A DNA stretch of 64,000 nt. Source: an uncultured Candidatus Saccharibacteria bacterium (GTDB taxonomy: Bacteria; Patescibacteriota; Minisyncoccia; Phycocordibacterales; SBAW01). Positions within the stretch are counted from its first letter, which is position 1. The number at the start of each line of letters is the position of its first letter. The stretch is from NCBI GenBank assembly GCA_964615415.1, contig CAZTNI010000002.1, forward strand, positions 104,687-168,686. Direction: 5' to 3'. The position numbers were made by a program, and so were the translations under genes. This document shows, piece by piece, positions 1-64,000 of this stretch. The notes under the pieces are model-generated. The model searched no databases. It saw only the letters and a list, made by a program, of their open reading frames with translations, and was not told where the DNA came from.

Positions 1-145
1 GGTGATCTTAAAAAACAGGGGATTGATTCCTCAAAAGGCTGTATCCGGTTTCCCTACACCAAGCCGCTTCCGACTGCACTCATCAAAAAAATAATAAAAT
101 TCCGCCTGCAAGAAGAAAAGATGCGAAACAAAATACAGTAAAAGT

Positions 146-535
146 ATGAACAAAGAAATTCAAGCATATAATGCAGCACAAAGCGCAAAGGATAAGAAAA
201 TCTGTGCCCTTTTGATGCGCGAGATACACGCCAACCTACCCAAGGCTGAAAGTAAGATCTGGCACCGGAACCCGGTGTGGTTTTTGGATGGCAACCCAAT
301 TGTGGGGTATGACAAACTGAAAGACTGTGTACGACTTTTGTTTTGGAGTGGGCAATCGTTTGATGAAGAGGGGCTGGAACCCGAAGGAAGTTTTAAAGCT
401 GCCGAGGCTCGGTATGTTGATGTGAAGGAGGTAGATGTTAAAGCATTGAAGCGCTGGCTTAAAAAAGCACAAACAATCCAGTGGGATTATAAAAATATTG
501 TTAAACGAAAGGGGAAACTGGTTCGTATAAAATAG
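146..535 (+). CDS. small DUF1801-like protein
   Basis: 129 aa ORF; N-terminal MNKEIQAYN... resembles the DUF1801/YdhG-like family from memory; no transmembrane segment or signal peptide. Confidence 0.35.
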   Translation: MNKEIQAYNAAQSAKDKKICALLMREIHANLPKAESKIWHRNPVWFLDGNPIVGYDKLKDCVRLLFWSGQSFDEEGLEPEGSFKAAEARYVDVKEVDVKALKRWLKKAQTIQWDYKNIVKRKGKLVRIK

Positions 536-558
536 ATATAAGTGTATTAAAGAATAAA

Positions 559-1038
559 ATGTCCCAAGAGGAAATATTTCAACAAGTTTACGAAAAATAT
601 AAAAGTGTCTTTCCTGAGATGTTGCACAGCTCAGGTGGACTTCCGGATACAAAAGGACCTGGGACAAGTGATGTAGATATTTCCTTGTTTCATAAAGAGC
701 CCGCTTCTCTCGTAAAGTTTTTTCCAGAAGATACGGAAATGGACACAAGTAATCCTGGGAGAACCATTTATAAATTAAAAGGCTATCCGCGAGAGGTTAA
801 TATCTATTCCTCGGATGGAGCATGGTGGAACCAAGCTGTATTGCATAGAAATACAGAATTGGCATTGCGCGACAAGCATCCTCATTTATTCCAACAAGCA
901 TTCGCGTACAAAAAAGACCTCGGCATTTCCACCGAGGCAGCGTGGGCTAGGGTGCTAGGTCTGGGCGATGATTATTTTGAAATCCTTCTAGATACTGAAA
1001 AAACATTAAGAATTGCAAGTTCAGTTGGTACAAAATAA
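559..1038 (+). CDS. GrpB-like nucleotidyltransferase-fold protein (hypothetical)
   Basis: Motif GGLPDTKGPGTSDVDISLF resembles the GrpB HxGST...IDI signature; 159 aa. Confidence 0.3.
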   Translation: MSQEEIFQQVYEKYKSVFPEMLHSSGGLPDTKGPGTSDVDISLFHKEPASLVKFFPEDTEMDTSNPGRTIYKLKGYPREVNIYSSDGAWWNQAVLHRNTELALRDKHPHLFQQAFAYKKDLGISTEAAWARVLGLGDDYFEILLDTEKTLRIASSVGTK

Positions 1039-1039
1039 A

Positions 1040-1681
1040 ATGAAAGTGCAATTTCAATACGAGAAGGAAAAAGATATTTGGTGCCTTTTAAACAAAGGCA
1101 AGAGTTCTAACAACTCTAAAAACCCGACAAAGCAGTATGAACAACTTGTCGCTGCGCATGGAGAAAATCCTACTTTAACGGAGACGGCTGCGTTTATAGA
1201 AACATATCTTGTTGAAAATAAGATTGATGTGCAGGAACGTATAAAAAAGTTTCAAAAAGAGTGGGAGAGTGTTGCAGAAGAATATCAAAAACGCGCAGAA
1301 ACAATCTTTGGAGTTTCTCTCCCCGTCGATATTATTGCCTACCTTACTGTAAATAGCCGCTGCCCGTACAGTATCAAAGAGAACTCTTTTTATGTATCTT
1401 TACAGTCGGCGTCTGTCAAAAAAACGGCCATGCACGAGTTGTGGCATTTTTACACGTGGTACGGCCTTGGTACTGATCAAGAGGAAAAGCTAGGCAAGGA
1501 AAAATATAACGATCTAAAAGAGGCTCTAACTGTGTTGCTAAATGTAGAGTGCAAAGACCTGCTCCCAGAAGGAGTTACTGACGGCGGGTATCCGCAGCAC
1601 AAGGAACTAAGAGAAAAAATAGTAGAATTGTGGGGTAAAGAGAGGAATATAAACAGTCTTTGGAAATCTTTAACAGTATAA
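1040..1681 (+). CDS. hypothetical protein with HExxH-like motif (MHELWH)
   Basis: ORF trimmed to the internal ATG (MKVQ) immediately after the upstream stop; HELWH motif; no family confidently recognised. Confidence 0.35.
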   Translation: MKVQFQYEKEKDIWCLLNKGKSSNNSKNPTKQYEQLVAAHGENPTLTETAAFIETYLVENKIDVQERIKKFQKEWESVAEEYQKRAETIFGVSLPVDIIAYLTVNSRCPYSIKENSFYVSLQSASVKKTAMHELWHFYTWYGLGTDQEEKLGKEKYNDLKEALTVLLNVECKDLLPEGVTDGGYPQHKELREKIVELWGKERNINSLWKSLTV

Positions 1682-1693
1682 GAGCCTCTCAAT

Positions 1694-2056
1694 ATGAAAG
1701 AGACCACGAAAAAACACCGAGTATACACTATGCCTGTTGCACGCGTGTACCCTTTGTATATTACTAAGGCAGAGAAAAAGGGCCGCACCAAGCAGGAAGT
1801 CGATACTATCATCCACTGGCTTACTGGTTATACGCAGAAAAAGCTTGAGACAGAACTAAAAAAGGAGACAGACTTTGAAACTTTCTTTGCACAAGCTCCC
1901 AAACGTAACCCGTCGCGTAAACTCATTACGGGTGTCATTTGTGGCATGCGAGTTGAAGATATTAAAGAACCCACAATGCAAGAAATCCGCTACTTAGACA
2001 AATTGGTGGACGAGCTGGCAAGAGGAAAAGCGATGGAGAAAATCTTACGCAAGTGA
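1694..2056 (+). CDS. DUF2200-like protein
   Basis: 120 aa; [39 protein letters not shown] matches my recollection of DUF2200. Confidence 0.4.
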
Positions 2057-2133
2057 TCCACAAGAGATTAATTTACAAACACAATAATTCATGATATAAT
2101 CATATTTAGATTCCTCAATATAAAGGTGCAACG

Positions 2134-2721
2134 ATGGCTCTAAAAGTAGCTATATGGAAGAGGTACATCGACAAGAAAAAAGGTGCGCCGCCTCGCGAAC
2201 TACTTCTCGAGGCAGTGTCTCGTGTTCCAGGTCGCGGTACTGCTATTGATCTGGGAGCTGGACCGATGAACGATTGTCGTTACCTTTTGAATCAAGGTTT
2301 CGAGCGTGTGGTAGCTGTCGATTATGACGAGACTGCCGAGGAGTGCTCAAAAGAGTTTGCGGACGATGCCCGTTTTAGCTTTGCAAAGAGTCGCTTCGAT
2401 GAATTTCAGTTTCCTCTGGAGGTCGACCTCGTAAATGCGGCCTACGCATTGCCGTTCAATCCTTCGTGGACGTTTGCGGTGGTGTTGCAAGCAATACATG
2501 CATCACTCAAGAAGGGTGGCGTGTTTTGTGGCCAGTTTTTCGGCATCAACGACTCGTGGAATGTTCCGCGTACCGCAAAAACATTCCTTACTCGTGCAGA
2601 AGCAGAAAAATGTCTCGCCGAGTATGAGATTTTGAAATTCCTCGAAGAAGAACAAGATGGAACATCTTCCTTAGGAGAGCCAAAACACTGGCACGTCTTC
2701 CACTTTATTATGCGGAAATAG
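2134..2721 (+). CDS. class I SAM-dependent methyltransferase
   Basis: AIDLGAGPMNDCRYLLNQGFERVVAVDYDE is a GxGxG SAM-binding motif followed by an acidic loop. Confidence 0.55.
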   Translation: MALKVAIWKRYIDKKKGAPPRELLLEAVSRVPGRGTAIDLGAGPMNDCRYLLNQGFERVVAVDYDETAEECSKEFADDARFSFAKSRFDEFQFPLEVDLVNAAYALPFNPSWTFAVVLQAIHASLKKGGVFCGQFFGINDSWNVPRTAKTFLTRAEAEKCLAEYEILKFLEEEQDGTSSLGEPKHWHVFHFIMRK

Positions 2722-2831
2722 GTGTCTCACGGGTCTGCGTATCTACGCAGACCTTTTTCTTTTACAACAATAATTCGAGTAAACAAAAACCGCCACGACT
2801 CTTTCGAGGTGGCGGTTGCAGATAAGTATGG

Positions 2832-3389
2832 CTAACAAATAAGGGCTTTTATGAGTTCGGGGTACAAATACTGCTCGACTTTTTTGATCCTCTCGTGGAG
2901 GCTTTCAACAGTATCGCCTGGTAAAACCTTCACGGCTTCCTGAGCTAAGATGGGCCCGTCATCAAGCTCCGCAGTGGCCCAATGAATCGTGCATCCGGTA
3001 ATTTTGACGCCGTGTGCAAGTGCTTGCTTAACCGCGTCCTTTCCTTTGAATGACGGAAGCAGTGATGGATGCGTGTTAAGAACTTTTAGTTGGTACGCAT
3101 CGCGTGTAAACATGGCTGGTGCTAAGTGCGTTCTGTAGCCAGCCATTGCTACTGCGTGGATTCGATGCAGCTGTAGCTGCTCGAGCACGAGATTCGTATA
3201 TGCTTCTCGATCGAAGGTTTCATCGAAACTTCTTGGCACGATTGTGCAAGGAATGCATGCGTCTATGGCAATTTTCAGTGCACGGCACTGCCGATCCGCT
3301 AGCACAAACGCAATAGGTATTCGCTGCTCTATCATTGCGTTCAGTAGTGACCCAGTACCAGAGACGAATACTGCAAGACGAAGTGGCAT
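2832..3389 (-). CDS. purN: phosphoribosylglycinamide formyltransferase
   Basis: MPLRLAVFVSGTGS...NTHPSLLP...; start moved to the internal Met, which has an AGGAGG RBS; strong PurN family resemblance. Confidence 0.8.
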   Translation of the reverse strand: MPLRLAVFVSGTGSLLNAMIEQRIPIAFVLADRQCRALKIAIDACIPCTIVPRSFDETFDREAYTNLVLEQLQLHRIHAVAMAGYRTHLAPAMFTRDAYQLKVLNTHPSLLPSFKGKDAVKQALAHGVKITGCTIHWATAELDDGPILAQEAVKVLPGDTVESLHERIKKVEQYLYPELIKALIC

Positions 3390-3510
3390 AGCAGCCTCCT
3401 GTGTGTGATGAGCAAACCCGGCAAGCACTATAGCATAAAAGTTTTTGTGGCTGATGTAAGTGAGAGCGACCTGTGCCGTCTATAAAAATACATACTTTAT
3501 TATTGTATAT

Positions 3511-4089
3511 ATGACATCTAAACAAATAGGAGTGGGAGTTGCAGTGGTGCTTGCAGTTGCAGCAGCAGGATATTTTTTCTTTTTTGATGCTATAGCGAGT
3601 CAATTTAAGACTCAGAATGTAGATGCTATTCCTCAAAATGTGACTCTTTCTGGTACATACACTTGCTTGCCGCATCTCGACACGACGGGTCCCCAAACGG
3701 AAGAGTGCGCATTCGGTATCCGCACCGACGAGGGCGACTACTATGCAGTTAACTTTGGTCAGTCTGCAAGTGCGATGGAACAATTCCAAAGCGGCGCGCA
3801 TGTACGCGCAGAAGGCTTTGTAGTGATTAAAGAAGCACTAAGTTCCGATCATTGGCAAAAATATAATATGAAAGGCATCTTCACGGTGACGCAGATTCTT
3901 GAATCTTCGCAGCCGACTTCCGGCGCAAAGCTCAATATCCACGTGGTGTGCGAAGAGGCGCTCGCATTCATGACCTTCCCTGATGCTGCAGCTGCTGAAG
4001 CTTTTGTTGCCGAGTGTGAGGCGGGCGAGCATCCTGACATTATTGAGCGTTACAAGGCGGACCACGGCTATAACGGCGCCACTATTTAG
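3511..4089 (+). CDS. membrane-anchored hypothetical protein
   Basis: Start placed at MTSKQIG; one N-terminal TM helix then a soluble Cys-containing domain. Confidence 0.45.
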   Translation: MTSKQIGVGVAVVLAVAAAGYFFFFDAIASQFKTQNVDAIPQNVTLSGTYTCLPHLDTTGPQTEECAFGIRTDEGDYYAVNFGQSASAMEQFQSGAHVRAEGFVVIKEALSSDHWQKYNMKGIFTVTQILESSQPTSGAKLNIHVVCEEALAFMTFPDAAAAEAFVAECEAGEHPDIIERYKADHGYNGATI

Positions 4090-4139
4090 GCCCACCACGC
4101 AAGACTTTTCTTTGCTCGGGTTATCTATATACTTGAGCC

Positions 4140-4535
4140 ATGGATATTAATTACATTGCCGTTTTCTTGGCAGCTTTATCAGCATTTGTTTTGGGCTACG
4201 TGTGGTACTCAGTAGTGTTTGCAAAGCCGTGGCAGAAGCTTATTGGTATGCACAAGGAGGGTGGCGCTGCACGTCCGCCGCAGATGTGGAAACTACTCGT
4301 TGGTTCCGCGATCATTCAAATTTGTATGGCGCTTAACCTTGCCGCCTTTCTTGGCCGCAATGCGGACTGGACCTTTGGTCTTTTTGCAGGTGTTGCAGTT
4401 GGATTCGGCTGGGTAGGTTTAGCATTCGGCCTGAGCTATCTCTTTGAAGGGCGCCCGTTCAAACTCTGGCTTATTAACGCAGGGTACAACACAGTCTCAT
4501 TCGTGCTTATGGGCGTTATTCTTGGTGCGATGTAA
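4140..4535 (+). CDS. DUF1761-like small membrane protein
   Basis: MDINYIAVFLAALSAFVLGYVWY... with 3-4 TM segments; resembles DUF1761. Confidence 0.45.
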   Translation: MDINYIAVFLAALSAFVLGYVWYSVVFAKPWQKLIGMHKEGGAARPPQMWKLLVGSAIIQICMALNLAAFLGRNADWTFGLFAGVAVGFGWVGLAFGLSYLFEGRPFKLWLINAGYNTVSFVLMGVILGAM

Positions 4536-4592
4536 TTGACGCGCTTCTTGCTCTAGATTTAAATAGAGGGAGGTGTTCATCGGGAGGAACTG

Positions 4593-4778
4593 ATGTTGGA
4601 TGTGCAAGGAGGTCCGGCTCCGGCTCGGCTCGCTTGCGCTTTTTGTGGCGCGGCGCTTACGGGACACCCGAAGCATGTCATGTGGCGTGCAGAGGGGAAG
4701 GAGGATGTGTTTTTTTGCAATCGTGTGCATGAACAGGAGTACGTAGCGGAGCAAGCTGCAACTTCTGTAGCAGCGTAG
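4593..4778 (+). CDS. small YHS/TRASH-like metal-binding domain protein
   Basis: CAFCGAAL...FFCNRVHEQEY pattern; GGAGG RBS 6 bp upstream; 61 aa. Confidence 0.35.
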   Translation: MLDVQGGPAPARLACAFCGAALTGHPKHVMWRAEGKEDVFFCNRVHEQEYVAEQAATSVAA

Positions 4779-4964
4779 CTGCTCACCCCACGATTGCGTG
4801 CGTATGGCGAGGAGTACCCGGTTTCGAATGCTCGTAGCGAGCGACAAAGCTGGGAGGATACGTGCCCAGTACAAAAACCTATCGGGGAAGACTGGCGTAA
4901 GCCCCTCGCCCACCCTTTTTAACAGCTCGTAAGAGCTGTTTTTCTTTGGGGTACAATTATACAT

Positions 4965-5387
4965 ATGTGGATGGTATACGCATTCGGCTCTGCAGTCGCC
5001 GCGTCGCTCGTTGCAATTTTTGGAAAGATCGGATTACAAGGAGTTGATCCTACCCAGGCAACCGCCGTGCGCAGCGTTATTATGGCCGTCATGTTGGTAC
5101 TAGGTGCGCTGATGTTCGGTAAGTTTGCCGGGTTTGATATTTCTTCGCTCGGCAGCAAGGTATGGGTTTTTATCCTGCTTTCCGCGCTCGCGGGTGCTGC
5201 CTCGTGGCTTTTGTATTTTATTGCACTGCAAACTGGTCCTGCGAGCGCTGTGTCGGTGATAGACAAACTGAGTGTTGTGTTTGTGATACTGCTCGCGGCA
5301 CTGTTTTTAGGAGAAGCACTTACGTTGAAGAGCAGTATCGGCCTCGTGCTCACATTAGTAGGTACAGTATTAATTGTTTTTAAATAA
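4965..5387 (+). CDS. EamA-like (DUF6) small transporter
   Basis: 140 aa with 4 TM helices; half-size EamA architecture. Confidence 0.5.
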   Translation: MWMVYAFGSAVAASLVAIFGKIGLQGVDPTQATAVRSVIMAVMLVLGALMFGKFAGFDISSLGSKVWVFILLSALAGAASWLLYFIALQTGPASAVSVIDKLSVVFVILLAALFLGEALTLKSSIGLVLTLVGTVLIVFK

Positions 5388-5388
5388 T

Positions 5389-5865
5389 ATGAAAAAGAAA
5401 GACTGGGCAACGCTCGCGGGTTTTATTGTTTTTGCACAGGCTGCAGGGTTAATCGGCTCCTTTTTTACCATGCCGGCAATAGACAGTTGGTACCGCACAC
5501 TTGCGCGGCCAGACCTTGCGCCACCGAACTGGGTCTTTGGACCTGTGTGGACGACCTTGTTTCTTTTAATGGGTATAGCGGCGTTTTTGGTCTGGAAGAA
5601 GGGGTGGGGGAAAGTCCGTGTACAAGAAGCGCTCGGGATGTTTGTGGTCCAGCTCGGGCTTAATGTGCTGTGGTCATTCATCTTTTTTGGACTTAAAAAT
5701 CCAGGTCTCGCGTTTGTAGAGATCATGTTCCTGTGGCTTGCGATTATGGCAACGATCGTGCTCTTTGCACGGGTGTCTAAGTGGGCAGCGTTACTCCTTG
5801 TGCCGTACATTGCGTGGGTAAGTTTTGCTTCCTATCTTAATTATATGATCAGCATCTTAAATTAA
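5389..5865 (+). CDS. tspO: TspO/MBR tryptophan-rich sensory protein
   Basis: Trp-rich five-TM protein with WYRTLARPDLAPPNWVFGPVWTTLF motif; start at MKKKDW directly after the EamA stop. Confidence 0.75.
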   Translation: MKKKDWATLAGFIVFAQAAGLIGSFFTMPAIDSWYRTLARPDLAPPNWVFGPVWTTLFLLMGIAAFLVWKKGWGKVRVQEALGMFVVQLGLNVLWSFIFFGLKNPGLAFVEIMFLWLAIMATIVLFARVSKWAALLLVPYIAWVSFASYLNYMISILN

Positions 5866-5874
5866 ACTACTTAT

Positions 5875-6258
5875 ATGAAAGGATTTATTGCAGATATTGA
5901 AGATGAGTCGTTGAGTAATGAGTATTTTCGCAAAGTGCTCTACACAGACGAACGCTTGCAGTTAGTGGTGATGAGTTTACAGCCGAACGAAGACATTGGA
6001 GAGGAAGTGCACCAATTGGACCAGTTTATTCGTGTTGAGTCTGGCGAAGGAAAAGCGGTACTCGATGGTGTTGAGCATGAAATTCATGATGGGTCAGTAG
6101 TAGTTGTTCCTCAGGGTGTGCGCCATAACATCATCAACACTTCAAACGAGCAGCCGATGAAACTCTATACCCTGTACGCCCCGCCGAACCATCCCGACGG
6201 CACCATACATAAAACAAAGGAAGAAGCCGAGGCCGCTGAAGCGCAGTACGAAAAATAA
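5875..6258 (+). CDS. cupin-domain protein
   Basis: HQLDQFIRVESGEGKAVLDGVEHEIHDGSVVVVPQGVRHNI is a cupin two-motif pattern. Confidence 0.55.
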   Translation: MKGFIADIEDESLSNEYFRKVLYTDERLQLVVMSLQPNEDIGEEVHQLDQFIRVESGEGKAVLDGVEHEIHDGSVVVVPQGVRHNIINTSNEQPMKLYTLYAPPNHPDGTIHKTKEEAEAAEAQYEK

Positions 6259-6288
6259 AACAGGCCACTCCCTTGGGAGTGGCCTGTT
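6259..6288. terminator. bidirectional intrinsic terminator hairpin
   Basis: AACAGGCCACTCCC-TTG-GGAGTGGCCTGTT flanked by an A-run upstream. Confidence 0.6.
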
Positions 6289-6299
6289 GTTGTAGATGG

Positions 6300-6794
6300 T
6301 TATTCCGGAACGGATGCGAGGAGTTGCCGAACTGCGTCGCGAATCTCGTTCGAGATAAATACAGAAATGTTCGGGTCGCCCTGGGCACCTGCTCCTGGGT
6401 GAGGAATGTTGAGGTAGTTCCCGAAGCGGATGAAGCGTCCCTGCACCGAAGCATGCGCTCCATAGCGGTTGGCAAAATCAGCCATCTCTGCAGGTTGCTC
6501 AGAAAAACGGACCTCTTTCAGTCCAAACGCAACTTCAAGTTCCTTGCTGGTTACTTGAGTCTGGCCCCGTACAGAACCATCGATGTGGTGCACTTCCCAT
6601 ATAAGGCGCCACTCATCCGGTACGTCCGCCAGTTGTATGGTGAGGGTGGCTACTTCTCCATTTCGGATAACGAGCATGTTGCGCTCAAAATCGGGCTTGT
6701 CCGGCACCATTTTGTCGCCATGTCCAACCCACCAATCGGGTGGAAATGTTGCACGACGAGCCACGGGTCGTTCAGAAGTTGCAAGGGTCTGCAT
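6300..6794 (-). CDS. hypothetical protein
   Basis: 164 aa ORF bounded by a bidirectional terminator at 6259-6288; no family recognised. Confidence 0.4.
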   Translation of the reverse strand: MQTLATSERPVARRATFPPDWWVGHGDKMVPDKPDFERNMLVIRNGEVATLTIQLADVPDEWRLIWEVHHIDGSVRGQTQVTSKELEVAFGLKEVRFSEQPAEMADFANRYGAHASVQGRFIRFGNYLNIPHPGAGAQGDPNISVFISNEIRDAVRQLLASVPE

Positions 6795-6862
6795 GTAGTC
6801 CTCCTTAGGGTTAAAGCGACTTCCGCTTGCAGACTACCATACCTTTATAAAATGAACTATAT

Positions 6863-7387
6863 TTGCATAAGGAGTTTTTTAGAAAGGAGAAACGCGTGTC
6901 GCAAGATCCAATTCGCGCAGTCATTGGTGTGTGGTATCGGCGTGAGCCGGTAACCAACATGCTGCAGACATTCTACGTTCGCCGGTCCGAGTCTATGAAA
7001 AATTATCCTGGTGTGTGGAGTCTTCCGTCCTATCAGTATCGCCCGGATGATCTTCCTGATCCGATGGATCATGAAAGTGTTAGTGCGCTGTTTTCGGCCA
7101 TGAGTCGAGAACGCTTCCTTGGGGCGCCCGTAACCGTGCTCGAGTTTTTAACGGCCGGCCGATCGGATGATAACCCAATGGGCAGAATGGTGGAGTTGCT
7201 GCTGTATCGTATTGCGTTTGAGTATCCGCCACTCTTGCATTCTGCGTTTTATATCGACGCTGCGTGGTTAACGTCGCCGGAGTATGAACTGCGTACTGTG
7301 GGAGCTGCTATCGAGTGCGGTCTGTGCACGCATTTGTGGCGGGCATACGAATACGACACCTTGCTTAGCACTTCTGCGGCATCATAA
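6863..7387 (+). CDS. hypothetical protein (possible degenerate Nudix-like)
   Basis: 174 aa; weak GxxxxxE...RE-like segment (SAMSRERFLG); terminator immediately downstream. Confidence 0.35.
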   Translation: MHKEFFRKEKRVSQDPIRAVIGVWYRREPVTNMLQTFYVRRSESMKNYPGVWSLPSYQYRPDDLPDPMDHESVSALFSAMSRERFLGAPVTVLEFLTAGRSDDNPMGRMVELLLYRIAFEYPPLLHSAFYIDAAWLTSPEYELRTVGAAIECGLCTHLWRAYEYDTLLSTSAAS

Positions 7388-7417
7388 AGCCGCTCCCTAG
7401 GGAGCGGCTTTTCTTAT
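7387..7417. terminator. bidirectional intrinsic terminator
   Basis: AAGCCGCTCCC-TAG-GGGAGCGGCTT + TTTCTTATTT between convergent genes. Confidence 0.7.
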
Positions 7418-8907
7418 TTCAATATTTCCCACATGCCGGGGGACTGTGCGCCGCCCATACTGAAGACTGCTACGCCGCGCACACCTAAGCGCTTCGCAAG
7501 AGCTACCTTGTCGGCAATAGCTTGTGCATCGCTCCATGTCATGTAGTTAAATGGCTGCAGAGAATTTCCTAATTGTGACCCGAGATTTTGTGTTACAGAA
7601 GTCGTCGGTGTTGTTTGTTGTGTTTGCGTTGATTCGCTTCCTGTTGGCGCAAGTGTTGCAAGCTGGGAAGGGTAGTACGTAAAGCCAACTTCGTTTGCAC
7701 TGGTGCGCAGCGGTGTAATGCCAAGCTTTGCAGCAATATCAGTTGCATACTTGGGGTTAAATGCCCAGAGTCGTTGATATTTAAAACTACCATCTGCTTG
7801 CGGCGTTACTTCGTACTCGTAGCCGTAGGTTGCAACACCGACAATAATTTTGTTGCGCGAAATAGTTTGCGCAGCAAGGGTTACAAGAGTTTCTACCCAG
7901 CCGGTATCTGCAACCGGTGCATATGGCGCGGAACGCGCGATGTTAAGTCGGCGGTCGACGGTGCCTTGGTCGTAAGCCATTATTTCCACACGGTCGCAAT
8001 ACTTATTGAGCGCGTAGTAGTCGTTTGCGTAGTTGGTGGCATCTGGCGGAATCGTTTGTCCGGGTAAGTAGCGATTCTCAAGTGGCATGCGGGCCTCGAT
8101 GGTGCAGTAGACCCACTTGTTGCCCATACGTTGATACAGCCCTTTGAGGAATGTTGAGAAGTAATCTATTGTTTCGTGTTTCTTCGCTTCGAAGTCGATG
8201 TCAATGCCATCCCAGCCCTGCGCTTTCACAAGCGCAGCAATCTCATCCTCAAGCGCGATACGCGTTGTTTGGTTACTCAAGATGCGATGCATCTCTTCGC
8301 CGTCTCCCCACATAATAGAAGGTACTACGCGTACGTTTTGACGTTTTGCTTCTGCAATGAATGAAAGCCAAGGCTCTTTGTTGGTTATGCCGGTGCGGTC
8401 TACCAACTTTCCATTACTGTCTACACTAAGGGCAAACGGCATCACGCTTTTAAGTTGTGACAGACGGGGAAGTACGTCTTGTGTTGCAGATGCTACTCTC
8501 CAGTCGGGAAGCCATCCAGAAAATTCAAATGCTCCTGTTGCGCGGGGAGTTAAAGCCCCGCTGATAGTTCCGGGGTTTTGTATTCCTGGTACAACAGAGG
8601 TGCTGCCCAGACCGAGTGCAGCTTGGGTGCGAGGTCCAACAATGCCATACCCCGAGACGGCCGCTCCCGAGCAAATGATGCCTTTGTCGCACTGAAATTT
8701 TTTAACTGCTGCTTCAGTGAGTGGTCCAAAGTATCCCGTATTTTTTCCTGCTGCCAAGTATCCCTGAGCGATAAGTGTGTTTTGGAGTGCAGTCACGTCG
8801 CTGCCAGACATGCCGGAAGAAAGCGAACGTGTCGCAGCAAAAGTAGTAAGAGGGGATGCAAAGGCACAAGCGAACACAATAGATGTAAATACAAAAAAGC
8901 GCTTCAT
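7414..8907 (-). CDS. secreted peptidoglycan-binding domain + glycoside hydrolase family 18 protein
   Basis: Signal peptide; PG_binding_1-like LSSGMSGSDVTALQNTLIAQGYL...FGPLTEAAVKKFQ; GH18 catalytic motif WDGIDIDFE (DxxDxDxE). Confidence 0.7.
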   Translation of the reverse strand: MKRFFVFTSIVFACAFASPLTTFAATRSLSSGMSGSDVTALQNTLIAQGYLAAGKNTGYFGPLTEAAVKKFQCDKGIICSGAAVSGYGIVGPRTQAALGLGSTSVVPGIQNPGTISGALTPRATGAFEFSGWLPDWRVASATQDVLPRLSQLKSVMPFALSVDSNGKLVDRTGITNKEPWLSFIAEAKRQNVRVVPSIMWGDGEEMHRILSNQTTRIALEDEIAALVKAQGWDGIDIDFEAKKHETIDYFSTFLKGLYQRMGNKWVYCTIEARMPLENRYLPGQTIPPDATNYANDYYALNKYCDRVEIMAYDQGTVDRRLNIARSAPYAPVADTGWVETLVTLAAQTISRNKIIVGVATYGYEYEVTPQADGSFKYQRLWAFNPKYATDIAAKLGITPLRTSANEVGFTYYPSQLATLAPTGSESTQTQQTTPTTSVTQNLGSQLGNSLQPFNYMTWSDAQAIADKVALAKRLGVRGVAVFSMGGAQSPGMWEILK

Positions 8908-8996
8908 ATTTTTATATAGTAACAGACGAAGTTGAGTAAACAGTCTTACTGCTCTAGATGAGCGTACGTGTATGTAAATGATGTTATGCTGAAGTT

Positions 8997-9491
8997 ATGC
9001 GCGAGAGAGGTTTTACTCTTATTGAGCTTTTGGTAGTCATCGCTATTATCGGCATTTTGGCAGGACTTGTGTTGAGTTCTCTGAGCACAGCGCGTACTAA
9101 CGCGCGGACCGCTGCTATTAAATCCGGTGTAAATGAATTTCGTAAATTAATGGAGTTCGAATATATAGCGACCGGGAGTTACACCAATTTAAATAAACTG
9201 TGGGTAGGAACGGGCACGTCTTGCGCGGCGCGCGGTTACGCAGGTGCATATGCAGCCAAAGCAGTTGAGATCTGCGAAAATTTGATAAATAATATCGGCA
9301 GTAGTGTGACGCTTGCGTTCCATACCGGAGTAGATACAGCGAGCGGATTCAGTAATGCAAGCCAGTATGCCATCATGGCTCGTCTGCCGAGTGGTACGTT
9401 TTATTGTGTTGGTTCGAGCGGCAAAACCTCTGATACAGAAAACGGTTCAGGCGGTGTGTGGGCGTCACCCGGGTGTTGGGGAAATCCGTAA
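8997..9491 (+). CDS. type IV pilin (prepilin-type N-terminal cleavage/methylation domain)
   Basis: MRERG|FTLIELLVVIAIIGILA is the class III signal peptide and N-methylation motif. Confidence 0.75.
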   Translation: MRERGFTLIELLVVIAIIGILAGLVLSSLSTARTNARTAAIKSGVNEFRKLMEFEYIATGSYTNLNKLWVGTGTSCAARGYAGAYAAKAVEICENLINNIGSSVTLAFHTGVDTASGFSNASQYAIMARLPSGTFYCVGSSGKTSDTENGSGGVWASPGCWGNP

Positions 9492-9511
9492 AATAATAAT
9501 CTTTATTACAT

Positions 9512-9910
9512 ATGTTGATAAAACTCTACGCTATTGCGCTGCCGATTTGTTTCCTGCTCGATTTGGTATGGATTGGGTTTGTTGCCAACGGTTTTTACCG
9601 CACACAGTTAGGTGAGTTGATGAAAACCAACATCACCTGGTCTGCCGCTATTAGTTTCTACGTATTGTTTATTATCGGCCTTGTCTTTTTTGTAATAGCA
9701 CCTGCAGTTGAAAAACAATCACTGCTGTACGCGCTCGGAGCGGGAGCATTTTTTGGGCTTATTGCGTACGCAACCTATGACCTTACTAACCTTGCCACAA
9801 TAAAAAACTGGCCGCTTATTGTTTCGATAGTAGATATGGTGTGGGGTGCAGTACTTGCAGCGATTGTGTCGGGGGCAACATATTTCATTGCCACAAAACT
9901 TCACTGGTAG
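9512..9910 (+). CDS. DUF2177-like membrane protein
   Basis: 132 aa with 4 TM helices; MLIKLYAIALPICFLLDLVWIGFVANGFY. Confidence 0.4.
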   Translation: MLIKLYAIALPICFLLDLVWIGFVANGFYRTQLGELMKTNITWSAAISFYVLFIIGLVFFVIAPAVEKQSLLYALGAGAFFGLIAYATYDLTNLATIKNWPLIVSIVDMVWGAVLAAIVSGATYFIATKLHW

Positions 9911-9914
9911 GTAT

Positions 9915-10424
9915 ATGCGGCGAGTTACCGTTAACGACAAGATGCAGCAAGGGTACCAGTACACCTGTACTGAACCAGTAGGAAAACATTTTGATCCGCG
10001 TTTTAAGCCCGAACTAACTCCTAAGCAAATGCTCGCGCTCGGTGTGTTTGGTGGTGTGTATATGCGCGACTGCACGAAAGAATTTCCGAAAGAGTGGTTT
10101 ACTAAAGCAAAGTTCCAAAAGAAGGGGAGTTATGAGCACGACCCAAAGCTCAATTACTTTAAAGTGAATGCAAGCCAGCCGCTTTCGGTCTGGCGTAAGA
10201 AAGGATGGATACATGCAGACGACCCGCGGGGTTGGTTTCAGTGGTACTGTCGATACTACATGGGACGACGAGGTCCGGACGACGAGCGACAAATTAAACG
10301 ATGGGTTGCGATCCGTCGACACATTATGCAAATTAAAAATCACTGCACAGTGGGTGATAAAAACTGCCACACCAAACAACGCCAAGCAGTACTTCATTGG
10401 GCGTACGATAGCAGGAAGATGTAA
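9915..10424 (+). CDS. conserved hypothetical protein
   Basis: Start set at MRRVTVNDK just after the upstream stop; W/Y-rich segment WFQWYCRYYMGRRG; family not recognised. Confidence 0.4.
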   Translation: MRRVTVNDKMQQGYQYTCTEPVGKHFDPRFKPELTPKQMLALGVFGGVYMRDCTKEFPKEWFTKAKFQKKGSYEHDPKLNYFKVNASQPLSVWRKKGWIHADDPRGWFQWYCRYYMGRRGPDDERQIKRWVAIRRHIMQIKNHCTVGDKNCHTKQRQAVLHWAYDSRKM

Positions 10425-10496
10425 AGCGTCTTCCTGATTTCTTCATGTTTCTTGGTATACCTTTATGCCGTTACTAAATAACGGTTTTTAAAAGGT

Positions 10497-11060
10497 ATGA
10501 ATAAGCAGACTATTATTGGTATTTTGGTATTTCTGGTGCTTGTGGCAGTAGGTGTGTGGTACTTCACTTCCGGTCCTTCAGTTACCCCTGAGGTTGAAGA
10601 AAATAATAATCAGACCGCTACAACAACTACCTCGGGCACGCAAAACTCAACGGGTGCTACTAGTGGTGCTACCCGCGGCACAGGTACGTTAAGTGCTGCT
10701 ATTACACGTGGCGGTAATTACACCTGCAGCGTCAACACTAATCGCGATGGTATTACAACAAAAGGTACGGTGTATGTTGAAGGAACTAAAACTCGGGTAA
10801 ATCTTCGCATCGAGCCGACAACAGGCGCACCAGTTGAAACACACGTTATTCGTACGGGTGGATGGGCGTACACATGGACTGAAGGTCAGACCACAGGAAG
10901 CAAGACTCGCGTTACTACTACCAGCGCTATCGTGCCTCAGGCACAGGGAGCAGGAAGTATTGTAGATGAGGGCGCTACCTTTGATTGGGAGTGTCGTGCA
11001 TGGATTCCTGATCAAGAAGAATTTACGCCTCCTACCCAAATTACTTTTACAGAAGCGTAA
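10497..11060 (+). CDS. secreted/membrane-anchored hypothetical protein (Thr/Gly-rich linker)
   Basis: N-terminal TM/signal segment, T/S/G-rich linker, then a C-terminal domain; terminator at 11065-11094. Confidence 0.4.
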   Translation: MNKQTIIGILVFLVLVAVGVWYFTSGPSVTPEVEENNNQTATTTTSGTQNSTGATSGATRGTGTLSAAITRGGNYTCSVNTNRDGITTKGTVYVEGTKTRVNLRIEPTTGAPVETHVIRTGGWAYTWTEGQTTGSKTRVTTTSAIVPQAQGAGSIVDEGATFDWECRAWIPDQEEFTPPTQITFTEA

Positions 11061-11171
11061 CAACAAAAACTCCCCGGTAGGGGAGTTTTTGTTTAATCCT
11101 GTTAAAAACTGTAGGTAAAGCGTAAAAATAATGGTATAACTACCAACGTATATTATTTTTTAAGATTTAGT

Positions 11172-11429
11172 ATGGCTACCAAAAAAGCTTCAGCGTTCAT
11201 GAAACCAATGACTATTAGTGGAGACCTCGCAGCAGTGGTGGGCAAGGGTCCTATGCCTCGCTCAGAAGTAGTAAAGAAGCTCTGGGCCTACATTAAGAAG
11301 AATGGCCTTCAAGACGCAAAGAATAAGCGCAACATTAATGCTGACGATACTCTCAAGAAAGTATTCGGTGGCAAAAAGACAGTCAGTATGTTCGAAATGA
11401 CAAAACTCGTTTCGAAGCACCTTTCCTAA
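11172..11429 (+). CDS. SWIB/MDM2-domain protein
   Basis: 85 aa; KRNINADDTLKKVFGGKKTVSMFEMTKLVSKHL is a typical SWIB motif. Confidence 0.6.
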   Translation: MATKKASAFMKPMTISGDLAAVVGKGPMPRSEVVKKLWAYIKKNGLQDAKNKRNINADDTLKKVFGGKKTVSMFEMTKLVSKHLS

Positions 11430-12203
11430 TTGCGAATGGAAAAACGGGCGAACAACGAAACATCATGGGGCAAGGTGGCTGACTGGTATGGCGAGTATTT
11501 AGCCAACCCAGACAGCTACCAGGCTCAAGTGGTGCTTCCTAACCTTATGCGCATGCTTTCAGTTACGGCTGGAGAGCGCGTGTTGGACCTTGCTTGTGGG
11601 CAAGGTTTTTTCACAAAAGAGATACACAAAGCGGGGGCGAATGTTGTTGGTGCAGATATTTCGGAAGAGTTAGTTGCTGATGCGCGTCGGAATGTTCCAG
11701 GCGTAACCTTTTACGCTGCGCCTGCGTCCCAACTTTCGTTTGCAAAAAATAACGAGTTTGATGCAGTGGTGTGCGTATTGGCTCTCCAAAATATGGAAGA
11801 CCTGAGCGCTGTATGTAAAGAAGTGTCACGAGTATTGGAGCAAAAAGGCCGCTTTCTGATGGTGCTTAACCATCCGGCATTTCGTGTACTCAAGCGCTCA
11901 AGTTGGGGGTGGGACGAAGGGCTTGGGGTACAGTATCGTCGCGTCGACGGGTACCTCTCGGGGGCAAAAATAGAAATAGATATGCATCCGGGTAAAAGTG
12001 GTAAAAAAGTGAAAACAATTTCCTACCATCGCTCGCTCCAAGATTTTTCAAAAGCATTATTTGCTGCTGGGTTTGCTTTGACACGCTGCGAAGAGTGGAT
12101 TTCTCATAAAATCAGCGAACCAGGTCCACGCCAAAAAGCGGAAGATACAGCGCGCAAAGAATTTCCTCTTTTCTTAACACTTGAGGCTCGCAAACTCTCA
12201 TGA
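11430..12203 (+). CDS. class I SAM-dependent methyltransferase
   Basis: VLDLACGQGFF SAM motif I; 257 aa. Confidence 0.6.
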   Translation: MRMEKRANNETSWGKVADWYGEYLANPDSYQAQVVLPNLMRMLSVTAGERVLDLACGQGFFTKEIHKAGANVVGADISEELVADARRNVPGVTFYAAPASQLSFAKNNEFDAVVCVLALQNMEDLSAVCKEVSRVLEQKGRFLMVLNHPAFRVLKRSSWGWDEGLGVQYRRVDGYLSGAKIEIDMHPGKSGKKVKTISYHRSLQDFSKALFAAGFALTRCEEWISHKISEPGPRQKAEDTARKEFPLFLTLEARKLS

Positions 12204-12949
12204 AGCAGAAAAAAATATACATATACGGCAAACATGCCGTCACAGAAGCCTTGAAGCACCGTCCGCAAATTGTGCGAGAAATTTCTCTCGCTGCCCAGAT
12301 GGATGACAGAGAGTTGCGTAAGTTGATCCGCGATCGTGCAGTGCCGACGGTGCCGCTCGATGAGCGTAAAGCAACGTCTCAAGTAGAGCGGAATGCACCA
12401 CATCAAGGTGTGATTGCGCTTATTTCGCTTACTGAACTTACGACACCATTTGAAAAATTTCTTGATACGTTTACGCCAACTCCACACACATCGCTGGTGC
12501 TTTTAAGTGAAGTACAAGATCCGCACAATGTGGGGGCGATTATTCGCTCTGCGGCAGCGTTTGGGGTGTCCGCAGTATTGCTGCCCACACATAACCAGTC
12601 TCCAATAACTGGCGTCGTTATTAAAACCTCTGCAGGTATGGCGTTTCGTGTACCGCTCGTAACGCTCGATAATATGCAGCAAGGAGTCGCTCTTCTTAAA
12701 AAGAAAGGTGTTCGGGTCTATGGTCTTACAGCAGGAGGAAAAACATCGGTGACGACAGAACAATTTTCGACCCCTTCGTTATTTGTGTTGGGAAACGAAG
12801 CGGAAGGAGTTGCTCCTGCAGCTAAAGCGCTGTGCGACACGATGCTCTCTATTCCGATCAACGCTCGCGCAGAGTCGCTCAATGTTGCGGCGTCTGCCGC
12901 GGTAGTGCTCTATGCGTGGAGTGCGCAACACAAAGAAGCTTTAGAGTGA
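12200..12949 (+). CDS. rlmB: TrmH/SpoU-family 23S rRNA 2'-O-methyltransferase (RlmB-like)
   Basis: SLVLLSEVQDPHNVGAIIRSAAAFG, LGNEAEGV and ESLNVAASAAVVLY SpoU motifs; start overlaps the upstream stop. Confidence 0.7.
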   Translation: MKQKKIYIYGKHAVTEALKHRPQIVREISLAAQMDDRELRKLIRDRAVPTVPLDERKATSQVERNAPHQGVIALISLTELTTPFEKFLDTFTPTPHTSLVLLSEVQDPHNVGAIIRSAAAFGVSAVLLPTHNQSPITGVVIKTSAGMAFRVPLVTLDNMQQGVALLKKKGVRVYGLTAGGKTSVTTEQFSTPSLFVLGNEAEGVAPAAKALCDTMLSIPINARAESLNVAASAAVVLYAWSAQHKEALE

Positions 12950-12964
12950 TAGTACAATAAAAGC

Positions 12965-13603
12965 ATGGCTTCGTTTCGTCAGCATGTAACTTTTGGTGCA
13001 CTTATCGGCATTGTTGGTACCACGCTCTTATATTTTTACGCGTTTGTAACCGACCCACTTTTGCTGGCGCTGATATTTGTTGTTACTACTATCGCTTCAT
13101 TTTTACCTGACCTAGACAGCGACTCAGGTGTACCGTTTTATCTACTTTTTGGAATATTCACACTCTTGTGTACCGGCCTAAGCTTGCTCTATGCACTACG
13201 GCACTATCCGCACGATGTGTATTACCTCTTCGGCATTCCTCTTGGAACTGCTCTAGGGGTGTGGTTTGTAGGGGGAACAATACTAAAAAAGTTTACCCAC
13301 CATCGTGGCATGATGCATTCGCTGCCAACGATGCTGATTGTCGGCACAGCGACGTATCTTATTACGCAGTACTTAGGACAAGGAAATACTGTCGCTGCAG
13401 TAGTGGCTGTAGGAGTAATGGCGGGTTTTTTTAGTCACTTAGTCCTTGATGAACTGCATGCAGAGCTCAACATGCAAGGGAAACCATTTGTGGCGCGGCG
13501 TTCTTTAGGAACTGCAATGAAATTATTTTCGCCACAGAAGGGAATTACTGTTTTTACCTATGTTGTGCTCGCGTTTTTGCTCTACAAAGCAGTCACACTC
13601 TAA
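12965..13603 (+). CDS. membrane-bound metal-dependent hydrolase (YdjM/DUF457-like)
   Basis: Polytopic membrane protein with His-rich motifs (HHRGMMHS, HLVLDELH). Confidence 0.5.
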   Translation: MASFRQHVTFGALIGIVGTTLLYFYAFVTDPLLLALIFVVTTIASFLPDLDSDSGVPFYLLFGIFTLLCTGLSLLYALRHYPHDVYYLFGIPLGTALGVWFVGGTILKKFTHHRGMMHSLPTMLIVGTATYLITQYLGQGNTVAAVVAVGVMAGFFSHLVLDELHAELNMQGKPFVARRSLGTAMKLFSPQKGITVFTYVVLAFLLYKAVTL

Positions 13604-13647
13604 AAATAAACCCGCGGCTTTTCAGCCGCGGGTAAGGGGAGCATGTG

Positions 13648-14217
13648 CTACCAGGTGCAGACGATGACCGGGTTGCTGCCGGAGTCGAGCGAAGTGATTT
13701 CCTCGGCGCGCGCAAGTGCTGCGTTACCTTCCCCGAGGAAGATCACGATGTCGGGCAGAGAAGTGCTGCCACTGCTGTCGGAGCTGTCACTGCCGCTCAT
13801 AGTGTCGGCGGCAATGTATACATCGGTGTGGCCGTCGATCCGAATGTGGGTGCCGAGCGGGATGTAGTCGAGTACGGCGACCATACCCACCTCGAGCCGC
13901 TGACCTTCCGACGTGAGCGGGTAGGGTGTGTAGACCCAGCCATCGTTCTCGTCGTAGCGGATGTAGCGCGTGCCGATGCGTCCCATCTGTTCGAGCAGTA
14001 CGGCGTTGACGAACTCGACCGACACGACCACAGGTTCACTGTTGATGTCGATCGTGACCGGAACGCTGTCCATCTCTTCAGCGATGGGAACGTAGGAAAA
14101 GCCGGCCTCAACGCGTCTGGTCGTTTCGGATGGTGCGCACGAGCCGCCTTCTTGAGCGAACGCACTCGCTCCAGACGCGACAACAAAGAGTGTTGCCGCA
14201 ATAATCGTTCTAAGCAT
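13648..14217 (-). CDS. secreted hypothetical protein (possible 3D-like domain)
   Basis: Signal peptide MLRTIIAATLFVVASGASAFA; IPLGTHIRIDGHTDVYIAADTMSG weakly resembles a 3D domain; GC-rich region with spurious overlapping ORFs. Confidence 0.35.
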   Translation of the reverse strand: MLRTIIAATLFVVASGASAFAQEGGSCAPSETTRRVEAGFSYVPIAEEMDSVPVTIDINSEPVVVSVEFVNAVLLEQMGRIGTRYIRYDENDGWVYTPYPLTSEGQRLEVGMVAVLDYIPLGTHIRIDGHTDVYIAADTMSGSDSSDSSGSTSLPDIVIFLGEGNAALARAEEITSLDSGSNPVIVCTW

Positions 14218-14527
14218 CGAAGAACTCTCCCAGTTTTGGTGCCGCGGGTGCGGACACTACCATGTACTATGGTGTCACGGCGCGTCTTTTGGGGCAATTA
14301 GTTTTAGTACTACAAGCGACAGGGGAACTTCTTGTCAAACCACCCTTGTAGGTTAGGACGAAGCATCTTGACACTTGTAAATGAAGTATTCAATTACATC
14401 TATCACGTAATATTCAGTGCTCCTGTGCGTTACTACTACCTAAGTAGCGAGGGTGTGTATGACTCGCATGCATATCGCTGCTTCCTTATTACTATATGAT
14501 TATTAGTAATCTAATTAGCACATTGAT

Positions 14528-15790
14528 ATGAAAGTATATGCATATGCAAATTCACTTCGGGAATATGCGCGCATTCTTGCGGTTGCTGCAGTAGGTGTTG
14601 CGGCAGCTTGTATAGCGCTGCCGGCAGCTCAGGCACAAGTAGTCCCTACTGTATCAGCAGAGATACGTAACGCTTCAAATAATACTATTACCAGCAGTCC
14701 TGTGGGTGCTATGGTGCATCTTCGTGCGGTAGTAGCCTCCTCGACCTCATCTACGTCTCCGCAAGGAACGGTAGATTTTATTCGCTACGAAGGAGCAACG
14801 TGTAGTGGCACGGGTACTTCCTTCGAGTCTAATACGACTCTCAATGGAGGCGTAGCACTTTCCGACGCTTTTCCGGCACAGCTTTCGAACACGTCGTTCC
14901 GTGTCCACTATGACGGTCAAGGCGACATGTTTGCACAAGCAACCAGCTCCTGTGTGTCACTTCAAGTCACACAGTTTGATCCGGCACTCGCTCTATCACT
15001 TTCAAGTTCGACAATTCATGCCGGAACATCAGTGTATGCATCTTCAACCTTGAGTAGTGCTACATCGACTGCAGACGGGACACTGACGTACCGTGTGTAC
15101 ACCAACAATTCGTGCACCAACCTCTATGCACAAGCAGGAGTTAAAACGGTAACGAATACAAATATTCCGGGTTCAGATGCTATTCAGTTCAACACCCCGG
15201 GTACGTACTACTGGCAAGGCGTCTACAGTGGTGATGCAGAAAACGAAGCGGCAACGAGTACCTGCAGCAGCGGTATGCTGACTGTTCTTGCAACATCGTC
15301 TACGCCAACCACGACGGGTAACGGCACCATTAGTGGTACGGTATATCACGACAAAAACGGTAACCGCACGTACGATAGTGGTGACACTGGTCTCTCGGGA
15401 TTCACCGTCTGGCTCTTTAAGTTGCCAACCAAACACTACAAAGCAGAGTACGCATTCAAAACAGCGGTCTCTGACACCAACGGTAATTACAGCTTCGCTA
15501 ATCTTCCTGATGGTACCTATCGTGTAGAATTGCACGAACAGAAGAAAAACGGATGGAATCAGAAAACGTCTGACTATAAGTCGATCAGTATTCAAAACGG
15601 GTCTGACCTCGACGATATAGACTTCGGTAATGCATCAACTACCGGCAAAGGTAAAGACAAAGATAAAGATGACGACAAGTGGCGTGGTGGGTGGTGGTCA
15701 TGGGGCGGATGGGTTCGCGATAATAACGCTTCAACAAGTGTAAAAGATTTCCTGGAGCATCTTCGCGAATGGAAATGGAACTGGCGCTAA
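14528..15790 (+). CDS. secreted repeat protein with C-terminal SdrD-B/CnaB-like domain
   Basis: Signal peptide; Ser/Thr-rich Ig-like repeats; GTISGTVYHDKNGNRTYDSGDTGLSGFTVWL...DTNGNYSFANLPDGTYRV; odd KDKDKDDDKWRGGWWSWGGW tail. Confidence 0.5.
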   Translation: MKVYAYANSLREYARILAVAAVGVAAACIALPAAQAQVVPTVSAEIRNASNNTITSSPVGAMVHLRAVVASSTSSTSPQGTVDFIRYEGATCSGTGTSFESNTTLNGGVALSDAFPAQLSNTSFRVHYDGQGDMFAQATSSCVSLQVTQFDPALALSLSSSTIHAGTSVYASSTLSSATSTADGTLTYRVYTNNSCTNLYAQAGVKTVTNTNIPGSDAIQFNTPGTYYWQGVYSGDAENEAATSTCSSGMLTVLATSSTPTTTGNGTISGTVYHDKNGNRTYDSGDTGLSGFTVWLFKLPTKHYKAEYAFKTAVSDTNGNYSFANLPDGTYRVELHEQKKNGWNQKTSDYKSISIQNGSDLDDIDFGNASTTGKGKDKDKDDDKWRGGWWSWGGWVRDNNASTSVKDFLEHLREWKWNWR

Positions 15791-15813
15791 CCTCTATCCT
15801 TGTGTGACAAAAC

Positions 15814-15846
15814 AAAAACTCCCTACAGGGAGTTTTTGTTTTTTAA
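15814..15846 (+). terminator. intrinsic terminator
   Basis: AAAAACTCCCT-ACA-GGGAGTTTTT GTTTTTT; similar hairpin at 11065-11094. Confidence 0.7.
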
Positions 15847-15915
15847 CCATTCCTTCATGCACATGTGGTTGTATGAACAGGTGTGTAGGTTTAGTCGCAA
15901 TAATACATAAATCAT

Positions 15916-16461
15916 ATGAAACAATTTACTCTTGGAGTGTTCGCGACCCACGCGGAAGCAGAGCAGGCGATTAATGAGCTACATCGGAGTCTCGGTGTAT
16001 CTACCGATGATATCTCATACGTCTATCGTAACAACAATGGGCAAATTCGAGAGGTCGATGCAAGCGACGTGGCTGACGATACCCCTGGAGAGGGCGCTAC
16101 AAAAGGTGCTGCTATTGGCGGTACGCTAGGTGCGCTCGCCGGGTTAGCAACGTTTGCGGGTATTATTCCTGTTATTGGTCCACTCTTTGCAGCAGGGCCA
16201 CTGGCAGCAGCGCTTGGCTTAACAGGAGCGCTTGGTTCCGCGGCTGCTGGCGGACTTACGGGTGCAGCAGCGGGCGGGGTAGTTGGAGCGTTAGTGAACC
16301 TTGGTGTCAGCGATGAACATGCACAGCAATACGAAGAAAGTATTCGTGCAGGCAGTGTCCTCGTTGCGGTACACACCGATAGTGATATTGATGTTGCCTC
16401 GACACTCGTGAAGCAAGGAGCTGTGGATGTAAACGAGTATTCGCTCGCTTCAGCGATCTAA
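15916..16461 (+). CDS. general stress protein (YflT-like N-domain + glycine-zipper)
   Basis: MKQFTLGVFATHAEAEQAINEL...DDISYVYRNN N-domain; GxxxG glycine-zipper membrane segment. Confidence 0.5.
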   Translation: MKQFTLGVFATHAEAEQAINELHRSLGVSTDDISYVYRNNNGQIREVDASDVADDTPGEGATKGAAIGGTLGALAGLATFAGIIPVIGPLFAAGPLAAALGLTGALGSAAAGGLTGAAAGGVVGALVNLGVSDEHAQQYEESIRAGSVLVAVHTDSDIDVASTLVKQGAVDVNEYSLASAI

Positions 16462-16542
16462 CGGCACGGTTGCCGAAAAGTCCAAACCATCGTATTATGA
16501 AAGTATCTAGCTCGGGGACCCGAGCTATTTACTTTAAATACT

Positions 16543-18309
16543 ATGGATATCCGAAACATCGCGATTATTGCTCACGTGGACCACGGTAAGACAACGCTTA
16601 CTGACGCTCTTTTGCGTCAAACAGGTGTTGCTGCTGAGGGTGTCTCCATGGACTCTAACGACCTCGAGCGCGAGCGCGGCATTACGATTTATGCGAAAAA
16701 TGCCGCAGTGTTTTATAAAGACACTAAGATCAATATTGTCGACACGCCGGGTCACGCAGACTTCGGCAGTGAAGTAGAGCGTGTGCTCCGCTCGATCGAC
16801 TCGGTGCTGCTTGTGGTCGACGCACAGGAGGGTCCTATGCCACAGACGCGTTTCGTATTGAAGAAGTCGCTTGAACTCGGCCTTAAACCAATTGTGGTTA
16901 TCAATAAAATCGACAAGCCAGCAGCAAACCCTGCACAGGCAGAGGAGCAGGTGCTTGAGTTGTTCTTGGAGCTTGGCGCATCTGACGAGCAGTCTAACTT
17001 TCCAGTTGTGTATGCGATCGGCCGCCAAGGTATTGCAAAGAAAAAACTCGAGGATGATTCGAAAGATTTAACCCCACTTCTCGATACTATTTTGGAAAAG
17101 GTTCCTGCTGCAGATCCTGCAAAGGCATCTTTGCCACTGCGTGCACAGCCGTTTAACCTTGCGTACGACACGTTTATGGGTCGTCTCGCGGTCGTGCGTG
17201 TGTATGAAGGAGCTATCTCTACCGGGCAGAGCGTGTTTGTAAAAAATGCAGACGGTGTTGCGCGTCCGGGTAAGGTAGTAAAAATGTTTTCGTTCAAAGG
17301 CCTTGAACGTGTAGAAACTACTACTGCGGTTGCGGGCGACATTGTCGTGGTTGCTGGCTTTCCAGACATCGATATTGGCGAAACTATTTGCAGCGATGAG
17401 CATGCAGAGATTCTTCCTGTTATTGCGGTTGATGCGCCAACAATCGCGCTTAACTTTATGGTTAACGCCTCTCCTTTTGCTGGTCGCGAAGGAAAGTTTG
17501 TCACAACGCGTCAGATCCGTGAGCGCCTTGAACGCGAACTCGAGGTAAACGTCGGGCTTAAGGTAGATTTTTCATCAGCAGAGGCATACAAAGTGTATGG
17601 TCGTGGCGAAATGCACATTTCAGTATTACTTGAACATATGCGCCGCGAAGGATACGAGATGCAGGTGTCCCAGCCACAAGTTATTTTCCATGAAGAAAAC
17701 GGTGTAAAAATGGAACCGTTTGAAGAAGTGGTTATTGATATCCCAGAACAATACCAAGGTGCAATTATCGAGCGTCTAGGCCAGCGTAAAGTAGTGCTTA
17801 AAGACATGCGCGTGCAAAACGGCGCAGTGCGCATGGTGCTTGAGGGTCCAACGCGCGGGCTCCTTGGCTACCGCTCACAATTTGTGCTCGACACCAAAGG
17901 CGAAGGCATTTTCTCATCTCGCTTTATTGAATTCCGTCCACACGCAGGAGAAATAACGAAGCGCGCAGTAGGCTCTATGGTCTCGATGGCAGCAGGGAAG
18001 GCACTCGGCTTTTCACTCTGGAATTTGCAGGACCGCGGCCAGCTGTACATCGCTCCTACAACAGAAGTGTATGAAGGTATGGTGGTGGGTAATACCTCTA
18101 AGGGTGATGAGATGTTTGTAAACCCAACGAAGGGTAAACAACTTACTAACATGCGCGCATCTGGTTCTGACGAAGCGATGTATCTTACGCCGCCGTATGA
18201 ACTCACGATTGAACGTGGTCTTGAAGTAATGTCTGAGGACGAATATCTCGAAGTGACTCCAAAGTCTGTCCGCCTCCGCAAACAAGGAGGTGTTGCTCGC
18301 AAGTTTTAA
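16543..18309 (+). CDS. typA: translational GTPase TypA/BipA
   Basis: [34 protein letters not shown]-motifs; 588 aa; full-length family match. Confidence 0.92.
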
Positions 18310-18322
18310 CTAACGATACATA

Positions 18323-18360
18323 AAAAAGAGGCGAGGTCTTATAAGACCTCGCCTTTATTT
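18323..18360. terminator. bidirectional terminator between typA and nadV
   Basis: AAAAAAGAGGCGAGGTCTT-ATA-AGACCTCGCCTTTATTT. Confidence 0.75.
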
Positions 18361-18361
18361 G

Positions 18362-19777
18362 TTACAGAACCTGCGCACGGGAGCGAATCTCGGCGAAGGT
18401 GTATTCATGGAGTACTTTCCCGTTTACAAACACCGGCACCAGCACGTTCTCGAGGTTTTGAACAATCGCATCTTCCTCGCGGATCGTGCGGTAGGTGCCG
18501 TCTTCCTCGACGAGAGCCAGTCGACCGGCCTTCGAGCGCTTGCCCGGGTCGGTCACGGGGTCCTTGATCACGTCGTGCCAGGTACCGTCGACATCGACCG
18601 CAGAGCATTTGATCGCGAACTTCTGCGTATCGCGATTCATATTCTGCAGTAGTCCGCCGCCGGAGCCGAACGCAACGTTGTCTGCAGACCAGCCCGCCTC
18701 CTTCATCGCTTCGAGTACGACACCGAGCATTGTGTAGTCGATGCCGTCGCCCTGGATGACACGCACCTTCGGGTTGAGGACCTTGTACCCCTTCTCGTTG
18801 GTGGTGTATCCGAAGGCACTGCCGAGTGCTTCGAGCACCTTCACGACGACATCGGGCGGATTGCCCGAGTCCGGGCGTACCACTAGGGTGCCGTCGCGGG
18901 CCAGGACCTGCTCACGCAACTCCTTGCCCCAGAGCTCGGTGCATGCCCGGTAGATGTCGAAGCTGTCAGAGACGACAGCGACGAGGCCGGTCGGGTACTG
19001 TTCGAGCATGTTGCGGTACGCGTCCGCCTCCTTGTTGCGACCCCACGAAGTAATTGTGGAGTGCTCCGCAGCGGGGATCGAGTATCCCGCCATCGGCTCG
19101 TGGTAGTACTTGCGCGCGACACGAGTCGCCTGGAGCGTGTCGGTGCCGCGGAAGGAAACCAAGTGTGCGGCGCCGCCGAGGCCCGCGGACTCGACCGAAG
19201 TCGAACCGCGGAAGCCGAAGTCGTGGACCTTGAAGTCGATCAGCGCAGGAGTACCGGTCTGCTCCAGATAGGAGAGGACTAATCTCCGCATCTCACGGCT
19301 CTGAGTCGCCACGGTGGTGGGGTACCAGAGCATCGAGAGTAGGGTCTCGACATAGTTGGTGATCCACGGTAGTTCCGGATCCGTATTTTCGATCGTCATC
19401 AGCACGTTGCGGGTCGGAACCGAAATTCCTTCCGGCACTGCCTTGATGATGACCGGCAGCCGTCCGCCGTGAACGTTCAGGATACGATCCCATCCGTCAC
19501 GGTTGTAGACGCCCGGAGTGCCGAAGTGTGCAGCAAAATCTTCTGCCGCTTCCTCGACATTCTGCCGGTTGACGACCGGACCCTCGAGATACCGCTTGAG
19601 ATAGTACTGCAGTCCAAAGAAGGTGGTGCTCGCAAAGAGGCCACCCCGGCTTTCGAAGAAGGAATACACCTTCCTCGTTTTGGGCGGGTACTGCCGCCAG
19701 TGCGAGACCTTGTAGCTGTCGGTCAACTCGACCGTATTGACTTCGTCTTCGACGAAGAGGCGAGGATTGTAGTTCAT
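18362..19777 (-). CDS. nadV: nicotinamide phosphoribosyltransferase (NadV/Nampt family)
   Basis: NPRLFVEDEVNTVELTDSYKVSHWRQYPPKTRKVYSFFESRGG Nampt signature; start at the internal Met with an AAGGAG RBS; ~470 aa. Confidence 0.85.
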   Translation of the reverse strand: MNYNPRLFVEDEVNTVELTDSYKVSHWRQYPPKTRKVYSFFESRGGLFASTTFFGLQYYLKRYLEGPVVNRQNVEEAAEDFAAHFGTPGVYNRDGWDRILNVHGGRLPVIIKAVPEGISVPTRNVLMTIENTDPELPWITNYVETLLSMLWYPTTVATQSREMRRLVLSYLEQTGTPALIDFKVHDFGFRGSTSVESAGLGGAAHLVSFRGTDTLQATRVARKYYHEPMAGYSIPAAEHSTITSWGRNKEADAYRNMLEQYPTGLVAVVSDSFDIYRACTELWGKELREQVLARDGTLVVRPDSGNPPDVVVKVLEALGSAFGYTTNEKGYKVLNPKVRVIQGDGIDYTMLGVVLEAMKEAGWSADNVAFGSGGGLLQNMNRDTQKFAIKCSAVDVDGTWHDVIKDPVTDPGKRSKAGRLALVEEDGTYRTIREEDAIVQNLENVLVPVFVNGKVLHEYTFAEIRSRAQVL

Positions 19778-19802
19778 GAGAGTGTCTCCTTTTGTATTGC
19801 GA

Positions 19803-20756
19803 TTACCGGTGCCGTAAGGCTTCCAGGTCATCGAGCATGGGTTGGACAGACGTTTTCCTTGCAGATTCCGTAAGATGCTCAGTCAGCATCTCACCAAACG
19901 CTTGGTGTCCGGGTTGAAGCACTGCAAGTAGCTTGTCGTACGGAATCCAAGCAAGGTGTGCGATATCGTCTGCGGGGCAGGGAGTCCCGGAGACATACGT
20001 TGCCGCGAAGAGAGTACTCATGATGACGTCTCCTGTGCCGCGGTAGCGCCAGTCGTCAACAACGCGCGAGCCTACAAAGCGGATGTTGGCGAGCGTAGGT
20101 AGTGAAGTTTCTTCCCTGGCTTCGCGCAGGGCTGCTTGTTCAAGAGATGCGTCAGTCGTGTCGACAAACCCGCCGATAAAGCGGTACTTGTCGCCGTCAC
20201 TCACCTTTGCCCCGAGCAAGACTTCTTGTCGGGCCGGATTGAGGATGGCGATGTCGACCGCAGGGTAGGGAATAGGAAAGCGATTTTCCTGCGTGTGAAT
20301 CACTCCCCGTCTGAATGCTGCTGAGCGCAAGATGCGTTTTGAAGTTTTGCGGCGATACTCGGTGCCGCTTTGCGCATCAATCTTCGGCACTTCAACGACA
20401 GTGTTTCCTCCACTGTAGTAGGGGATGAACGAGTCTCGAGATCCGTAGAGCACGGCGTTTGCGGCGGGGAACGTTTTCGCGATCAATGCATCGAGATTCT
20501 TACTCCACTCTTCGTTTGAAGGGTGGTCATAGAGTGGGGCAATATGCGCGTGCGGATATGCCGTGCGCACCATTGCTTCGCGCATTACATACGAGAGAGG
20601 ATTCTTCTTGGTGGGGAAGGCCTCGGTCGCGCCGATCAAGATCAACAGCTGGTCGTGGCGTGCAGCAACGTAGTCGAGAAGATAGCGGTGGCCAGCGTGG
20701 AGAGAGGCTACTTGAAAGCGGCCAATTACCACGCCAACGCTGGTTCGTGTGTGCAT
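19803..20756 (-). CDS. nadM: bifunctional NMN adenylyltransferase / Nudix hydrolase (NadM-Nudix)
   Basis: GVVIGRFQVASLHAGHRYLL cytidylyltransferase HxGH motif; C-terminal Nudix box GGFVDTTDASLEQAALREAREETSL; start moved to MHTRTSVG, which has a GGAG RBS. Confidence 0.8.
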   Translation of the reverse strand: MHTRTSVGVVIGRFQVASLHAGHRYLLDYVAARHDQLLILIGATEAFPTKKNPLSYVMREAMVRTAYPHAHIAPLYDHPSNEEWSKNLDALIAKTFPAANAVLYGSRDSFIPYYSGGNTVVEVPKIDAQSGTEYRRKTSKRILRSAAFRRGVIHTQENRFPIPYPAVDIAILNPARQEVLLGAKVSDGDKYRFIGGFVDTTDASLEQAALREAREETSLPTLANIRFVGSRVVDDWRYRGTGDVIMSTLFAATYVSGTPCPADDIAHLAWIPYDKLLAVLQPGHQAFGEMLTEHLTESARKTSVQPMLDDLEALRHR

Positions 20757-20797
20757 GTTATTTCTCCATGTTGTTAAAGAACCTCCCGTTCGATTAG

Positions 20798-20818
20798 TTA
20801 GTGTTATTAATACACTAA
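20798..20818. promoter_or_regulatory. NrtR-type operator TTAGTGTTATTAATACACTAA (21-bp palindrome, GT-N7-AC core)
   Basis: Perfect 7-bp inverted arms TTAGTGT/ACACTAA with a 7-nt AT spacer, 42 bp upstream of the nadM start. Confidence 0.6.
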
Positions 20819-20861
20819 CATTAGGTAAAAAAATAAGCCTTTTTACCCTATCGTACGAGAC

Positions 20862-20882
20862 TTCGTGTATCTTATACACTAA
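20862..20882. promoter_or_regulatory. second NrtR-type operator TTCGTGTATCTTATACACTAA
   Basis: Same 21-bp layout with one arm mismatch; 64 bp from the first site, in the ARH-nadM intergenic region. Confidence 0.5.
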
Positions 20883-20950
20883 CAAAACAGAAGTCAAGTC
20901 GCGCTGTGGATAAGAAAAACCCCGGCTTCTGTGAGCCGGGGTGAGTGTCG

Positions 20951-21970
20951 TTACGCGAACTGTTGATTATCGGGACGAAAGAGCTGGGCTTTGTTGAACA
21001 AGGCTACGCCCAGCTCGGTCATTTTCTCGCGTCCATGCAGCACCTTAAGCCATTGCTCCGGAATCCCGCCAATGCCGTAGCGAAGTCCAAGGAGCCCGCC
21101 CGCAATTGCGCCGTAGGTGTCGACGTCGCCGCCCACAGAAATTGCCTTGATGATGCCGTTGGCAAAGCTGGTGGCAGTGACTGTTGCCCATACTGCGACA
21201 CGCAACGAGAGTACCACGTCGCCCTCATGGCCCTGAATGTTGAGGTTGTAGTTGGGGCTGGTAAGGGGAAGAGAGGTGACATATTTGACTGCATCTGCTT
21301 CAAGGTGCGGAACATCTGAGAATTTGCGCGCAAGTCTGCAAGCATCTTCCCATGCATTGCGTGGTTCGATGCCGTAGAGCAGTAGGTTGGCCATGATGCT
21401 GTAGATCGCGCACGAAGCAATTGCGAGACCGTTGCGGTGAGTCACCCACGACTGTTCGGCGCCCAGCACTGCTGCTTGGCGAGCGTCGCCTCTTGCGGCA
21501 AGAGGTGCTGCAATACAGCGCATAAGGCTCCCGTTGCTTGCTGGAGTAGGAATGTTTCCTGCGGCAAACTCCGCGATAGACTCTGCGTGAGTTGCCGGTC
21601 TCAGTGCTGCTCGTAGTGTACTGCCGCTGCCATACGCGACCTTGCCGAGGATGGGCCTGCGGCCATGGATGAACGCACGCAAGTGGTCGTATACGAGAGA
21701 TGCAGAAAAGTCGTCTGCGGCGAGTAGGGCAGAGGCAAGGTAGGCAGCAAGCTCAGAGTCGTCGGTCGGCTGCCCTGCCTCCATGAGAGTCTGGCCCAAC
21801 TTCCCCGGAGGATCGAAGGGTTTGTAGTCATGGAAGACCAATCCGCCACGTGCTATGTCGGCAGCAATGTACGCATCGCTCTTCCATTCGTACGGTGCGC
21901 CGAGTGCGTCACCGCAGGTAGTGCCGACCATGGCACCAACAAAACGATCAAGTGTTTCTTTTTCAAACAC
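20951..21970 (-). CDS. ADP-ribosylglycohydrolase family protein
   Basis: MFEKETLDRFVGAMVGTTCGDALGAPYEW...GQPTDDSELA are ARH (DraG-like) signatures; 339 aa. Confidence 0.8.
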   Translation of the reverse strand: MFEKETLDRFVGAMVGTTCGDALGAPYEWKSDAYIAADIARGGLVFHDYKPFDPPGKLGQTLMEAGQPTDDSELAAYLASALLAADDFSASLVYDHLRAFIHGRRPILGKVAYGSGSTLRAALRPATHAESIAEFAAGNIPTPASNGSLMRCIAAPLAARGDARQAAVLGAEQSWVTHRNGLAIASCAIYSIMANLLLYGIEPRNAWEDACRLARKFSDVPHLEADAVKYVTSLPLTSPNYNLNIQGHEGDVVLSLRVAVWATVTATSFANGIIKAISVGGDVDTYGAIAGGLLGLRYGIGGIPEQWLKVLHGREKMTELGVALFNKAQLFRPDNQQFA

Positions 21971-22051
21971 GAATGTTTCCTTTCTTGTTGAGAATAACTT
22001 CCAAACCGACTATAGCAACAGCGCTGAAGAGTGTAAAGCAAACACTAATTG

Positions 22052-22750
22052 TTACAGTACTTCTATTTCGTGCACTTTTGGTGAGGTGAACTTATAGAGT
22101 TGTGCGGGGCGGAAGCGGCCGCCAGTGCGCTTGCGAGGGAGTTCAGTCACGATTTTTAATTTGTGAATTTTTTTACGGAAATTTCGCTTGTCGAGGTCAG
22201 CATGCAAAATACTTTCGTACGCTGATTCAAGTTCGGTTAGTGTAAATTCCTCTGGCATAAGTTTACTCATGAGGGTGGTGTAGGTAACGCGCGAGCGAAG
22301 GCGTTTAAGGGCAATGTCGAGCATCTCGTCGTGGTCGTAGGCAAGTGACTTTGCGTCTTGAACGCGCGCCCACCACGCATCTTGAGAATCTCCTTGTTCG
22401 GCGGTCGAAAGAGCGTCCCATGGTATAAACCCGCTGTACGCTACAGCGACAACACGGCCGCGAGGGTCGCGACTTACTTCACTAAAGGTATAGAGTTGCT
22501 CGAGATAAATCTTTTTTGATGAGACTCCCGCTTTTTCTTCAAGCAGGCGCTTCGCTGCTTCTTCAGCAGTTTCTTTCGGGTGGATAAGGCCGCCGGTAAA
22601 TGCAGCAGAGTTGGGGAAGTGGGGAGGGCGATGTACTGAAACAAGACGCACAAGGAGTTCGTTGTCGCGAATAGTAAAAAGCACCACGTCGGATGCGATA
22701 ACTGCAAACCGCAAATGGGCAGGCGCAAGAGAGGTTTTTGCCTTTTTCAT
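22052..22750 (-). CDS. nrtR: Nudix-related transcriptional regulator NrtR (Nudix domain + C-terminal winged-helix)
   Basis: N-terminal Nudix-like domain (FAVIASDVVLFT...TGGLIHPKETAEEAAKRLLEEKAGV); C-terminal ~90 aa wHTH; sits at the head of the nadM/nadV/ARH operon with matching palindromic operators. Confidence 0.7.
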   Translation of the reverse strand: MKKAKTSLAPAHLRFAVIASDVVLFTIRDNELLVRLVSVHRPPHFPNSAAFTGGLIHPKETAEEAAKRLLEEKAGVSSKKIYLEQLYTFSEVSRDPRGRVVAVAYSGFIPWDALSTAEQGDSQDAWWARVQDAKSLAYDHDEMLDIALKRLRSRVTYTTLMSKLMPEEFTLTELESAYESILHADLDKRNFRKKIHKLKIVTELPRKRTGGRFRPAQLYKFTSPKVHEIEVL

Positions 22751-22807
22751 ACATGTATTATAGCAGCAGTATAGATATTGTCAAGAGTACACTTATCAAC
22801 ACCTAAG

Positions 22808-22828
22808 TTAGTGTAAACTTGACACAAA
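22808..22828. promoter_or_regulatory. NrtR-type operator-like site TTAGTGTAAACTTGACACAAA
   Basis: Left arm perfect, right arm 6/7; lies in the nrtR / J-pseudokinase divergent intergenic region. Confidence 0.4.
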
Positions 22829-22860
22829 ACAAGTGCGGGTGTAGAGTCCGATATAGATAG

Positions 22861-22881
22861 TAAGTGTAGCAAATACACTTA
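22861..22881. promoter_or_regulatory. NrtR-type operator TAAGTGTAGCAAATACACTTA (perfect 21-bp palindrome)
   Basis: 8-bp perfect inverted arms with GT-N7-AC core; 46 bp upstream of the 22927 gene and 111 bp upstream of nrtR. Confidence 0.55.
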
Positions 22882-22926
22882 TAAACAAAGATCTTTCACA
22901 ACAGCAAAAACGCTAGGAGGTGGCGC

Positions 22927-24081
22927 ATGAGTAGCGTCGACGCAGTTGAACAGGTGCTCGCAAAACTCACTACCGCAACCACGTTCGTAGCGGTCTTCGG
23001 ATCGCTCCCAACGGGCGATGTGCGAGAAAAGCGAGGCGCGCTGCGCAAGCAGTTTGCGTACTTGGTTAATCTGGTACATCCAGACCACGTGCCGCCGATT
23101 ATGAAAGATCGTGCAGGCGAAGCGGTGCAACGACTTACCGACCTGCATGCTGCAGCGAAAGTTGCGGTCGATGCGGGAAAGTATGAGGTGCCGTTTGCTG
23201 CTGGGTCGACCGTGTCGCCCAAGTCGGCAGAAGTGGTGCTGCAATCACCGACCGCGACATATCGCCTTTCCGGTAATCCGTACAAGGAAGGAGACTTCTC
23301 GGTACTCTATCGGGGTAGTGTGGTTGGTACTGGACACGACGTGATCATAAAGATCGCCAGTGTTCCCGCACACAACACGTACCTCGAAGCAGAAATCAGA
23401 ACGCTGAAGAAATTCAGTGGCGCTGATCCTGTCTCGCCTGTCGGTAAGATAGGCCGGTTTGTGCCACGAGTGCTCGATACGTTTCTGGTGTCTGACGAAG
23501 ACAACCGGCGTGTGCGAGCAACAGTGCTTCCGTATCTCGATGGCTACGTGGCAGTGAGTGACATCATTGGCGCGTTCCCAAACGGGCTCGACCCACGAGA
23601 CGCTGCATGGATTGCCCGGCGACTGCTTGCACAAGTGCTTGCGGCGCAGGCTATCAAGGTGGTGCATGGGGCGATCGTTCCTGACCACCTGTTGGTGTCA
23701 CTTCATTCGCACGACCCGCTGCATATCGGGTGGGTGCACGCGATCGAGGACCCAGCGACTACCGGCAAGCGCATCACTCAGGTGATCGACCGCTATCGCG
23801 AGTGGTATCCGGAAGAAGTCTTCCACAAGGAAGTGCCTGACTTCCGGACTGACCTCTACATGGCCGGGAAAACTATCATCAAGCTTTTGGGTGGCGACGT
23901 AAGGCGGAATACATTTCCGACAAGCGTTCCCGACCAACTGAAGCGCATCATTCTTCGGTGCGTTGAAACATCTCCCGCGCGCAGGCCAAGTAACGGCATG
24001 CAGTTCCTCGACGAGTTCACAAGCGTCGTCAGGAATGTGTGGGGGAAGGCGTGGCGACCTCTTTCGATGCCGCCACGTTAA
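22927..24081 (+). CDS. J-domain (HPD) + kinase-like domain protein (predicted pseudokinase)
   Basis: N-terminal FVAVFGSLPTGDVREKRGALRKQFAYLVNLVHPDH aligns to a DnaJ J-domain including HPD; kinase-like GDFSVLYRGSV...DVIIKIAS...LEAEIRTL; catalytic-loop position reads VVHGAIVPDHLL (no catalytic Asp); AGGAGG RBS. Confidence 0.55.
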   Translation: MSSVDAVEQVLAKLTTATTFVAVFGSLPTGDVREKRGALRKQFAYLVNLVHPDHVPPIMKDRAGEAVQRLTDLHAAAKVAVDAGKYEVPFAAGSTVSPKSAEVVLQSPTATYRLSGNPYKEGDFSVLYRGSVVGTGHDVIIKIASVPAHNTYLEAEIRTLKKFSGADPVSPVGKIGRFVPRVLDTFLVSDEDNRRVRATVLPYLDGYVAVSDIIGAFPNGLDPRDAAWIARRLLAQVLAAQAIKVVHGAIVPDHLLVSLHSHDPLHIGWVHAIEDPATTGKRITQVIDRYREWYPEEVFHKEVPDFRTDLYMAGKTIIKLLGGDVRRNTFPTSVPDQLKRIILRCVETSPARRPSNGMQFLDEFTSVVRNVWGKAWRPLSMPPR

Positions 24082-24120
24082 AATCGCTTATGAGCAACCA
24101 GAAGAAAAGGAGTACTCCAC

Positions 24121-25158
24121 ATGGGTGGCGGTACCTTTGATTCAAGTGCCTACCGCGCAGCAGCTGCTGCGCGTGCGAGTGCCGGCGTCGACGACTTCGA
24201 CTATGACCGCAAGGTTAAGTCGGGCGTCGTGTCTGGCATTCATGCAAGCCTCGACCCGAAGACGGTCGCGGGCGCAACCAGTCCTCTCGCGGGAAAGAAT
24301 GTCCGCGAGAGTCGCGACAACGATGAGCATCCGAACTCGATCCCGATCGCTGTCTTCTTCGACGTCACGGGTTCGATGCATCGTGTGCCTGTCGTGCTCC
24401 AGAAGAAGCTCGCGACGCTGATGGACGTGATCATCGCCAAGGCCGGCATCCCCGACCCGCAGGTTCTGGTCGGCGCTATCGGCGACTCGAGTCCGTACTA
24501 CGGGCGTGGTATGACCGACCAGTATCCGTTCCAGGTCGGGCAGTTCGAGTCGGACAACCGCTTCGACGACGCTCTGCGCAACATCATCCTCGAGGGCGGA
24601 GGCGGCGGGCAGGTCATGGAGTCCTATGGACTTGCATACCGCTTCGCCGCTCACCACACGGCAACCGACGCGTGGGACAAGCGCGGCAAGAAGGGCTACC
24701 TCTTCACCATGGGTGACGAGGCCTTCTGGCCCACGATCACTTCTGGCGAGCTGAAGCAGATCTTCGGCGTCGAGGATGCGGCGGATGAATCCGTTGCGGA
24801 TCTCTATGCCAAGGCCTCGGAGCGCTGGGAGATCTACCACATCGCTATCACCGCCGGCACGTCGCACGGCGGCAACACCGCCATCCACGACAAGTGGCGT
24901 GCTCTGCTCGGCGAGCGCTTCATCAAGCTCGACGACGCAGACCTCGTCTGCGAGGTGATCGCCGGTATCGTGCACATGCTCGAAACGGCGAACGACCTCG
25001 ACAAGGTCGTCGGCGACATCGGCCTCTCCGGCCGGGCGGCAACGAGTGTGAAGAACGCACTCGTTCCCGTATCGGGCGGCCGCGTCCCCGGTCACCTCGC
25101 GAAGGGGAATCTCCCCAAGCGGCGTGACAAGGGCGCGGGCGGTGTGAGCGCGATCTAG
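24121..25158 (+). CDS. von Willebrand factor A (vWA) domain protein with MIDAS motif
   Basis: IAVFFDVTGSM (DxTxS MIDAS) plus downstream T and D residues; 345 aa; ~62% GC; AAGGAG RBS; terminator at 25181-25214. Confidence 0.6.
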   Translation: MGGGTFDSSAYRAAAAARASAGVDDFDYDRKVKSGVVSGIHASLDPKTVAGATSPLAGKNVRESRDNDEHPNSIPIAVFFDVTGSMHRVPVVLQKKLATLMDVIIAKAGIPDPQVLVGAIGDSSPYYGRGMTDQYPFQVGQFESDNRFDDALRNIILEGGGGGQVMESYGLAYRFAAHHTATDAWDKRGKKGYLFTMGDEAFWPTITSGELKQIFGVEDAADESVADLYAKASERWEIYHIAITAGTSHGGNTAIHDKWRALLGERFIKLDDADLVCEVIAGIVHMLETANDLDKVVGDIGLSGRAATSVKNALVPVSGGRVPGHLAKGNLPKRRDKGAGGVSAI

Positions 25159-25180
25159 TATCGCCTCTATACACAAACCT

Positions 25181-25214
25181 ATGGCTGGACGGTATACCCG
25201 CCCAGCCATTTTTC
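25181..25214 (+). terminator. intrinsic terminator separating the vWA gene from the purA-like gene
   Basis: ATGGCTGGACGG-TATAC-CCGCCCAGCCAT + TTTTTCT. Confidence 0.65.
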
Positions 25215-25233
25215 TCACCGAAAGGAGAACGAC

Positions 25234-26577
25234 ATGAGTAACAGAAAAGCGACTATCGTCGTCGGACTCGGGTTCGGTGACGAAGGTAAGGGAACAACCG
25301 TCGACTACCTTGCTCGACAGAACGACGTGTCGGCAGTAGTTCGCTTTAACGGCGGCGCACAAGCCGCACATAACGTGGTGACTCCCGATGGGAAGCATCA
25401 TACGTTCCAGCAGTTCGGGAGCGCATCGTTTCTGCCGCGGGTACGCACGCATCACTCTCGTTTTATGGTGCTCGACCCGCTTGCTCTTGCGAACGAGGCG
25501 AAACATCTGGCGGAAATTGGATGCGGCAATGTGTTCGCTCGACTTTCGGTCGACGAACAAGCGCTCGTGGTGTCGCCCTTCCACAAGGCGGCGAATCGCA
25601 TTCGCGAAGTGCTTCGAGCGAAGGGTAAGCATGGCAGTGTTGGTATGGGTGTGGGCGAGACGGTTGGCGACTCGATCGCATTTCCGGAGTACGCACTCCA
25701 TGCACGCGACTTGCGAGACCGTGCAGCAATTCTTTCTCGCTTCAAGTTCTTTCAGAATATGAAGCAAGGAGAATTTCGGGAACATCTCTCCGACCTTGCG
25801 AGTAATCCGCATATACAAGAAGAAGTGAAGATCCTTGCGGATCCGGATATGCCTGCGCTACTCGCCGACTTGTACTACCGGGTAGCCATGCGCTTTCCTA
25901 TCGTCGATGGAAACTACCTTGCGCGACTCGCACGCGAGGGAAGTCTTATCTTCGAAGGGGCGCAGGGAGTACTGCTTGACGAGTGGTATGGGTTCCATCC
26001 CTACACCACCTGGAGCACAACGACGTTTAGAAATGCACTGACTCTCTTGCGAGAAATCGGCTACGAGGGTCATGTGGAAAAGCTCGGTGTGCTCCGTGCG
26101 TACTCGACGCGCCACGGTGCCGGTCCCTTCCCGACGGAAGATCCGAATCTTGGCATGTTGGTGCCGGAGCTGCATAACGGCATTGGGCCGTGGCAGGGCG
26201 GCTTCCGTATCGGCTGGCCGGACCTGGTGCTCGCCCGGTACGCGCTCGCGGTTGCGGGTGGGGCAGACGCACTTGCGATCACGCACCTCGACCGCTTCAT
26301 GCCGCTTACTCGTAAAAAAGTCGCGGTACGCTACCAAGTTCGCGACACGACTGTTGCTACTCTGCAGCCGAAAGAGCACCTTACTGATCTGGTCTACCAA
26401 GAGCAGCTCATGGGGCTCGTATCTCGTGCTACTCCGCAGTATGAAGATATTGCTCCGGGGGAAGCAGCGTACCTACAATTCCTCGAGCGACGGCTCTGCG
26501 TGCCGATCGCGCTTACCTCGCACGGCATGACGTATCTCGATAAACGTTCCCGTTCTATGGTAAGAGCGGCAGCATGA
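25234..26577 (+). CDS. adenylosuccinate synthetase (PurA) family protein, divergent paralog
   Basis: GLGFGDEGKGTTVDYL, FNGGAQAAHNV, FEGAQGVLLD and GVLRAYSTRHGAGPFPTE match PurA; canonical GTTGRGIGP reads GSVGMGVGE and GATTGRRRR reads GPWQGGFRIGWPD. Confidence 0.7.
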   Translation: MSNRKATIVVGLGFGDEGKGTTVDYLARQNDVSAVVRFNGGAQAAHNVVTPDGKHHTFQQFGSASFLPRVRTHHSRFMVLDPLALANEAKHLAEIGCGNVFARLSVDEQALVVSPFHKAANRIREVLRAKGKHGSVGMGVGETVGDSIAFPEYALHARDLRDRAAILSRFKFFQNMKQGEFREHLSDLASNPHIQEEVKILADPDMPALLADLYYRVAMRFPIVDGNYLARLAREGSLIFEGAQGVLLDEWYGFHPYTTWSTTTFRNALTLLREIGYEGHVEKLGVLRAYSTRHGAGPFPTEDPNLGMLVPELHNGIGPWQGGFRIGWPDLVLARYALAVAGGADALAITHLDRFMPLTRKKVAVRYQVRDTTVATLQPKEHLTDLVYQEQLMGLVSRATPQYEDIAPGEAAYLQFLERRLCVPIALTSHGMTYLDKRSRSMVRAAA

Positions 26578-26596
26578 GTTCTTTGTTCTACGTACT

Positions 26597-26630
26597 AAGC
26601 CCTGCTACGCGCAGGGCTTTTCTTTTTGTA
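26597..26630 (+). terminator. intrinsic terminator after the purA-like gene
   Basis: AAGCCCTGC-TACGC-GCAGGGCTT + TTCTTTTT. Confidence 0.7.
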
Positions 26631-26649
26631 TATTTGGTAGGATAGAGGT

Positions 26650-27177
26650 ATGCACACGGAAACTATTGTTCTTGGAGGTGGGTGCTTTTGGTGCACCGAA
26701 GCGGTGTTTACGATGCTGAAGGGTATCGTGTCTGTGCGACCAGGATATGCAGGCGGTCATGTTGCAAACCCAACCTACGAACAAGTTTCAGGAGGTAAGA
26801 CGGGCCACATAGAAGTGATAGAAATTGTGTACGACCCGGACCAACTTTCTTTCGAAGAGATTTTGCAGGTATTTTTTGATACCCACGACCCGACGACACC
26901 CAACCGACAGGGGAACGACGTGGGTCCGCAGTATCACTCGGCTGTTTTTTACACCACTCCTCGGCAGAAAGAAAAAACCGAGCACTACATCATGCTCATA
27001 AAAAATAAATTCACCAAGCCTATCGTTACTACGGTTGCGCCACTTGATACGTTTTATGTGGCCGAGGATTATCATCAGCAATACTACGAGCACCACAAAG
27101 ATGCACCGTACTGCCAAGTCATTATTGATCCGAAGGTAGAGAAAGTGCAGACTAAATTCAAAAATCTACTAAAATAA
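26650..27177 (+). CDS. msrA: peptide methionine sulfoxide reductase MsrA
   Basis: IVLGGGCFWCTEAVF...YHQQYY are MsrA active-site motifs. Confidence 0.85.
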   Translation: MHTETIVLGGGCFWCTEAVFTMLKGIVSVRPGYAGGHVANPTYEQVSGGKTGHIEVIEIVYDPDQLSFEEILQVFFDTHDPTTPNRQGNDVGPQYHSAVFYTTPRQKEKTEHYIMLIKNKFTKPIVTTVAPLDTFYVAEDYHQQYYEHHKDAPYCQVIIDPKVEKVQTKFKNLLK

Positions 27178-27570
27178 ATGTCCCAAGACGAATTTGAACA
27201 ACTTGTTGCAGAAGAATTTCCTAAGGCGGTGCCCGAGAAATTTCATAGTGTCATAACGAACGTTGCGTTTTTAATAGAAGACGAACCTTCAGAAGAGGTG
27301 CGCCGCATAGAGGGCTTGGGACCAGAGGAAACCTTGCTTGGCTACTACAAAGGAGTGCCGGTCACTGCGCGTGGCGACGGATACGGCATGGGCGGCACGC
27401 TGCCGGACACTATTACGCTGTACCAACTTCCCATAGAAAAAGTTGCTGCGGAGGAAGGGGTAGAGGTGCGTACTGTCATTCGCGAAACTATTTGGCACGA
27501 AGTGGCACACTACATGGGTATGGATGAGGATGTGGTAAGAAATCGCGAGGCCAAACGTGATAGCATATAA
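27178..27570 (+). CDS. zincin-like small metallopeptidase-fold protein (DUF1025-like)
   Basis: WHEVAHYMG HExxH motif; 130 aa; start 1 nt after the msrA stop. Confidence 0.5.
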   Translation: MSQDEFEQLVAEEFPKAVPEKFHSVITNVAFLIEDEPSEEVRRIEGLGPEETLLGYYKGVPVTARGDGYGMGGTLPDTITLYQLPIEKVAAEEGVEVRTVIRETIWHEVAHYMGMDEDVVRNREAKRDSI

Positions 27571-27573
27571 CGT

Positions 27574-28140
27574 ATGAATAAGACTATTTTCGCAGGAGCA
27601 ATTGCGGCGCTACTTCTTATTGGAGGCGGCTATTGGGTCTGGAGCACTATGGCAGCGAGCGGGCCAGAGCCGGTGACTGAAGTGGAAGACAATGAATACC
27701 ATTCAGCGCAGTACGGCATTTCCTTTACCTACCCGGAGCAGTACACCATGACTGAACATGACGAAGGTACTGGCGAGCGTATGATGCACACGATCGTTCT
27801 TATTAATAAAGAGTATGCAGATGGGGGTGGTATGGAGGGACCTCCGGCGATCGCGGTAACCGTATTCGAAAATCCAGAAAATCTTTCCCTTCAGAATTGG
27901 ATTACGACTACCTCGTATTCAAACTACAAACTCGCAACCGATGAGACGCTCCATGCAACGTCAGTAGGCGGGCAAGCGGCGCTTTCGTATGCACATAGCG
28001 GTCTTTACGAAACTGATGCCGTGGTCGTGATGAATAACGGCCGTGTGTACATGTTTACCGCAGGTTGGTTGACAGTACAGGATGACATTCGCAGCGATCT
28101 TGAGAAGATTCTCTCTAGTGTAGAATTTGTCGCTTCGTAA
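27574..28140 (+). CDS. membrane-anchored hypothetical protein
   Basis: N-terminal TM anchor; 188 aa; no recognised domain. Confidence 0.4.
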   Translation: MNKTIFAGAIAALLLIGGGYWVWSTMAASGPEPVTEVEDNEYHSAQYGISFTYPEQYTMTEHDEGTGERMMHTIVLINKEYADGGGMEGPPAIAVTVFENPENLSLQNWITTTSYSNYKLATDETLHATSVGGQAALSYAHSGLYETDAVVVMNNGRVYMFTAGWLTVQDDIRSDLEKILSSVEFVAS

Positions 28141-28154
28141 TATACTATATAGAT

Positions 28155-28607
28155 ATGAAGCTCACACCATATCTGCTTATCGCGGGCGCCTTAATTGGTA
28201 TTGGCGATACAGCGTTTTTGTCGTACTACCAGTATTTAAATCTTATTCCGTCGTGTGCGGTCGGAGGCTGCGAGGTGGTATTGTCGCACGCGCTGTCTAA
28301 ATTCTTTGGTGTGCCGTGGGGATACATCGGCTTGGTGTACTATGCCTTTGCACTTTTCCTCGCATTCTTTTTGTCGTTCGACCAATACTCAAAAGGGTTG
28401 CGCGCAGCAGTATTGCTCTATACTGCAATCGGCGTCGTGTGTTCAGCGATCTTTATCTTCTATATCCAGATGGCGATCATCGGTGCGATCTGTCTGTACT
28501 GTGCAATTTCCGCAGGCACGACTGCATTCCTCTTTATAGTAGCGCTCTGGCACTACCTTACGACAAAGCCGAGACACCTCGACATTCGTCAGGATCTTAC
28601 ACGGTAG
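28155..28607 (+). CDS. vitamin K epoxide reductase (VKOR)-like membrane protein
   Basis: 4 TM helices; loop cysteines CAVGGC and CxxC (CLYC) within a TM segment. Confidence 0.5.
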   Translation: MKLTPYLLIAGALIGIGDTAFLSYYQYLNLIPSCAVGGCEVVLSHALSKFFGVPWGYIGLVYYAFALFLAFFLSFDQYSKGLRAAVLLYTAIGVVCSAIFIFYIQMAIIGAICLYCAISAGTTAFLFIVALWHYLTTKPRHLDIRQDLTR

Positions 28608-28608
28608 A

Positions 28609-29388
28609 TTAAAACTCTGGGTAGGCGGGGCGACGCATTCTTTTATAGAGACGCCACAGACCGTAGAGGAACAGTACTGCAAAGAGCGGGTAGAAAATAG
28701 CCGCGTTTGAAATCAAGTATTTCAGAATATTGAAGAGGTGGAGGAGAAGGGTCGCAGCGATGGTCCAAATCGTGCCCACAATACCCCCGTCTTCTTTTGT
28801 GTCTTGTGCGCCAGCGATACTACCCGACGAGGTTGCTTTCTTTTTTGTCGCTTGTTCTTCAGCCCACGCAATGCCTTTATCGATTGCACTGACTGCAGAA
28901 TTGCGCACTGAGTCGATTCCGGAAAATACAGGAGTCGCTGCTTGTGCAACGCCGGGCGAAAGGTTTGCGAGTTGTGCCTGAATATCCTCAGACGACTCTA
29001 CGATTGTCGGCTCGTTTGAGTCTGGTTTTGGCTTTTCCTGAATACGAAATGTTGCAGACTGCTTTTCGGCTACCTCTCCGTCGGTTGCAGTAAGAGTAGC
29101 TTCAATGGTGTGCGAACCAGCAACCGGCTTCCACGACACAGACACGGCTTGTGCTTCTTGGGCGGCAAGAGTAACCGGCACCGTACCGATTTTCACATCG
29201 CCTTCTTTCAGAATAAGAGTGCCGGTAAACGCCTCTATGTTTTCGTTCGACACCACGGCGTGGATAAGCACGGTTTCTCCTTCTGTCACTGCGTTGCGAG
29301 AAAGAAAGAGCGACTGTTTGCTAAACCCGGCAGCAAAGGTAAGGGTAGGGAGCGCAAAAAAGACGAGCGCAATGAACAGCTGTTTCAT
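28609..29388 (-). CDS. membrane hypothetical protein (signal peptide + C-terminal TM)
   Basis: Start set to MKQLFIALVFFALPTLTFA; C-terminal TM helices. Confidence 0.4.
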   Translation of the reverse strand: MKQLFIALVFFALPTLTFAAGFSKQSLFLSRNAVTEGETVLIHAVVSNENIEAFTGTLILKEGDVKIGTVPVTLAAQEAQAVSVSWKPVAGSHTIEATLTATDGEVAEKQSATFRIQEKPKPDSNEPTIVESSEDIQAQLANLSPGVAQAATPVFSGIDSVRNSAVSAIDKGIAWAEEQATKKKATSSGSIAGAQDTKEDGGIVGTIWTIAATLLLHLFNILKYLISNAAIFYPLFAVLFLYGLWRLYKRMRRPAYPEF

Positions 29389-29430
29389 ATACACCCAGTA
29401 TACCCCACGCACGCGTGCTACAATTTTTGC

Positions 29431-30495
29431 ATGCGCAAGGTTTTGCACAAGCTGCGACAGTACTTTTTTCCGTCGCATCATAATGCGTACCGGCCTCATA
29501 TTCTAAAAAAACAGTGGCTCCTCTTTTTTCTTACGATGGTACTTACTGCGGAAGCAGTCTTTGTAGGAGGCGCGCTACTAAAACAAACGGGGATACAGTT
29601 TCTTGCTGCGGTACTGCCGGGAGAGATTATTGCGTTCACTAATACCGAACGCTCAGGAGTGGCCGTGGGTACGGTAGTTGAATCTTCGCTGCTTTCAAAA
29701 GCTGCGCAAGCTAAAGCGGAAGACATGGCAGCAAAAGGATATTTTTCGCATGTTGGGCCGGATGGCAAAGAGCCGTGGGTATGGATAGAAGAAGCAGGAT
29801 ACAGCTACACGTATGCAGGAGAAAACCTGGCAGTCCGATTTTTAGACTCTCATCAAGTAGTTGATGCGTGGATGGCGTCCCCAAGCCACCGCGCAAACAT
29901 TGTAAAAGGGCAGTACACCGAAATCGGCGTAGGTGTTGCAGAAGGTATGTATGAAGGCCAACCTGCAACGTATGTGGTGCAGTACTTTGGCACGCCGCGT
30001 GTTGCAGCAGTTGCACAAGCCGCTGAACCAGTCTCCACTCCTGCGTCGGTTGTTGATGAAGAAGAGACCGTTTCTGCACCAGTAATTCCAGAACCTGAAG
30101 TGCAAGGTGTCGCAACGCCAGTTGTTACAGAAATTGTGCCAGACGTCGAGCTGCCGGCTGCCGTTGAGTCGCAAGGAGGAGTGGAAGCATATCTGCGCGC
30201 TGTCTTTGAAGGAATTATGCGTGCAGATACATCCGCGCTATGGCTTATCGGCGGCATAGCGGCGCTGCTGGTGGTCGCACTTCTGCTAGCATTCTTTATA
30301 CATCTCCAAGTGCAACCGACCGATATGTTAATGAGCGGAGCAACTGTTGCAGCAATTGCGATAACACTGCTTGCGATTAATGCGTACTATGTGCGACCTG
30401 GGGGAGTTGATACGCCGCTCGGTGCTTCTGTTGCGACGGCGCTCCCAGAAGGCGTGGTGGGCGACAGTGCTGCATTTGCGGAGGCATCCTTTTAA
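29431..30495 (+). CDS. CAP/SCP (YkwD-like) domain protein with C-terminal TM
   Basis: GYFSHVGPDGKEPWVWIEEAGYSYTYAGENLA...WMASPSHRANI are CAP-domain motifs; start at MRKVLHK; alternative starts possible. Confidence 0.5.
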   Translation: MRKVLHKLRQYFFPSHHNAYRPHILKKQWLLFFLTMVLTAEAVFVGGALLKQTGIQFLAAVLPGEIIAFTNTERSGVAVGTVVESSLLSKAAQAKAEDMAAKGYFSHVGPDGKEPWVWIEEAGYSYTYAGENLAVRFLDSHQVVDAWMASPSHRANIVKGQYTEIGVGVAEGMYEGQPATYVVQYFGTPRVAAVAQAAEPVSTPASVVDEEETVSAPVIPEPEVQGVATPVVTEIVPDVELPAAVESQGGVEAYLRAVFEGIMRADTSALWLIGGIAALLVVALLLAFFIHLQVQPTDMLMSGATVAAIAITLLAINAYYVRPGGVDTPLGASVATALPEGVVGDSAAFAEASF

Positions 30496-30525
30496 ACACT
30501 CACAAGAGTGGTACACTACAACTAT

Positions 30526-31017
30526 ATGTCAAAACGATTTACACAAGGTGTCGCGGTAGCAGCGTCTCTCGTTGTTGTCGCGCTTTTCTTTATTTTTGGT
30601 AGTCCGTTTGCTGCATCACTGTCACTCTTTCAAGGAGCTGGTGCGGCCAGTGGTCAAGCACAGCTTGTCGTGCAAGACGAAGTTATCGGCACTGGCACAA
30701 CCGCTATGCCCGGAGACATTGTGACTGTTAACTACACTGGTCGTCTGGAAAACGGTACTGTGTTCGACACGTCCGTTGGTCGCGGACCATTCCAGTTTAT
30801 CCTCGGCGCAGGACAAGTGATCCAAGGATGGGACCAGGGTCTTGCGGGCATGAAAGTGGGTGGTAAACGCATCCTTATTGTGCCGCCACAGCTTGGCTAT
30901 GGTAGCGATGCATACGGACCCATCCCGTCTAACTCAACTCTTATATTTGAAGTCACGTTGGTAAACGTTTCGCCTGCATCAAACAACCTCCTTCCGCAAA
31001 ACCCTTCCGCACAGTAG
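30526..31017 (+). CDS. FKBP-type peptidyl-prolyl cis-trans isomerase
   Basis: VTVNYTGRLENGTVFDTS...FILGAGQVIQGWDQGLAGMKVGGKRILIVPPQLGYG is the FKBP core. Confidence 0.8.
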   Translation: MSKRFTQGVAVAASLVVVALFFIFGSPFAASLSLFQGAGAASGQAQLVVQDEVIGTGTTAMPGDIVTVNYTGRLENGTVFDTSVGRGPFQFILGAGQVIQGWDQGLAGMKVGGKRILIVPPQLGYGSDAYGPIPSNSTLIFEVTLVNVSPASNNLLPQNPSAQ

Positions 31018-31029
31018 TATAGGGCTTCA

Positions 31030-32259
31030 ATGCGTCCGATTTCGTTTGATATCAAGCACGAACTGCCCGGCTCCCTTGCGCGAGCCGGCGTTTTGCATAC
31101 CCCACACGGCGATATTGAAACTCCGGCGTTTATTGCTGTCGGCACTAAAGCGAACGTAAAAGCGGTACCATCCGCAGTGTTTGAAAAGCTCGGCATCCAG
31201 GGAATTATTGCAAACACGTACCACCTCTACCTTTCCCCGGGAGAGAACTTGATACAAAAAGCAGGAGGTATTCATACGTTCATGGGATGGCAGGGGCCGA
31301 TTATGACTGACTCCGGTGGCTTCCAAGTATTTTCCCTCGGCGAAGGGTTTGGCAAAAAACTTTCAAAGTTTTTGCCGGAAGAAGCTGCTCGTGAAGAAGG
31401 CGTAGCAGTCTATGATGAAGAATTGGCGACGAGTCACGGAAAACTTGCGGTGATAGACGAAGATGGGGTGTCCTTTACGTCACACCTCGACGGCACGCTT
31501 CACCGCTTTACTCCAGAACGCTCGATAGAAATCCAGCATAAAATCGGTGCAGACATTATTTACGCATTCGATGAATGCACTGCACCAAATGCAGAATATG
31601 ACTATCAGAAGGAGGCGATGGATCGCACGCATCGCTGGGCAGAGCGCAGTTTAAAGGCGCATCGGCAAAATATTGATGCAAATAATAAGCAGGGTATCTA
31701 CGGCATCGTCCAAGGCGGGCGCTTTGCCGACCTGCGCATAGAAAGCGCGAAGGAAATTGCGGGGATGGACTTCGACGGTTTTGGCATCGGCGGTTCATTC
31801 AGTAAACACGATATCTTGGGTATTTTAGATAAAGTAAATCGCGAGTTGCCGAAGGAAAAACCACGCCACCTCCTTGGTATTGGCGAGCCGGAAGATATTT
31901 TTATTGGAGTTGAGGCCGGCATCGATACGTTCGACTGTGTGCTCCCGACACGCAACGGCCGTACGGGCGGGATGTACACCAAAGACGGCAAGAAACAGCT
32001 TCCTAATGCTGAGTTCCGCGAAGACTTCACACCGCTCGACGAAGGTTGCGAGTGTGGTGTATGTAAAAAATACACGCGCGCATACGTACATTCGCTCTTC
32101 CGCAGCAAAGAAATGTTAGGGCAAATCCTCCTTTCGCAGCACAACATCTTCTTCCTTACTAATTTAACGAAAAAAATCCGGGAATCGCTTCTTAATGGCA
32201 CCTTCGAGGAGTTTCGTGATACATTTTTAGGACGATATCAGGCTGCAAAAGCAGCATAA
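31030..32259 (+). CDS. tgt: queuine tRNA-ribosyltransferase (tRNA-guanine transglycosylase)
   Basis: Full-length Tgt match including the zinc motif CECGVCKKYTRAYVHSLF. Confidence 0.9.
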   Translation: MRPISFDIKHELPGSLARAGVLHTPHGDIETPAFIAVGTKANVKAVPSAVFEKLGIQGIIANTYHLYLSPGENLIQKAGGIHTFMGWQGPIMTDSGGFQVFSLGEGFGKKLSKFLPEEAAREEGVAVYDEELATSHGKLAVIDEDGVSFTSHLDGTLHRFTPERSIEIQHKIGADIIYAFDECTAPNAEYDYQKEAMDRTHRWAERSLKAHRQNIDANNKQGIYGIVQGGRFADLRIESAKEIAGMDFDGFGIGGSFSKHDILGILDKVNRELPKEKPRHLLGIGEPEDIFIGVEAGIDTFDCVLPTRNGRTGGMYTKDGKKQLPNAEFREDFTPLDEGCECGVCKKYTRAYVHSLFRSKEMLGQILLSQHNIFFLTNLTKKIRESLLNGTFEEFRDTFLGRYQAAKAA

Positions 32260-32264
32260 AGGGA

Positions 32265-32339
32265 GGCGAGTGGGACGATAAAAATGGGTTAGACTTGGCC
32301 TAACGGCCCGGAGTGCACATTTTTATCGTCCTACTCGCC
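32265..32339. repeat. long inverted repeat (22-bp arms with 1 mismatch, 31-nt loop) immediately after tgt
   Basis: GGCGAGTGGGACGATAAAAATG ... CATTTTTATCGTCCTACTCGCC; the loop contains the nested inverted repeat GTTAG/CTAAC. Confidence 0.6.
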
Positions 32340-32355
32340 GGACAACACCACTAGT

Positions 32356-34401
32356 ATGACTTTTAAAATCAAATCTAACTACAAACCAGCCGGTGACCAG
32401 CCAAAAGCGATTAAGGCGCTTGTGGAGGGATTGAAGCGTGGAGAAAATCATCAGACACTCCTTGGTGTCACCGGCTCGGGTAAAACATTTACTGCGGCAA
32501 ATGTTATTGAAGCCTACGGCAAGCCGACCCTTGTTATTGCACACAACAAAACACTCGCAGCACAGCTGGCGCAAGAGTATCGCGACTTCTTTCCGGATGC
32601 TGCAGTACACTACTTCGTGTCGTACTACGACTACTATCAACCAGAGGCCTACGTGCCGCATAGCGATACGTATATAGAAAAAGAGGCGCAGATTAACGAA
32701 GAGATCGAACGTCTTCGTCACGCGTCAACCCAAGCGCTTCTTTCGCGTAAAGACGTTATTATCGTGGCGTCGGTGTCATGTATTTACGGCCTCGGCTCAC
32801 CAGCAGAATATAAGAAGGCGCTCATAGAAATCGCCCCTGGGTTAAAGAAGAATCGCGCCGACTTTATCCGCGACCTTATCCATATTTACTTCGAGCGCAC
32901 GAACGCCGACATTACTCCGGGCACTTTCCGAGCGCTCGGTAACTCGGTTGAAATTATGCCGACCAACGAACGTGTGCTCTACCGCGTCGAGTTTGGTACC
33001 GACACAATAGAAAAAGTTCGCGTTATCGACCCAGTGACACGCGCCGAGCGCGAGGAAGCACACTCGGTATTTCTCTTCCCAACAAAGCATTATGTGACTC
33101 CGGAAGACGAACGCGACCGCGCTGTTGCAGACATTAAGCACGAGCTCGAGATGCAGCTTACAAAGTTGAATGCGCAAGGAAAAATGCTCGAGGCAGAACG
33201 CCTGAAGCGCCGCACCAACCACGACCTCGCTCTTATTAAAGAAATCGGCTACTGCAACGGTATTGAAAACTACTCCCGCCACTTCGACGGACGTAAGGCA
33301 GGGGAACCGTCTTACACCTTGCTCGACTACTTTCCGCACAATAAAGACGGCTCTGCAGACTTTCTTACCATTATCGACGAGTCGCACGTAACGGTGCCGC
33401 AAATTGGCGGTATGTACGCGGGCGACCAGGCACGCAAGACGACGCTCGTCGACTTCGGCTTCCGCTTGCCGTCTGCGCTCGACAATCGCCCGCTTCAGTT
33501 TGAAGAGTTTGAAGCGCGTATCGGGCAAACAATATATACGTCTGCGACTCCGGGGCCTTACGAAAAAGAAAAGTCAGGGAAAAGTGTTGTGGAGCAGATT
33601 ATTCGCCCGACTGGTCTTGTCGACCCGGAAATTATCGTGCGTCCAGTTACAGGGAATCGCGACGAAGACAAACGCGGCCAGGTGGAAGATTTCCTCGACG
33701 AAGTAGATAAGGTGGTGGAGCATGGCGGCCGCGTCATGGTCACAACGCTTACTAAAAAAATGGCCGAGGACTTGGCAGAGTTTCTTAAAGATAGAAAAAT
33801 TAAAGCAGCATACCTCCACTCTGATGTAGAAACACTCGATCGTATTACCACTCTTACTGAGCTGCGTAAGGGTACGTATGACGTATTGGTGGGCGTTAAC
33901 CTTTTGCGCGAGGGTCTCGATCTTCCTGAAGTAGAACTTGTGGCAATCTTGGATGCGGACAAATCGGGCTTCCTTCGCTCAGAAACGTCACTCATTCAAA
34001 CTATCGGCCGCGCGGCACGTAACGTGTTTGGTCGTGTGATCCTCTATGCCGACGAAATGACGCCGCAGCTCGACTTCGCAATTAAAGAAACTGAGCGCCG
34101 CCGCACCATCCAGATGGCGTATAACAAAGAACACAATATTACGCCGCAGACCGTAAAGAAAAATATTAAAGATATTACCGAGGGGCTCCGCACCGAGCAC
34201 GACAAAGCTGTGGGGGAGATGATTACTATCGAGCAAAAGCTCTACAAGGAAAATCCGCGCAAATTTATTGCAGAAAAGCGCGAGCAAATGGCACAAGCCG
34301 TAAAAGACCTAGACTTCGAAACAGCAGCGCTTATTCGTGATGAACTAGCTGCCTTAACAGGAGAAAAGCTAACTACTAAGCCAAAAAAGCCTAAAAATTA
34401 A
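32356..34401 (+). CDS. uvrB: excinuclease ABC subunit B
   Basis: GVTGSGKT Walker A, helicase motifs and C-terminal UvrB/C interaction motif; 681 aa. Confidence 0.95.
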   Translation: MTFKIKSNYKPAGDQPKAIKALVEGLKRGENHQTLLGVTGSGKTFTAANVIEAYGKPTLVIAHNKTLAAQLAQEYRDFFPDAAVHYFVSYYDYYQPEAYVPHSDTYIEKEAQINEEIERLRHASTQALLSRKDVIIVASVSCIYGLGSPAEYKKALIEIAPGLKKNRADFIRDLIHIYFERTNADITPGTFRALGNSVEIMPTNERVLYRVEFGTDTIEKVRVIDPVTRAEREEAHSVFLFPTKHYVTPEDERDRAVADIKHELEMQLTKLNAQGKMLEAERLKRRTNHDLALIKEIGYCNGIENYSRHFDGRKAGEPSYTLLDYFPHNKDGSADFLTIIDESHVTVPQIGGMYAGDQARKTTLVDFGFRLPSALDNRPLQFEEFEARIGQTIYTSATPGPYEKEKSGKSVVEQIIRPTGLVDPEIIVRPVTGNRDEDKRGQVEDFLDEVDKVVEHGGRVMVTTLTKKMAEDLAEFLKDRKIKAAYLHSDVETLDRITTLTELRKGTYDVLVGVNLLREGLDLPEVELVAILDADKSGFLRSETSLIQTIGRAARNVFGRVILYADEMTPQLDFAIKETERRRTIQMAYNKEHNITPQTVKKNIKDITEGLRTEHDKAVGEMITIEQKLYKENPRKFIAEKREQMAQAVKDLDFETAALIRDELAALTGEKLTTKPKKPKN

Positions 34402-34738
34402 GAATACTTGACATTTATTGTAAGTGGGTGTATTATAGTAAATGGAGGCTCTTCTATAGAGGTTTATTCTTACCTTGTCGGTGGAAAGCGGTGCTGTGGG
34501 GGCTTGCTCCTTATGCCCGTTTGATCCAATACCGTCAACGGCGAAGAAATACTCGTGAACAAGGTGTGAGGCCCAGCCTCTATCCTATTTCACCCTCTAG
34601 GGTTTGTCGGGTCCATAAAGTTTTGCCCGCTCTATCCAAACCCTGTTCCTCCCGTCAAAGATTCGGGAGTCGTCGTTAACTAACTAACATGAATAGGCCC
34701 GCTGTCTCTCTATTGGGATGGCGGGCCACTTATTTTTT
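34402..34738 (+). ncRNA. candidate structured non-coding RNA or long leader (unidentified)
   Basis: 337-nt coding-free gap between uvrB and uvrA; several hairpins (e.g. CTCCCG-N9-CGGGAG); ends with intrinsic terminator GGCCCGC...GCGGGCC + T7 at 34697-34738; only an R-rich low-complexity ORF. Confidence 0.3.
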
Positions 34739-34753
34739 ACAGATGAGCTACTT

Positions 34754-34789
34754 GTGTATCCTGTGTATAAGTCAGTGGATTTGTGTACA
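34754..34789. promoter_or_regulatory. three direct TGTGTA(T/C) repeats upstream of uvrA
   Basis: TGTGTAT at 34754 and 34763 and TGTGTAC at 34783, about 90-120 bp upstream of the uvrA ATG. Confidence 0.3.
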
Positions 34790-34874
34790 AGTAGGGTACT
34801 ATTAGTGTGTGACTAAGCGTGGTATACTGCTCTATACCCACCCCTCGGAGCATCCGTGGGGCCATTAACGTTAT

Positions 34875-37457
34875 ATGGCTGAAGAATTTATACATATCAA
34901 AGGCGCCAAGACGCACAATCTTAAGAATATCGACCTTAAGATTCCGCGTAACAAGATGGTGATTTTTACAGGACTCTCCGGTAGCGGAAAGTCATCTTTG
35001 GCGTTCGACACTATTTTTGCAGAAGGGCAGCGCCGTTACGTTGAGTCGCTTTCCGCATACGCGCGACAATTCTTGCGCCAGATGCAAAAACCGGATGTAG
35101 AGGAAATTACAGGTCTTTCCCCAGCAATTTCTATCGACCAAAAGTCTCGCTCTAACAATCCGCGCTCAACCGTTGCAACAATTACTGAAATTTACGACTA
35201 CCTGCGTATTCTCTTTGCTCGCGTAGGGCACCCGCACTGTCCTGTGTGTGGTCGCGAGATCAAAAAACACTCAAACGAGGAAATTGTGCAGAGTGTTGTT
35301 GAAAGTGTTACTAAAAATGCTCCACAAAAGTCCCGCAACGTGATGGGTGTGGAAATTGCAGACGATGTCGTGCGTATTTACGCGCCGGTCGTTGTTGGTC
35401 GCAAGGGTGAATACTATCAACTGCTCTACGATCTGCTTGGTAAAGGCTTTGAGCGTGCAAAGATCGATGGCGAATTGAAGAGTTTGCGCGAGCAAGTCAT
35501 CCTTTCGAAGTATAAAAAGCACGACATAGACGCGCTTGTTGATGAAATTGTCATTACTGACTTTACTCGGCAGAAACAAGCAGCGCTCGAGCGCTTAAGT
35601 GAGGCGGTTGAGCGTGCGCTCGCAGAGTCTGAAGGCTTGGTGCGTATTGAAAGTGCGGGAGAGTCGCGCCTTATTTCTGCAAAGTTTATGTGTGCGTACG
35701 ACGGATTCTCTTTCCCGGAAGTAGAGCCGCGCCTGTTCTCATTTAACTCGCCGTACGGCGCGTGTCCTGCATGTAATGGCTTGGGTACGAAGCATTTTAT
35801 GGGCGAGGAGCCCTGCCCCGTCTGTAAGGGTGCGCGTTTGCGCCCAGAGTCACTTAATGTGTTTATTGGCGACAAGAAAAACATTGTCGATACTTCAACG
35901 TTTTCTATACAAAATGCATACGACTTCTTCGACTCGCTTGAATTAACTAAAAAAGAGCAAGAAATTTCTAAGACCATCATTAAGGAAATCATGGCGCGCC
36001 TGAAGTTTATGCTCGATGTGGGCTTGGACTACCTCACCCTCGACCGTCGTGCGAATACACTCTCCGGCGGCGAGGCGCAGCGCATTCGTCTTGCATCGCA
36101 ATTGGGGAGCGGCTTGGTGGGTGCACTCTACGTGCTCGACGAGCCGACCATCGGCCTCCATCAGCGTGACAACGAGCGCCTTATTAAAACATTGGTTAAC
36201 TTGCGCGACTTGGGCAACACTATTTTGGTTGTCGAGCACGACGAAGACACTATTTACGCAGGCGACTATCTTGTCGACATCGGCCCGGGTGCCGGCGTGC
36301 ATGGCGGCAACGTGGTCGTTGCGGACTACTTAGACAAGCTCCTTACTGCAAAGAAAAATGATAGCGGCTCGCTCACTTTGGCGTACTTGCGTGGCGAGAA
36401 GCAAATCGAGGTGCCGGAGAAACGTCGCGATGGCGAAAAAGGGCATATCAAAATTAAGGGTGGTAAGGCATTTAACATCGACAATCTTTCTGCAGAGATC
36501 CCGCTCGGCCGCTTGGTAACCATTACCGGCGTCTCTGGTTCAGGGAAGTCGACCTTCCTTTATGAAATTGTGCACCAAAACTTGCGCGCACGCTTCGATA
36601 AAAAATATCGCACGAACAAGGTCTACAACGCTGCATCATTTGATGTGACCGCACTCATTTCTCGTACGATTCTTATCGACCAGTCGCCTATCGGCCGCAC
36701 ACCACGCTCTAACCCGGCAACATATACCGGCGCCTTCCAACACATTCGCGACATGTTTGCAGAAACGACCGAGGCTCGTGCGCGCGGGTGGAAGTCATCC
36801 CGCTTTTCATTCAATGTGCCGCAGGCTCGTGGTGGCGGTCGCTGCGAAGCGTGCGAGGGTAACGGTATGATCGCAGTTGAAATGTCCTTCCTCCCGACTG
36901 TCTATGTGCTTTGCGACATTTGTAACGGCAAGCGCTTTACCAAGGAGACCTTGGAAGTGAAGTATAAAAAGAAGAGCATTTACGACGTGCTTGAAATGAC
37001 GGTTGAAGAGGGGCTCGAATTCTTTAAAGATATACCGGCAATTTACGATCGCTTAAAAACTTTGCAGGAAGTAGGGTTGGAATACTTGAAGTTAGGTCAG
37101 TCTGCGACGACACTCTCGGGCGGTGAGGCACAGCGCGTTAAAATTTCTGCCGAGCTCTACAAACCCCATCTCCAGAAAACGATTTATCTTCTTGATGAGC
37201 CTACGGTAGGTCTCCACTACGAAGACGTTTCTAAACTCATCGATATTCTGAACCGTCTTGTTGCGGCAGGGAACTCGGTTATTTTGATCGAGCACAATAT
37301 GGACGTTATAAAATGCTCGGACTACCTCCTCGACTTCGGTCCGGAAGGGGGTGTGGGTGGCGGCAAACTGATAGCAAAAGGCACACCAGAGGAAGTTGCA
37401 AACAATAAAAACTCTCACACGGGTAAGTACTTAAAACGCGTGCTCAAGGGCAAATAA
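34875..37457 (+). CDS. uvrA: excinuclease ABC subunit A
   Basis: Two ABC ATPase modules ([22 protein letters not shown]), zinc-finger cysteines; 860 aa. Confidence 0.95.
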
Positions 37458-37482
37458 CACGAGTATGCTATAATGTCAAAAT

Positions 37483-38766
37483 ATGACGTTGGAGCACTAT
37501 AACGACATAAAGAAGACCATTCCGGATAACCCGGGGGTGTACTTCTTCATGGGGCCTCGCAAGGAGGTGCTCTATATAGGCAAGGCAACATCTTTGCGTG
37601 ATAGAACGCGCTCGTACTTTGCTGCGGACTTGTTGACTACTCGGGGGCCGCTTCTTGTAGAAATGCTCAGCAATGCTGTTGCTATTGAGTGGAAGGAAAC
37701 AGACTCTGTGCTTGAGGCACTTATTTTAGAGGCAAACCTCATTCGTTCACACTTACCGCGCTACAACACTGACCTGAAAGACGACAAAAGTTTTAATTAT
37801 CTTGTTATCACCAAGGAAGACTACCCGCGTGTGCTTATTGTGCGCGGAAAAAACTTAGAAGATGAATTTCCGTCGCGCAATCGCCTTTATACGTTTGGTC
37901 CGTTCCCACACGGGTTACAGTTGCGCGAGGCAATGAAGCTGGTGCGTAAAATTTTCCCCTTCCGCGATACGTGTACACCCGCAGAAGAGCTTATTGCAGC
38001 GGGGAAGAAGCCGAAGTCGTGTTTTAACCATCATATAGGCCTCTGTCCCGGTGTGTGCACCGGAGAAATCTCTAAAGAAGAATATCGTCGGATTATCCGC
38101 CACATAGCACTCCTCTTCCAAGGGAAGAAAAAAGAGCTCGTAAAAACACTCGAGAAAGAGATGAAGCGTGCGGCAGAGTGGGAAGACTTTGAAGAGGCGG
38201 CACGCTTACGCTCGCAGCTCTTTGCGCTTAACCATATTCAGGACGTGTCGCTTATTAAAGAAGAGTATCGCAAGCCACGCTTGGTGGTGGGGACGATGCG
38301 TATAGAGGCGTACGACATGGCGCATCTTCAGGGTTCCGCAAACGTTGGTGTGATGACTGTGGTGGAAGATGGTGTGGCACAAACAAATGAGTATCGTAAA
38401 TTTAGAATCCGCTCCGCAAAGCCGGGAGACGACATTGGTGCGCTGCGCGAAGTGCTGACACGCCGACTGACACACGAGGAGTGGCCGATGCCGCGTATGA
38501 TCGTCGTTGACGGTTCGACTGCACAGATGAACGCTGCGGGGGCAGTGCTTGAGGAGTACGAGATGCAGATTCCGATTGTTGGCGTCGTGAAAGACCAGAA
38601 GCATCGCCCGCGTGATATTAAAGGTGACCGCAATTTAATTGCAGGACGCGAGCGCGACATACTCCTTGCCAACGCCGAGGCGCACCGCTATGCAATCGGT
38701 TACCATCGCAAAACAAGCAGAGCACGCTTGAAAGATGTTCCAGAAGGGGAACGCACGATTAGATAA
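37483..38766 (+). CDS. uvrC: excinuclease ABC subunit C (short form, no C-terminal HhH)
   Basis: N-terminal GIY-YIG (GVYFFMGPRKEVLYIGKATSLRDR), UvrB-interaction region, RNaseH-like endonuclease domain; only 427 aa. Confidence 0.8.
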   Translation: MTLEHYNDIKKTIPDNPGVYFFMGPRKEVLYIGKATSLRDRTRSYFAADLLTTRGPLLVEMLSNAVAIEWKETDSVLEALILEANLIRSHLPRYNTDLKDDKSFNYLVITKEDYPRVLIVRGKNLEDEFPSRNRLYTFGPFPHGLQLREAMKLVRKIFPFRDTCTPAEELIAAGKKPKSCFNHHIGLCPGVCTGEISKEEYRRIIRHIALLFQGKKKELVKTLEKEMKRAAEWEDFEEAARLRSQLFALNHIQDVSLIKEEYRKPRLVVGTMRIEAYDMAHLQGSANVGVMTVVEDGVAQTNEYRKFRIRSAKPGDDIGALREVLTRRLTHEEWPMPRMIVVDGSTAQMNAAGAVLEEYEMQIPIVGVVKDQKHRPRDIKGDRNLIAGRERDILLANAEAHRYAIGYHRKTSRARLKDVPEGERTIR

Positions 38767-38769
38767 ATG

Positions 38770-38802
38770 AAAAGCGGCGCCTGACGGCGCCGCTCGTTTT
38801 CG
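38770..38802. terminator. bidirectional terminator after uvrC
   Basis: AGCGGCGCC-TGAC-GGCGCCGCT CGTTTTCG. Confidence 0.7.
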
Positions 38803-38807
38803 ATTTA

Positions 38808-39065
38808 TCAGAAGGAAACTCCGAGTGATTCCTTCAGCCAGGCCTGCAAGAGGAGGACCCTACCCCGCTTGTCGCCCGATATTTCGGCTGCTTCCATGGC
38901 AGAAATCTTGCCGAAGGAAAGAACGGCCTCCATCTGGCGCCGGGTCAGGTCGGCCGACTTCGTATAGCCTCCGTCGGTGTTGATCCAGAAGGCCGTGCAG
39001 AGCTGTCCGAAAATATCCCTGTGTACGTCGGCGGACAAGGCTGCAAATTCTTCGTTTGTCATCAC
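38808..39065 (-). CDS. small hypothetical protein
   Basis: 85 aa ORF between a bidirectional terminator and ddl; no homology recognised. Confidence 0.3.
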   Translation of the reverse strand: MMTNEEFAALSADVHRDIFGQLCTAFWINTDGGYTKSADLTRRQMEAVLSFGKISAMEAAEISGDKRGRVLLLQAWLKESLGVSF

Positions 39066-39152
39066 TTCTCCTGTCAGATATCAGGTTGTAGTCCTGTTCG
39101 AATCTATCAAAGTACAACCTTTTGCGCAATTTTCTTGTTGTACAATGTGTAT

Positions 39153-40130
39153 ATGCGTAGGGTAGTTGGCGTGCTTCGCGGCGGTCCTTCAACTGAATAT
39201 GAGGTGTCACTTAAAAGTGGCGCCAACGTGCTTCAGGCTCTAAACCAAGAGCACTTTGAGCCGCGCGATATTTTTATAGACAAAAAGGGTCAGTGGCACC
39301 TCCATGGTGTTGGCGTGCACCCGGAGCGTGCGCTGCGCGGCGTCGATGTTGCGTTTAACGCAATGCATGGTGAGTTTGGCGAAGACGGCGAGGTACAAAA
39401 ACTGCTCGAGCAGCTCGCGATTCCCTACACTGGGTCAGACGCGCTTTCGTCGGCGATCGCGTTTAATAAACACAAAACAAAAGACGCGGTAGTGAAGTTC
39501 GGTGTAAAAGTGCCGCGACATGTGATAGTGAATCAACCAACGGCGGAATTTCCGCTCGAGGCCAAGGCGCTCCATATTTTCCGCACATTTCCGCTGCCGG
39601 TTATTGTTAAACCTGTTGTTGGTGGTTCTTCAGTAGGGACCACACTGGTGGAAAACTTTCACGCACTGGAGTGGGCGCTCGCACAAGGGCTCCAAGTAGC
39701 ACCGAAGGTACTTGTCGAAGAATTTATTAAAGGACGAGAGGCTACGGTGGGTGTTATAGATCATTTCCGGAATGAAAAAGTGTACGCCTTGATGCCGATA
39801 GAAATTATCCCGCCACCAGACCGACCATTTTTCGATTACGAAGCGAAGTATAGTGGAAAATCTATCGAACGTGTGCCAGGGAACTTTACCGATACAGAAA
39901 AGGCGCACTTGATGGACTTGGCACGCAAGGTGCATGAAGGTATGGGGCTTAAGCACTACTCGCGCTCGGACTTTATCGTTTCGCGCAGGGGGATTTACTT
40001 CCTTGAGGTGAATACGCTTCCGGGTTTAACAGGAGAGTCACTCCTGCCGAAGGCGCTCGGTGCTGTTGGCTCAAAAATGTCGGACTTCCTCCACCACGTA
40101 ATAGACTTGGCACACAGAAAAAATGCCTGA
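39153..40130 (+). CDS. ddl: D-alanine--D-alanine ligase
   Basis: MRRVVGVLRGGPSTEYEVSLKSG...ATP-grasp motifs...EVNTLPGLT; start trimmed to MRRVV. Confidence 0.85.
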   Translation: MRRVVGVLRGGPSTEYEVSLKSGANVLQALNQEHFEPRDIFIDKKGQWHLHGVGVHPERALRGVDVAFNAMHGEFGEDGEVQKLLEQLAIPYTGSDALSSAIAFNKHKTKDAVVKFGVKVPRHVIVNQPTAEFPLEAKALHIFRTFPLPVIVKPVVGGSSVGTTLVENFHALEWALAQGLQVAPKVLVEEFIKGREATVGVIDHFRNEKVYALMPIEIIPPPDRPFFDYEAKYSGKSIERVPGNFTDTEKAHLMDLARKVHEGMGLKHYSRSDFIVSRRGIYFLEVNTLPGLTGESLLPKALGAVGSKMSDFLHHVIDLAHRKNA

Positions 40131-40470
40131 CTCTTCCAAACAGCCGCTCGCAAAGCGTAAGTGCAAACCATGCGAAGGTAACGTGCCTCCTTTGCCGCCC
40201 AACCGGGCTATGGAAATGATGCGGGAGTTAGACAGCGAGTGGATGCTTATTGACGATGCACACATGCTCGCAAAGTCATTCCATTTTAAAGATTTTGCAG
40301 AAACTATGGCCTTTGTAAACAAAGTAGCTGTCATTGCCGAAGAAGAGGGGCACCACCCGGACATGACTATTTCCTACGCCGACTTATCGATAGAGTTAAT
40401 GACCCACGCCATAGGCGGCCTTTCCGAGAATGACTACATCCTTGCGGCAAAGATAGATGAAATAAAATGA
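40123..40470 (+). CDS. pterin-4a-carbinolamine dehydratase (PCD/DCoH)
   Basis: EEEGHHPD motif and 115 aa size. Confidence 0.75.
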   Translation: MPDSSKQPLAKRKCKPCEGNVPPLPPNRAMEMMRELDSEWMLIDDAHMLAKSFHFKDFAETMAFVNKVAVIAEEEGHHPDMTISYADLSIELMTHAIGGLSENDYILAAKIDEIK

Positions 40471-40495
40471 CCTCGCTCAGTGGCGAGGTCACAAG

Positions 40496-41095
40496 TTATA
40501 TTTGAGGCGTGAGGCGCTCAAGAATTTCTTCCCAATTTGCCACACGTGTGACGAGCGGCGGCATCTCGCCTTGGTTCCACGGCCTGTCCGGCAGATAGAC
40601 GGGGATTCCAGCTGTTGCAGTAGTGCGTGCTGTGCCCGGACTGTCGTCTATGAGCGCCGCAACGTTGAGGCGTTTGCATATCTCCACCTTGGGGATGGGT
40701 GTCTTGGTATCTCCAAGAACATAATGATTTGCAAAGTGGAGTTCTTGGAAGAGTTGTGCAAAATGCTTCGCAACAAGTTCGTCCACCGGATTGCGCATGA
40801 TGTCGTCCCGGGCAGTAATAACGAACAAATCGTAGTAGTCGCTCAGGGTCCGCATTGCGTCCGCGGCCCCTTCAATAGGGGCGACTTGTATATGATGATG
40901 AGAAAACACGAAGTCGTACACACGCCGACGCATTTCCTCTTCGCTGCAGCCAAAGACATTACCGAGGTTCCAGTCGACAAGATGACCGTACTCGAGAGTG
41001 GTCCCGTGGAGTTCGTTGTGATGGATACGGAACGTGTTGGTGAAGTCTATAAGGACGTCGTCAAAGTCGACCCCCAATCTAGGCTTATTTGCCAT
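40496..41095 (-). CDS. HAD-superfamily 5'(3')-deoxyribonucleotidase-like hydrolase
   Basis: N-terminal DxD motif (LGVDFDDVL) and later HAD motifs. Confidence 0.55.
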   Translation of the reverse strand: MANKPRLGVDFDDVLIDFTNTFRIHHNELHGTTLEYGHLVDWNLGNVFGCSEEEMRRRVYDFVFSHHHIQVAPIEGAADAMRTLSDYYDLFVITARDDIMRNPVDELVAKHFAQLFQELHFANHYVLGDTKTPIPKVEICKRLNVAALIDDSPGTARTTATAGIPVYLPDRPWNQGEMPPLVTRVANWEEILERLTPQI

Positions 41096-41202
41096 TATGT
41101 ATCTCCTGTTGTTCTATCTAAACCGACTATAGCAGAGGCGAGTAAAAGGGTCTAGACGGTAGATAAAATTGATGTAATATAAGGAATGTTCAACATTTAG
41201 TT

Positions 41203-41278
41203 GGGCCCGTAGCTTAGTTGGTAGAGCACCTCATTTGCAATGAGGGGGTCAGGAGTTCGAATCTCCTCGGGTCCACCA
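41203..41278 (+). tRNA. tRNA-Ala (TGC)
   Basis: Cloverleaf with G3:U70 identity pair, anticodon loop TTTGCAA, encoded CCA; terminator at 41289-41312. Confidence 0.9.
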
Positions 41279-41489
41279 GACGAAAATTAACCTGCCTTGA
41301 GGCAGGTTTTTCGTACTGGTGGAGGCCGGAGCGATGTTTCGTCAGTAAACGAAACCGCGAGGCGGGGCCGGCGACCAAACTTTGCGACGGCAAAGTTTGA
41401 GTTGTGGGCCACAAGGTGGAAGTCTTTGAGTCGTAGTCCATAAAAACTTTTATGCTATAGTGCTTCTCGGTTAGAAACGGAGAGTTCTT

Positions 41490-41795
41490 ATGAGTCGGCA
41501 TGCAGCTACACTTTCTCCTGAAGAAGCCGCATTCAGGCGACTGGAAGCGGAATTCATACCACACATCGAAGACGTGCGCCGTAAGTGGATGCAAGAAAAT
41601 AATCGCATTCCCATGGGTGCAGGGCTCTATGAACTTGATCCTCAAGAGCAAAATCGGGTCAAGTGGGTTATTGCTGCCTGGGAGCGATACATCACTCCTA
41701 TTGCAGAAGCGTGGTGGCGAGAGCGCGGCTATGAAATTATCTGGCCGGAACAGTCTTCCGACCCGTGCACATACAGAAAGCTTGTAGCAGCGTAA
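41490..41795 (+). CDS. hypothetical protein
   Basis: 101 aa ORF followed by a strong terminator at 41798-41835. Confidence 0.4.
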   Translation: MSRHAATLSPEEAAFRRLEAEFIPHIEDVRRKWMQENNRIPMGAGLYELDPQEQNRVKWVIAAWERYITPIAEAWWRERGYEIIWPEQSSDPCTYRKLVAA

Positions 41796-41901
41796 TCAAA
41801 AGTCCGTCTGTTTTCAGACGGACTTTTTCTTTTTGGCATATAAATTGACTTTCACCACAAAAATGGTATTTTAGTTTCGGATACAACCACGGGAGAGTTC
41901 A

Positions 41902-42315
41902 ATGCAAGTTTCTGACATTCCGCTCCAGCATCTGCGGATCGGACAGGTTGTGTATATGCCCCGCACAGGTCTCTATGCTTTCATTCTTTCCATACATGCC
42001 GCTATTTTGTCAGCGACTACTGCTAAAAGACCTCCGTATACACAAATTGCTGTACAAGACACCAGAGGACATATACTTGAGTTTGCTCGTGTACCCAGCA
42101 ACAATGTAAAAGCAGTCTCGCGTGTTATCGATGAAAGCGAGTTCGAGCGCTTCCTCGAAATCGTCGCGCTCGAGTCGAAGCATTGGCAGCCACTTACACC
42201 TGAAGCGTTTGCAGAGTCGGGAAGTTGGGCGTCGAACCTTGTTCGCAGAGCCGCCGCCGGCCCTGAACTCCCAGTGGGTGAAAGCCCTGACCTCGGTGCT
42301 GCGCCCTCCTCGTGA
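41902..42315 (+). CDS. hypothetical protein
   Basis: 137 aa ORF; terminator at 42301-42331. Confidence 0.35.
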   Translation: MQVSDIPLQHLRIGQVVYMPRTGLYAFILSIHAAILSATTAKRPPYTQIAVQDTRGHILEFARVPSNNVKAVSRVIDESEFERFLEIVALESKHWQPLTPEAFAESGSWASNLVRRAAAGPELPVGESPDLGAAPSS

Positions 42316-42397
42316 GGGCGCTTTTCTTTTTATGAAAATAAAATACGCCAGTCTCTTGAAGAGACTGGCGTTCTGGAGAAGCAGAAACATTGCTAGG

Positions 42398-42775
42398 TTA
42401 CCAACGAAACCACCCGTAGTCGGCGTAAGTGGAACAGGCATAGTCGCCGCGATAATTCTGGACGCATACTCGCGTATACCCGTCTCGGCAGGTCTGGTCG
42501 ATCCACCAATAGATCTGCTCACCATTGGTGCCGTTCTGACGCAGAATTCGCTCCATGGTGTTGTAACCTGCGCCTGAGTATACACAGTAGCGTTCGGTAC
42601 CGCCCAGTTCGAGCGCCCAGCCATTGCCGTCACCAAGAATGAGGTAGCGCTGGCCGTTATCGTAGGTACCATATTCCCAATCGCCCCAGTATGCCTCCTG
42701 AGCGGCACTGACAGTAGCGCTCGCCGCAAGGAACATTGTGGCGACTGCAAGCATTGCAATGAACTTCCTTACCAT
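42398..42775 (-). CDS. small secreted W/Y/G-rich protein
   Basis: Start at MVRKFIAMLAVATMFLAASATVSA (signal peptide); terminator hairpin at 42345-42371. Confidence 0.4.
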   Translation of the reverse strand: MVRKFIAMLAVATMFLAASATVSAAQEAYWGDWEYGTYDNGQRYLILGDGNGWALELGGTERYCVYSGAGYNTMERILRQNGTNGEQIYWWIDQTCRDGYTRVCVQNYRGDYACSTYADYGWFRW

Positions 42776-42853
42776 CACTTCCTCCGTGGGGTTGATGACG
42801 GCCCCACTATATGAAGGGTTTAGATACTTGTCAAAGCTCCCTATCAACAGTCT

Positions 42854-43909
42854 CTATTTCTTTTTTGCAGCGTCGATAACTTTTTTATAGATAGCTTCGT
42901 AGCCTTCGGCCATCTTTGCGGCATTAAATTTTGTTAATGCGTGTGCGCGACAGTATGCGCGGTCGATAGTGTCAACGTTTTTAATAGCTTCAACCATCTC
43001 GTCAAGATTTTTTACGAGAAAACCAGTTTTCCCTTCTTCAATTATTTCTGGCATAGCACCAAGGTTGAATGCCACAACCGGGAGGCCGCAGGCATTCGCT
43101 TCGATGATGGTAAGGCCGAATGGTTCGCGCCAGGTGATAGGGTGGAGGAACACGAGCGCACGCGCCATCAAGTCGTTACGTTCGGTTTCATCGATCTCGC
43201 CGATCCATTTGATCTGATCATTTAAAAACGGCTTTACGTATTTTCTGTAGTAGCGTTGACCAGCCTCTGTTTCCTCGATTTTTCCTGCAAGGATAAGCGG
43301 CAGGTTGAGTCGTTTTGCTGCAACGATAGCATGGTGTGGTCCCTTCTCGAGACAAATTCGGCCCACCCACAAAAGGTAGCCATCATGCTGGGCAGAAAAT
43401 GGATAGTGCTCCATCGGGAGACCGTTGTGTACAAAGCCCGCAAGATTCAGGTCCTGAATATCTCGTCCTAAGTCTTGAGAGATAGTAACGATATTCATTT
43501 TACGGAACTCGCGGTAGGTAGAAATGTGGTCCGGTTCAATGTGGCCATGCAGGGTAAGGACTGCCGGAGTGGTAGATTTTTCTGCGAGTGCAGCACCGAT
43601 AGACGGTCCTGGAAACGCTACGTGGTCGTGGATAACATCAAACTCTTTTTCCATCACGTATGCACGACTAATAGAATGCATGAGCGGTGCGTTGAATCCG
43701 TATACGGGGCGTATTTTGCTGTTGCGGATAGAGGTAGGGAATACCGAGTTTAATTTTGCCGAGGTGATGGAATCGCCGGAAGCAAAGAGTGTTACTTCAT
43801 GGCCCCGCTTAACAAGCTCCTCGGTGAGAGCGTGAACCACGCGTTCCGTGCCGCCGTACTTTTCCGGAGGGACACGAATAGCGAGTGGCGCTATTTGAGC
43901 AATTCTCAT
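42854..43909 (-). CDS. GT4-family glycosyltransferase
   Basis: MRIAQIAPLAIRVPPEKYGGTERVVHALTEELVKRGHEVTLF and a C-terminal EX7E-like region. Confidence 0.8.
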   Translation of the reverse strand: MRIAQIAPLAIRVPPEKYGGTERVVHALTEELVKRGHEVTLFASGDSITSAKLNSVFPTSIRNSKIRPVYGFNAPLMHSISRAYVMEKEFDVIHDHVAFPGPSIGAALAEKSTTPAVLTLHGHIEPDHISTYREFRKMNIVTISQDLGRDIQDLNLAGFVHNGLPMEHYPFSAQHDGYLLWVGRICLEKGPHHAIVAAKRLNLPLILAGKIEETEAGQRYYRKYVKPFLNDQIKWIGEIDETERNDLMARALVFLHPITWREPFGLTIIEANACGLPVVAFNLGAMPEIIEEGKTGFLVKNLDEMVEAIKNVDTIDRAYCRAHALTKFNAAKMAEGYEAIYKKVIDAAKKK

Positions 43910-44079
43910 AGATGCCTAAAAGACACGTAAGAAAAGGCACGTTAATAGTGCCACGAGGTTGGTGTGCGCACAATGCAAGTTCTTGACAGTAAAAATAGGG
44001 GCTGAGTAGAAAATATTTACAATTTTGAATTTTGTGACATAGTTTATTTAGAAGGAATACAAACATAGGGAGAAGCCTA

Positions 44080-44589
44080 ATGGGCGCTTTTAGTATCTTC
44101 TTTCAAGATCGAATGGCGGCTGGAGTGCGCGTGTGCGGCACCTGTAGCGCGTGCTGTAAAACCCACGGCGTGACACTTGCGCCCGATACATACAAACCAA
44201 AAGGAGTCTGGTGCCCACACTGGGACAAGCAGGAGCGTTGCACTATATATAAGACGCGCCCGAGGGATTGTCAGGATTTTCGGTGCGAGTGGCTGAAGGG
44301 ATACGGATCCGACTCGCTGCGTCCCGATAGAACAAAAGTAGTGCTCGACTTTGTAAACCTTCCTGATGGCCCCCAGGGAGGAATGCTCCAGATGTTTGAA
44401 GTGTCGGAGGGGGCACTCCTAAAGTCGGACATGCAAGCACTTACGCAGGAAGTTTGTACGCGTGGCGTGACCGTGGTCCACGTGCCGCTCGGTAGGCAGA
44501 AAAAGATCTTCATTCCTCGTCGGGTGAAAGATTTTACAGAAGTTGTAGAAAGTGCAACGGAAGAAGGGTATATAATCGTGCTCGTTTAA
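44080..44589 (+). CDS. YkgJ-family Fe-S/zinc-chelating domain protein (CxxCxxCC)
   Basis: CGTCSACC motif and further Cys pairs; terminator at 44594-44623. Confidence 0.55.
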   Translation: MGAFSIFFQDRMAAGVRVCGTCSACCKTHGVTLAPDTYKPKGVWCPHWDKQERCTIYKTRPRDCQDFRCEWLKGYGSDSLRPDRTKVVLDFVNLPDGPQGGMLQMFEVSEGALLKSDMQALTQEVCTRGVTVVHVPLGRQKKIFIPRRVKDFTEVVESATEEGYIIVLV

Positions 44590-44673
44590 GTTCGCCGCTT
44601 CTCCTTAGAAGCGGCTTTTTCTTGCTCGACACCTCGTCAAACTCGCTCTATAGTAGCTACATTCGAACCCCCT

Positions 44674-44747
44674 GTCGGGCTGTCGTATAGTGGTAGTATG
44701 TAGGCCGTCGGAAATTTAGTCGGGCTGTCGTATAGTGGTATTATGTA
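44674..44747 (+). repeat. tandem direct repeat of the tRNA-Pro 5' half (29 nt, 1 mismatch, 45-bp spacing)
   Basis: GTCGGGCTGTCGTATAGTGGTA(G/T)TATGTA occurs at 44674-44702 and again as the 5' part of the tRNA at 44719-44747. Confidence 0.7.
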
Positions 44748-44791
44748 CGCTTCGGGTGCGTAAGATCCGAGTTCGATTCTCGGCAGCCCGA
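44721..44791 (+). tRNA. tRNA-Pro (CGG)
   Basis: Acceptor CGGGCTG/CAGCCCG, anticodon stem TACGC/GCGTA with loop TTCGGGT, T-arm CCGAG-TTCGATT-CTCGG; weak D-stem; no encoded CCA. Confidence 0.6.
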
Positions 44792-44812
44792 CTAAGTTTC
44801 TGACAATTCATA

Positions 44813-45430
44813 ATGAAAAAGACTGACCTACAGAGCATTACCGATTTTATTTACGAGATAGGCATCTTGCGCCACACGCCACGTTCGGGCTTTTGGTTTT
44901 TGGGTACGGGCAAGCAGTCTGTTGCGGAACATTTGTTTCGCACCGCGATGATAGCCTACGCGCTGTGTAAGATGACTCCGGGTGCAAACAAAGAGCGTGC
45001 GATTTTTATGGCACTGGTACACGACGTAGGCGAAGGGCGTACCTCGGACCTTAACTATGTGCACCAGCGCTACGGCCGCTTGGCAGAAACAACCGCGTTT
45101 GAAGACATTGCCCGCGCAGTACCCTTCGGTAAAGAAATGCAGGACGCATACTTAGAAGAGCAAAAGCGCGAAAGTCTTGAAGCAAAGCTGGTTAAAGACG
45201 CAGACCAGTTGGAATGGATAGCGTCACTCCGCGAAGAGGAAATGAAAGGGAATGCAAAAGCGAAGGAGTGGGTCGCTATTGCAGCAAAGCGTCTTAAAAC
45301 TCCTGCTGCGCAAACTATCTGCAAACTTTTGTTGAAGACAAAGCCAGATGCGTGGTGGTTCGACAAAGCCGACAAGTGGTTTGTCGACCGGCAAGAAGCC
45401 CACAGGAAAATTTCTAAAAAGAAGAAATAG
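44813..45430 (+). CDS. HD-domain phosphohydrolase (YfbR-like 5'-deoxynucleotidase)
   Basis: H...HDVGEGRTSD...DADQLE HD motifs. Confidence 0.65.
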   Translation: MKKTDLQSITDFIYEIGILRHTPRSGFWFLGTGKQSVAEHLFRTAMIAYALCKMTPGANKERAIFMALVHDVGEGRTSDLNYVHQRYGRLAETTAFEDIARAVPFGKEMQDAYLEEQKRESLEAKLVKDADQLEWIASLREEEMKGNAKAKEWVAIAAKRLKTPAAQTICKLLLKTKPDAWWFDKADKWFVDRQEAHRKISKKKK

Positions 45431-45494
45431 ACGCGGTGCTGTACGCGTGGTATAGTTTTTTTGGAAAAGTTTCCTTACAAATAGGAGGCATGCC

Positions 45495-46280
45495 GTGCTT
45501 GACCAGCCGACACTAACACTTGATCATCCTGCCGTGCAGGCAGCGAAGGATCAGTGGGAGAGGAGACTCGCTAAACGTCCCGCTCCTCGAAAACATTCTT
45601 TTACGTTCGAGACCTTTTTCGAGCGTTTTAGTGACACCACTCTACCTCTTTCGCATTTACAGAAAGAGACAGGTCTGACACGAGCCCGGTTGTATCAAAT
45701 CTATGACAGATATTTCCGTACTCTATTTGGAGGGGTGTCCGCACGGAAACGCTTCCAAAAGATACTGTCTCGCAAGCGCGCTGCAGAGCTTGAAACAGCA
45801 GAGCAAACATTGCTCAAAAAACATCCTCGCTGGCGGCATGTTGTAAAGCAAGCACAACTCGCTTCCTGTGTCGTGGAAGCGGTGCCTATGGGGAATCATG
45901 GAAAAGAAACAGGGAGGGTGCTTGCCACTTCCTTGCGCATTAATGGACACCTTTGCTCTGCTCACATTGCACGCACTGCCCGCAGGTTGGCAGACACCAA
46001 GCGGAGTTATGTGCGTGTGCAGCTGAGTACTTTGGTGGTTCAAAGAAAATATGCAGTCGTTATTCATACGAGAGTGAAGGATCAAAAGCCACACACGTTC
46101 GTAATCCCGACTGCAGACATCCTCGCTGCCTATCCTGCGCTCCGCGAAGGTAAAGATGTGATGTTGAACATACCAGTAGAACGGTCGTCGGCATCTCATA
46201 AAAACATGTCGAAGCTTGCGTATTGGAACTACGAAAATGCGTGGCACTTGCTACGCCCCGAAGAAACATCCGCCCCGTAA
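45495..46280 (+). CDS. hypothetical protein with HTH-like segment
   Basis: LSHLQKETGLTRARLYQIYDRYF is HTH-like; 261 aa; terminator at 46268-46300. Confidence 0.4.
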   Translation: MLDQPTLTLDHPAVQAAKDQWERRLAKRPAPRKHSFTFETFFERFSDTTLPLSHLQKETGLTRARLYQIYDRYFRTLFGGVSARKRFQKILSRKRAAELETAEQTLLKKHPRWRHVVKQAQLASCVVEAVPMGNHGKETGRVLATSLRINGHLCSAHIARTARRLADTKRSYVRVQLSTLVVQRKYAVVIHTRVKDQKPHTFVIPTADILAAYPALREGKDVMLNIPVERSSASHKNMSKLAYWNYENAWHLLRPEETSAP

Positions 46281-46305
46281 ATAGGGGCGGATTCTTTTTT
46301 GCAAG

Positions 46306-46339
46306 CATATTGACCATCGAGGTTTTTAATGTTAAAAAT
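46306..46339 (+). promoter_or_regulatory. sigma70-like promoter CATATTGACC-N16-(TG)TTAAAAAT
   Basis: -35 TTGACC and extended -10 TGTTAAAAAT; shares the upstream ACATATTGAC block with promoters at 47540 and 51294. Confidence 0.45.
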
Positions 46340-46408
46340 CTGCCTGGAAGTCCGGCGGTAGTTGCCGCCACACAACCTCTGTTCAATCAACCACGAAAGG
46401 GTTCTCTC

Positions 46409-47482
46409 ATGTGGATTCTCGCGCTTATTGCGCTCGGTTTCTTTGCCTACATGGCGTATGACTTTCTGAGAGTAAACAGTCTTGATACTGCAGTGGCAGA
46501 TGCATTTTTTGCAGCCTCTTCTGAGACACAAGCAGTGCTTGGTATAACTCTCTGCCTGGTTATTGGGTTTATTATCCTGCAAGGAACGACATACCGAGCT
46601 GCCAAAAAAGATCGTGAAATAGCGCAGAAGGAGGCAGGTAGTCTTGCGGACGACTTGCTCGAACTTCGTGCCAAGCGAACGGAGCCTTATGACGATCCTA
46701 TCGCAGAGCTTGCCAGAATGATGGGTCGTCCTATACCAACTTCTCGTGTCTTCGATCAAGGCGAAGAGTCGGAAGATGTGCTCAAGACACTCGGTACGAG
46801 TATCGAAGAGTTGGAGACACAGTTGGGTACGGTGCGTCGCGAGTTCGGCGACGATGATCGGGTGCAGGAACTCTCCGAGCGTCTTGGACGCCTGCGGACT
46901 TTGCATAGCGAAGCGATGCGGCGATTCGAGTCGATCGAGAGCCTCCAAGAAGAGACGGATCGTCTTCAGCAGCGTCTTACGTCAGCTTTTGAAAAGGTCG
47001 ACATCGACGACCTTGAAGCGAAAGTCGACGAGATTGCCGACTTTGTTCGCGAAAAGCGCGATGTTGTAGAACGAGCAGCTACGCTCGCGCAGTCGCTTCC
47101 GGCGCATACTACTCGTCTGAAGAATTTGGACGAGCAGTCTCGCAAGATGATCGATGGAGAGTCGGGCATCATGGCGCAGGTTCGCGCTGCGGAGCGGACC
47201 ACTGCCGTGGTGAAGGGCCGCATCGAACAGCTGGCGGGTCGGCAAGGGGATCAGCAGCGAGGTGTCGCCGCTATTCCACCGATTGGCCAGCGGATCAGCA
47301 CCCTCGCTCAAGAGGTTGCGACTATCGAACGCGACATGGACAAACTGGATACTGATACCGGGATCCAGCGAGTCAATAGCCTCGGTACTCGCCTAGAAGC
47401 GCTGCGTGTGCAGCTGACCGGTCACAATTCGCCGCCGGTCCAGAGGCAGCAGCTCGCGGTTGTCCCCGCCGCTGCAGAGTGA
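46409..47482 (+). CDS. membrane-anchored long coiled-coil protein
   Basis: Start at MWILALIALGFFAY (2 TM helices) then ~300 aa of heptad-rich coiled coil; GC-rich. Confidence 0.5.
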   Translation: MWILALIALGFFAYMAYDFLRVNSLDTAVADAFFAASSETQAVLGITLCLVIGFIILQGTTYRAAKKDREIAQKEAGSLADDLLELRAKRTEPYDDPIAELARMMGRPIPTSRVFDQGEESEDVLKTLGTSIEELETQLGTVRREFGDDDRVQELSERLGRLRTLHSEAMRRFESIESLQEETDRLQQRLTSAFEKVDIDDLEAKVDEIADFVREKRDVVERAATLAQSLPAHTTRLKNLDEQSRKMIDGESGIMAQVRAAERTTAVVKGRIEQLAGRQGDQQRGVAAIPPIGQRISTLAQEVATIERDMDKLDTDTGIQRVNSLGTRLEALRVQLTGHNSPPVQRQQLAVVPAAAE

Positions 47483-47503
47483 GTTCTTTTTGTGCAGTAA
47501 TCA

Positions 47504-47536
47504 AGCGCGGCCAGTAGGCCGCGCTTTTTCTTTTTG
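47504..47536 (+). terminator. intrinsic terminator after the coiled-coil gene
   Basis: AAGCGCGGCC-AGTA-GGCCGCGCTT + TTTCTTTTT. Confidence 0.75.
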
Positions 47537-47539
47537 ATA

Positions 47540-47574
47540 CATATTTGACGATACGCACTTTTAGTGTTAAAAAT
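47540..47574 (+). promoter_or_regulatory. sigma70-like promoter CATATTTGACG-N16-(TG)TTAAAAAT
   Basis: Near-identical architecture to the 46306 promoter; 45 bp upstream of the E2-like gene. Confidence 0.45.
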
Positions 47575-47618
47575 TTGTCAGACGGACATCGTCAATATGT
47601 CAACAAAGGAGTCTTCTG

Positions 47619-49016
47619 ATGAAAGAAGAAATTCTTTATTTTCTGCCGAAGACGCTCGAAAGCGCTTTTGCGTGTCTTGATGCCGAAGGGCTTACAGCTG
47701 TGGAGCGAATAGTCGAGATCGAAGGATTCAAATTCCCCGGTCTCGTCATCTCTGGGCCAGAGGAAAAGCTTGAGCATTTTGCTCGGACGGCACGCGTACC
47801 CGAAGGTGGGCCGCGTGCGAGATTGCTTACTAATTTGGAAAAGATCTACGGCTCGCGCCTTGTGTTCGATGAAAAAATCGAACTCTGTGGCGAAACTGTT
47901 GTGGACGACAAAATGTGTCACGTGCTCGGGCTCGAGGGTGTTGTTGCAAACCTGCCGGAATATGGGTGGGGCTTAGATAAACATACCGAGCTTCTGGACG
48001 AGATCAATAGTACGCTCGCCGATATTTCTGCTTGGGCGGGGAAACCTGTTCTTCTTGCGGCGCCTTCGGAAGTCGTGGTGGGTCTCCCGCTTATTCCAGA
48101 GACGCAGATCTGCGTCATTCTCGATAGTTCTCCGGCGGGACACTACTCTGAAATGAGGAGTAAAAAACTGTGCGGCGTTTCCTTCAGCGAAATCGATGAA
48201 GGTATACGCCACTCAGGACCGACCGCAGGGAGAGGGTATGTAGTGCGCGACGAAGATGGTACTGCAGTTGCACAAATTATCCGGAACTGTTTCTACCTCT
48301 TCTTGCCATATGATGTGCTCCATAAGCGCATGGTACTGACTCAGGGTGGAAACGGCCTCGGCCTCTTTCGTAAGACGCTCATGCGAGCATGGAATGCGCA
48401 GTTTGAAGCGCGTGATCCTCAGATAGAAGTGTTCGAAAGTGCTGAGGCATACGTTGCCTTTGGACGAGAGACGGTTCAGGAAGCGCCGAGGATCCTTCGT
48501 GCACTTGTGGACGCACACGACAAAAAAATCGCTGAGGCAGAAGAAAAACTGCGGAATGCGATATCTGAAAAACGTCGTATGCTCCGCCTGATCGAGCACT
48601 TAGAGCGCGAGGCGAGTGAACTGACGCCTGAAAAGTTGAAACAGAGTTGGAACAAGCTTACTCAGTTGCCACAGGTGCGCTCTATAGCTTCGGTAGATAA
48701 CGCACTCCAGGTCGAGACTAACCTGCTTGTGAATACGCAGTACGGTCGTCGGCCGCTCGGGCGCTACATCCTACGTCTTGCAGAGCAGCAGATCTTTGTG
48801 TGGTGTATCGAGTCGTGCCATCCGGCCGGCTTGTCGCATCCGCACATTGGCGTTAAACATGGTAACCCGTGTTTCGGCAACGTTTCTATCGCGATTCAAA
48901 AAGCAGCAAGCGAGTCTCGAGCGTATGCTATCGAGTTAGCTATCCGCTGGCTCGAAAGTGGATACGACCACGACCTCGCAGATATAAAGATCACTGAGTG
49001 GCCGGAGGCAGCGTAA
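47619..49016 (+). CDS. multidomain protein with C-terminal E2 (UBC-like) ubiquitin-conjugating-like domain
   Basis: C-terminal IFVWCIESCHPAGLSHPHIGVKHGNPCFGNVSIAIQ parallels the UBC HPN-x(5-8)-G-x-(I/P)C(L/F) catalytic motif; AAAGGAG RBS; stop overlaps the E1 start (TAAATG). Confidence 0.5.
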   Translation: MKEEILYFLPKTLESAFACLDAEGLTAVERIVEIEGFKFPGLVISGPEEKLEHFARTARVPEGGPRARLLTNLEKIYGSRLVFDEKIELCGETVVDDKMCHVLGLEGVVANLPEYGWGLDKHTELLDEINSTLADISAWAGKPVLLAAPSEVVVGLPLIPETQICVILDSSPAGHYSEMRSKKLCGVSFSEIDEGIRHSGPTAGRGYVVRDEDGTAVAQIIRNCFYLFLPYDVLHKRMVLTQGGNGLGLFRKTLMRAWNAQFEARDPQIEVFESAEAYVAFGRETVQEAPRILRALVDAHDKKIAEAEEKLRNAISEKRRMLRLIEHLEREASELTPEKLKQSWNKLTQLPQVRSIASVDNALQVETNLLVNTQYGRRPLGRYILRLAEQQIFVWCIESCHPAGLSHPHIGVKHGNPCFGNVSIAIQKAASESRAYAIELAIRWLESGYDHDLADIKITEWPEAA

Positions 49017-49658
49017 ATGGTAGAACGTAACTACTCGCACCAAGACGATTTCTTTAACCCTGCGAACGCTCGGTCGGTAACGCTAATCGGCTGCGGATCG
49101 GTCGGGAGTATGGTAGCGTACACTCTGGACAAGATGGGTGTGCCCACGCTTGAGATATGGGACGGCGACAAAGTGGATTCCCACAACTGCCCCATGTCGT
49201 TCTATGACGAACCTGACATCGGCCGCTTCAAGGTCGATGTGCTGGCAGAGCGGCTTCGTAACGCGCAGGTGGTCCCTCATCGGGCCATGTATGCCGGCGA
49301 AGCGCTTACGAGTAGTGTCGTTATCGCTTGTGTCGACACCATGGTTGCGCGCAAACTCATATGGGAGCGCGTAAAAATGGTGCCGAGCGTCGCTTTGTTT
49401 TGCGACACGCGTACGGCAGAGCTCTATGTCGAAGTCCTTACTGTCTCGCCCTGCGAGCATGAAGACATCGGCAACTACGAGCAGCTGCTCTACGGCGACG
49501 AAAAGGCGGTGCGTCAGTCGTGTGGCCGGCATGGGCTCATGACCGTTTCCATGCGGGCAGCGCAAGTGGTTGCTTCCAACCTTGCTGCGTTTTGGCAAGA
49601 TGGGAGAAAGACGTGGCGCGTTGGTGAGCGGACAGACATCCACCACCGCGCGTTCTGA
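49017..49658 (+). CDS. minimal E1-like ThiF/MoeB-family adenylyltransferase
   Basis: VTLIGCGSVGSMVAYTLDKMGVPTLEIWDGDKVDSHN (GxGxxG Rossmann plus acidic loop) and VIACVDTMVARK match the E1 adenylation fold; 213 aa; translationally coupled to the E2-like gene. Confidence 0.65.
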   Translation: MVERNYSHQDDFFNPANARSVTLIGCGSVGSMVAYTLDKMGVPTLEIWDGDKVDSHNCPMSFYDEPDIGRFKVDVLAERLRNAQVVPHRAMYAGEALTSSVVIACVDTMVARKLIWERVKMVPSVALFCDTRTAELYVEVLTVSPCEHEDIGNYEQLLYGDEKAVRQSCGRHGLMTVSMRAAQVVASNLAAFWQDGRKTWRVGERTDIHHRAF

Positions 49659-49688
49659 AGTACAACTCACAACCAGAGAGGAACAAGC

Positions 49689-49937
49689 ATGTTCGGAAAA
49701 GACAAAAAGGGAACGATCAACATCAAGCTGATCGTCGTCACTGCGGCGGGTACACCGGTTGGCGACCGCGAGGTGCCGGTCGAGGAAAGCGCGACCATCG
49801 CGCAGATCCTCGAAACCCAGGGGATCAGCACTGAGGGGATGGAAATTTCCGTCAACGGCAAGCCGACCAGCAACCTCAGTCAGAAGGTGCGAAGCGGCAT
49901 GCAGATCTCGGTCACCGAGCGCCCCAAGGGCTCGTAG
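49689..49937 (+). CDS. ThiS/MoaD-like beta-grasp (ubiquitin-like) small protein, C-terminus -RPKGS
   Basis: 82 aa; ...ISVNGKPTSNLSQKVRSGMQISVTERPKGS resembles the MoaD/ThiS C-terminal strand; immediately downstream of the E1; terminator at 49955-49988. Confidence 0.45.
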   Translation: MFGKDKKGTINIKLIVVTAAGTPVGDREVPVEESATIAQILETQGISTEGMEISVNGKPTSNLSQKVRSGMQISVTERPKGS

Positions 49938-49954
49938 TTCTTTTGTGCGACAGC

Positions 49955-49988
49955 AAGTGCGACCTACGGGTCGCACTTTTTCTTTTGT
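49955..49988 (+). terminator. intrinsic terminator after the Ubl-like gene
   Basis: AAGTGCGACC-TACG-GGTCGCACTT + TTTCTTTTG. Confidence 0.75.
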
Positions 49989-50065
49989 ATTTTTATGAAG
50001 AACTACGTATAGTAGGAGTGGAATTGGTACTGCTTTTTTGACTCACACACACGAGAGAGGAAAGC

Positions 50066-50458
50066 ATGAAAAAGATCGTCGTAATCGCCCTGGGGGCACT
50101 ACTCTGTGCGGGTGTCGTTGCCTATGCGCAAAATATAAATGCGTGGCGCGGACAACTGGAAGAAGTGGTGTTTATGGGAGATCAGCAGATTCAGCTTCGT
50201 TTTTTTGAAACACCTGAAGGTACCGGCGGTGCGATCGCGCTCGGGCGCGACGAAACTAACGTCTGCAGAACGCGTAATTCGTTTGATGATTTTGTATACG
50301 CACTCAACGCAGACGCAGATCGACAGATATGGGGAGTTACAAGTCGTTGCAGCGTCGAAAACTATGTTGCTGTATGTCTCGACCTCTCTGGTCGGGGACG
50401 CAGCGAGATGTGTACCTCCTTCACGCTGCTGCTTTGGGATATTGAGTGGATCGAATAA
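50066..50458 (+). CDS. small secreted hypothetical protein
   Basis: Signal peptide MKKIVVIALGALLCAGVVAYA; 4 Cys; bidirectional terminator at 50462-50496. Confidence 0.4.
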   Translation: MKKIVVIALGALLCAGVVAYAQNINAWRGQLEEVVFMGDQQIQLRFFETPEGTGGAIALGRDETNVCRTRNSFDDFVYALNADADRQIWGVTSRCSVENYVAVCLDLSGRGRSEMCTSFTLLLWDIEWIE

Positions 50459-50522
50459 GTAAAAGCCGCACCTTTTGGGTGCGGCTTTAGTTTTTGTGGG
50501 AACTTTCGACTTGAGGCAGCTG

Positions 50523-51170
50523 CTACCAGCTGTTCGATTCGTCATTCCACATCTCGGGGGTGAGCCCGGCGCGCGGAGGAACGATGTGCCCCTTCAGGAT
50601 CTGGCACATCCGCCGGACGTTGCGTCCGACCAGGACTCGGTCGGTCGTCTGCCAGTCGCCTTCGGATGAACCCCCCGCCATGTTCTTGTTGTAGAAGTAC
50701 GAGCAGAACGGCGGGATGTGCAGGCCCATGTGGTTGGCCGGACTGAACATCTTTTCATTCGCCGACTGGCCGCCATCTTCTTCGCATGCACTCATGAACG
50801 CGCCGACCTTGCCCGCGAGGCAATAGTCCGGGGCGTCTGTCGTGACTTGGAGCCAGCTCAGAAGAGCGAGCATCCGCGACGATGCGGTAAAGTTCCGCAC
50901 CGGTGTCGCGAAGATGATTCCGTCGGCCGCGAGAATCGCACGTACGATGTCCGGGAGGCGGCCCTCGTCGGGCAGCATCGCGATCCGCGTCTCGAGGTCG
51001 TAGACCTCTTCGTGCCGACGGCCATCGTCGTGCGGGATCTGGCCGAGGTGAATCATATTCACCTCGGTATCGACCAGCTCACCAGCTGCCCTGAGGGCAG
51101 TGACAAGCATGTTGGCGACGTTGCCGTTTTGGAACGGCGAGGCGTTGATGCCAACGATCTTGATAGTCAT
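50523..51170 (-). CDS. NADPH-dependent FMN reductase / flavodoxin-like fold protein
   Basis: MTIKIVGINASPFQNGNVANML... is typical of the FMN_red N-terminus. Confidence 0.55.
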   Translation of the reverse strand: MTIKIVGINASPFQNGNVANMLVTALRAAGELVDTEVNMIHLGQIPHDDGRRHEEVYDLETRIAMLPDEGRLPDIVRAILAADGIIFATPVRNFTASSRMLALLSWLQVTTDAPDYCLAGKVGAFMSACEEDGGQSANEKMFSPANHMGLHIPPFCSYFYNKNMAGGSSEGDWQTTDRVLVGRNVRRMCQILKGHIVPPRAGLTPEMWNDESNSW

Positions 51171-51293
51171 GTATGTTCTCCGTCGAGTTGATCTAGGGGT
51201 TGAGCCAAAGAGGGCTTCTACCTTTAATCATAGCATATTTCAACACAAAAGTCAAGAATAGCCGAGAAGTGTTTATGTATAGCCTGCGCCGAG

Positions 51294-51326
51294 AACATTG
51301 ACGAATATTAAAAATTACTGTATTTT
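51294..51326 (+). promoter_or_regulatory. sigma70-like promoter ACATTGACG-N17-(TG)TATTTT
   Basis: Shares the ACAT(AT)TTGAC(C/G) upstream block with the 46306 and 47540 promoters. Confidence 0.4.
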
Positions 51327-51371
51327 GCGAGCGGAAATTGTTCACTGTCACTCACGGAAAGGAGTCGTCCC

Positions 51372-52667
51372 ATGCTTGTTACAGATGCAGCGCGCGAACT
51401 GATGGATCTTCCCAACACAAGCCTGCGGTTTGTCTTCGACGAAAAGCAACAGCAAACAAGTGCTCAAGTGCTTTTGCAGTGGTGTATCGACCCACAACTT
51501 GTCGCATTTTTGCGCGAGAACACAATCAAAGACCCATTCCTCTTTATTTGCGTTACCAGCCCGTCAGGGCGAGAGGAGCGGCGGATTGTGTCGCTGTGGA
51601 GCATGCAGGAACTCATTCAGTTCCACAGGCCAGGCATGCACACTGTCTATGGTCGCGTGTTGTGGGGACACGAGTCGCTCGCCGCTATGCGCAAGAAGTA
51701 TCTCAAGATGTGGAATCGCTTCGAGTATGAGAATGAAATCGCCCTAGTTCAGAAGCGTCAAAGTTCGCTCGGTCATGCCGAACTAAAGCTTGAAGTCCCG
51801 AAGGACTTCTTTGCGAAAGAACTTTCGGCATGGGAAAAGTGGTGGCTCACGCTGTGGCTGGGGGAATTGTGGGATGAATGCAACATTCGGCGTCGCCGTG
51901 CGTTTGCATATTTCATCCAAGGTCCACTCGTACTGGTGTGGCTCCTCATCTCCTTCTTGGTCCGGTTTGCTATAGCGGGGACCCTTAGTGGGTTACTCTT
52001 GGAGCGCAAGATCAACTGGAGAGCTGTCGTGCACCCGTTCGAATATGATGTCGAAGATGTGTGGGGCAAATGGGACGGTAGTCGATCTTTTTGGCATAAA
52101 GCGTTCGGCTCCCGTATTCTGTACAACGCCGAGGGTAGGAGGCGGCCTCCAGTTATGCATCTGCTATGGTTTGTCTTCCCGTTCTTCCATGCGACACTCT
52201 TTGTTTCTGTCACCGCCGTTGCTCTTACAGTAGATGCGCCGCTTCTTGAGATGGTGAAGTGGCACTTCTTGATCTTTGGCGGAATCTTAGTACTTGCGGC
52301 ACTCTTCGCAGCTATCACGACAATCGTCGCGTCGATCGGTATTTTCTGGGAGAGTGTAAAGAGAGAAAAAACCGCAGGGAAAACGTCGGAAGGTCAGCAG
52401 GCTGTAGGCATCCTCCCGTCTTGGCTGACAAAAGCGGGGAGTTGGTTCTATCGTATGCTCAACACTCCTGTTGATCGTCTCGGAAACTATGTCGCACGTC
52501 GAGCGGACGAACGTACCGAGCGGCTCTACCAGAGTTTGCAGTGCGACACAGTCCCCGAGTCAGGTCTACGACCCATACGGGCTCTGCCTGTTCCGGTGAC
52601 ACAGCGTGCACGTCTGCTGTACCAGCAGGCCAAGAGCAAGGTCTGCAAACCTATGGCTCGCGGATAG
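51372..52667 (+). CDS. hypothetical membrane protein (N-terminal soluble domain + multiple TM)
   Basis: 431 aa; AAAGGAG RBS; TM-rich middle and C-terminal region; terminator at 52695-52723. Confidence 0.45.
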   Translation: MLVTDAARELMDLPNTSLRFVFDEKQQQTSAQVLLQWCIDPQLVAFLRENTIKDPFLFICVTSPSGREERRIVSLWSMQELIQFHRPGMHTVYGRVLWGHESLAAMRKKYLKMWNRFEYENEIALVQKRQSSLGHAELKLEVPKDFFAKELSAWEKWWLTLWLGELWDECNIRRRRAFAYFIQGPLVLVWLLISFLVRFAIAGTLSGLLLERKINWRAVVHPFEYDVEDVWGKWDGSRSFWHKAFGSRILYNAEGRRRPPVMHLLWFVFPFFHATLFVSVTAVALTVDAPLLEMVKWHFLIFGGILVLAALFAAITTIVASIGIFWESVKREKTAGKTSEGQQAVGILPSWLTKAGSWFYRMLNTPVDRLGNYVARRADERTERLYQSLQCDTVPESGLRPIRALPVPVTQRARLLYQQAKSKVCKPMARG

Positions 52668-52694
52668 TCAGAGATGGTATGTTCAACAACAAGC

Positions 52695-52723
52695 GATGCG
52701 GCCCACGGGCCGCATCTTTTTAT
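52695..52723 (+). terminator. intrinsic terminator
   Basis: GATGCGGCC-CAC-GGCCGCATC + TTTTTATT. Confidence 0.7.
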
Positions 52724-52761
52724 TAGGTTGCACGTTATTTTTTAATGTACAATACAGACAT

Positions 52762-53058
52762 ATGATCTACGGGGCAGTACTTGCACTCCATATTGTTGCT
52801 GCGTGTGTAACTTTTGCAGTTATTGCGGGTGTAGGCATTGCGCTTTTGAAGCAAATGCATCGTTTCTATAAACCACTGGGTCTTTCGCTCGCTCTCGTTG
52901 CGCTTGTACAAATTGCAAGCGGCGTCATGATGATCGTACTTAATCCGGAACTCTCTGTACTAAAAGTTGGTCTGCACTTACTTGTGTACCTTGGCGTGTG
53001 TGTGATGGTTGAGGGTGCGCTCTACCTTAAGGCGCGCTCAGTTGCATGGACTTCTTAA
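52762..53058 (+). CDS. small membrane protein upstream of cyoA
   Basis: ~99 aa, 3 TM helices; start MIYGAVLALH follows the terminator; overlaps the cyoA start. Confidence 0.4.
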   Translation: MIYGAVLALHIVAACVTFAVIAGVGIALLKQMHRFYKPLGLSLALVALVQIASGVMMIVLNPELSVLKVGLHLLVYLGVCVMVEGALYLKARSVAWTS

Positions 53059-53861
53059 ATTTTTTTGACGTCTTAAACCCTGCGGGAACTATCGCCCTTG
53101 CGGAGCGCGGACTTATGATCCACGCAGCACTGTTCATGACTATAGTCACCATTGCGGTCTTTGGTCTGACTTTTTTCTTTGCGTGGTATTACCGCGCAGG
53201 GAACACGAAGGCGAAATATACTCCCGACTGGCAGCACTCGCGGATGGAGGAACTTGTCTGGTGGGCGATCCCACTCGAAATTATTCTTGTACTTGGAGCA
53301 TTAACGTGGACGAGTACACACAACCTCGACCCGCGTAAACCACTTTCAGCAGAACCGCCGCTTGTGGTGCAAGTGGTGGCGCTGGATTGGAAGTGGCTGT
53401 TTGTGTATCCGGAAGAACATATTGCGACGGTTAATTATGTGCGCATCCCGGTTAATAAACCGGTGCGATTTGAAATTACTGCCGACGCGCCGATGAACTC
53501 GTTTTGGATCCCGCGCTTGGGCGGACAAATTTACGCGATGACGGGCATGGTGAATCATTTGAACTTAGATGCAACCGAAGAGGGAACGTTTAAGGGATTG
53601 TCTGCGAACTATAGCGGTGAAGGGTTTGCAGATATGAAATTTACAGTCGAAGCGACCTCGCAGGAGGAGTTTGATGCATGGGTAGCACAGACAAAAATGC
53701 AGCACGCAGTACTAACAACCGACTCCTACGCTGCGCTTGCGGCACCGAGTGTGGTCGAAGAGCCTGTGTATTACGGAATAGTCGAATATAATTTATTCGA
53801 CCAGATCGTAGGAAAATTCATGGGGCACGCACATGAAGTGAATGAACACGCACATCAGTAA
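53046..53861 (+). CDS. cyoA: quinol oxidase subunit II (CyoA/QoxA-like, no CuA ligands)
   Basis: 2 TM helices plus cupredoxin-like domain NSFWIPRLGGQIYAMTGMVNHLNL without the CuA Cys/His set. Confidence 0.8.
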   Translation: MDFLNFFDVLNPAGTIALAERGLMIHAALFMTIVTIAVFGLTFFFAWYYRAGNTKAKYTPDWQHSRMEELVWWAIPLEIILVLGALTWTSTHNLDPRKPLSAEPPLVVQVVALDWKWLFVYPEEHIATVNYVRIPVNKPVRFEITADAPMNSFWIPRLGGQIYAMTGMVNHLNLDATEEGTFKGLSANYSGEGFADMKFTVEATSQEEFDAWVAQTKMQHAVLTTDSYAALAAPSVVEEPVYYGIVEYNLFDQIVGKFMGHAHEVNEHAHQ

Positions 53862-53864
53862 TAT

Positions 53865-55673
53865 ATGTTTGGAAACCTTACCTTAGACGCTTTCATACAT
53901 GGTCCGATAGAAACCGGCGCGCAGCTCATGGTTGTACTTGGCGGTGTGGCTATCGCCCTTTTGCTCACCGTCTTTAAACGGTGGGGATGGTTCTATAAAG
54001 AGTGGCTCACGACCGTCGACCATAAAAAGATCGGCATCATGTACATCATCCTCGCGGTGATCATGCTCTTCCGTGGTGCGATGGATGCGTTTATGATGCG
54101 TGCACAACAAGCGATAGCGGTGGGTGACAGCGTGGGCTACCTCGACCCAAACCACTTTTCGCAAATCTTTACGGCGCATGGGATCATTATGATCTTTTTT
54201 GTCGCTATGCCCTTGATGTTCGGGCTCATCAACTACATGGTCCCGCTCCAAATTGGTGCGAAGGATGTCGCGTTCCCGTTCCTGAACTCTGTCTCGTTTT
54301 GGCTTACTGCTGCAGGGGCGATGCTACTTAATGCGTCGTTAGTGATAGGTGAATTCGCGGCAACGGGGTGGCTCGCATATCCGCCGCTCTCCGGTATTGA
54401 GTACAGTCCTGGTGTTGGAGTCGACTACTACATTTGGGCGCTCCAGATAGCAGGTGTCGGTACACTCCTTTCGGCAATCAACTTTATTGCGACGATTCTG
54501 AAGATGCGGAAGGCAGACATGAAGTTGATGCAGATGCCTATCTTCCCGTGGACCGTGTTCGGCTCGATGCTGCTCGTCTTGTTTGCATTCCCGATCCTTA
54601 CCGCAACGCTCGCACTCTTGTCTTTGGACCGTATCTTCGGCATGCACTTCTTTACCACCGACCTTGGCGGGAATGCCATGATGTACATCAACCTGATTTG
54701 GGCATGGGGTCACCCGGAGGTGTACATTCTTATCCTCCCCGCGTTCGGTATCTTTTCAGAAATTGTGCCAACGTTCGCGCAGAAAAAACTCTTCGGCTAC
54801 ACCTCTATGGTTGTTGCAACGATGATGATCGTCTTTTTGTCGTTCATTGTGTGGGTGCACCACTTCTTTACGATGGGTGCTGGCGCAAATGTGAACGCAT
54901 TCTTCGGCATCATGACCATGGCTATTGCTGTACCAACCGGCGTAAAAGTATTTAACTGGCTCTTTACGATGTTCCGTGGTCGCATCATCTACAAAACCCC
55001 GATGCTGTGGTTTATGGGATTCCTCGTCACCTTTGTAATCGGCGGCATGACGGGTGTCTTGATGTCGATCCCTGCGGCGGACTTCCAGCTCCACAACAGT
55101 TTGTTCCTTGTGGCGCACTTCCACAACATGATCATCGGCGGCGTATTGTTTGGCATGTTTGCGGGGCTCTCGTATTGGTTCCCAAAAATATTTGGATTCA
55201 TGTTGAACGAGCGCTTGGGCAAGTGGGCATTTTGGTCATGGATCATCGGTTTTTTGGTCGCGTTTTTGCCAATTTATGCTGCAGGGTTGATGGGTATGAC
55301 GCGCCGCTTAAGCCAAGTGGAGCCGCAGTTCCAGCCACTCCTTATTGTTGCTGCAATTGGTGCGTGTATCATTGCGCTCGGTATTTTCTTCCAAGTGCTG
55401 CAAATTGTGGTCAGTATTGTGCAGCGCAAACAGCATCCTGCAGGAAATAATCCATGGAACGGAACGAATTTGGAGTGGACACTGCCGTCGCCGCCGCACT
55501 ACGAGCCGTACGACCCGAAGCACAACACGCTGCTTGGTGTGATGATAGCGGGGCTTAGCTTCTTTCTGGGGTTTGGGATCATCTGGCACATATGGTGGCT
55601 CGCAGCCGTCGCAGCTGTGGCGATAGTTGGCGGACTTATCCTGCGTACATTTAGATATGAAGGAGCACACTAA
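53865..55673 (+). CDS. cyoB: heme-copper quinol oxidase subunit I
   Basis: [23 protein letters not shown] and His-ligand pattern; 602 aa. Confidence 0.95.
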
Positions 55674-56217
55674 CACAGCAACATTCGGATTTTGGATCTA
55701 CCTCATGAGCGATGTGGTGCTTTTTGCATCGCTCTTTGCAACGTTTGCGGTGCTGCAAGGCGCAACGTTCGGTGGACCGACTCCAAAAGAATTATTTGAC
55801 CTACAGTTTGTGTTGTTTGAAACGCTGATCCTTCTTACCTCAAGTTTTACTGTGGGATTAAGTCTTTTGTCTGCACATGCAGGGAAGCGACAAGCAACGC
55901 TTATCTTCCTCGGCATGACCCTGCTTTTAGGCTTAGGATTTTTGGCGATGGAACTGACCGAGTTTCGTCATCTTATTGCGGAAGGGCATGGTCCCGGAAC
56001 GAATGCATATCTCTCCTCATTCTTTACGCTCGTCGGGACGCACGGACTCCATGTCTTTTTTGGCGCACTATGGATGATAGTGACGATGGTCTTTATTGCG
56101 CTGCGCGGCCTTGACCGTGCGCTCACAAAACTTGCGTGCCTCTCGCTGTTTTGGCACTTCCTTGATGTGATCTGGATATTTATTTTTACGCTGGTGTATC
56201 TTATTCCGATGCTATAA
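55657..56217 (+). CDS. cyoC: quinol oxidase subunit III
   Basis: [24 protein letters not shown] is a conserved subunit III N-terminus; start within the overlap with cyoB is uncertain. Confidence 0.75.
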
Positions 56218-56222
56218 ATCGT

Positions 56223-56552
56223 ATGCTTACTTCATCGCGCACATATGTTATAGGGTTCGCACTCTCTACACTGCTGACGCTTGCTGCGTTTGGCTTGGTC
56301 TTTCAATACATAGCAGGAAGTTTGCCCATAGCGCGCGAGTGGCTCATTGTTGCGCTTCTGGTGTTCGCGGTCGCGCAGTTGATCGTACAGGTAACGTGCT
56401 TCCTCCACTTAGGATCAGAAACAAAACCGCGCTGGCAACTCATCACGTTCCTCTTTTCCCTCCTTGTTGTAGTAATTTTAGTAGGAGGCAGCATTTGGAT
56501 CATGACCCATCTCACGCACAACATGATGCAAGACACCTCGCACGTGTGGTAG
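56223..56552 (+). CDS. cyoD: quinol oxidase subunit IV
   Basis: 109 aa, 3 TM helices, position in operon. Confidence 0.7.
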   Translation: MLTSSRTYVIGFALSTLLTLAAFGLVFQYIAGSLPIAREWLIVALLVFAVAQLIVQVTCFLHLGSETKPRWQLITFLFSLLVVVILVGGSIWIMTHLTHNMMQDTSHVW

Positions 56553-56644
56553 GGTTGGAGCGAAGTGCTTTGCAAAAAAGAGGCTATGACTTGGGCTAGC
56601 GCCCCCGGAGCGCACTCTTTTTTGTAATGCACGAGCTACTACAC

Positions 56645-57370
56645 ATGTCCGCAATCATTAAAAAATATTACTACCTCGCAAAGCCGGGGATCGTGCGCAG
56701 TAACGCGCTCGCTGCTGCGGCAGGTTTTGTATTTGCTTCAAGCGGCGCGATCAATTGGGGAGTGTTTGCCGCAATGTTGTTGGGATTGATAGGAATCATC
56801 GCAAGTGGCTGCGTGTTTAATAATTACTACGACCGCGACATAGACGCGCGCATGGAACGAACGGCAAAACGCGCCCTTGTGCGCGGCACTATTTCCGACG
56901 CACATGCACTTATATATGGAACAGTATTAGGAGTCCTGGGTGGGGCAGTGCTGCTTTTATATACTAATTTCCTGACGTTTGCTGTCGCGCTTGTCGGCTT
57001 TGGTGTGTACGTGCTCCTCTATACGCCGGTTAAACACAAACACCCTGTAGCGCTGTTTATCGGCGCTGTTGCGGGCGCAGTGCCACCGGTCGTGGGTTAT
57101 GTTGCGGTAACCAATACGTTCGACTGGTGGGCAGTGGTTCTCTTTACCTTTTTATATGTGTGGCAGTTGGTGCACTTTATGGCGATAGCGGTCTATCGGT
57201 ATGACGAGTATACGGCTGCTGGCGTGCCTCTCTATATAAAGGAGCGTCCGTCAGATGCCACAAAACAGAAAGCAAAAAAAGTATTTCACGTCTCGCTCGT
57301 TGTACTGCTTTTGTTTTGTGCAGGTCTTGTCGTGTATAGTTTATTGACTTTATTTAAAATTATTATATAA
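56645..57370 (+). CDS. cyoE: protoheme IX farnesyltransferase (heme O synthase)
   Basis: UbiA-family polytopic protein after cyoD; YYDRDIDARMERT motif. Confidence 0.8.
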   Translation: MSAIIKKYYYLAKPGIVRSNALAAAAGFVFASSGAINWGVFAAMLLGLIGIIASGCVFNNYYDRDIDARMERTAKRALVRGTISDAHALIYGTVLGVLGGAVLLLYTNFLTFAVALVGFGVYVLLYTPVKHKHPVALFIGAVAGAVPPVVGYVAVTNTFDWWAVVLFTFLYVWQLVHFMAIAVYRYDEYTAAGVPLYIKERPSDATKQKAKKVFHVSLVVLLLFCAGLVVYSLLTLFKIII

Positions 57371-57453
57371 TACCGTCGGTTTTGAACTTTGTAATCTACT
57401 GCAGTTTCAAGATGCATTTCGCATCTCGATAATCAACAAGGAGAGGTACGTTC

Positions 57454-59013
57454 ATGTACAATCGTTCTCTGACTGCTGCTGCGGCGCTCCGTGCTACAGT
57501 GGTGCCCGGACTGTATCGGGAGCTGCCGCTCGAGTCTATCCTTCCGGAGTTCTTTTACGACAAAGGTTACGACCTTGGCGTTGTAAAAGATCTTGCACGG
57601 AAGAGTTATCTCGGCAGTATGCTCGATGGCCTGTTTATGCGTGGCGGAGCTTTCGCTGATGCTTCATCAGTGTTCGAATACTTTGCATTGCGTGACGTGG
57701 GTGGTGTTCGGCGTCATGGAATCACAATTCCATACACCGGCACGCCCGACCAAAACCTCGAAATCGACCGTGTTCTCACGACACTGTCTGACTCTAGTCG
57801 GTTCCTAGGGGAAGGAGCGGGTTCTTCGTTTAAAACGAGGCACTTCTCTCATCCGCCTGATTACCTGCACGTGCCTATAGCGATCGTCGGATATGGTGCG
57901 GCGGGGATCATGGTCCACCGGGCACTCCGCGACCTCGGCTTCGAGAAAATAACCATCTTCGAACGGCGCGAGGCGCTCGGGATCTGGTCCCAGCGGAATG
58001 TCTTTGATGGATCCAGGAACAATCCTCGCAGAATCGAATTCCAGGATTTTAGACTCGACTCAGCTCCGGGAGGAGGAGATGAAGTGAAGAAGTTTCTCCT
58101 TGACTCAAGCATCTTAAGACCGGATCGGCTCGAAGTCGACGAGATCGTTCCTTCCGACCTTGGGCACTTACTCAGTGTCAAAGGAAAAGAGCCTGATGTG
58201 CGGACGTTTCCGATCGTCATCAACTGCTGCGGTATCGGCAAGCCGGTGCCGCTTTCCGACCCCGAACGTATGCTGGGGCCAGATGAGCGGGTGCCGGCGG
58301 TTCGCTGGCAGATGCAGCTCGAGGAAAAGGACGCTCGGAGAAAGCGTTTCATCCTGATCGGTCTTGGGAATTCGACCGCGGAAATGCTTCGGCAGATCCA
58401 CGCCCTCCAGGACGAAGGCGTTGACGTCGACTATCGGGTCCTTACCCACTATCCGCGCGACGCGGTCTTCAACCCCTCTCACTCTGTGGAGTTGCACGGG
58501 AGGATCTATCGAGTCTTTCGCGACCTAAGTCGGCCTGAGCTAACGTCCTTTCAGGGCGATCTGCCAGTCTCCCGAGAAGACTACTACCGGGCGCTTCACG
58601 GCGGCCGGATATTTTCTGGAGTCACGCAGTGGGATGTGTCTCAAAACGGCAGGCTCGGCGTTTGGCAAGGAAATGATAGAGGAGACGCTCATACGGAGCT
58701 GTCCTACGACGCTCTGTATGCGTTGATCGGGTATCGCCACTCGAAGGAGAGTTTCGAGGCGATGGGGTGCACCTACGACCACGTTGGAAGGTGTGCTCAA
58801 TACGACTACGACGGCGAGATGATCCGTACGCCGGGCAAAACCGGTGGGGATCGCGTGCATAAGGGATACTTCGGGTTCGGTGCGGTGCTGGATGCACCGC
58901 ATAACCGCAACACGAGCGTCATTCCCGGCATGCTATTCCGCCTCCCGGACCTCATCTTCGGCATCACTATGCGAGCCGGAGAGTGGGTCCGCCGGGAGCG
59001 GGTCAAGCATTGA
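57454..59013 (+). CDS. FAD/NAD(P)-binding class-B flavoprotein monooxygenase-like protein
   Basis: Two Rossmann dinucleotide motifs (IAIVGYGAAGIMVHRAL...IFERRE and FILIGLGNSTAEM); ~60% GC; 130-aa N-terminal extension. Confidence 0.5.
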   Translation: MYNRSLTAAAALRATVVPGLYRELPLESILPEFFYDKGYDLGVVKDLARKSYLGSMLDGLFMRGGAFADASSVFEYFALRDVGGVRRHGITIPYTGTPDQNLEIDRVLTTLSDSSRFLGEGAGSSFKTRHFSHPPDYLHVPIAIVGYGAAGIMVHRALRDLGFEKITIFERREALGIWSQRNVFDGSRNNPRRIEFQDFRLDSAPGGGDEVKKFLLDSSILRPDRLEVDEIVPSDLGHLLSVKGKEPDVRTFPIVINCCGIGKPVPLSDPERMLGPDERVPAVRWQMQLEEKDARRKRFILIGLGNSTAEMLRQIHALQDEGVDVDYRVLTHYPRDAVFNPSHSVELHGRIYRVFRDLSRPELTSFQGDLPVSREDYYRALHGGRIFSGVTQWDVSQNGRLGVWQGNDRGDAHTELSYDALYALIGYRHSKESFEAMGCTYDHVGRCAQYDYDGEMIRTPGKTGGDRVHKGYFGFGAVLDAPHNRNTSVIPGMLFRLPDLIFGITMRAGEWVRRERVKH

Positions 59014-59054
59014 GCTTCATGCAACTCCAACAAAGAAACGGAGGAACACGCACT

Positions 59055-59681
59055 ATGACGCTCACTCAACAGGGCCGAGCCGCGCGAGCGGCAGAAGCCC
59101 CGATCGTTGAAGGGCTTCCGCCCTTTCCCGGAATCATTGCGGCGATGCACCTCACTCCTACACTCGGGGTGCATCTGTGTGGCCTGGCGCAGACACTCAT
59201 GGTCGAGCCCTTCCCGGGTTCGACCATGGAGCGGAGCGAACGCGAGCTGATCGCGCTCCATGTCTCTGTGCGAAACGGCTGCTACTTCTGCGCCGATTCG
59301 CACGGGGAATTCGTCCGCCATCTCCTTCTTGGTGATGGGTGTGACGATGTATACTCCGCACGCGTGGTGGAGGAACTGAAAGAGGGCTGGCTTGAGAGCC
59401 AGCCCGACATGATGAAGGTCCTTCTCAAGATCGCAGAGCAGGTGGCGGAAGACCCGCTTACGCTCTCTGCAGACCTCGTCAGTAGGGCGCAGGACCTCGG
59501 GGCAACTCCTGGCGATATTCACCTTACGGTGCTTATCGCGAGTGCGTTCTCGATGTACAACCGGATCGTCGACGGTCTTCGGGCCGTAACGCCGGGCGAC
59601 CCAGCCGCCTTTACCGAGGCAGCACAGCGGGTCGTCGCTCACGGCTACATGCCGCCGAGTGCAACCCCTGCCCACCTGTAA
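59055..59681 (+). CDS. AhpD/carboxymuconolactone decarboxylase-family protein
   Basis: NGCYFCADSH (CxxCxxxH AhpD-like motif); AGGAGG RBS; terminator at 59702-59732. Confidence 0.6.
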   Translation: MTLTQQGRAARAAEAPIVEGLPPFPGIIAAMHLTPTLGVHLCGLAQTLMVEPFPGSTMERSERELIALHVSVRNGCYFCADSHGEFVRHLLLGDGCDDVYSARVVEELKEGWLESQPDMMKVLLKIAEQVAEDPLTLSADLVSRAQDLGATPGDIHLTVLIASAFSMYNRIVDGLRAVTPGDPAAFTEAAQRVVAHGYMPPSATPAHL

Positions 59682-59701
59682 GGGCAGAAAACAAGTTCTT
59701 C

Positions 59702-59732
59702 AGCCACCCCAAACGGGGTGGCTTTTTTCTTA
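59702..59732. terminator. bidirectional terminator
   Basis: AGCCACCCC-AAAC-GGGGTGGCT + TTTTTTCTT. Confidence 0.75.
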
Positions 59733-60260
59733 CACACTTTTATTTTTTATACTCCAAAGGTGGATGAGGTAGGGCACAATGGAGCCGATAAGGAACGCGC
59801 CCACCGCGCTGGTAAGCAAAGTAAGTGGCTGCATATTGTGGAAAAGAACCGTCGTAAGTCCTACTAAGTTAATAAGCACGAGCGCGCTCATTATGGTGTA
59901 GAAGTTAAGGAAGGTGAGCCAACTAAACTCTTTTACTTCGTCAGTATGAATATGCGCAAAGTGTCGCATGTAGTGCATAAGGCCTTCCATTTTGATGCGC
60001 AACTCGGCAGCGCGGACGCCTACAAAATAACCAGTCAACACTCCTACAAAAAACGCAGGGATCGTGTAGGGGAGTGTAATGAGCGTATATTCGCGGAAGG
60101 AAATAGTGAGGGTGAGGATAATAAATATATAGAACGAGGTCATCAGCAGACGCGCACGACGGAAGTAGTCGTCCACAGCAAATTTAATCGCGGTGCTGTA
60201 GATAAAAAACGCCGTTAAAAGCGCAATAGTTAAAGTAATAGTGAGCGGAAGCTGTTCCAT
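59730..60260 (-). CDS. hypothetical polytopic membrane protein
   Basis: 176 aa with 5-6 TM helices. Confidence 0.4.
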   Translation of the reverse strand: MEQLPLTITLTIALLTAFFIYSTAIKFAVDDYFRRARLLMTSFYIFIILTLTISFREYTLITLPYTIPAFFVGVLTGYFVGVRAAELRIKMEGLMHYMRHFAHIHTDEVKEFSWLTFLNFYTIMSALVLINLVGLTTVLFHNMQPLTLLTSAVGAFLIGSIVPYLIHLWSIKNKSV

Positions 60261-60516
60261 AGAATCTTGTTAAAACTGTATCATATAAATGAACCACCCC
60301 TTACGTAGCGTATGTATAGGCATGTTCTCCCACTAAAAAACGGCTTTGTTGCAAAGTAGAAAAAAATTCTACACACATTTCGCTTTCTACGACAAAAAAT
60401 ATTTCTAGTAAACTTGCGCACTTGTCAAAGAAATTTTCGAAAATCTTATACACAGCAATAAACCCTTAATTCAGGAGTCCTTCATTTTTTGTACTCTACA
60501 ATTCGAGCGTGTGTGA

Positions 60517-60536
60517 TTCATGAATTAGTTCATGAA
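60517..60536. promoter_or_regulatory. tandem palindromic 8-mers TTCATGAA-TTAG-TTCATGAA in the tasA-like leader
   Basis: Two self-complementary TTCATGAA copies 4 nt apart inside the 480-bp AT-rich region upstream of 60744. Confidence 0.35.
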
Positions 60537-60743
60537 GGAGTTCCGTTCCTTTATCACTAAGATTCCGCAACAGCACTATATGGGAATAGTGTCGGTGAGA
60601 ATTTGCAGCAGGGTTCCCGCAACAAAGGCCACGTTTGGTCGCGCAACTTGTGCGTGCCTAAGCGCGGTCTTTTTTGTTGCCACCTTTGGTCGATGAAGGT
60701 GGTGCCCGCTGTGTTTGTGGTTACTAACTAATTAAAATAATTA

Positions 60744-62300
60744 ATGAAACGAATCATTATGAGTTTGGGCGCCATCGTAGTTGTTGGCGCAATAGCAGCA
60801 AGTGCAACGGGCGCATTCTTTAGCGACACAGAAACATCAACAGGTAACACGTTTGCAGCGGGAGATATCGACTTGAAGATTGATAACGAGAGTTATGTAA
60901 CAGATGTGAACGGTACCTTGGTTGCAAGTCCAAATAACTCTTGGAGCATTTCCGACCTTACTAACCAACTCTTCTTTAGCTTTGCAGACGTAAAGCCAGG
61001 AGATGTGGGCGAAGACACGATCTCAGTTCATGCGGGTAGTAACGATGCGTATGCATGTATGGCCGCTGACATAACTGCTACACCAGAAAATACACTTGTT
61101 GACCCAGAAGTGGACGCGCTTGATGCTGGTCCAGCTAATGGAGACAATGGTGAACTTCAGAACTTCCTTAATTTCTCATTCTGGAACGATGACGGAGATA
61201 ATGTCTACGAATCTGATGAGACGATCATTCAGAGTCTTAGTGGTTCTGCAAACACAATCTTTAACGGTGCGTGGAGTCAGATCGGTACAACGACTATTCC
61301 AGGCAACTCAACTGCGTATGTTGCTAAGGCGTGGTGCTTCGGTACTCTCACGCCAAATCCAGTTGCTCAGGATAATGGTTCAGACGAAGGTCGTAGTCCT
61401 TTATCAGACGGGACTGGGTTCACTTGCGATGGTTCAGGTAACAACAACATTGCACAGACCGACGGTGTAGTAATGGATGTTTCCTTCTATGCAGTCCAGG
61501 CTCGTAATAACAGTGACTTTAGCTGTTCAAGTCTTCCTCCGTTTGTTGGCGAGGATAATGAAGTCGTAGTTGCAGACTATGCGACTGGCTTTGAACCAGG
61601 CGAAGGTTTTGCGCCGGGTAATATTAACGGTCAGAGTGGATGGAAAAAGACCGGAACGTACGATGCAGTAGTTGTTAATGATCCTGTGATTGCTAACGCA
61701 CAATCGCTCCGCATCTCTAATGCGGTTACAAGTGGTGCGTTTGGTGACCAGACTTTTGCTCCTGACCTTGCAAATGGAGCAGGAGAGACAGGTATTGGAG
61801 ACAGTGAAAATCATTTCGAAGCGCAGTTCGATATCAAATCAACACAGGCTGCGCAACAGCCTGGCTTGATACTTTCTGTCTCGCCAGATGATGGAAACGG
61901 AGCCCGTATGAGCTATCTTCGCTTTGAGGATCAAGCTGATGGTATCCATGTGTTCTTCTCTGAGGCTCAAAACGCAGGTCCATTACCTACCGCTACTAAC
62001 TTCACAAGTGAAGACATAGCTACTATCGATCGCACTAGTGCACACACGATTAAATTCGTTATGGACTTTGTAGATGGTCCAGGCAACGATGTTGTAAAGA
62101 TCTACGTTGACGGTGTCCTCAAGAAAACAGGAACCAGTTGGGAAAATTACTACCGCTTCGACCCTGAACAAACTGGCGGCGGCAACCTCCTCTCTGAGGT
62201 AGATACCCTTATCTTCCGCGCAGGAGGCACCGCAGCTCCAGCAACGAGTGGTAATGGCTTCCTCTTCGACAAAGTAACGCTTACAACTAGCAATATCTAG
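60744..62300 (+). CDS. TasA/CalY/camelysin-family secreted protein with SipW-type signal peptide
   Basis: MKRIIMSLGAIVVVGAIAASATGAFFSDTETSTGNTFAAGDIDL is a SipW-cognate signal peptide plus camelysin N-domain; large C-terminal extension. Confidence 0.8.
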   Translation: MKRIIMSLGAIVVVGAIAASATGAFFSDTETSTGNTFAAGDIDLKIDNESYVTDVNGTLVASPNNSWSISDLTNQLFFSFADVKPGDVGEDTISVHAGSNDAYACMAADITATPENTLVDPEVDALDAGPANGDNGELQNFLNFSFWNDDGDNVYESDETIIQSLSGSANTIFNGAWSQIGTTTIPGNSTAYVAKAWCFGTLTPNPVAQDNGSDEGRSPLSDGTGFTCDGSGNNNIAQTDGVVMDVSFYAVQARNNSDFSCSSLPPFVGEDNEVVVADYATGFEPGEGFAPGNINGQSGWKKTGTYDAVVVNDPVIANAQSLRISNAVTSGAFGDQTFAPDLANGAGETGIGDSENHFEAQFDIKSTQAAQQPGLILSVSPDDGNGARMSYLRFEDQADGIHVFFSEAQNAGPLPTATNFTSEDIATIDRTSAHTIKFVMDFVDGPGNDVVKIYVDGVLKKTGTSWENYYRFDPEQTGGGNLLSEVDTLIFRAGGTAAPATSGNGFLFDKVTLTTSNI

Positions 62301-62403
62301 TTCTCTCTAGCCGTTCACAGTCTCGCTTAGGCGGGGCTGTGCGGGCTGGTGAGAATTCTCCAGCATCGTTGGTAAATTAATAATTTTTATTCAGACATTC
62401 ATT

Positions 62404-63789
62404 ATGAGACGCATACTTCTTGGGCTGATAGCTATCGTGGGTGCAGGGTCTGCACTTTACGTCGGCAGTACGGGGGCATTCTTTAGCGACACGGAAACAT
62501 CCTCAGGTAACACGTTTGCTGCAGGCGCTATCGACCTTCTGGTCGACAACGAAAGCTACTACAACGGCGTGCTGAACCAAGGCACCACGTGGGAGGCAGT
62601 AAACCTCACTATCCAGAAGTTTTTTGACTTCGACGACGTAAAACCTGCCGACTACGGCGAGGATACTATTTCGCTCCATGTCGACACCAACGATGCGTAC
62701 CTCTGTGCTGAAGTATCGCTTACATCGAACGACGACAACGGCATTAACGAGCCTGAAGGCGATGCGGGTGACACGACCGACGGTCCGGGGAATGGCGAGC
62801 TTGCCGACGCAATGAACTTTGTCTGGTGGGCGGACGATGGCGACAATGTGCTTGAAACGAACGAGCAAGTAATCTCGCAGGGTCCTATTGGTGCACTCGA
62901 CCTTAACGCGACGACTACTGTTGCGCTTGCAGACTCTGCAACAAATATCTGGGGCGGCGTGGGACCAATTGATGGCGACACCACTTACTACGTTGGTAAA
63001 GCATGGTGCTTTGGTGCGATAGGCACTGCTCCCATTACGCAAGATGGTAATGGGACAACCATGTCTCCTGCTGGCGACAATAATGGCAATCAGACTATCG
63101 GCGAGCCAGAAGACGGCGGCATAACCTGCAACGGTGCGGACCTCGGAAACGAAACGCAGACAGACTCTGTTACTGCAGATGTCTCCTTCCGTGCAGTGCA
63201 GGCGCGCAATAACCCGAGCTTCCTGTGTGTGCCGCCTCCACCACCACCGACCTTTGGCGCCTGCGAACTTCCCACGCTCGCATATGCCGACAGTGTCGTT
63301 TCTTCAAGCCAAGGTGTTCGTAAAAATAACACTGCAGTTCTTGCGAACCGCAGCAACACCGCTTCAGTCCTTGGTGCACCACAATCATCTGGTCTTGCGT
63401 CCGACCCAGCAGTACCGGCAGGGAGCTTCTTCTCCCTCGGGTTCAAAAATAGTGGTGCAACGGATGGTGGCTCTATCATCGTCGAGTTTACCGATAACGT
63501 TATAGTGGACGGTCCGGGTAACGACCTCCAGGTGTGGGAAGTAACGGGCGGCACCTATCCAGATGAATTCGTAAAAGTTGAAGTCTCGCAAGATGGAGTA
63601 AGTTGGTTTACTGCGGCTGCAAGTCTCTCGCGCGATGCACAGGCTGACCTTGCAGGTTCGGGTCTTGCGTGGGCAAAGTTCATCCGCTTAACCGATGTAA
63701 CTCCTATTGGTCCGTTTGAAGCAGAGGCAGATGCCTACGACCTAGACGCCTTCAGCGCACTTAACTGCGGCGTGCCTCTGATTGATTAA
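62404..63789 (+). CDS. TasA/CalY/camelysin-family secreted protein (paralog 2)
   Basis: MRRILLGLIAIVGAGSALYVGSTGAFFSDTETSSGNTFAAGAIDL; PPPPPT linker then a distinct C-terminal domain. Confidence 0.8.
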   Translation: MRRILLGLIAIVGAGSALYVGSTGAFFSDTETSSGNTFAAGAIDLLVDNESYYNGVLNQGTTWEAVNLTIQKFFDFDDVKPADYGEDTISLHVDTNDAYLCAEVSLTSNDDNGINEPEGDAGDTTDGPGNGELADAMNFVWWADDGDNVLETNEQVISQGPIGALDLNATTTVALADSATNIWGGVGPIDGDTTYYVGKAWCFGAIGTAPITQDGNGTTMSPAGDNNGNQTIGEPEDGGITCNGADLGNETQTDSVTADVSFRAVQARNNPSFLCVPPPPPPTFGACELPTLAYADSVVSSSQGVRKNNTAVLANRSNTASVLGAPQSSGLASDPAVPAGSFFSLGFKNSGATDGGSIIVEFTDNVIVDGPGNDLQVWEVTGGTYPDEFVKVEVSQDGVSWFTAAASLSRDAQADLAGSGLAWAKFIRLTDVTPIGPFEAEADAYDLDAFSALNCGVPLID

Positions 63790-63812
63790 AACAACAAATC
63801 GACTTCCTGCTG

Positions 63813-64000
63813 ATGAAAAAAACTTCACGACACATAGGTAAGAGAGCGCTCCTCATTTTTGGAGCACTCTCCCTTGTCGTGGGTCTCTCGCAACTACGTG
63901 CAGAGGCGACGGGTACAACGTTTGCGGGTGGCAACTTTGACCTGAAGGTAGACAGTGAGGCGAGCTATAACGGCGCTCCTGTCCCGGGAGGCACATGGTC
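63813..64000 (+). CDS. TasA/camelysin-family protein (paralog 3, 5' partial; runs off window)
   Basis: MKKTSRHIGKRALLIFGALSLVVGLSQLRAEATGTTFAGGNFDLKVD; no stop before the window end. Confidence 0.55.
   Translation, partial: MKKTSRHIGKRALLIFGALSLVVGLSQLRAEATGTTFAGGNFDLKVDSEASYNGAPVPGGTW

Follow-up and report, generated by a model that had tools for sequence, protein, structure and literature searches.

A predicted NrtR regulon for nicotinamide salvage in a Saccharibacteria-type genome, with an ADP-ribosylglycohydrolase gene and a divergent three-gene operon

The window, that is, the whole 64-kb stretch of DNA analysed, comes from a genome that is probably that of a member of the Saccharibacteria, in the Patescibacteria. 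It contains a real gene set for NAD recycling which, judging from sequence, belongs to a tiny-genome bacterium of Saccharibacteria type and is predicted to be under NrtR-type control (Table 1). Four minus-strand genes, encoding the regulator NrtR (Nudix-related transcriptional regulator), an ADP-ribosylglycohydrolase (ARH), a NadM-Nudix fusion and NadV, lie where an earlier sequence-only reading had placed them, and domain searches support their identities. The chromosomal surroundings include bipA, uvrABC, tgt and msrA.

Table 1. Coordinates and supporting data for the features of the NrtR cluster
Feature	Position	Strand	Details
Terminator hairpin, bidirectional	18329..18354		Between bipA and nadV; scan finds it on both strands, 11-13 pairs + T tracts
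nadV, Nampt-type nicotinamide phosphoribosyltransferase, 471 aa	18362..19777	-	NAMPT_N 3e-34 + NAPRTase 4e-58
nadM-type NMN adenylyltransferase + Nudix (ADP-ribose pyrophosphatase-type) fusion, 317 aa	19803..20756	-	Start ATG 20756
Predicted NrtR operator TTAGTGTTATTAATACACTAA	20798..20818		nadM 5' leader, centre 52 bp upstream of nadM ATG; 0 mismatches
Predicted NrtR operator TTCGTGTATCTTATACACTAA	20862..20882		Overlaps -10 of nadM promoter; 1 mismatch
nadM promoter-like site	20897..20869	-	-35 TTGACT 20897-20892; -10 TAAGAT, end 20869
Intrinsic terminator	20919..20942	-	3' of ARH, before nadM-nadV; 9-bp perfect stem (7 GC pairs), then T tract
ARH/ARG-family ADP-ribosylglycohydrolase, 339 aa	20951..21970	-	GTG start 21970; PF03747 (ADP_ribosyl_GH) 2.5e-47, full length
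ARH promoter-like site	22037..22009	-	-35 TTTACA 22037-22032; extended -10 TATAGT, end 22009; 10/12 matches
Predicted NrtR operator AGAGTGTAAAGCAAACACTAA	22028..22048		Between nrtR and ARH; overlaps -35 of ARH promoter; 2 mismatches
nrtR, 232 aa	22052..22750	-	NrtR_WHD E=8e-23 + NUDIX
nrtR promoter	22757..22795	-	-35 TTGACA 22784-22779; extended -10 TATAAT 22762-22757; 12/12 match
Degenerate predicted operator	22775..22795		Over nrtR -35; 3 mismatches
Predicted NrtR operator TTAGTGTAAACTTGACACAAA	22808..22828		Overlaps -35 (22819-22824) of divergent promoter; 1 mismatch
Divergent promoter	22819..22847	+	TTGACA, 17 nt, TAGAGT, end 22847
Predicted NrtR operator TAAGTGTAGCAAATACACTTA	22861..22881		Just downstream of divergent -10, 56 bp before ATG 22927; 2 mismatches
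J-domain + protein-kinase-like protein, 384 aa	22927..24081	+	phrog_3043 5e-32
vWA-fold protein, 345 aa	24121..25158	+	MIDAS-like D81-x-T-G-S85; phrog_2971 1e-68
Atypical adenylosuccinate-synthetase (PurA) paralog, 447 aa	25234..26577	+	PF00709 1e-67; PDB PurA 4e-45; phrog_1211 6e-72
Terminator of divergent operon	26597..26619	+	9-bp stem + T tract, 20 nt past PurA-like stop

Gene identities and protein folds are established directly. NadV scores 626 bits against the NCBIfam model PRK09198 (cut-off 405), matches the phage family phrog_448 at 4e-162, and is 66 to 74% identical to its orthologs in the related loci L001, L005, L010, L011 and L097. Its start is most likely ATG 19777, which has GGAG 9 nt upstream and yields a protein close in length to the 472-aa ortholog of L005; the first ATG of the reading frame (19831) is less likely. 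The assignment of NadM rests on architecture and synteny: an N-terminal region of cytidylyltransferase type precedes a C-terminal NUDIX domain (1.7e-14, residues 165-284), and the protein is 45 to 50% identical to genes lying between nrtR and nadV in relatives. Bifunctional NMNAT/Nudix models of NCBIfam match its N-terminus weakly (best 45.8 bits, all far under their cut-offs), and it aligns with Synechocystis NadM (2QJO) across GRFQ..HxGH with a 2-residue insertion, again a weak match (5e-4).

The closest solved relatives of the ARH are DraG, Tri1 and ARH3, and 33 orthologs all keep its metal-site motifs (GDALGA..E28, T69-D70-D71 and G281-D282-x-D284-T285) unchanged. The sequence-only reading had put this gene inside the nadM-nadV operon; it is instead a separate transcription unit, with its own promoter and operator and a terminator before nadM. 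In many Patescibacteria, ARH orthologs form part of NAD salvage operons, and they adjoin NAD salvage genes in nine of the ten distinct contexts examined. The closest relatives (L001, L005, L010, L011 and L097), however, carry nrtR-nadM-nadV without it, and the layout of L097 is that of the window minus ARH.

Among PDB sequences, the closest solved relative of NrtR is the arabinose sensor AraR of Bacteroides (8e-30), followed by Shewanella NrtR (3e-22). The AF2 model (pLDDT 87) matches 5BS6 and 3GZ6 in Foldseek with TM 0.74 to 0.79 over about 210 residues, and the C-terminal winged helix expected of a member of this family is present in it, DNA-bound Shewanella NrtR being matched at TM 0.74 to 0.78. 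The Nudix box is degenerate (G-x5-E-x7-R-L-L-E-E-K), and we propose that the domain is a non-catalytic sensor. A similarly degenerate box (RQ, EK versus RL, EK here) is found in the Mycobacterium smegmatis protein, which ADP-ribose releases.

Operator positions on the promoters, and operator conservation, are likewise direct observations. The four palindromes reported earlier are exactly in place (20798, 20862, 22808 and 22861), and their 21-bp form with a GT-N7-AC core agrees with the published NrtR motif. Six sites are nevertheless present, the one at 22028 and the three-mismatch one at 22775 having been overlooked. With up to two mismatches allowed, TTAGTGT-N7-ACACTAA occurs five times in the 64 kb, where 0.15 occurrences would be expected; none of 100 shuffles reached that number, and all six motif matches of the window are confined to three intergenic regions in the NrtR cluster. 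Across 90 related loci (948 kb), TTAGTGTA-N5-TACACTAA is enriched about 40-fold upstream of the same genes (122 sites versus 3.1 expected), and even the unconstrained operator positions 8 and 14 are biased there towards A (74%) and T (66%). Sites in relatives recur before nrtR, nadM, prs-nadV, nadE, a PP2C cassette and the J-kinase operon; conservation upstream of nadM and nadV orthologs, on which the earlier proposal depended, is thus borne out.

All four promoter-like sites, called as consensus matches only, are overlapped or followed by an operator. Upstream of nadM, paired sites 56 to 65 bp apart are conserved in L001, L005, L010, L011 and L097. The sites at 22808 and 22861 had been assigned to nrtR, but both overlap or follow the divergent plus-strand promoter, and it is the 22775 site that overlaps the nrtR promoter. 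This nrtR-proximal site recurs as TAAGTGTA-N5-TTGACAATAA, 33 to 71 bp before nrtR, in L001, L004, L005 and L010, and also in L013, L014, L016, L017 and L018. From its sequence, the nrtR transcript is probably leaderless, and we propose that it is autoregulated. As for the divergent gene, TTAGTGTACTATTGACACAAA, near-identical to the 22808 operator, precedes its ortholog in L096, L026 has a site at the identical 56-bp distance, and further sites precede the orthologs in L016, L096 and L097.

The regulon had been called complete, but the divergent operon (22927-26577) is by these sequence comparisons a further conserved NrtR target; no internal promoter-like site was found in 22900-26750. In its first product, the N-terminal family profile matches only DnaJ-type J domains (best 1.2e-7), with HPD invariant, and the full family profile matches protein kinases at 3.5e-10; the altered catalytic motifs (HGA for HRD, IGW for DFG) suggest that it is probably a pseudokinase. 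Weak matches of this protein to defence-system kinase models in PADLOC were also noted. The AF2 model of the second product (pLDDT 85.3, pTM 0.86) gives vWA or integrin I domains as every top Foldseek match (probability 1.0), and the protein shares 39% identity with a gene present in 201 Mycobacterium phage records. The third product is 43% identical to Gizmo gp270; phage homologs share its HGSxGxGIxET and N-x5-QG, in place of which canonical PurA has GTTGRGIGP and TTGRxRR.

The core of the original proposal, that the genes of nicotinamide salvage and an ARH gene fall under common control of NrtR type through GT-N7-AC operators, holds. We consider it highly probable that the locus as a whole is such a regulon, with six operators at four promoters governing nicotinamide salvage, the ARH and the divergent operon. 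The NrtR repressor would bind the six operators at the promoters of nrtR, ARH, nadM-nadV and the divergent operon. We infer, by analogy with characterised NrtRs, that accumulation of ADP-ribose, a product of NAD consumption, would release it, so that NAD would be rebuilt and ADP-ribose cleared. NadV and NadM would convert nicotinamide to NMN and then NAD, the Nudix domain of NadM would split ADP-ribose into AMP and ribose 5-phosphate, and the ARH would contribute free ADP-ribose, cleaved from modified proteins or from O-acetyl-ADP-ribose. That the ARH generates the NrtR inducer is plausible, and the idea has already been proposed for systems combining ARG with a Nudix regulator (PMC9503650). 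Any role of the divergent operon is likewise one that we infer.

Three other explanations are considered. The cluster may be mainly an 'ARG-centric' conflict system (Iyer, Burroughs and Aravind 2022) rather than one of housekeeping NAD homeostasis, a reading to which we give a minor but real chance. The Nudix-HTH repressor would then sense ADP-ribose freed when a phage or a host cell ADP-ribosylates the cell's proteins, and would induce the ARH, chaperone-type partners (the vWA and J-domain proteins) and NAD resynthesis. The published scheme joins ARG to a Nudix-HTH regulator and to peptide-binding chaperones, vWA among them, and has no cognate transferase in the neighbourhood (PMC9503650); here, ARH, NrtR, vWA protein and J-domain protein come under one operator set, and a scan of about 47 window ORFs, most of at least 150 aa, turned up neither an ADP-ribosyltransferase nor a sirtuin gene, a result that also counts against the regulon reading. 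The close phage homologs of the divergent trio, and the several arrangements in which NrtR-controlled units have recruited ARH, point the same way. However, the window lacks the phosphatase that about 55% of ARG-centric systems contain, the closest relatives (L097, L001 and L005) keep everything but ARH, the conserved regulon core consists of NAD salvage, a function that a reduced genome requires anyway, and PADLOC models match neither the four core proteins nor the vWA and PurA-like proteins.

Alternatively, the regulator may sense another ligand, such as NAD acting as a co-repressor (the case of Corynebacterium NdnR) or a sugar (that of Bacteroides AraR), and the ARH feedback idea would then fall away. 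Because AraR is the best match by sequence and fold, and because NdnR responds to NAD, not to ADP-ribose, and binds DNA better with NAD, the identity of the effector rests on regulon content. Sugar-utilisation genes are absent from that content, which comprises NadV, NadM-Nudix and ARH, and in relatives also Prs, a PncA-like protein, PncB and NadE; moreover, ADP-ribose is the releasing ligand of three NAD-linked NrtRs that have been characterised. We therefore regard another ligand as rather unlikely.

GC content had been raised as a possible sign of horizontal origin for nadV. Its GC3 (0.77), like that of the vWA gene (0.80), is indeed above the value of about 0.48 for nrtR and bipA; it is no sign of recent transfer, however, because orthologs with the same synteny (L001, L005, L010, L011 and L014) are equally high (0.74 to 0.86), nrtR staying lower there. 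Recent acquisition of nadV, or of the whole GC-rich 18-27 kb block with its palindromes and hence no native regulon, is improbable in spite of the phage homologs of the trio and of L026, a 70% GC organism carrying nrtR, the kinase-like gene and the vWA gene, since operators and gene order persist over NrtR identities from 45 to 72%; together with the GC3 of the syntenic orthologs, this indicates that any transfer is old and the regulon native to the lineage.

Returning to the NrtR regulon as the preferred reading, one of its closest known counterparts is that of Synechocystis sp. PCC 6803, where control of nadM-nadV by NrtR (Slr1690) was demonstrated by gel shift, and where release of NrtR by ADP-ribose was found in vitro (Rodionov et al. 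2008, PMC2330246). Both have 21-bp GT-N7-AC palindromes and a nadM-nadV operon. The Synechocystis regulon also covers nadA and nadE and is without ARH or a J-kinase/vWA/PurA-like operon, whereas that of the window lacks the de novo branch and has six sites at four promoters in a reduced Patescibacteria genome. In Streptomyces, the adjacency of nrtR and draG was interpreted as connecting the regulator with reversible protein ADP-ribosylation (Rodionov et al. 2008, PMC2330246); nrtR adjoins an ARH gene here too, but that gene is flanked by nrtR on one side and the salvage operon on the other and carries an operator of its own. Both the control of nadM-nadV by NrtR and the linkage of nrtR to ARH have thus been published before, and what is new is a regulon member without an explained role, the divergent operon.

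ARG-centric systems (PMC9503650, section 3.8) resemble the cluster in combining an ARG enzyme with vWA/chaperone components and a negative regulator of Nudix-HTH type, for which ADP-ribose is the presumed signal, and in having no cognate transferase. Actinobacteria, planctomycetes and proteobacteria are listed as hosts, with ARG coupled to phosphatases; NadV/NadM salvage, PP2C and a PurA-like enzyme are not mentioned for them in that paper. The suggested relevance to the phage NARP2 pathway (KVP40 Nampt and Nmnat) stands only as regards enzymology, which is the same (nicotinamide and PRPP to NMN, NMN and ATP to NAD). NARP2, however, is the phage deployment of a classical cellular salvage pathway (Osterman et al., bioRxiv 10.1101/2024.02.11.579819) and is defined by that use, whereas the locus of the window is chromosomal and under a cellular repressor.

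The divergent trio has its own phage counterpart in gp267-gp270 of Bixzunavirus (Bxz1/Gizmo), for which the literature searched reports no function. Kinase, vWA-like and PurA-like genes follow there in the same order (28%, 39% and 43% identity, respectively), the two PurA-like proteins share their atypical loops, and the phage kinase also has a VHPD J-like motif and HGA for HRD. Unlike the window trio, the phage copies are without NrtR sites and without adjacent NAD genes; the three-gene module itself is common to the window and to large phages (Bxz1-type mycobacteriophages).

All four of the 21-bp palindromes that the sequence-only reading had reported in the NAD gene cluster were found where it had put them, but its count fell short by two. 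A search of the 64 kb with TTAGTGT-N7-ACACTAA returned five sites at up to two mismatches, against 0.15 expected, and six when three mismatches were allowed, every one inside the cluster. The two additional operators, named here like the others by their first position, are 22028, within the 81-bp gap between nrtR and the ADP-ribosylglycohydrolase (ARH) gene, and the degenerate 22775. In 90 related loci (948 kb), 122 sites were counted at up to two mismatches, against 3.1 in local shuffles, and the bias extended to positions 8 and 14, which the search leaves unconstrained, giving the consensus TTAGTGTA-N5-TACACTAA. The motif fits the published NrtR 21-bp palindrome, with its GT-N7-AC core and its location before target genes and before nrtR.

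We collected the related loci by scanning genomes, by scanning metagenomes with an NrtR alignment and by contig look-ups, then mapped them by tblastn and searched them for the motif; the scan of genome contigs with a single NrtR protein gave three loci, of which one was useful, and was replaced by the metagenome scan with the alignment. The closest relatives (L001, L005, L010, L011 and L097; NrtR 62 to 72% identical) carry nrtR-nadM-nadV with two operators 56 to 65 bp apart before nadM and at least one upstream of nrtR. In other relatives, sites precede prs-nadV, nadE, a PncA-like gene with pncB, or a cassette led by a PP2C gene. Conservation of the 21-mers upstream of nadM and nadV orthologs, on which the earlier interpretation depended, is therefore observed. 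In one related locus, L092, a PP2C cassette that includes ARH, nadE and pncB was free of operator matches even when three mismatches were allowed, and no nrtR lies within 17 kb of it; the lineage has either a diverged motif or a substitute regulator.

A consensus scan found four promoter-like sites, which are consensus matches rather than mapped starts, and an operator touches each of them (see the table). As the -10 of the nrtR promoter ends so close to the ATG, nrtR is probably transcribed without a leader. The -35 of this promoter lies under the degenerate 22775 site, and the same hybrid operator, TAAGTGTA-N5-TTGACAATAA, is present upstream of nrtR in nine relatives. Operators 22808 and 22861 had been assigned to nrtR. 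Since the former lies over a plus-strand promoter and the latter behind it, both are instead placed to control a divergent operon of three genes, hereafter the trio. No promoter-like site was found by the consensus scan within 22900-26750, and a terminator follows the third gene, so that the three genes probably form a single operon. The regulon described earlier as complete thus lacked an NrtR-controlled operon that is also conserved in relatives.

Features of the NrtR-controlled cluster and of the divergent operon (window coordinates)
Feature	Position	Strand	Remarks
nadV	18362-19777	-	
nadM-Nudix	19803-20756	-	
nadM-nadV unit			20862 site over -10; 20798 site in leader
ARH terminator	20919-20942		strong; after ARH
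ARH	20951-21970	-	
Operator 22028	22028-22048		
ARH promoter	-35 at 22037-22032	-	own promoter; 22028 site on top
nrtR	22052-22750	-	
nrtR promoter	22750-22784	-	perfect TTGACA, 16 nt, TG-TATAAT; -10 ends 7 nt before ATG
Operator 22775	22775-22795		degenerate
Divergent promoter	-35 at 22819-22824, -10 ending at 22847	+	22808 site over it, then 22861 site
Divergent operon (trio)	22927-26577	+	
Divergent operon terminator	26597-26619	+	

The nrtR product (232 aa) matched the Nudix (PF00293) and NrtR winged-helix (PF21906, E = 8e-23) domains of Pfam, and its nearest solved structures are Bacteroides AraR and Shewanella NrtR. The C-terminal winged helix, which the earlier interpretation required, is present in the AlphaFold2 model (pLDDT 87) as a helix-helix-strand-strand domain, and the model superposes on AraR and on DNA-bound Shewanella NrtR (3GZ6) over about 210 residues, with TM-scores of 0.74 to 0.79. 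As modelled, the protein is a member of the NrtR family, with a Nudix-like N-terminal domain fused to a C-terminal winged helix. Its score against the NCBIfam equivalog NF050029 (ADPR-responsive repressor) is below the cut-off (132.7 bits, cut-off 400), which by this measure places it within the family and outside that orthologous group. The Nudix signature reads G-LIHPK-E-TAEEAAK-R-L-L-E-E-K-A-G-V, with RE changed to RL and EE to EK. The box is thus degenerate, as is characteristic of the family, and the domain is probably a sensor rather than a hydrolase; Mycobacterium smegmatis NrtR is substituted at the same two positions (RQ, EK) and has a third change, G to D. Lysine 73 is invariant among 30 homologs. 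The best genome match is a Candidatus Saccharibacteria assembly (62% identity), other homologs being labelled Kaiserbacteria, Kerfeldbacteria, Minisyncoccia or Patescibacteria. That ADP-ribose releases this NrtR from DNA we infer from the content of the regulon.

Of the two salvage enzymes, NadV could be assigned firmly, and NadM is a putative bifunctional enzyme. The nadV product has NAMPT_N and NAPRTase domains and scores 625.7 bits against PRK09198, for an NCBI curated cut-off of 405, which identifies it by sequence as a Nampt-type NadV. In the NadM protein, the C-terminal Nudix domain (PF00293, 1.7e-14) has a box reading LREAREET, so that the REx2EE catalytic box is intact. Its N-terminal region gave weak matches to NMN adenylyltransferase models (at most 46 bits against the bifunctional NCBIfam models, whose cut-offs are 312 to 449); there, GRFQVASLHAGH, with a 2-residue insertion, aligns to the GRFQ..HxGH motif of Synechocystis NadM (2QJO), and SGTEYR corresponds to SxTxxR, the second motif expected of a HIGH-type nucleotidyltransferase of this kind. 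The higher GC of nadV had been proposed as a possible mark of horizontal origin. GC3 is 0.77 for nadV, 0.80 for the vWA gene of the trio and 0.48 for nrtR; syntenic nadV orthologs have a GC3 of 0.74 to 0.86, with the same excess over their nrtR genes. The excess is therefore a trait that nadV has kept among these relatives and does not point to a recent arrival of the gene, and we reject a recent transfer. Elsewhere in the window, an FMN-reductase gene (50523-51170) has the highest GC3 (0.80, against a background of roughly 0.5), and nadV and the vWA gene stand out in the same way.

The ARH gene product is a full-length ADP-ribosylglycohydrolase (PF03747, E = 2.5e-47, 162 bits, residues 12-305), with orthologs at 35 to 52% identity. 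Residues E28, T69-D70-D71 and D282-x-D284-T285, which we take to be the binuclear metal site seen in DraG and ARH3 structures, are invariant among 33 orthologs. These features assign the protein, on sequence grounds, to the DraG/Tri1/ARH3 fold, with the metal-site residues in place; scores against the equivalog models of the arginine-specific enzymes DraG and Tri1 are below cut-off (100.8 bits against 337 for DraG, 90.4 against 490 for Tri1), so that it does not count as an ortholog of either. No transferase gene, such as a DraT or Tre1 partner, and no sirtuin gene was seen among the window ORFs scanned, most of them of at least 150 aa.

ARH orthologs lie inside or beside NAD salvage operons in nine of ten distinct contexts. 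The usual layout consists of genes for a PP2C, a kinase-like protein of about 626 aa, a PncA-like protein and a vWA protein, followed by ARH, nadE and pncB, with nadM and nrtR nearby (loci L007, L015, L090, L091 and L092, and one place without DNA); prs-nadV-ARH (L009) and a PncA-like gene, ARH and nadE (L096) are other layouts. That ARH has been drawn into such units in more than one arrangement speaks for a functional link. With its own promoter, operator and terminator, the ARH gene of the window looks like an insertion between nrtR and the nadM operators of an ancestor of the L097 type. L006 is the only ARH context without NAD genes: there, in a relative with a 77% identical BipA, an ARH ortholog (52%; locus segment 3647-7026) lies two genes downstream of bipA. 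In the window, the gene next to bipA is nadV.

A Patescibacteria cassette was seen repeatedly in the nrtR loci (L007, L015, L019, L022, L028, L029, L031, L073, L090, L091 and L092). It encodes a PP2C phosphatase, a kinase-like protein of about 626 aa with a zinc ribbon, an isochorismatase-like (PncA-type) protein of 360 aa and a 270-aa, vWA-like protein with a DDSGS motif, with ARH, nadE and pncB often coming next. The whole looks like a vWA/PP2C/kinase signalling triad joined to NAD salvage. The 360-aa gene was considered as the vWA homolog and rejected, being isochorismatase-like; the DDSGS motif is in the 270-aa gene.

The first trio product (384 aa) combines an N-terminal J domain with a protein-kinase-like domain. 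An N-terminal profile of 25 sequences matches only DnaJ-type J domains (best E = 1.2e-7), with the HPD invariant; a four-sequence kinase-like alignment showed no significant similarity to the J domain of E. coli DnaJ (probability 0.7). The kinase-like part has only a sub-threshold kinase match in Pfam (E = 0.1), and its family profile finds kinases in the PDB at 3.5e-10. As the HRD aspartate is missing (HGA) and IGW stands in place of DFG, a pseudokinase is the probable reading. In the second product (345 aa), a D-x-T-G-S motif accompanies a vWA fold: the protein matches nothing in Pfam and its four-sequence profile nothing in the PDB, the fold being read from the AlphaFold2 model (pLDDT 85), whose top Foldseek matches are all integrin I and other vWA domains. 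The third is a PurA paralog, in which the P-loop GDxGKG, GGxxAxH and EGAQG are kept, and are invariant in the alignments. Two canonical loops, the IMP-phosphate and aspartate loops of E. coli PurA, are replaced (GTTGRGIGP by GSVGMGVGE, TTGRxRR by GPWQGGFR).

The trio adjoins nrtR in L016 and in L097, the latter having exactly the layout of the window minus ARH; it adjoins prs-nadV-ARH in L009 and the PncA-like gene, ARH and nadE in L096, and in L026 the contig stops after nrtR and the first two trio genes. In each of the five loci where the DNA upstream of the trio is available, that DNA contains NrtR sites. The L026 contig (6194 bases, 70% GC) has its nrtR, J-kinase-like and vWA genes at 46 to 61% identity and, 56 bp upstream of the kinase-like gene, a perfect operator. 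By its sequence, the module thus extends to an organism of high GC content, transfer between Patescibacteria and their hosts being a possible route.

Each of the three products has a match among phage families (phrog_3043 at 5e-32, phrog_2971 at 1e-68 and phrog_1211 at 6e-72). Homologs of the vWA protein were found in 220 phage records, including 201 from Mycobacterium, 10 from Rhizobium and 6 from Vibrio phages. Mycobacterium phage Gizmo has the genes in the order kinase, vWA homolog, small ORF and PurA, and its kinase shares VHPD and VHGAITPD with the window protein; the order in such Bxz1-type mycobacteriophages is that found under NrtR operators in Patescibacteria. In one Vibrio phage and one Rhizobium phage, the vWA homolog lies directly 5' of a PurA-like gene, and the Rhizobium phage has PRTase-like and NMNAT/Nudix genes about 3 kb away. 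The atypical PurA loops are common to the phage and Patescibacteria proteins, and the window PurA-like protein is 43% identical to that of Gizmo, against roughly 30% to cellular PurA (an estimate from the alignment). Literature searches for a phage PurA/kinase module and for a Saccharibacteria NadV returned nothing relevant.

In the simplest reading, ARH would recover ADP-ribose from modified targets or from O-acetyl-ADP-ribose; the ADP-ribose freed would induce the regulon and be split by the Nudix domain of NadM. Much more tentatively, the J-domain pseudokinase, vWA protein and atypical PurA might form a functional unit tied to NAD/ADP-ribose stress, although we consider this rather unlikely. 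One form it could take is a PurA-like ligase that acts on substrates other than IMP and aspartate to restore or alter an adenine nucleotide, working beside a partner that recruits DnaK. If this were true, the trio would represent an undescribed enzyme system, switched on by ADP-ribose in cells and carried by phages, possibly for counter-defence.

In this lineage, one ADP-ribose-type sensor appears to couple NAD resynthesis, removal of ADP-ribose from targets and a three-gene module shared with large phages. The genomes of bacteria of the Saccharibacteria type are very small, and these cells may depend chiefly on nicotinamide salvage for NAD; a defined operator motif and a regulon map make this dependency testable. 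The composition of the regulon also provides a regulatory handle, and conditions (ADP-ribose accumulation, NAD depletion), for studying 'PurA' in phages together with the vWA and kinase-like proteins that go with it.

The window is ordinary chromosome, with bipA, msrA, tgt, uvrABC, ddl, a cytochrome oxidase operon and two tRNAs, the only Rfam matches. A 465-aa protein without Pfam match is directly followed by a ThiF/E1-like protein (2.4e-14; 47619-49658), a pair that may be involved in ubiquitin-like conjugation or defence. The haem-copper oxidase operon (53046-57370; COX2, COX1, COX3 and a UbiA-family, CyoE-type prenyltransferase) is unusual in a reduced-genome bacterium.

PADLOC gave no match for NrtR, ARH, NadM, NadV, the vWA or the PurA-like protein, and only weak kinase-model matches for the kinase-like protein. 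The proposed likeness to NARP2 holds for the enzymes: NARP2 is the use by phages of the classical Nampt and Nmnat reactions to counter NAD-depleting defence, so that the resemblance is enzymatic only, the pair being here in a chromosomal context, cellular and not phage-encoded. The ARG-centric systems of Iyer et al. (2022) combine an ARG without cognate transferase with a Nudix-HTH or WYL regulator, and the window has both features, within the ORFs scanned. In those systems a phosphatase is tightly coupled in just over 55% of cases and a chaperone is often present; the window is without a phosphatase, relatives have PP2C, and the vWA and J-domain proteins of the window come from an operon of their own under the same control. 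These authors predicted ARG systems in which Nudix-HTH regulators and vWA chaperones take part and in which the ADP-ribose released feeds back; NadV/NadM salvage, PP2C and PurA-like genes are not mentioned in that context. Rodionov et al. (2008) described NrtR, its motif and its release by ADP-ribose, as well as the control that it exerts over nadM-nadV in Synechocystis and the adjacency of nrtR and draG in Streptomyces. The initial observation is thus confirmed and extended, and its interpretation is right at the core and wrong in several details. The NrtR motif, the control of nadM-nadV, ADP-ribose release and the presence of nrtR beside draG are known; what appears to be new is the lineage and the make-up of the regulon, in particular the NrtR-controlled trio that phages have as well.

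Follow-up and report, generated by a model that had tools for sequence, protein, structure and literature searches.

NrtR is known as a regulator of gene sets for NAD metabolism (Rodionov et al. 2008, cited in PMC9503650). The window, i.e., the whole stretch of 64,000 nucleotides analysed here, shows the organization outlined for those regulons, with nrtR beside its putative targets, 21-bp palindromic operators over the promoters, and NAMPT and NMNAT-Nudix genes that appear to be co-regulated. However, three genes of this locus, coding for a J-domain-pseudokinase fusion (J-pseudokinase), a vWA protein and a PurA-like protein, do not appear in the descriptions of NrtR targets that were found. 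A related group of systems was reported by Iyer et al. 2022 (PMC9503650, section 3.8), in which ADP-ribosylglycohydrolase (ARG)-centred gene sets regulated by NrtR or WYL proteins include vWA "chaperones"; induction by ADP-ribose is predicted there, and the vWA protein is proposed to bind peptides. A Nudix-HTH (NrtR-type) repressor, a nearby ADP-ribosylglycohydrolase gene and a vWA protein are shared with the locus under study, but those systems are built on ARG and a phosphatase, and the section that deals with them makes no mention of a PurA-like enzyme or of a J-pseudokinase. Literature searches retrieved no publication naming both NrtR and adenylosuccinate, and no description of the three-gene module.

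Two further systems offer a comparison for the vWA gene. The TerY-P triad consists of the vWA protein TerY, a Ser/Thr kinase and a PP2C phosphatase, and adjacent vWA and kinase-fold genes are also present here. MoxR AAA+ ATPases act on Rubisco, NO reductase and CO dehydrogenase together with vWA adaptors. The systems of this second type (CbbQ-CbbO, NorQ-NorD, CoxD-CoxE and RavA-ViaA) share with the locus a cytoplasmic vWA protein, with an apparently intact MIDAS, encoded beside the enzyme that it presumably serves, as well as a further component through which a chaperone ATPase is provided or brought in; the resemblance would be one of logic only. They differ from it in that no AAA+ gene belongs to the module, whose ATPase would be the host Hsp70 reached through the J-domain, this domain being fused to a pseudokinase, and in that the partner enzyme is PurA-like. 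Neither the window nor loci L002-L006 and L089 have an AAA+ gene next to the module. In locus L088, an unrelated AAA_5/VWA_CoxE pair lies about 4 kb upstream of the module.

Organization of the locus and of its NrtR operators

The features of the locus are reported in Table 1. The original prediction had considered the J-pseudokinase and vWA genes as a pair and had left the PurA-like gene outside. Both open reading frames exist as described, with a gap of 39 nt (given earlier as 40 bp) and a ribosome-binding site of the vWA gene's own (AAAGGAG) before its ATG; the unit is nevertheless a larger one, and the gene that accompanies the vWA gene most constantly is the PurA-like gene. The promoters and the terminator predicted by consensus and terminator scans enclose exactly three genes, and the J-pseudokinase, vWA and PurA-like genes are, as predicted from sequence, one operon. 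A weak hairpin in the second intergenic region might partly uncouple the PurA-like gene; there, the terminator scan picked the minus strand only.

Table 1. Position of genes, promoters, operators and terminators in and around the three-gene locus.
Feature	Position	Strand	Description
nadM-Nudix and NAMPT (nadV) salvage operon	18362..20756	-	Pfam matches
NrtR boxes 5' of the nadM-nadV operon	20798-20818 and 20862-20882		
ADP-ribosylglycohydrolase gene	20951..21970	-	Pfam ADP_ribosyl_GH, 2.5e-47
Promoter of the ADP-ribosylglycohydrolase gene	22009-22037		Overlapped by NrtR-like box 22028-22048
nrtR	22052..22750	-	Divergent from the operon; Nudix-like sensor and winged-helix DNA-binding domain
nrtR promoter	22757..22784	-	TTGACA, 16 nt, TG-TATAAT; 12/12 match in consensus scan
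NrtR box A	22775..22795		ATATTGTC-AAGAG-TACACTTA; one half-site degenerate; covers the nrtR -35
NrtR box B	22808..22828		TTAGTGTA-AACTT-GACACAAA; covers the operon -35
Operon promoter	22819..22847	+	TTGACA, 17 nt, TAGAGT; 10/12 match in consensus scan
NrtR box C	22861..22881		Perfect palindrome TAAGTGTA-GCAAA-TACACTTA, 0 mismatches; just 3' of the predicted transcription start
J-domain-pseudokinase ORF	22927..24081	+	384 aa
J-domain	aa 18-89, about nt 22978-23193	+	N-terminal part of the 22927..24081 product
Pseudokinase domain	aa ~100-384	+	Fused C-terminally to the J-domain, 22927..24081
vWA protein ORF	24121..25158	+	345 aa; PHROG 2971 match, 1e-68
Hairpin between vWA and PurA-like genes	25181..25209		TTTTTCTC comes next on the + strand; weakly supported as a possible attenuator
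PurA-like GTP-dependent enzyme ORF	25234..26577	+	Pfam PF00709, 1e-67
Intrinsic terminator	26597..26619	+	9-bp stem with 6 G-C pairs, then a T tract

The product of nrtR matches the Pfam models NrtR_WHD (8e-23) and NUDIX (1.4e-10), and also the NCBIfam model of the ADPR-responsive repressor (1.4e-38), under its equivalog cut-off. The palindrome noticed in the original prediction is exact and ends 45 nt (not 46 bp) before the ATG of the J-pseudokinase gene. Sites with up to three mismatches are three, against 0.11 expected, and six of the seven boxes that the window contains when up to four mismatches are allowed fall in intergenic regions of NAD genes; the motif precedes the nadM-nadV and ADP-ribosylglycohydrolase genes as well. 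The candidate NrtR motif TAGT-N14-ACTA gave no match. Boxes A and B are conserved in the Kaiserbacteria locus L005 and in locus L006, box A at the nucleotide level, and box C has a counterpart in L005; in both loci nrtR is divergent from the operon. In the CPR loci, the density of NrtR boxes is 4.19 per kb upstream of the operon versus 0.11 per kb elsewhere. The operon is preceded by such boxes in 11 of 14 CPR loci and in all 8 Chloroflexota loci, and in none of 62 viral loci, while in Actinomycetota the NrtR, kinase-like, vWA-like and PurA-like genes are arranged in co-directional operons. These data agree with the earlier proposal that the genes answer to NrtR: judging from the presence of nrtR and of palindromic operators at the promoter, the module genes belong to the NrtR regulon, and homology to characterised NrtR suggests that they are responsive to ADP-ribose.

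The J-domain-pseudokinase and the vWA protein

The assignment of the J-domain and of the kinase-like domain rests on family-level and profile methods, single-sequence scans being insufficient: the J-pseudokinase of the window has no Pfam match at E<=0.1, Pfam and NCBIfam scans of the single J-pseudokinase and vWA proteins gave nothing usable, and a PDB sequence search with the same two proteins gave marginal kinase matches only. At the family level, 32 of 52 members match Pfam DnaJ (best E 8e-5). When a profile of residues 1-92 was compared with PDB, the matches were mainly solved J-domains and every one down to E ~0.2 was a J-domain protein, among them DNAJA3 (1.5e-7, the best) and E. coli DnaJ (1.4e-5), and hhalign against a J-domain alignment gave 96.7% probability, with HPD aligned on HPD. 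In the AlphaFold model (pLDDT 93.7), helix II (32-50), the HPD motif (51-53) and helix III (57-82) follow one another; H51-P52-D53 is invariant in family alignment A3 and kept in about 94% of 231 relatives. The top Foldseek matches of the remaining part are the protein kinases TNIK, MAP4K4, Aurora and PknB (E ~1e-11). The profile, hhalign and Foldseek comparisons together point to a J-domain followed by a protein-kinase fold, as originally proposed. Recruitment of Hsp70 through the HPD motif would follow from the first of these domains.

The pseudokinase motifs had been predicted in detail, and most of them stand: the beta3 Lys (K142) and the helix-C Glu (E156) are conserved, the catalytic Asp is absent and the DFG motif is degenerate. 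The Gly-rich loop, which had been reported as kept, is not intact, since it reads EGDFSVLY, with G122 as its sole conserved Gly, and does not conform to GxGxxG. The catalytic loop of the window protein reads HGAIVPDH; all 231 relatives have A, S or G where the HRD Asp would be, and His254 stands in for the metal-binding Asn. The window protein has IGW instead of DFG; across the family, 58% of the members carry Gly at the DFG position and 39% carry Asp. The kinase-like domain is, by canonical sequence criteria, a predicted inactive pseudokinase.

Nevertheless, the "dead" site is conserved in 94-99% of the 231 members (K142 97%, E156 98%, H247 99%, H254 94%, H262 95% and W269 97%), and these residues could be involved in ligand binding or in non-canonical catalysis. 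Instead of an inert scaffold, the domain might be an atypical but active enzyme or might sense small molecules, with His247, His254, His262 and Trp269 binding, together with the Lys142-Glu156 pair, a nucleotide (e.g., ATP, ADPR or NAD) or transferring it to the vWA or PurA-like protein. Repurposed pseudokinases are known, such as SelO in AMPylation, and the DFG Asp is retained in actinobacterial and phage members (39%). However, no member has an Asp at the position of the catalytic base, the Gly-rich loop is degenerate, and the CPR members lack both metal-binding residues, so that we regard this possibility as unlikely.

The vWA protein has a Rossmann-like vWA fold, is cytoplasmic and ends with a disordered basic tail (aa 322-345). 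As previously claimed, its MIDAS appears intact: 48 homologues all keep D81-V-T83-G-S85, which is a DxTxS variant, as well as G198-D199, which follows beta4; the middle Thr was not located. The base composition of its gene is indeed anomalous (GC 63.5%, GC3 0.80, with a window average of 50.6%), but the two neighbours in the operon have 57% GC and not about 50%, as had been assumed. The horizontal acquisition of the vWA gene alone, suggested on that basis, is not supported; the gene has a context conserved across CPR genomes, and its product is 79% identical to the nearest CPR homologue.

The original prediction had also compared the two proteins with the TerY-P system. According to such a reading, pseudokinase and vWA protein would form a two-gene signalling pair related to TerY-P, the PurA gene being an unrelated neighbour. 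The vWA and kinase-fold genes do adjoin here and in many genomes, and the association of vWA, kinase and PP2C is a described theme. However, no PP2C gene is present near the module in the window, as had already been pointed out, or in the annotated loci L002, L004-L006, L088 and L089; the catalytic Asp is missing from all 231 kinase-like members, and the vWA gene is tied more to the PurA-like gene than to the kinase-like one. Many loci have these first two genes and no kinase-like gene at all. The TerY-P triad itself is ruled out by the absent PP2C gene and the kinase inactive by canonical criteria, to which the fusion with a J-domain and the obligate PurA-like partner can be added as differences; a signalling pair of this kind, which the linkage counts already disfavour, is very improbable.

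The PurA-like enzyme

The third protein passes the Pfam domain model PF00709 (229 bits) and shares with PurA and PurZ the fold, the P-loop GDEGKG and the catalytic residues Asp13, His41 and Gln224, as well as the guanine-specifying Asp333. It lies, however, below the NCBIfam cut-offs of both, the PurA equivalog ones being missed (181 vs 402 bits; 163 vs 395.55). PurZ, the enzyme of 2-aminoadenine synthesis whose name appears on one phage record, was rejected, with 37-54 bits against a cut-off of 300 and no aspartate pocket. The protein is 43% identical to gp270 of phage Dandelion, and its matches to solved PurA structures have phmmer E values of 1e-36 or weaker.

In order to compare individual residues, 77 bacterial and 82 viral members were used; the reference was an E. 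coli PurA sequence whose motif positions agree with the published numbering, and the roles of the residues are those of the E. coli enzyme. D13, K16, H41 and Q224 are kept in 75-77 of the 77 bacterial and in 81-82 of the 82 viral members. The aspartate pocket is replaced in essentially all of them (V273H; T300W/Y/F; T301Q; R303 deleted; R305 changed to F, W or L), and the contacts with the IMP 5'-phosphate are altered in the subfamily (N38Q, T129C/V and R143H/F). Because the aspartate pocket is lost and the score is 181 bits versus 402, the protein is probably not an adenylosuccinate synthetase.

If the gene did code for a real adenylosuccinate synthetase, the locus would belong to ordinary purine salvage, with the two upstream genes regulating or stabilising the enzyme and NrtR linking AMP supply to NAD synthesis. 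The PF00709 match, the retention of D13, H41 and Q224, the public annotations of the gene (all adenylosuccinate synthase) and the PurH and IMPDH genes adjoining the module in Kaiserbacteria would agree with it, and in CPR genomes the gene could be the sole PurA homologue. Apart from the bit score, this reading is opposed by the replacement of the aspartate pocket in every member examined, by the greater closeness to a phage protein than to the solved PurA, and by the occurrence of the subfamily in phages and in Nocardia, Mycobacterium and Streptomycetaceae, free-living actinomycetes in whose genomes a canonical purA would be expected at another place. We consider it quite unlikely.

Distribution of the module and its possible role

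The co-occurrence of the genes in other genomes, which had been suggested as a check, revealed that the three-gene module is conserved in CPR bacteria, Chloroflexota, Actinomycetota, Planctomycetota and many large phages, recurring with NrtR in Actinomycetota and CPR. The PurA-like gene lies directly 3' of the vWA-like gene in 74 of 80 GTDB species genomes; in IMG/VR it is present in 79 of 80 vWA-like loci, directly 3' in 71. A kinase-like gene is found in 44 of 80 genomes and in 62 of 80 viral loci, so that, of its two partners, the vWA-like gene has the closer linkage with the PurA-like gene, and the J-pseudokinase is the more dispensable member. Most Nocardia loci have no kinase-like gene; thus, the coupling to Hsp70 cannot be essential to the core function. 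In six of the 80 genomes the vWA gene has no PurA-like neighbour, and no common substitute gene was found in loci of this kind. An all-against-all clustering of the neighbouring ORFs disclosed no further partner, only lineage-specific synteny, spurious ORFs having swamped the high-GC loci.

On these grounds, we propose with an even degree of confidence that the region 22752-26619 is a three-gene unit repressed by NrtR and induced by ADP-ribose, in which the vWA protein and the J-pseudokinase would serve to link the PurA-like enzyme with Hsp70. What the analysis demonstrates is the identity of the domains, the lost catalytic and aspartate-binding residues, the gene linkage across phyla and phages and the conservation of the operators; the response to ADP-ribose, the recruitment of Hsp70, the contact between the three proteins and the type of reaction catalysed are inferred. 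Breakdown of NAD+ would yield ADP-ribose, which would release NrtR from the three operators, these covering both predicted -35 boxes and the early transcribed region, and the module would be induced together with NAMPT, NMNAT-Nudix and ADP-ribosylglycohydrolase. The PurA-like protein would be the catalytic effector and would still depend on GTP for phosphorylating the oxo group of a substrate that resembles a nucleotide; it would no longer bind L-aspartate and probably not a plain 5'-monophosphate either, and for this reason its product would not be adenylosuccinate. The vWA protein would be its obligate partner, binding a protein ligand via the MIDAS, and the J-pseudokinase would act as an adaptor whose HPD motif brings DnaK/Hsp70 to the vWA/PurA-like complex, in a scheme resembling that of the MoxR ATPases and their vWA adaptors, except that Hsp70 would take over the part of the AAA+ ATPase. 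A more specific version is put forward tentatively, namely that the three genes are a widespread but unrecognised NAD/ADP-ribose module of jumbo phages, mycobacteriophages and several bacterial phyla, in which a repurposed PurA-type enzyme is activated or targeted by the Hsp70-coupled vWA protein and J-pseudokinase. Driven by GTP, this enzyme would catalyse a new reaction in which some nucleophile different from aspartate is used on a purine or NAD-related nucleotide.

The viral loci raise the possibility of a role in conflict. At least 222 IMG/VR contigs, a large part of them 100-437 kb long, carry a member of the vWA-like family, and so do about 200 mycobacteriophages of Cluster C. The gene order of phage Dandelion is that of the window operon, and the vWA-PurA-like order is also found in the Cluster C phages, in Vibrio phage phiKT1024 and in Rhizobium phage RHph_TM39; in the last two the pair adjoins NADAR or PRTase and NMNAT/Nudix genes. 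In viral loci L122, L150, L159 and L164, the three genes are interleaved with NrtR, NAMPT and NadM. The phage genes might therefore counter NAD+-depleting immunity, through NAD+ reconstitution or ADP-ribose/nucleotide repair beside NAMPT and NMNAT, the ADPR-induced bacterial copy providing the same metabolic rescue; this overlaps the explanation given above and adds to it a conflict role and an NAD-related product. The control of the bacterial module by NrtR would fit, and NAD+ reconstitution is, according to the published accounts considered here, an established phage strategy: the NAMPT and NMNAT genes of phage NARP2 correspond to genes of the same regulon here and to genes of the same clusters in some contigs of jumbo phages (L122 and L164). 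However, the three module genes do not appear in those accounts of NARP1, NARP2 and NARP3, the last of which is unrelated to the module; NAD genes are missing from the 6 kb around most viral loci, and PADLOC reported no system, having no model for the vWA-like protein and matching the J-pseudokinase only with weak generic kinase models (mad6, MkoA, PD-T4-6). We regard the conflict role as somewhat doubtful.

The large subfamily to which the PurA-like protein belongs uniformly bears the name "adenylosuccinate synthase", which is probably wrong, and thousands of entries with this name would be mis-annotated if the reading as a new reaction is true. Likewise, the protein annotated as "serine/threonine kinase" in about 200 mycobacteriophages cannot be a conventional kinase. 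The module extends the predicted NrtR regulon and provides CPR bacteria, whose metabolism is poorly understood, with a testable operon that may respond to ADP-ribose. Since it is a compact set of only three genes and occurs in systems that can be cultivated, such as Bxz1-like phages on M. smegmatis and Nocardia, the proposals are directly testable. If true, they would introduce a new enzyme activity and a new route of Hsp70 recruitment into NAD/ADP-ribose metabolism, a field that now centres on the conflict between phages and their hosts.

Gene organization of the module and its relatives

In the window, the genes coding for the J-domain-pseudokinase (hereafter kinase-like) and the vWA/MIDAS protein are followed on the same strand by a third gene, encoding a PurA-like enzyme, and a promoter and a terminator enclose exactly these three genes. 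A hairpin with a 12-bp stem, followed by TTTTTCTC, separates the vWA and PurA-like genes; the scan accepted it on the - strand only, and it could be an internal attenuator.

Coordinates and base composition of the features of the window
Feature	Position	Strand	Description	GC (%)	GC3
Secreted/surface-type ORF	7414-8907	-	GH18 chitinase-like, peptidoglycan-binding domain		
NrtR-like box	10690-10710		4 mismatches, TAAGTGCTGCTATTACACGTG		
Secreted/surface-type ORF	14528-15790		SdrD B-like repeat		
NAMPT (nadV)	18362-19831	-	Pfam	59.3	0.76
NMNAT-like/Nudix (nadM)	19803 to about 20756	-	Pfam		
NrtR boxes	20798-20818; 20862-20882		upstream of nadM-nadV		
ADP-ribosylglycohydrolase (ARH)	20951-21970	-	Pfam		
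Promoter-like site	22009-22037	-	TTTACA-17-TATAGT, just upstream of ARH gene		
NrtR-like box	22028-22048		4 mismatches		
nrtR	22052-22750	-	Pfam NrtR_WHD (8e-23) and NUDIX		0.48
NrtR box	22775-22795		one degenerate half-site; overlaps -35 of nrtR promoter (TTGACA-16-TATAAT)		
NrtR box	22808-22828		one degenerate half-site; overlaps -35 of operon promoter		
Operon promoter	22819-22847				
NrtR box	22861-22881		perfect palindrome TAAGTGTA-N5-TACACTTA		
J-domain-pseudokinase	22927-24081	+	384 aa	57	about 0.60
vWA	24121-25158	+	345 aa	63.5	0.80
Hairpin	25181-25209				
PurA-like	25234-26577	+	447 aa	57	about 0.60
Terminator	26597-26619				
Secreted/surface-type ORF	29110-30495		CAP-domain		
Flanking genes				about 46-50	about 0.50

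Homologues of the J-pseudokinase and vWA proteins were disclosed by tblastn in ~200 Cluster C mycobacteriophages, and in phage Dandelion the order (kinase gp267, vWA-like gp268, a small ORF, "PurA" gp270) is that of the window. Five distinct loci, reached through three divergent homologues of the kinase from CPR, have the kinase-like, vWA-like and Adenylsucc_synt genes in succession. The vWA alignment was also used to retrieve 80 GTDB species genomes (Patescibacteria, Nocardia, Nocardioides, Williamsia, Mycobacterium, Kutzneria, Streptomycetaceae, Chloroflexota, Planctomycetota and some Proteobacteria); 74 of these have a PurA-like gene immediately 3' of the vWA gene, and 44 have a kinase-like gene. 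In IMG/VR, where many of the 80 contigs scanned measure 100-437 kb, the PurA-like gene was present in 79 (as the next gene after vWA in 71) and the kinase-like one in 62. The kinase-like gene is missing beside the vWA-PurA-like pairs of Vibrio phage phiKT1024 and Rhizobium phage RHph_TM39, which neighbour either a NADAR gene or PRTase and NMNAT/Nudix genes. On the basis of these counts and of such pairs, the core is therefore formed by the vWA and PurA-like genes, with the J-pseudokinase as a frequent third member. The original prediction of a two-gene unit, compared with the TerY-P type, is not borne out by this linkage, and the PP2C that defines TerY-P is absent from the module; a TerY-P-like pair is thus very unlikely. 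In an uncultured Actinomycetota MAG (locus L078, 5023-6957), the kinase-like and vWA-like profile matches fall within one 645-aa stop-to-stop ORF, possibly a naturally fused gene; such a fusion, if genuine, would speak for a physical association of the two proteins.

The closest relatives of all three proteins belong to Patescibacteria/CPR (Kaiserbacteria, Kerfeldbacteria), and the window represents a bacterial chromosome, since UvrABC, TGT, BipA, MsrA and similar genes fill its remainder. The three secreted or surface-type ORFs, unrelated to the module, fit a cell-associated CPR lifestyle. High GC extends over the entire 18-27 kb block, and this anomaly is real; nevertheless, the idea that the high GC of the vWA gene reflects its own horizontal acquisition finds no support as a recent event, since the gene context is conserved across CPR genomes. 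Even inside this block, NAMPT and vWA are GC3 outliers (other regulon genes ~0.60, chromosomal neighbours ~0.50), which could be due to mosaic replacement or codon bias.

The J-domain and the kinase-like domain

The window protein alone gave no match in the Pfam scan; of its 52 aligned relatives, 32 matched Pfam DnaJ, with E values of 8e-5 at best. When all PDB sequences were searched with a profile built from residues 1-92, every match down to E about 0.2 was a J-domain protein (DNAJA3, 1.5e-7; E. coli DnaJ, 1.4e-5; CbpA, auxilin and HscB), and hhalign against seven J-domains gave a probability of 96.7% with HPD aligned on HPD. This motif (51-53) is invariant in a 49-sequence alignment and present in ~94% of 231 relatives; in the AlphaFold model (pLDDT 93.7) it is placed between helix 32-50 and helix 57-82. 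Taken together, these lines of evidence confirm the N-terminal J-domain that had been proposed.

Concerning the second domain, Foldseek matched the modelled structure to eukaryotic-type kinases (TNIK, MAP4K4, Aurora and PknB, E about 1e-11). Lys142 and Glu156 are conserved in 97% and 98% of 231 members, respectively; the HRD motif reads HGA, with Ala, Ser or Gly at the Asp position in 231/231; His replaces the catalytic-loop Asn in 94%; and DFG has become IGW in CPR members and [IV]DW in actinobacterial and phage ones. Judged from these residues, the whole family is composed of pseudokinases by canonical criteria. The predicted pseudokinase hence stands as to fold, Lys, Glu, missing HRD Asp and degenerate DFG, but not as to the Gly-rich loop, of which a single Gly is left. 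The near invariance of His247, His254, His262 and Trp269 is compatible with a ligand-binding role or with unusual chemistry; an active or ligand-sensing domain is, on the whole, unlikely. Among 1.84 billion cluster representatives searched by profile, 1,420 were relatives at E<=1e-30, and the J-domain-kinase architecture is fixed, since nearly all of the best 150 are 340-400 aa long and match the profile end to end.

NrtR control of the operon

The 176-bp divergent region between nrtR and the operon contains three NrtR boxes. At <=3 mismatches, three sites are found in the window versus 0.11 expected; at <=4 mismatches there are seven in the 64 kb, six of which fall in intergenic regions of NAD genes: two precede nadM-nadV, one covers the ARH promoter and three belong to the nrtR/operon region. 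The seventh (10690-10710), away from the NAD genes, probably matches by chance. Because a box overlaps the promoter-like site, the ARH gene is apparently transcribed under NrtR control from a promoter distinct from that of nrtR. The mechanical call of the NMNAT-like/Nudix ORF (19803-20897, -) starts at TTG 20897 and includes the two upstream boxes; the real start is probably ATG 20756, giving ~317 aa, near the 313 aa of a Kaiserbacteria homologue. At its 3' end the gene overlaps the NAMPT start (19803-19831).

Kaiserbacteria and another CPR genome show nucleotide-level conservation of this arrangement of boxes. At <=3 mismatches to TTAGTGTA-N5-TACACTAA, boxes immediately precede the kinase-like gene in 11/14 CPR and 8/8 Chloroflexota loci, and in none of 62 viral loci; in CPR loci this upstream stretch has 4.19 boxes per kb and the remainder 0.11 per kb. 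Two Actinomycetota have a co-directional operon that begins with NrtR and continues with the kinase-like, vWA-like and PurA-like genes, and in most Nocardia loci the PurA-like gene is directly followed by a weak Nudix/NrtR-like gene. In four viral contigs (L122, L150, L159 and L164), the three genes are interleaved with NrtR, NAMPT and NadM in one co-directional cluster; in L122 (416,539 bp; 5228-11608) the order is NrtR, vWA, NadM, NAMPT, PurA-like, kinase-like. These jumbo-size contigs, viral by IMG/VR listing, differ in cluster order from bacteria. Because of the boxes, their conservation and these operons and clusters, membership of the operon in the NrtR regulon is well supported at the sequence level, in agreement with the shared operators originally proposed; its responsiveness to ADP-ribose is inferred from characterised NrtR proteins.

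The PurA-like enzyme and a proposed working of the module

The PurA-like protein passes the Pfam domain model, matches solved PurAs (best E 1e-36) and shares 43% identity with the phage Dandelion protein gp270; its NCBIfam scores, 181 bits for the PurA equivalog (cut-off 402) and 37 for PurZ (cut-off 300), fall below threshold. Residues were compared in 77 bacterial and 82 viral members with E. coli PurA, with motif positions agreeing with the published numbering. Asp13, Lys16, His41, Gln224, Thr239 and Asp333 are retained. At the L-aspartate site established for E. coli PurA, Val273 is replaced by His (100%), Thr300 by Trp, Tyr or Phe, Thr301 by Gln and Arg305 by Phe, Trp or Leu, and Arg303 is deleted (100%); among the residues holding the IMP 5'-phosphate in that enzyme, Asn38 is replaced by Gln, Thr129 by Cys or Val and Arg143 by His, Phe or Gly. 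Lys331 is His or Cys. Fairly high confidence can be given to the loss of aspartate use, and the enzyme is probably not a standard adenylosuccinate synthetase; we infer that GTP-dependent phosphoryl activation survives with a different nucleophile, and the acceptor may be other than IMP. Every public name of the subfamily is "adenylosuccinate synthase", and plain purine salvage appears quite improbable. The Dandelion gene (L001, 7283-8611) is annotated '2-aminooxy adenylosuccinate synthetase / PurA'; neither the PurZ nor the PurA name is justified, since it scores 54 bits (cut-off 300) and 145 bits (cut-off 402), respectively.

The most likely working would be as follows: NAD+ breakdown would yield ADP-ribose, lifting NrtR repression from the salvage genes, the ARH gene and the operon; the PurA-like enzyme would be the effector, carrying out a GTP-driven activation or ligation other than adenylosuccinate synthesis; the vWA protein would act, via its MIDAS, as its adaptor; and the J-pseudokinase would connect the assembly to DnaK/Hsp70, which would replace the AAA+ ATPase of MoxR-vWA activases. 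Confidence is high for the identity and regulation of the module; Hsp70 coupling is plausible, and the activase analogy and any specific chemistry are speculative. A role in NAD conflict or counter-defence, compatible with this model, is a tentative possibility.

By sequence and modelled structure, the module has the defining features of J-domains and of NrtR regulons, together with the vWA fold; it differs from MoxR-vWA pairs in lacking the AAA+, from active protein kinases in its kinase-like domain and from PurA equivalogs in its PurA-like enzyme. The nearest published theme is a prediction by Iyer et al. 2022 (PMC9503650, section 3.8) of systems centred on ARG, regulated by NrtR or WYL and equipped with vWA "chaperones", described there without a PurA-like enzyme or J-pseudokinase; the published NARP1, NARP2 and NARP3 pathways lack the module's genes. 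According to a genome note, which includes no functional study, all C1 mycobacteriophages conserve the kinase and a "PurA-like adenylosuccinate synthetase"; searches of the literature turned up no account of the module. In kind, the module would be a vWA co-chaperone system and an NrtR regulon member, and there is a substantial chance that the chemistry of its PurA-like enzyme is new.

Follow-up and report, generated by a model that had tools for sequence, protein, structure and literature searches.

The window analysed here, a stretch of 64 kb, contains at 25234..26577 (+) a gene with an ATG start for a PurA-like protein of 447 amino acid residues. The protein is predicted to be a GTP-dependent ligase with the fold of adenylosuccinate synthetase (AdSS) and with remodelled pockets for the IMP phosphate and for aspartate. 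Pfam PF00709 matches residues 8-432 (E 1e-67), i.e. the AdSS fold over its full length. The reading frame and all motifs quoted in the first-pass annotation of this DNA are present in the translation, which contains GFGDEGKG, IFEGAQG and AYSTRHGAGPFPTE and reads HGSVGMGVGE where PurA has GTTGRGIGP, and GPWQGGFRIGWPD where PurA has GATTGRRRRTGW. The nearest homologues belong to Patescibacteria.

Two genes on the same strand precede the PurA-like gene. The first (22927..24081, +, 384 aa) encodes a J-domain (HPD) and protein-kinase-like protein in which HGA replaces HRD, a probable pseudokinase. The second (24121..25158, +, 345 aa) encodes a novel vWA/MIDAS protein with the motif DVTGS...T...GDE and a conserved MGxGxW N-terminus. 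These genes, the latter with a true vWA fold, and msrA downstream are the neighbours already named in the first-pass annotation.

Two divergent sigma70-like promoters, recognised by consensus match only, lie upstream at 22784..22757 (-; TTGACA-16-TATAAT, 12/12) and 22819..22847 (+; TTGACA-17-TAGAGT, 10/12). An intercistronic hairpin followed by a U-run is located at 25181-25209 (+; -21.8 kcal/mol, z -4.3), and a terminator-like hairpin (stem plus T-run) at 26597..26619 (+) marks the end of the cassette. Both had been read as terminators that set the PurA-like gene apart. The hairpins exist, but the upstream one is separated from the start codon by only 24 nt without a promoter; hence the gene must depend on read-through transcription that starts at the cassette promoter, and it does not form a unit of its own. 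The hairpin at 25181-25209 is possibly an attenuator or an RNA-stability element; comparable stems were present in loci L005 and L032 and absent in L002 and L007.

The three-gene cassette

Gene neighbourhoods were surveyed at 83 bacterial and 80 viral loci. The vWA gene was present at 79 bacterial and 76 viral loci, and those without it were nearly all cut near the PurA-like gene, with locus L016 as the sole exception. The J-pseudokinase gene was found at 69 of the bacterial and 61 of the viral loci. Instead of standing alone, as had been proposed, the PurA-like gene is the enzyme gene of a module composed of a J-domain pseudokinase, a vWA/MIDAS protein and a PurA-like ligase. This conserved and horizontally mobile cassette is undescribed; no account of a vWA/J-pseudokinase/PurA-like combination was found in the literature searched.

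Within the J-pseudokinase family, 17 of 19 members matched Pfam DnaJ and 16 of 19 Pkinase, and PDB profile matches were to CK2 and DnaJ. The vWA protein had no sequence match in Pfam or PDB, profile search included. Its AF2 model (pLDDT 86.4) appears similar to integrin I/beta-I and SpaC vWA domains (Foldseek, E about 1e-6), the top matches all being vWA or integrin I domains at probability 1.0. Of the metal-site residues, D81-x-T83-x-S85 and D199 show no variation, and at least 90% of the sequences have T180; an MG start is shared by 123 of 130 representatives. Long vWA members, considered as informative fusions, turned out to be intein insertions or frameshift artefacts. Neighbourhood clustering revealed no recurrent partner beyond the vWA, J-pseudokinase and NrtR/NAMPT genes (datZ, mazZ and dpoZ were not sought by name), and the leftover clusters were all explained by synteny within Micromonospora or by shadow ORFs on the antisense strand.

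The PurA-like family occurs in at least 590 species of Patescibacteria, Chloroflexota, Actinomycetota and Myxococcota, on Rhodococcus plasmids and in Mycobacterium, Vibrio and Rhizobium phages. The cassette is found in about 200 lytic mycobacteriophages (201 Mycobacterium phage records); a NAMPT homologue is present in 104 Mycobacterium phage records, counted separately from the 201 cassette carriers. Around the Micromonospora cassettes, chromosomal synteny is conserved.

Relation of the PurA-like family to PurA and PurZ

PurA (EC 6.3.4.4; PF00709; E. coli 1ADE/1CG1, H. pylori 6ZXQ) shares with the PurA-like family the long form of the AdSS fold, the P-loop GDxGKG, the residues Asp13, Lys16, His41 and Gln224, and Asp333, which specifies guanine. 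The AF2 model of the PurA-like protein is predicted to superimpose on solved PurA structures with TM 0.75-0.8, and its loops of low pLDDT would correspond to the flexible active-site loops of PurA. Sequence identity to PurA is about 30%. The window protein scores far below the PurA equivalog cutoffs, with 181 vs 402 bits (NF002223) and 163 vs 395.55 bits (TIGR00184), and seven other family members likewise stay below the PurA cutoff with 101-171 bits. The motif substitutions quoted above are invariant across many phyla, plasmids and phages, in agreement with the first-pass view of a divergent PurA paralog. Unlike purA, the PurA-like gene is not linked to purB, is paired with a vWA gene at all but one of the loci with flanking DNA, is preceded by an NrtR-type operator and is borne by phages and plasmids.

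Residues were mapped by aligning 120 homologues with E. coli PurA. The P-loop, Asp13, Lys16, His41, Gln224 and Asp333, which serve the GTP site and catalysis, are invariant in 120/120. The family appears to retain the P-loop, Asp333 and Ser414 of the GTP site and, for phosphotransfer, Asp13, Lys16, His41 and Gln224, whereas the aspartate site is largely replaced: Thr300 is exchanged for Trp (113/120), Thr301 for Gln (120/120) and Arg305 for Phe (117/120), Arg303 and Arg304 are a gap or Gly, Arg131 has become Met, and Arg306 alone is kept. From the E. coli mutagenesis literature, we take Thr300, Thr301, Arg303, Arg304 and Arg305 to form the L-aspartate site. About half of the IMP contacts are lost. 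Asn38 is replaced by Gln, Thr129 by Cys or Val and Val273 by His in all 120 homologues; Arg303 is deleted or Gly, and neither position 143 nor its vicinity offers a basic residue in the alignment as a counterpart of the trans-subunit Arg143'. Only Asp13, Gly127 and Thr239 survive. In H. pylori AdSS, IMP is contacted by Asp12, Asn37, Gly119, Thr121, Thr230, Val264, Arg294 and Arg135' (PMC11571797). Judged from the aligned residues, the clamp of the IMP 5'-phosphate (Thr129, Arg143') is replaced in this family. The rewritten loops HG[ST][CV]GMGIGE, WQGxFR, TRHG and HPYTTW are near-invariant across very distant lineages, and by sequence comparison the altered PurA motifs are thus signatures of a large family. 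As the first-pass annotation had proposed, a different substrate specificity would be the natural reading of the lost aspartate and IMP-phosphate contacts.

PurZ and PurZ0, the N6-succino-2-amino-2'-deoxyadenylate synthases of the phage 2-aminoadenine pathway, provide a precedent for a phage-carried AdSS homologue with changed nucleotide specificity. The first-pass comparison with PurZ holds to this extent and fails as a likeness. The window protein reaches 37 bits against a cutoff of 300 in the PurZ model NF038379, phage members reach at most 57 bits, the seven other members tested likewise stay below this cutoff, and the AF2 model gives a predicted TM of about 0.55 to the PurZ structures 7ODX, 6TNH and 7VF6, compared with 0.75-0.8 for PurA; a PurZ-like enzyme is therefore ruled out. 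Moreover, PurZ is a short form of about 340-370 aa that still uses aspartate, whereas the PurA-like protein has 447 aa and a replaced aspartate pocket. To our knowledge, AdSS-fold enzymes catalyze only two reactions, those of PurA and PurZ/PurZ0, both with aspartate. The PurA-like family represents a large and ancient third branch of the fold, which has lost the aspartate pocket with its catalytic machinery intact, has a novel vWA protein and a J-domain pseudokinase as fixed partners, and is carried by hundreds of phages.

NrtR-type operators and NAD-related neighbours

The strongest functional clue, absent from the first-pass annotation, is the NrtR and NAD-salvage context. Divergently from the cassette lies nrtR (22052..22750, -), encoding a Nudix-related ADP-ribose-responsive regulator (NrtR_WHD E 8e-23 plus NUDIX; NF050029 133 bits, below the equivalog cutoff). 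It is followed on the minus strand by genes for an ADP-ribosylglycohydrolase of the DraG/ARH family (20951..21970; PF03747 E 2.5e-47, TIGR02662 match below cutoff), a nadM-type NMN adenylyltransferase-Nudix fusion (19803..20897; Pfam NUDIX, NCBIfam bifunctional NMNAT/Nudix models all below cutoff) and the nicotinamide phosphoribosyltransferase (NAMPT) NadV (18362..19831; Pfam NAPRTase and NAMPT_N, NF006629 625 vs 405 bits). Two copies of an NrtR-type operator, TAAGTGTA-N5-TACACTTA with three mismatches each, are located upstream of nadM (20798-20818 and 20862-20882); since the listed TTG start overlaps them, the true start of nadM is probably near 20759.

The candidate NrtR operator at 22861..22881, which closely follows the -10 box of the cassette, is a perfect 21-bp palindrome, TAAGTGTAgcaaaTACACTTA, and fits the published NrtR consensus, a 21-bp palindrome with the core GT-N7-AC (PMC2330246). 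Three NrtR-type sites were observed in the window against 0.11 expected. Across the 83 bacterial loci (1.14 Mb), 27 of 43 related sites fell within -250..+20 of the cassette start, a region that makes up 1.8% of the sequence; the box is about 35-fold enriched there. Among the sites upstream of the cassette are those of Chloroflexota loci that have no nrtR in the vicinity. In CPR and Chloroflexota, the cassette is hence preceded by predicted operators of the NrtR-bound type. Actinomycetota loci had no recognisable GT-N7-AC operator under strict criteria, though an nrtR-like gene is present.

The nrtR gene is adjacent at 38 of the 83 bacterial and about 10 of the 80 viral loci. In viral contigs, nrtR, NAMPT, vWA, PurA-like and J-pseudokinase genes form a single operon, and some of the nrtR-bearing IMG/VR "viral" contigs may be misclassified CPR genomes. 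Frequent neighbours of the cassette are genes for NAMPT, NMNAT/Nudix and ADP-ribosylglycohydrolase or NADAR; a Rhizobium phage encodes NMNAT/Nudix and a PRTase-like protein near the cassette, and a Vibrio phage NADAR. The NAMPT of the viral operons was considered as the NARP1 enzyme Namat, but all copies pass the NadV-type equivalog and are ordinary NAMPT. The operator before the cassette and the adjoining nadV, nadM-Nudix and ARH genes resemble an NrtR regulon. Similarly, the presence of the cassette in large phages with NAD-salvage genes resembles the phage NAD+ reconstitution pathways NARP1-3. The three cassette proteins show no homology to Adps, Namat, Nampt, Nmnat, PnuC or NadR, and a role as a NARP3 or NARP1/2 component is rejected since the NARP papers describe unrelated proteins. 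The NARP1/2 and NARP3 papers do not mention the cassette, and the paper on the NrtR regulon (PMC2330246) does not name it.

Possible function of the module

We favour, if only by a modest degree, a catalytic AdSS-fold ligase with new substrates that works with the vWA partner in a module linked to ADP-ribose and NAD. In such an enzyme, GTP would phosphorylate the oxo group of a nucleotide-type acceptor other than free IMP, and the activated acceptor would be coupled to a neutral or cationic N-nucleophile that has displaced aspartate from this role. With a nucleophile other than aspartate, the product would not be adenylosuccinate and hence no lyase would be needed. The enzyme probably acts in complex with the vWA protein, and a substrate may be presented or completed by the MIDAS site of this partner or by its conserved N-terminal Gly; the J-domain protein may recruit DnaK. 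NrtR responds to ADP-ribose in the cases where this was tested; expression of the cassette would thus rise as ADP-ribose accumulates, i.e. upon NAD+ breakdown. In bacteria the module may contribute to NAD/adenylate homeostasis, and in large phages it probably counters NAD+-depleting defence. Against the link to NAD, NrtR-family regulators also govern pathways other than NAD metabolism, e.g. the use of arabinose and xylose (PMC2330246). The retention of Gln224 and Asp13 suggests an acceptor resembling a 6-oxopurine. We know of no obvious metabolite of this kind in NAD/ADP-ribose metabolism, which counts against the favoured ligase.

It is very unlikely that the protein is a true adenylosuccinate synthetase isozyme which joins IMP and Asp with GTP in another binding mode and is induced to supply AMP/ATP for NAD resynthesis. 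The AdSS fold is complete with all catalytic and GTP residues, databases annotate the protein as adenylosuccinate synthetase, and CPR genomes might be without another purA. Indeed, besides the PurA-like gene neither purA nor purB was found within the 64-kb window. The first-pass annotation had suggested looking for a second, canonical purA elsewhere in the genome; at another locus of the family, contig L026, a canonical purA (527 bits, above the cutoff) is present together with purB and the PurA-like paralog. This coexistence and the multi-phylum spread rule out the housekeeping PurA typical of the lineage. An isozyme would also have to manage with all three arginines and both threonines of the Asp site exchanged family-wide for non-polar or amide residues and without the Arg143' and Thr129 phosphate clamp. 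Every member tested scored about 100-181 bits against the cutoff of 402, the gene occurs on phages and plasmids, purB was absent among its conserved neighbours at the 83 bacterial and 80 viral loci, and the vWA partner would be unaccounted for. The opposite view, in which the protein is a pseudo-enzyme that binds GTP and, without catalysis, regulates the vWA/J-pseudokinase pair or serves as its scaffold, could draw on the rewriting of both substrate pockets and on the partnership with a pseudokinase and with a vWA domain, a domain of protein interaction. None of the catalytic and GTP-binding residues varies, though, and the near-invariance of these residues and of the rewritten loops across very distant lineages is typical of a selected active site, not of a decayed one, so that this option also has a very low probability. 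From the first-pass interpretation, the divergent paralog with changed specificity remains, whereas the stand-alone gene, the likeness to PurZ and the pseudo-enzyme do not.

The TerY-P triad is composed of the vWA protein TerY, a Ser/Thr kinase and a PP2C phosphatase. The cassette resembles it as a module of three genes that joins a protein of the vWA/MIDAS type with one of kinase fold. By analogy, the vWA and kinase-like pair could sense infection, and the enzyme could deplete GTP/IMP or produce a toxic or signalling nucleotide. The weak matches of the kinase-like protein to the defence kinases mad6, MkoA and PD-T4-6 in PADLOC and the patchy cross-phylum spread with plasmids and phages are consistent with such a conflict effector. 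In contrast to TerY-P, the third gene is AdSS-like, not a phosphatase, PP2C is absent among the conserved neighbours, and the kinase has a J-domain, an HGA loop and no catalytic Asp. The lack of a PADLOC match for the PurA-like or vWA protein and of a phosphatase neighbour speaks against a known defence system. Furthermore, the stable synteny in Micromonospora speaks against a defence island of the usual variable type, the cassette shares an operon with NAMPT behind NrtR-type operators, and about 200 lytic mycobacteriophages carry it. Altogether, we regard a conflict effector as unlikely.

A more specific form of the favoured ligase, held as a doubtful proposal, is an undescribed NAD+/ADP-ribose-linked pathway of bacteria and large phages in which the AdSS-fold enzyme performs new chemistry. 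Either nicotinamide would attack a GTP-activated oxo or hydroxyl group and directly rebuild NAD+, which would be a fourth phage route of NAD+ reconstitution, or the attack would come from the free N-terminal glycine that nearly all vWA partners have, and the resulting protein-purine-nucleotide conjugate would represent a new kind of post-translational modification. An action of the module on NAD+/ADP-ribose metabolism, if true, would make it a new player in the arms race of phages and bacteria over NAD+.

The label "adenylosuccinate synthetase" in thousands of database entries is probably wrong for the PurA-like family, as is probably the RefSeq/PHROG name "2-aminooxy adenylosuccinate synthetase" of the mycobacteriophage copies; such mislabelling would distort metabolic reconstructions of CPR bacteria. 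Tractable carriers of the cassette are the cluster-C phages of M. smegmatis, Rhodococcus jostii RHA1 (pRHL1), Myxococcus and Micromonospora.

Fold and active site of the PurA-like protein

The open reading frame at 25234-26577 on the plus strand begins with an ATG behind the ribosome-binding site GAAAGGAGAA and encodes a protein of 447 amino acid residues, in which all motifs quoted by the first-pass annotation are found. The Pfam family Adenylsucc_synt spans it end to end (E 1e-67), and its closest solved structures are canonical PurA proteins (~30% identity, E ~1e-36). The AlphaFold2 model (pLDDT 87.9) matches long-form PurA structures with TM-scores of 0.75-0.8. Against the NCBIfam PurA equivalog the protein scored 181 bits, with a cutoff of 402; a PurZ-like identity was rejected at 37 bits versus a cutoff of 300 and a TM-score of only ~0.55 to PurZ/PurZ0. 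It is therefore a member of the adenylosuccinate synthetase (AdSS) superfamily that the curated models accept neither as PurA nor as PurZ. Among 5.8 billion proteins searched, more than 120 clusters share 47-66% identity with it, the named members being Patescibacteria proteins labelled 'adenylosuccinate synthetase'.

The GTP site and the phosphotransfer residues are intact in an alignment of 120 homologues (47-66% identity) with E. coli PurA, whose numbering without the initiator methionine is used here. The P-loop GD[AE]GKG with Asp13 and Lys16 and the motif FEGAQG with Gln224 are invariant or nearly so; His41 (in GGxQAAHNV), Asp333 (T[HN]LD) and Ser414 (S[YH]G) are kept. Both substrate pockets are rebuilt, with new residues that are near-fixed across the homologues. 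Asn38 is replaced by Gln, Thr129 by Cys or Val, Pro135 by Glu and Val273 by His (in TRHG) in 120/120 sequences each; the motif HG[ST][CV]GMGIGE also carries Met for Arg131 (107/120), and HPYTTWST retains Thr239 and has Trp for Ser240. Aspartate is bound by Arg303-305 and Thr300/301 according to mutagenesis of the E. coli enzyme. The corresponding motif NxxGxWQGxFRxGW has Trp for Thr300 (113/120), Gln for Thr301 (120/120) and Phe for Arg305 (117/120), while Arg303/304 are deleted or Gly and Arg306 is kept. The former arginine-rich pocket is now aromatic/amide (Trp300, Gln301, Phe305, Trp240), and His126, Glu135 and His273 are new invariant residues of the family.

In H. pylori AdSS, the hydrogen-bond partners of IMP are Asp12, Asn37, Gly119, Thr121, Thr230, Val264, Arg294 and, contributed by the neighbouring subunit, Arg135 (PMC11571797). 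Their E. coli equivalents are Asp13, Asn38, Gly127, Thr129, Thr239, Val273, Arg303 and Arg143'; judged from the alignment, three of these eight contacts are kept in the family and five are changed. No basic residue was found at or near position 143 in the alignment of solved relatives or in that of the 120 homologues. Because the GTP and phosphotransfer machinery is intact and both pockets were apparently rebuilt and afterwards frozen by selection, the pattern argues for changed specificity and not for a dead enzyme.

Composition and distribution of the cassette

Only four recurrent families emerged when the window's neighbour proteins were compared with 83 bacterial loci by tblastn and all ORFs were then clustered against one another in an unbiased way: the PurA-like protein (83/83), a protein of 345 aa (79/83), a protein of 384 aa (69/83) and an NrtR-like regulator (38/83). 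The remaining ORF clusters were rejected as further partners, being Micromonospora synteny or antisense shadows. Among 80 viral loci the first three families were present in 80, 76 and 61, respectively; the four that lack the 345-aa gene all end at a contig edge. The 345-aa and PurA-like genes always occur together except in L016, a locus of a Deltaproteobacteria MAG, where neither a vWA nor a kinase-like partner was detected beside the PurA-like gene; among the bacterial loci with 8 kb of unmasked DNA upstream, it alone lacks both partners.

The 345-aa protein had no Pfam or PDB sequence match, profile search included. The structure matches of its AlphaFold2 model (pLDDT 86.4) are solely vWA/MIDAS domains (SpaC, integrin alpha-I and beta-I, RGLG1, Ku80; probability 1.0), and the metal site DVTGS...T...GDE is invariant. 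This family counts ~800 clusters at 50% identity (E <= 1e-30), and its N-terminus reads MG in 123/130 representatives and MGxx(x)[WFY] in 120/130. The 384-aa protein joins a J-domain, with a nearly invariant HPD, to a protein-kinase-like domain; Pfam detects DnaJ in 17/19 members and Pkinase in 16/19. Of the kinase motifs, the VAIK lysine and the alpha-C glutamate are kept and HRD is invariantly HGA, so the protein is, by its motifs, probably a pseudokinase.

Two homologues of the vWA partner (P0306, P0337) carry Hint/intein insertions exactly between the conserved KGY and xIGDE (MIDAS Asp) motifs. Such inteins occur in some mycobacteriophage-like and other members and probably also explain the 62%-coverage phage matches (H50-H57).

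The PurA-like family, counted with two family-specific peptide patterns against GTDB, occurs in at least 590 species. The matches listed include, within the CPR, Saccharibacteria, Paceibacterota, Kaiser-, Uhr- and Cerribacteria and, beyond it, Oscillochloris, Anaerolineae, Caldilineaceae, Micromonospora, Streptomyces, Kitasatospora, Actinomadura, Myxococcus, Archangium and one gammaproteobacterium. Plasmid copies were found in Rhodococcus (RHA1 pRHL1 included) and Tsukamurella, phage copies in 201 Mycobacterium (cluster C/Bixzunavirus), 10 Rhizobium and 6 Vibrio phage records, and further copies on many IMG/VR contigs of 100-500 kb. Mycobacteriophage LRRHood encodes the full set, with gp253 (J-pseudokinase), gp254 (vWA), the small gp255 and gp256 (PurA-like). 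The annotated start of gp254 (L085, 5680-6735) lies 12 codons upstream of the conserved MGSGAW; translation probably begins at the internal ATG. Cluster-C copies (for example in NC_054715, NC_023733 and NC_028986; phrog_1211) bear the PurZ-type name '2-aminooxy adenylosuccinate synthetase', probably a propagated misannotation; gp256, the sole cluster-C copy tested, scored only 57 bits where the PurZ model requires 300. In Vibrio and Rhizobium phages the vWA and PurA-like genes are retained, the pseudokinase being replaced by a Met/Gly-rich protein of ~250 aa. The latter (237-264 aa, no family match; L089:6091-6804 and L090:5669-6463) is encoded one or two genes ahead of vWA, on the usual pseudokinase side.

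No canonical purA or purB lies within the 64-kb window. In an Anaerolineae locus (L026, 9.7 kb; 2017-8412) the two paralogs stand next to each other as a natural control: the cassette copy fails the PurA cutoff with 171 bits, whereas a canonical purA 3 kb downstream, with GTTKRGIGP, GATTGRPRRCGW and TKLD, passes with 527 bits and is followed by purB. The possibility, raised at first pass, that the gene is simply the lineage's ordinary AdSS thus gives way to a paralog. Against the same cutoff, seven other members (phage, plasmid, Kitasatospora and Myxococcus) reached no more than 101-171 bits.

Transcription and the NAD/ADP-ribose neighbourhood

The cassette of the window is divergent from nrtR; behind nrtR, the minus strand carries genes for an ADP-ribosylglycohydrolase, nadM-Nudix and nadV/NAMPT. 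The divergon of 176 bp contains two predicted sigma70-like promoters, and a perfect 21-bp palindrome, TAAGTGTAgcaaaTACACTTA, lies directly downstream of the cassette -10 box. Two more copies are located upstream of nadM, giving three sites in the window versus 0.11 expected by chance. The palindrome fits the published operator consensus of the ADP-ribose-responsive regulator NrtR exactly (PMC2330246) and is a candidate operator. A scan of the 83 loci (1.14 Mb) for GTGTA-N5-TACAC, one mismatch allowed, placed 27 of 43 sites within -250..+20 of the cassette start, which represents 1.8% of the scanned sequence. They frequently form tandem pairs, and the loci concerned include nine from Chloroflexota that have no nrtR nearby. 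In Actinomycetota an nrtR-like gene is first in the operon, and in Rhodococcus and Tsukamurella a Nudix/NrtR-like gene is last; a palindrome of this kind was sought in the Actinomycetota loci under strict criteria and none was found. Several large viral contigs (L101, L118, L092, L098, L104) carry a tight co-directional operon nrtR-NAMPT-vWA-PurA-like-J-pseudokinase, whose NAMPTs pass the NadV-type equivalog. One Rhizobium phage has a PRTase-like and an NMNAT/Nudix gene a few genes upstream, and one Vibrio phage a NADAR protein. No other functional theme recurred around the cassette in the 83 bacterial and 80 viral loci.

The first-pass annotation had placed terminators on both sides of the PurA-like gene, and hairpins do flank it: a stable one with a U-run at 25181-25209 (-21.8 kcal/mol, z -4.3) in the 75-nt gap before it, and a terminator-like one at 26597-26619 downstream. 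Only 24 nt with the ribosome-binding site and no promoter match separate the upstream hairpin from the start codon; the gene must therefore be read through from the cassette promoter and is no independent unit. The upstream hairpin is more likely an attenuator or a processing/stability element; similar stems are present in some relatives (L005, L032) and absent from others.

At its 3' end the nadM ORF as listed shares 29 nt with nadV (19803-19831), and its TTG start overlaps the two NrtR boxes (20759-20897); an ATG near 20759 (MHTRTSVG...) is the more probable start. The NAD-salvage and cassette region (18000-26600) has a GC fraction of 0.52-0.61 versus 0.46-0.52 in the flanks, with 0.476 in bin 22000-22999 (nrtR/intergenic), and may be an acquired island; the long antisense ORF at 24142-25818 (558 aa) is a shadow ORF that goes with its high GC content. 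On six viral contigs (L092, L095, L096, L098, L101, L118) genes for a ~250-aa protein with a weak DNMK match (Pfam, 24 bits, below cutoff) and a ~417-aa protein without family match recur a few kb upstream of nrtR-containing cassette operons, of which those on L095 and L096 lack NAMPT.

Proposed reaction and alternative explanations

We lean, by somewhat more than even chances, towards a GTP-dependent enzyme with new substrates, paired with a vWA protein, in a module that would recruit DnaK and be derepressed by ADP-ribose. Such an enzyme would transfer the GTP gamma-phosphate to the oxo group of a nucleotide-like acceptor, with Asp13 as base and His41 as acid, and an N-nucleophile other than an acidic amino acid would then displace the phosphate. 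The acceptor would be held without an IMP-style 5'-monophosphate clamp. With the trans-subunit Arg143 missing, the active site may be completed by the vWA partner instead of by a second PurA-like subunit. The J-domain protein would recruit DnaK, and cassette transcription would be derepressed on accumulation of ADP-ribose, a signature of NAD+ breakdown. Candidate reactions would take nicotinamide as the coupling partner, use ammonia to re-aminate a deaminated adenine nucleotide, or attach a purine nucleotide to the vWA protein at its N-terminal glycine.

A true AdSS isozyme would share the fold and the catalytic and GTP-binding residues, and is improbable given the rewritten aspartate site and the canonical purA-purB beside a cassette copy. 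The vWA and kinase-like partners would suit a conflict system like TerY-P, a vWA/kinase/phosphatase triad; with the kinase-like protein probably a pseudokinase and NAD/ADP-ribose genes as the recurrent neighbours, this seems unlikely too, if slightly less so. The first-pass annotation had offered altered specificity and a regulatory pseudo-enzyme side by side. Loss of substrate contacts would be expected of the latter, which the kept GTP and catalytic residues and the conserved new pockets render as doubtful as the isozyme; altered specificity is the option that they favour.

Full-text searches on AdSS with Patescibacteria, vWA, NrtR or mycobacteriophage and on 'PurA-like' terms turned up no description of the cassette; phage genome announcements name a 'PurA-like adenylosuccinate synthetase' and nothing more. 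The proteins of the phage NAD+ reconstitution pathways NARP1/2 and NARP3 are unrelated to those of the cassette. In our assessment, this family adds a third functional branch to the AdSS fold and belongs to a module without a described counterpart. The study that defined the NrtR consensus, a 21-bp palindrome with the core GT-N7-AC, also reported 'nrtX-nrtY' as unexplained targets of NrtR in Streptomyces, Kineococcus, Frankia, Proteus and Hahella (PMC2330246).
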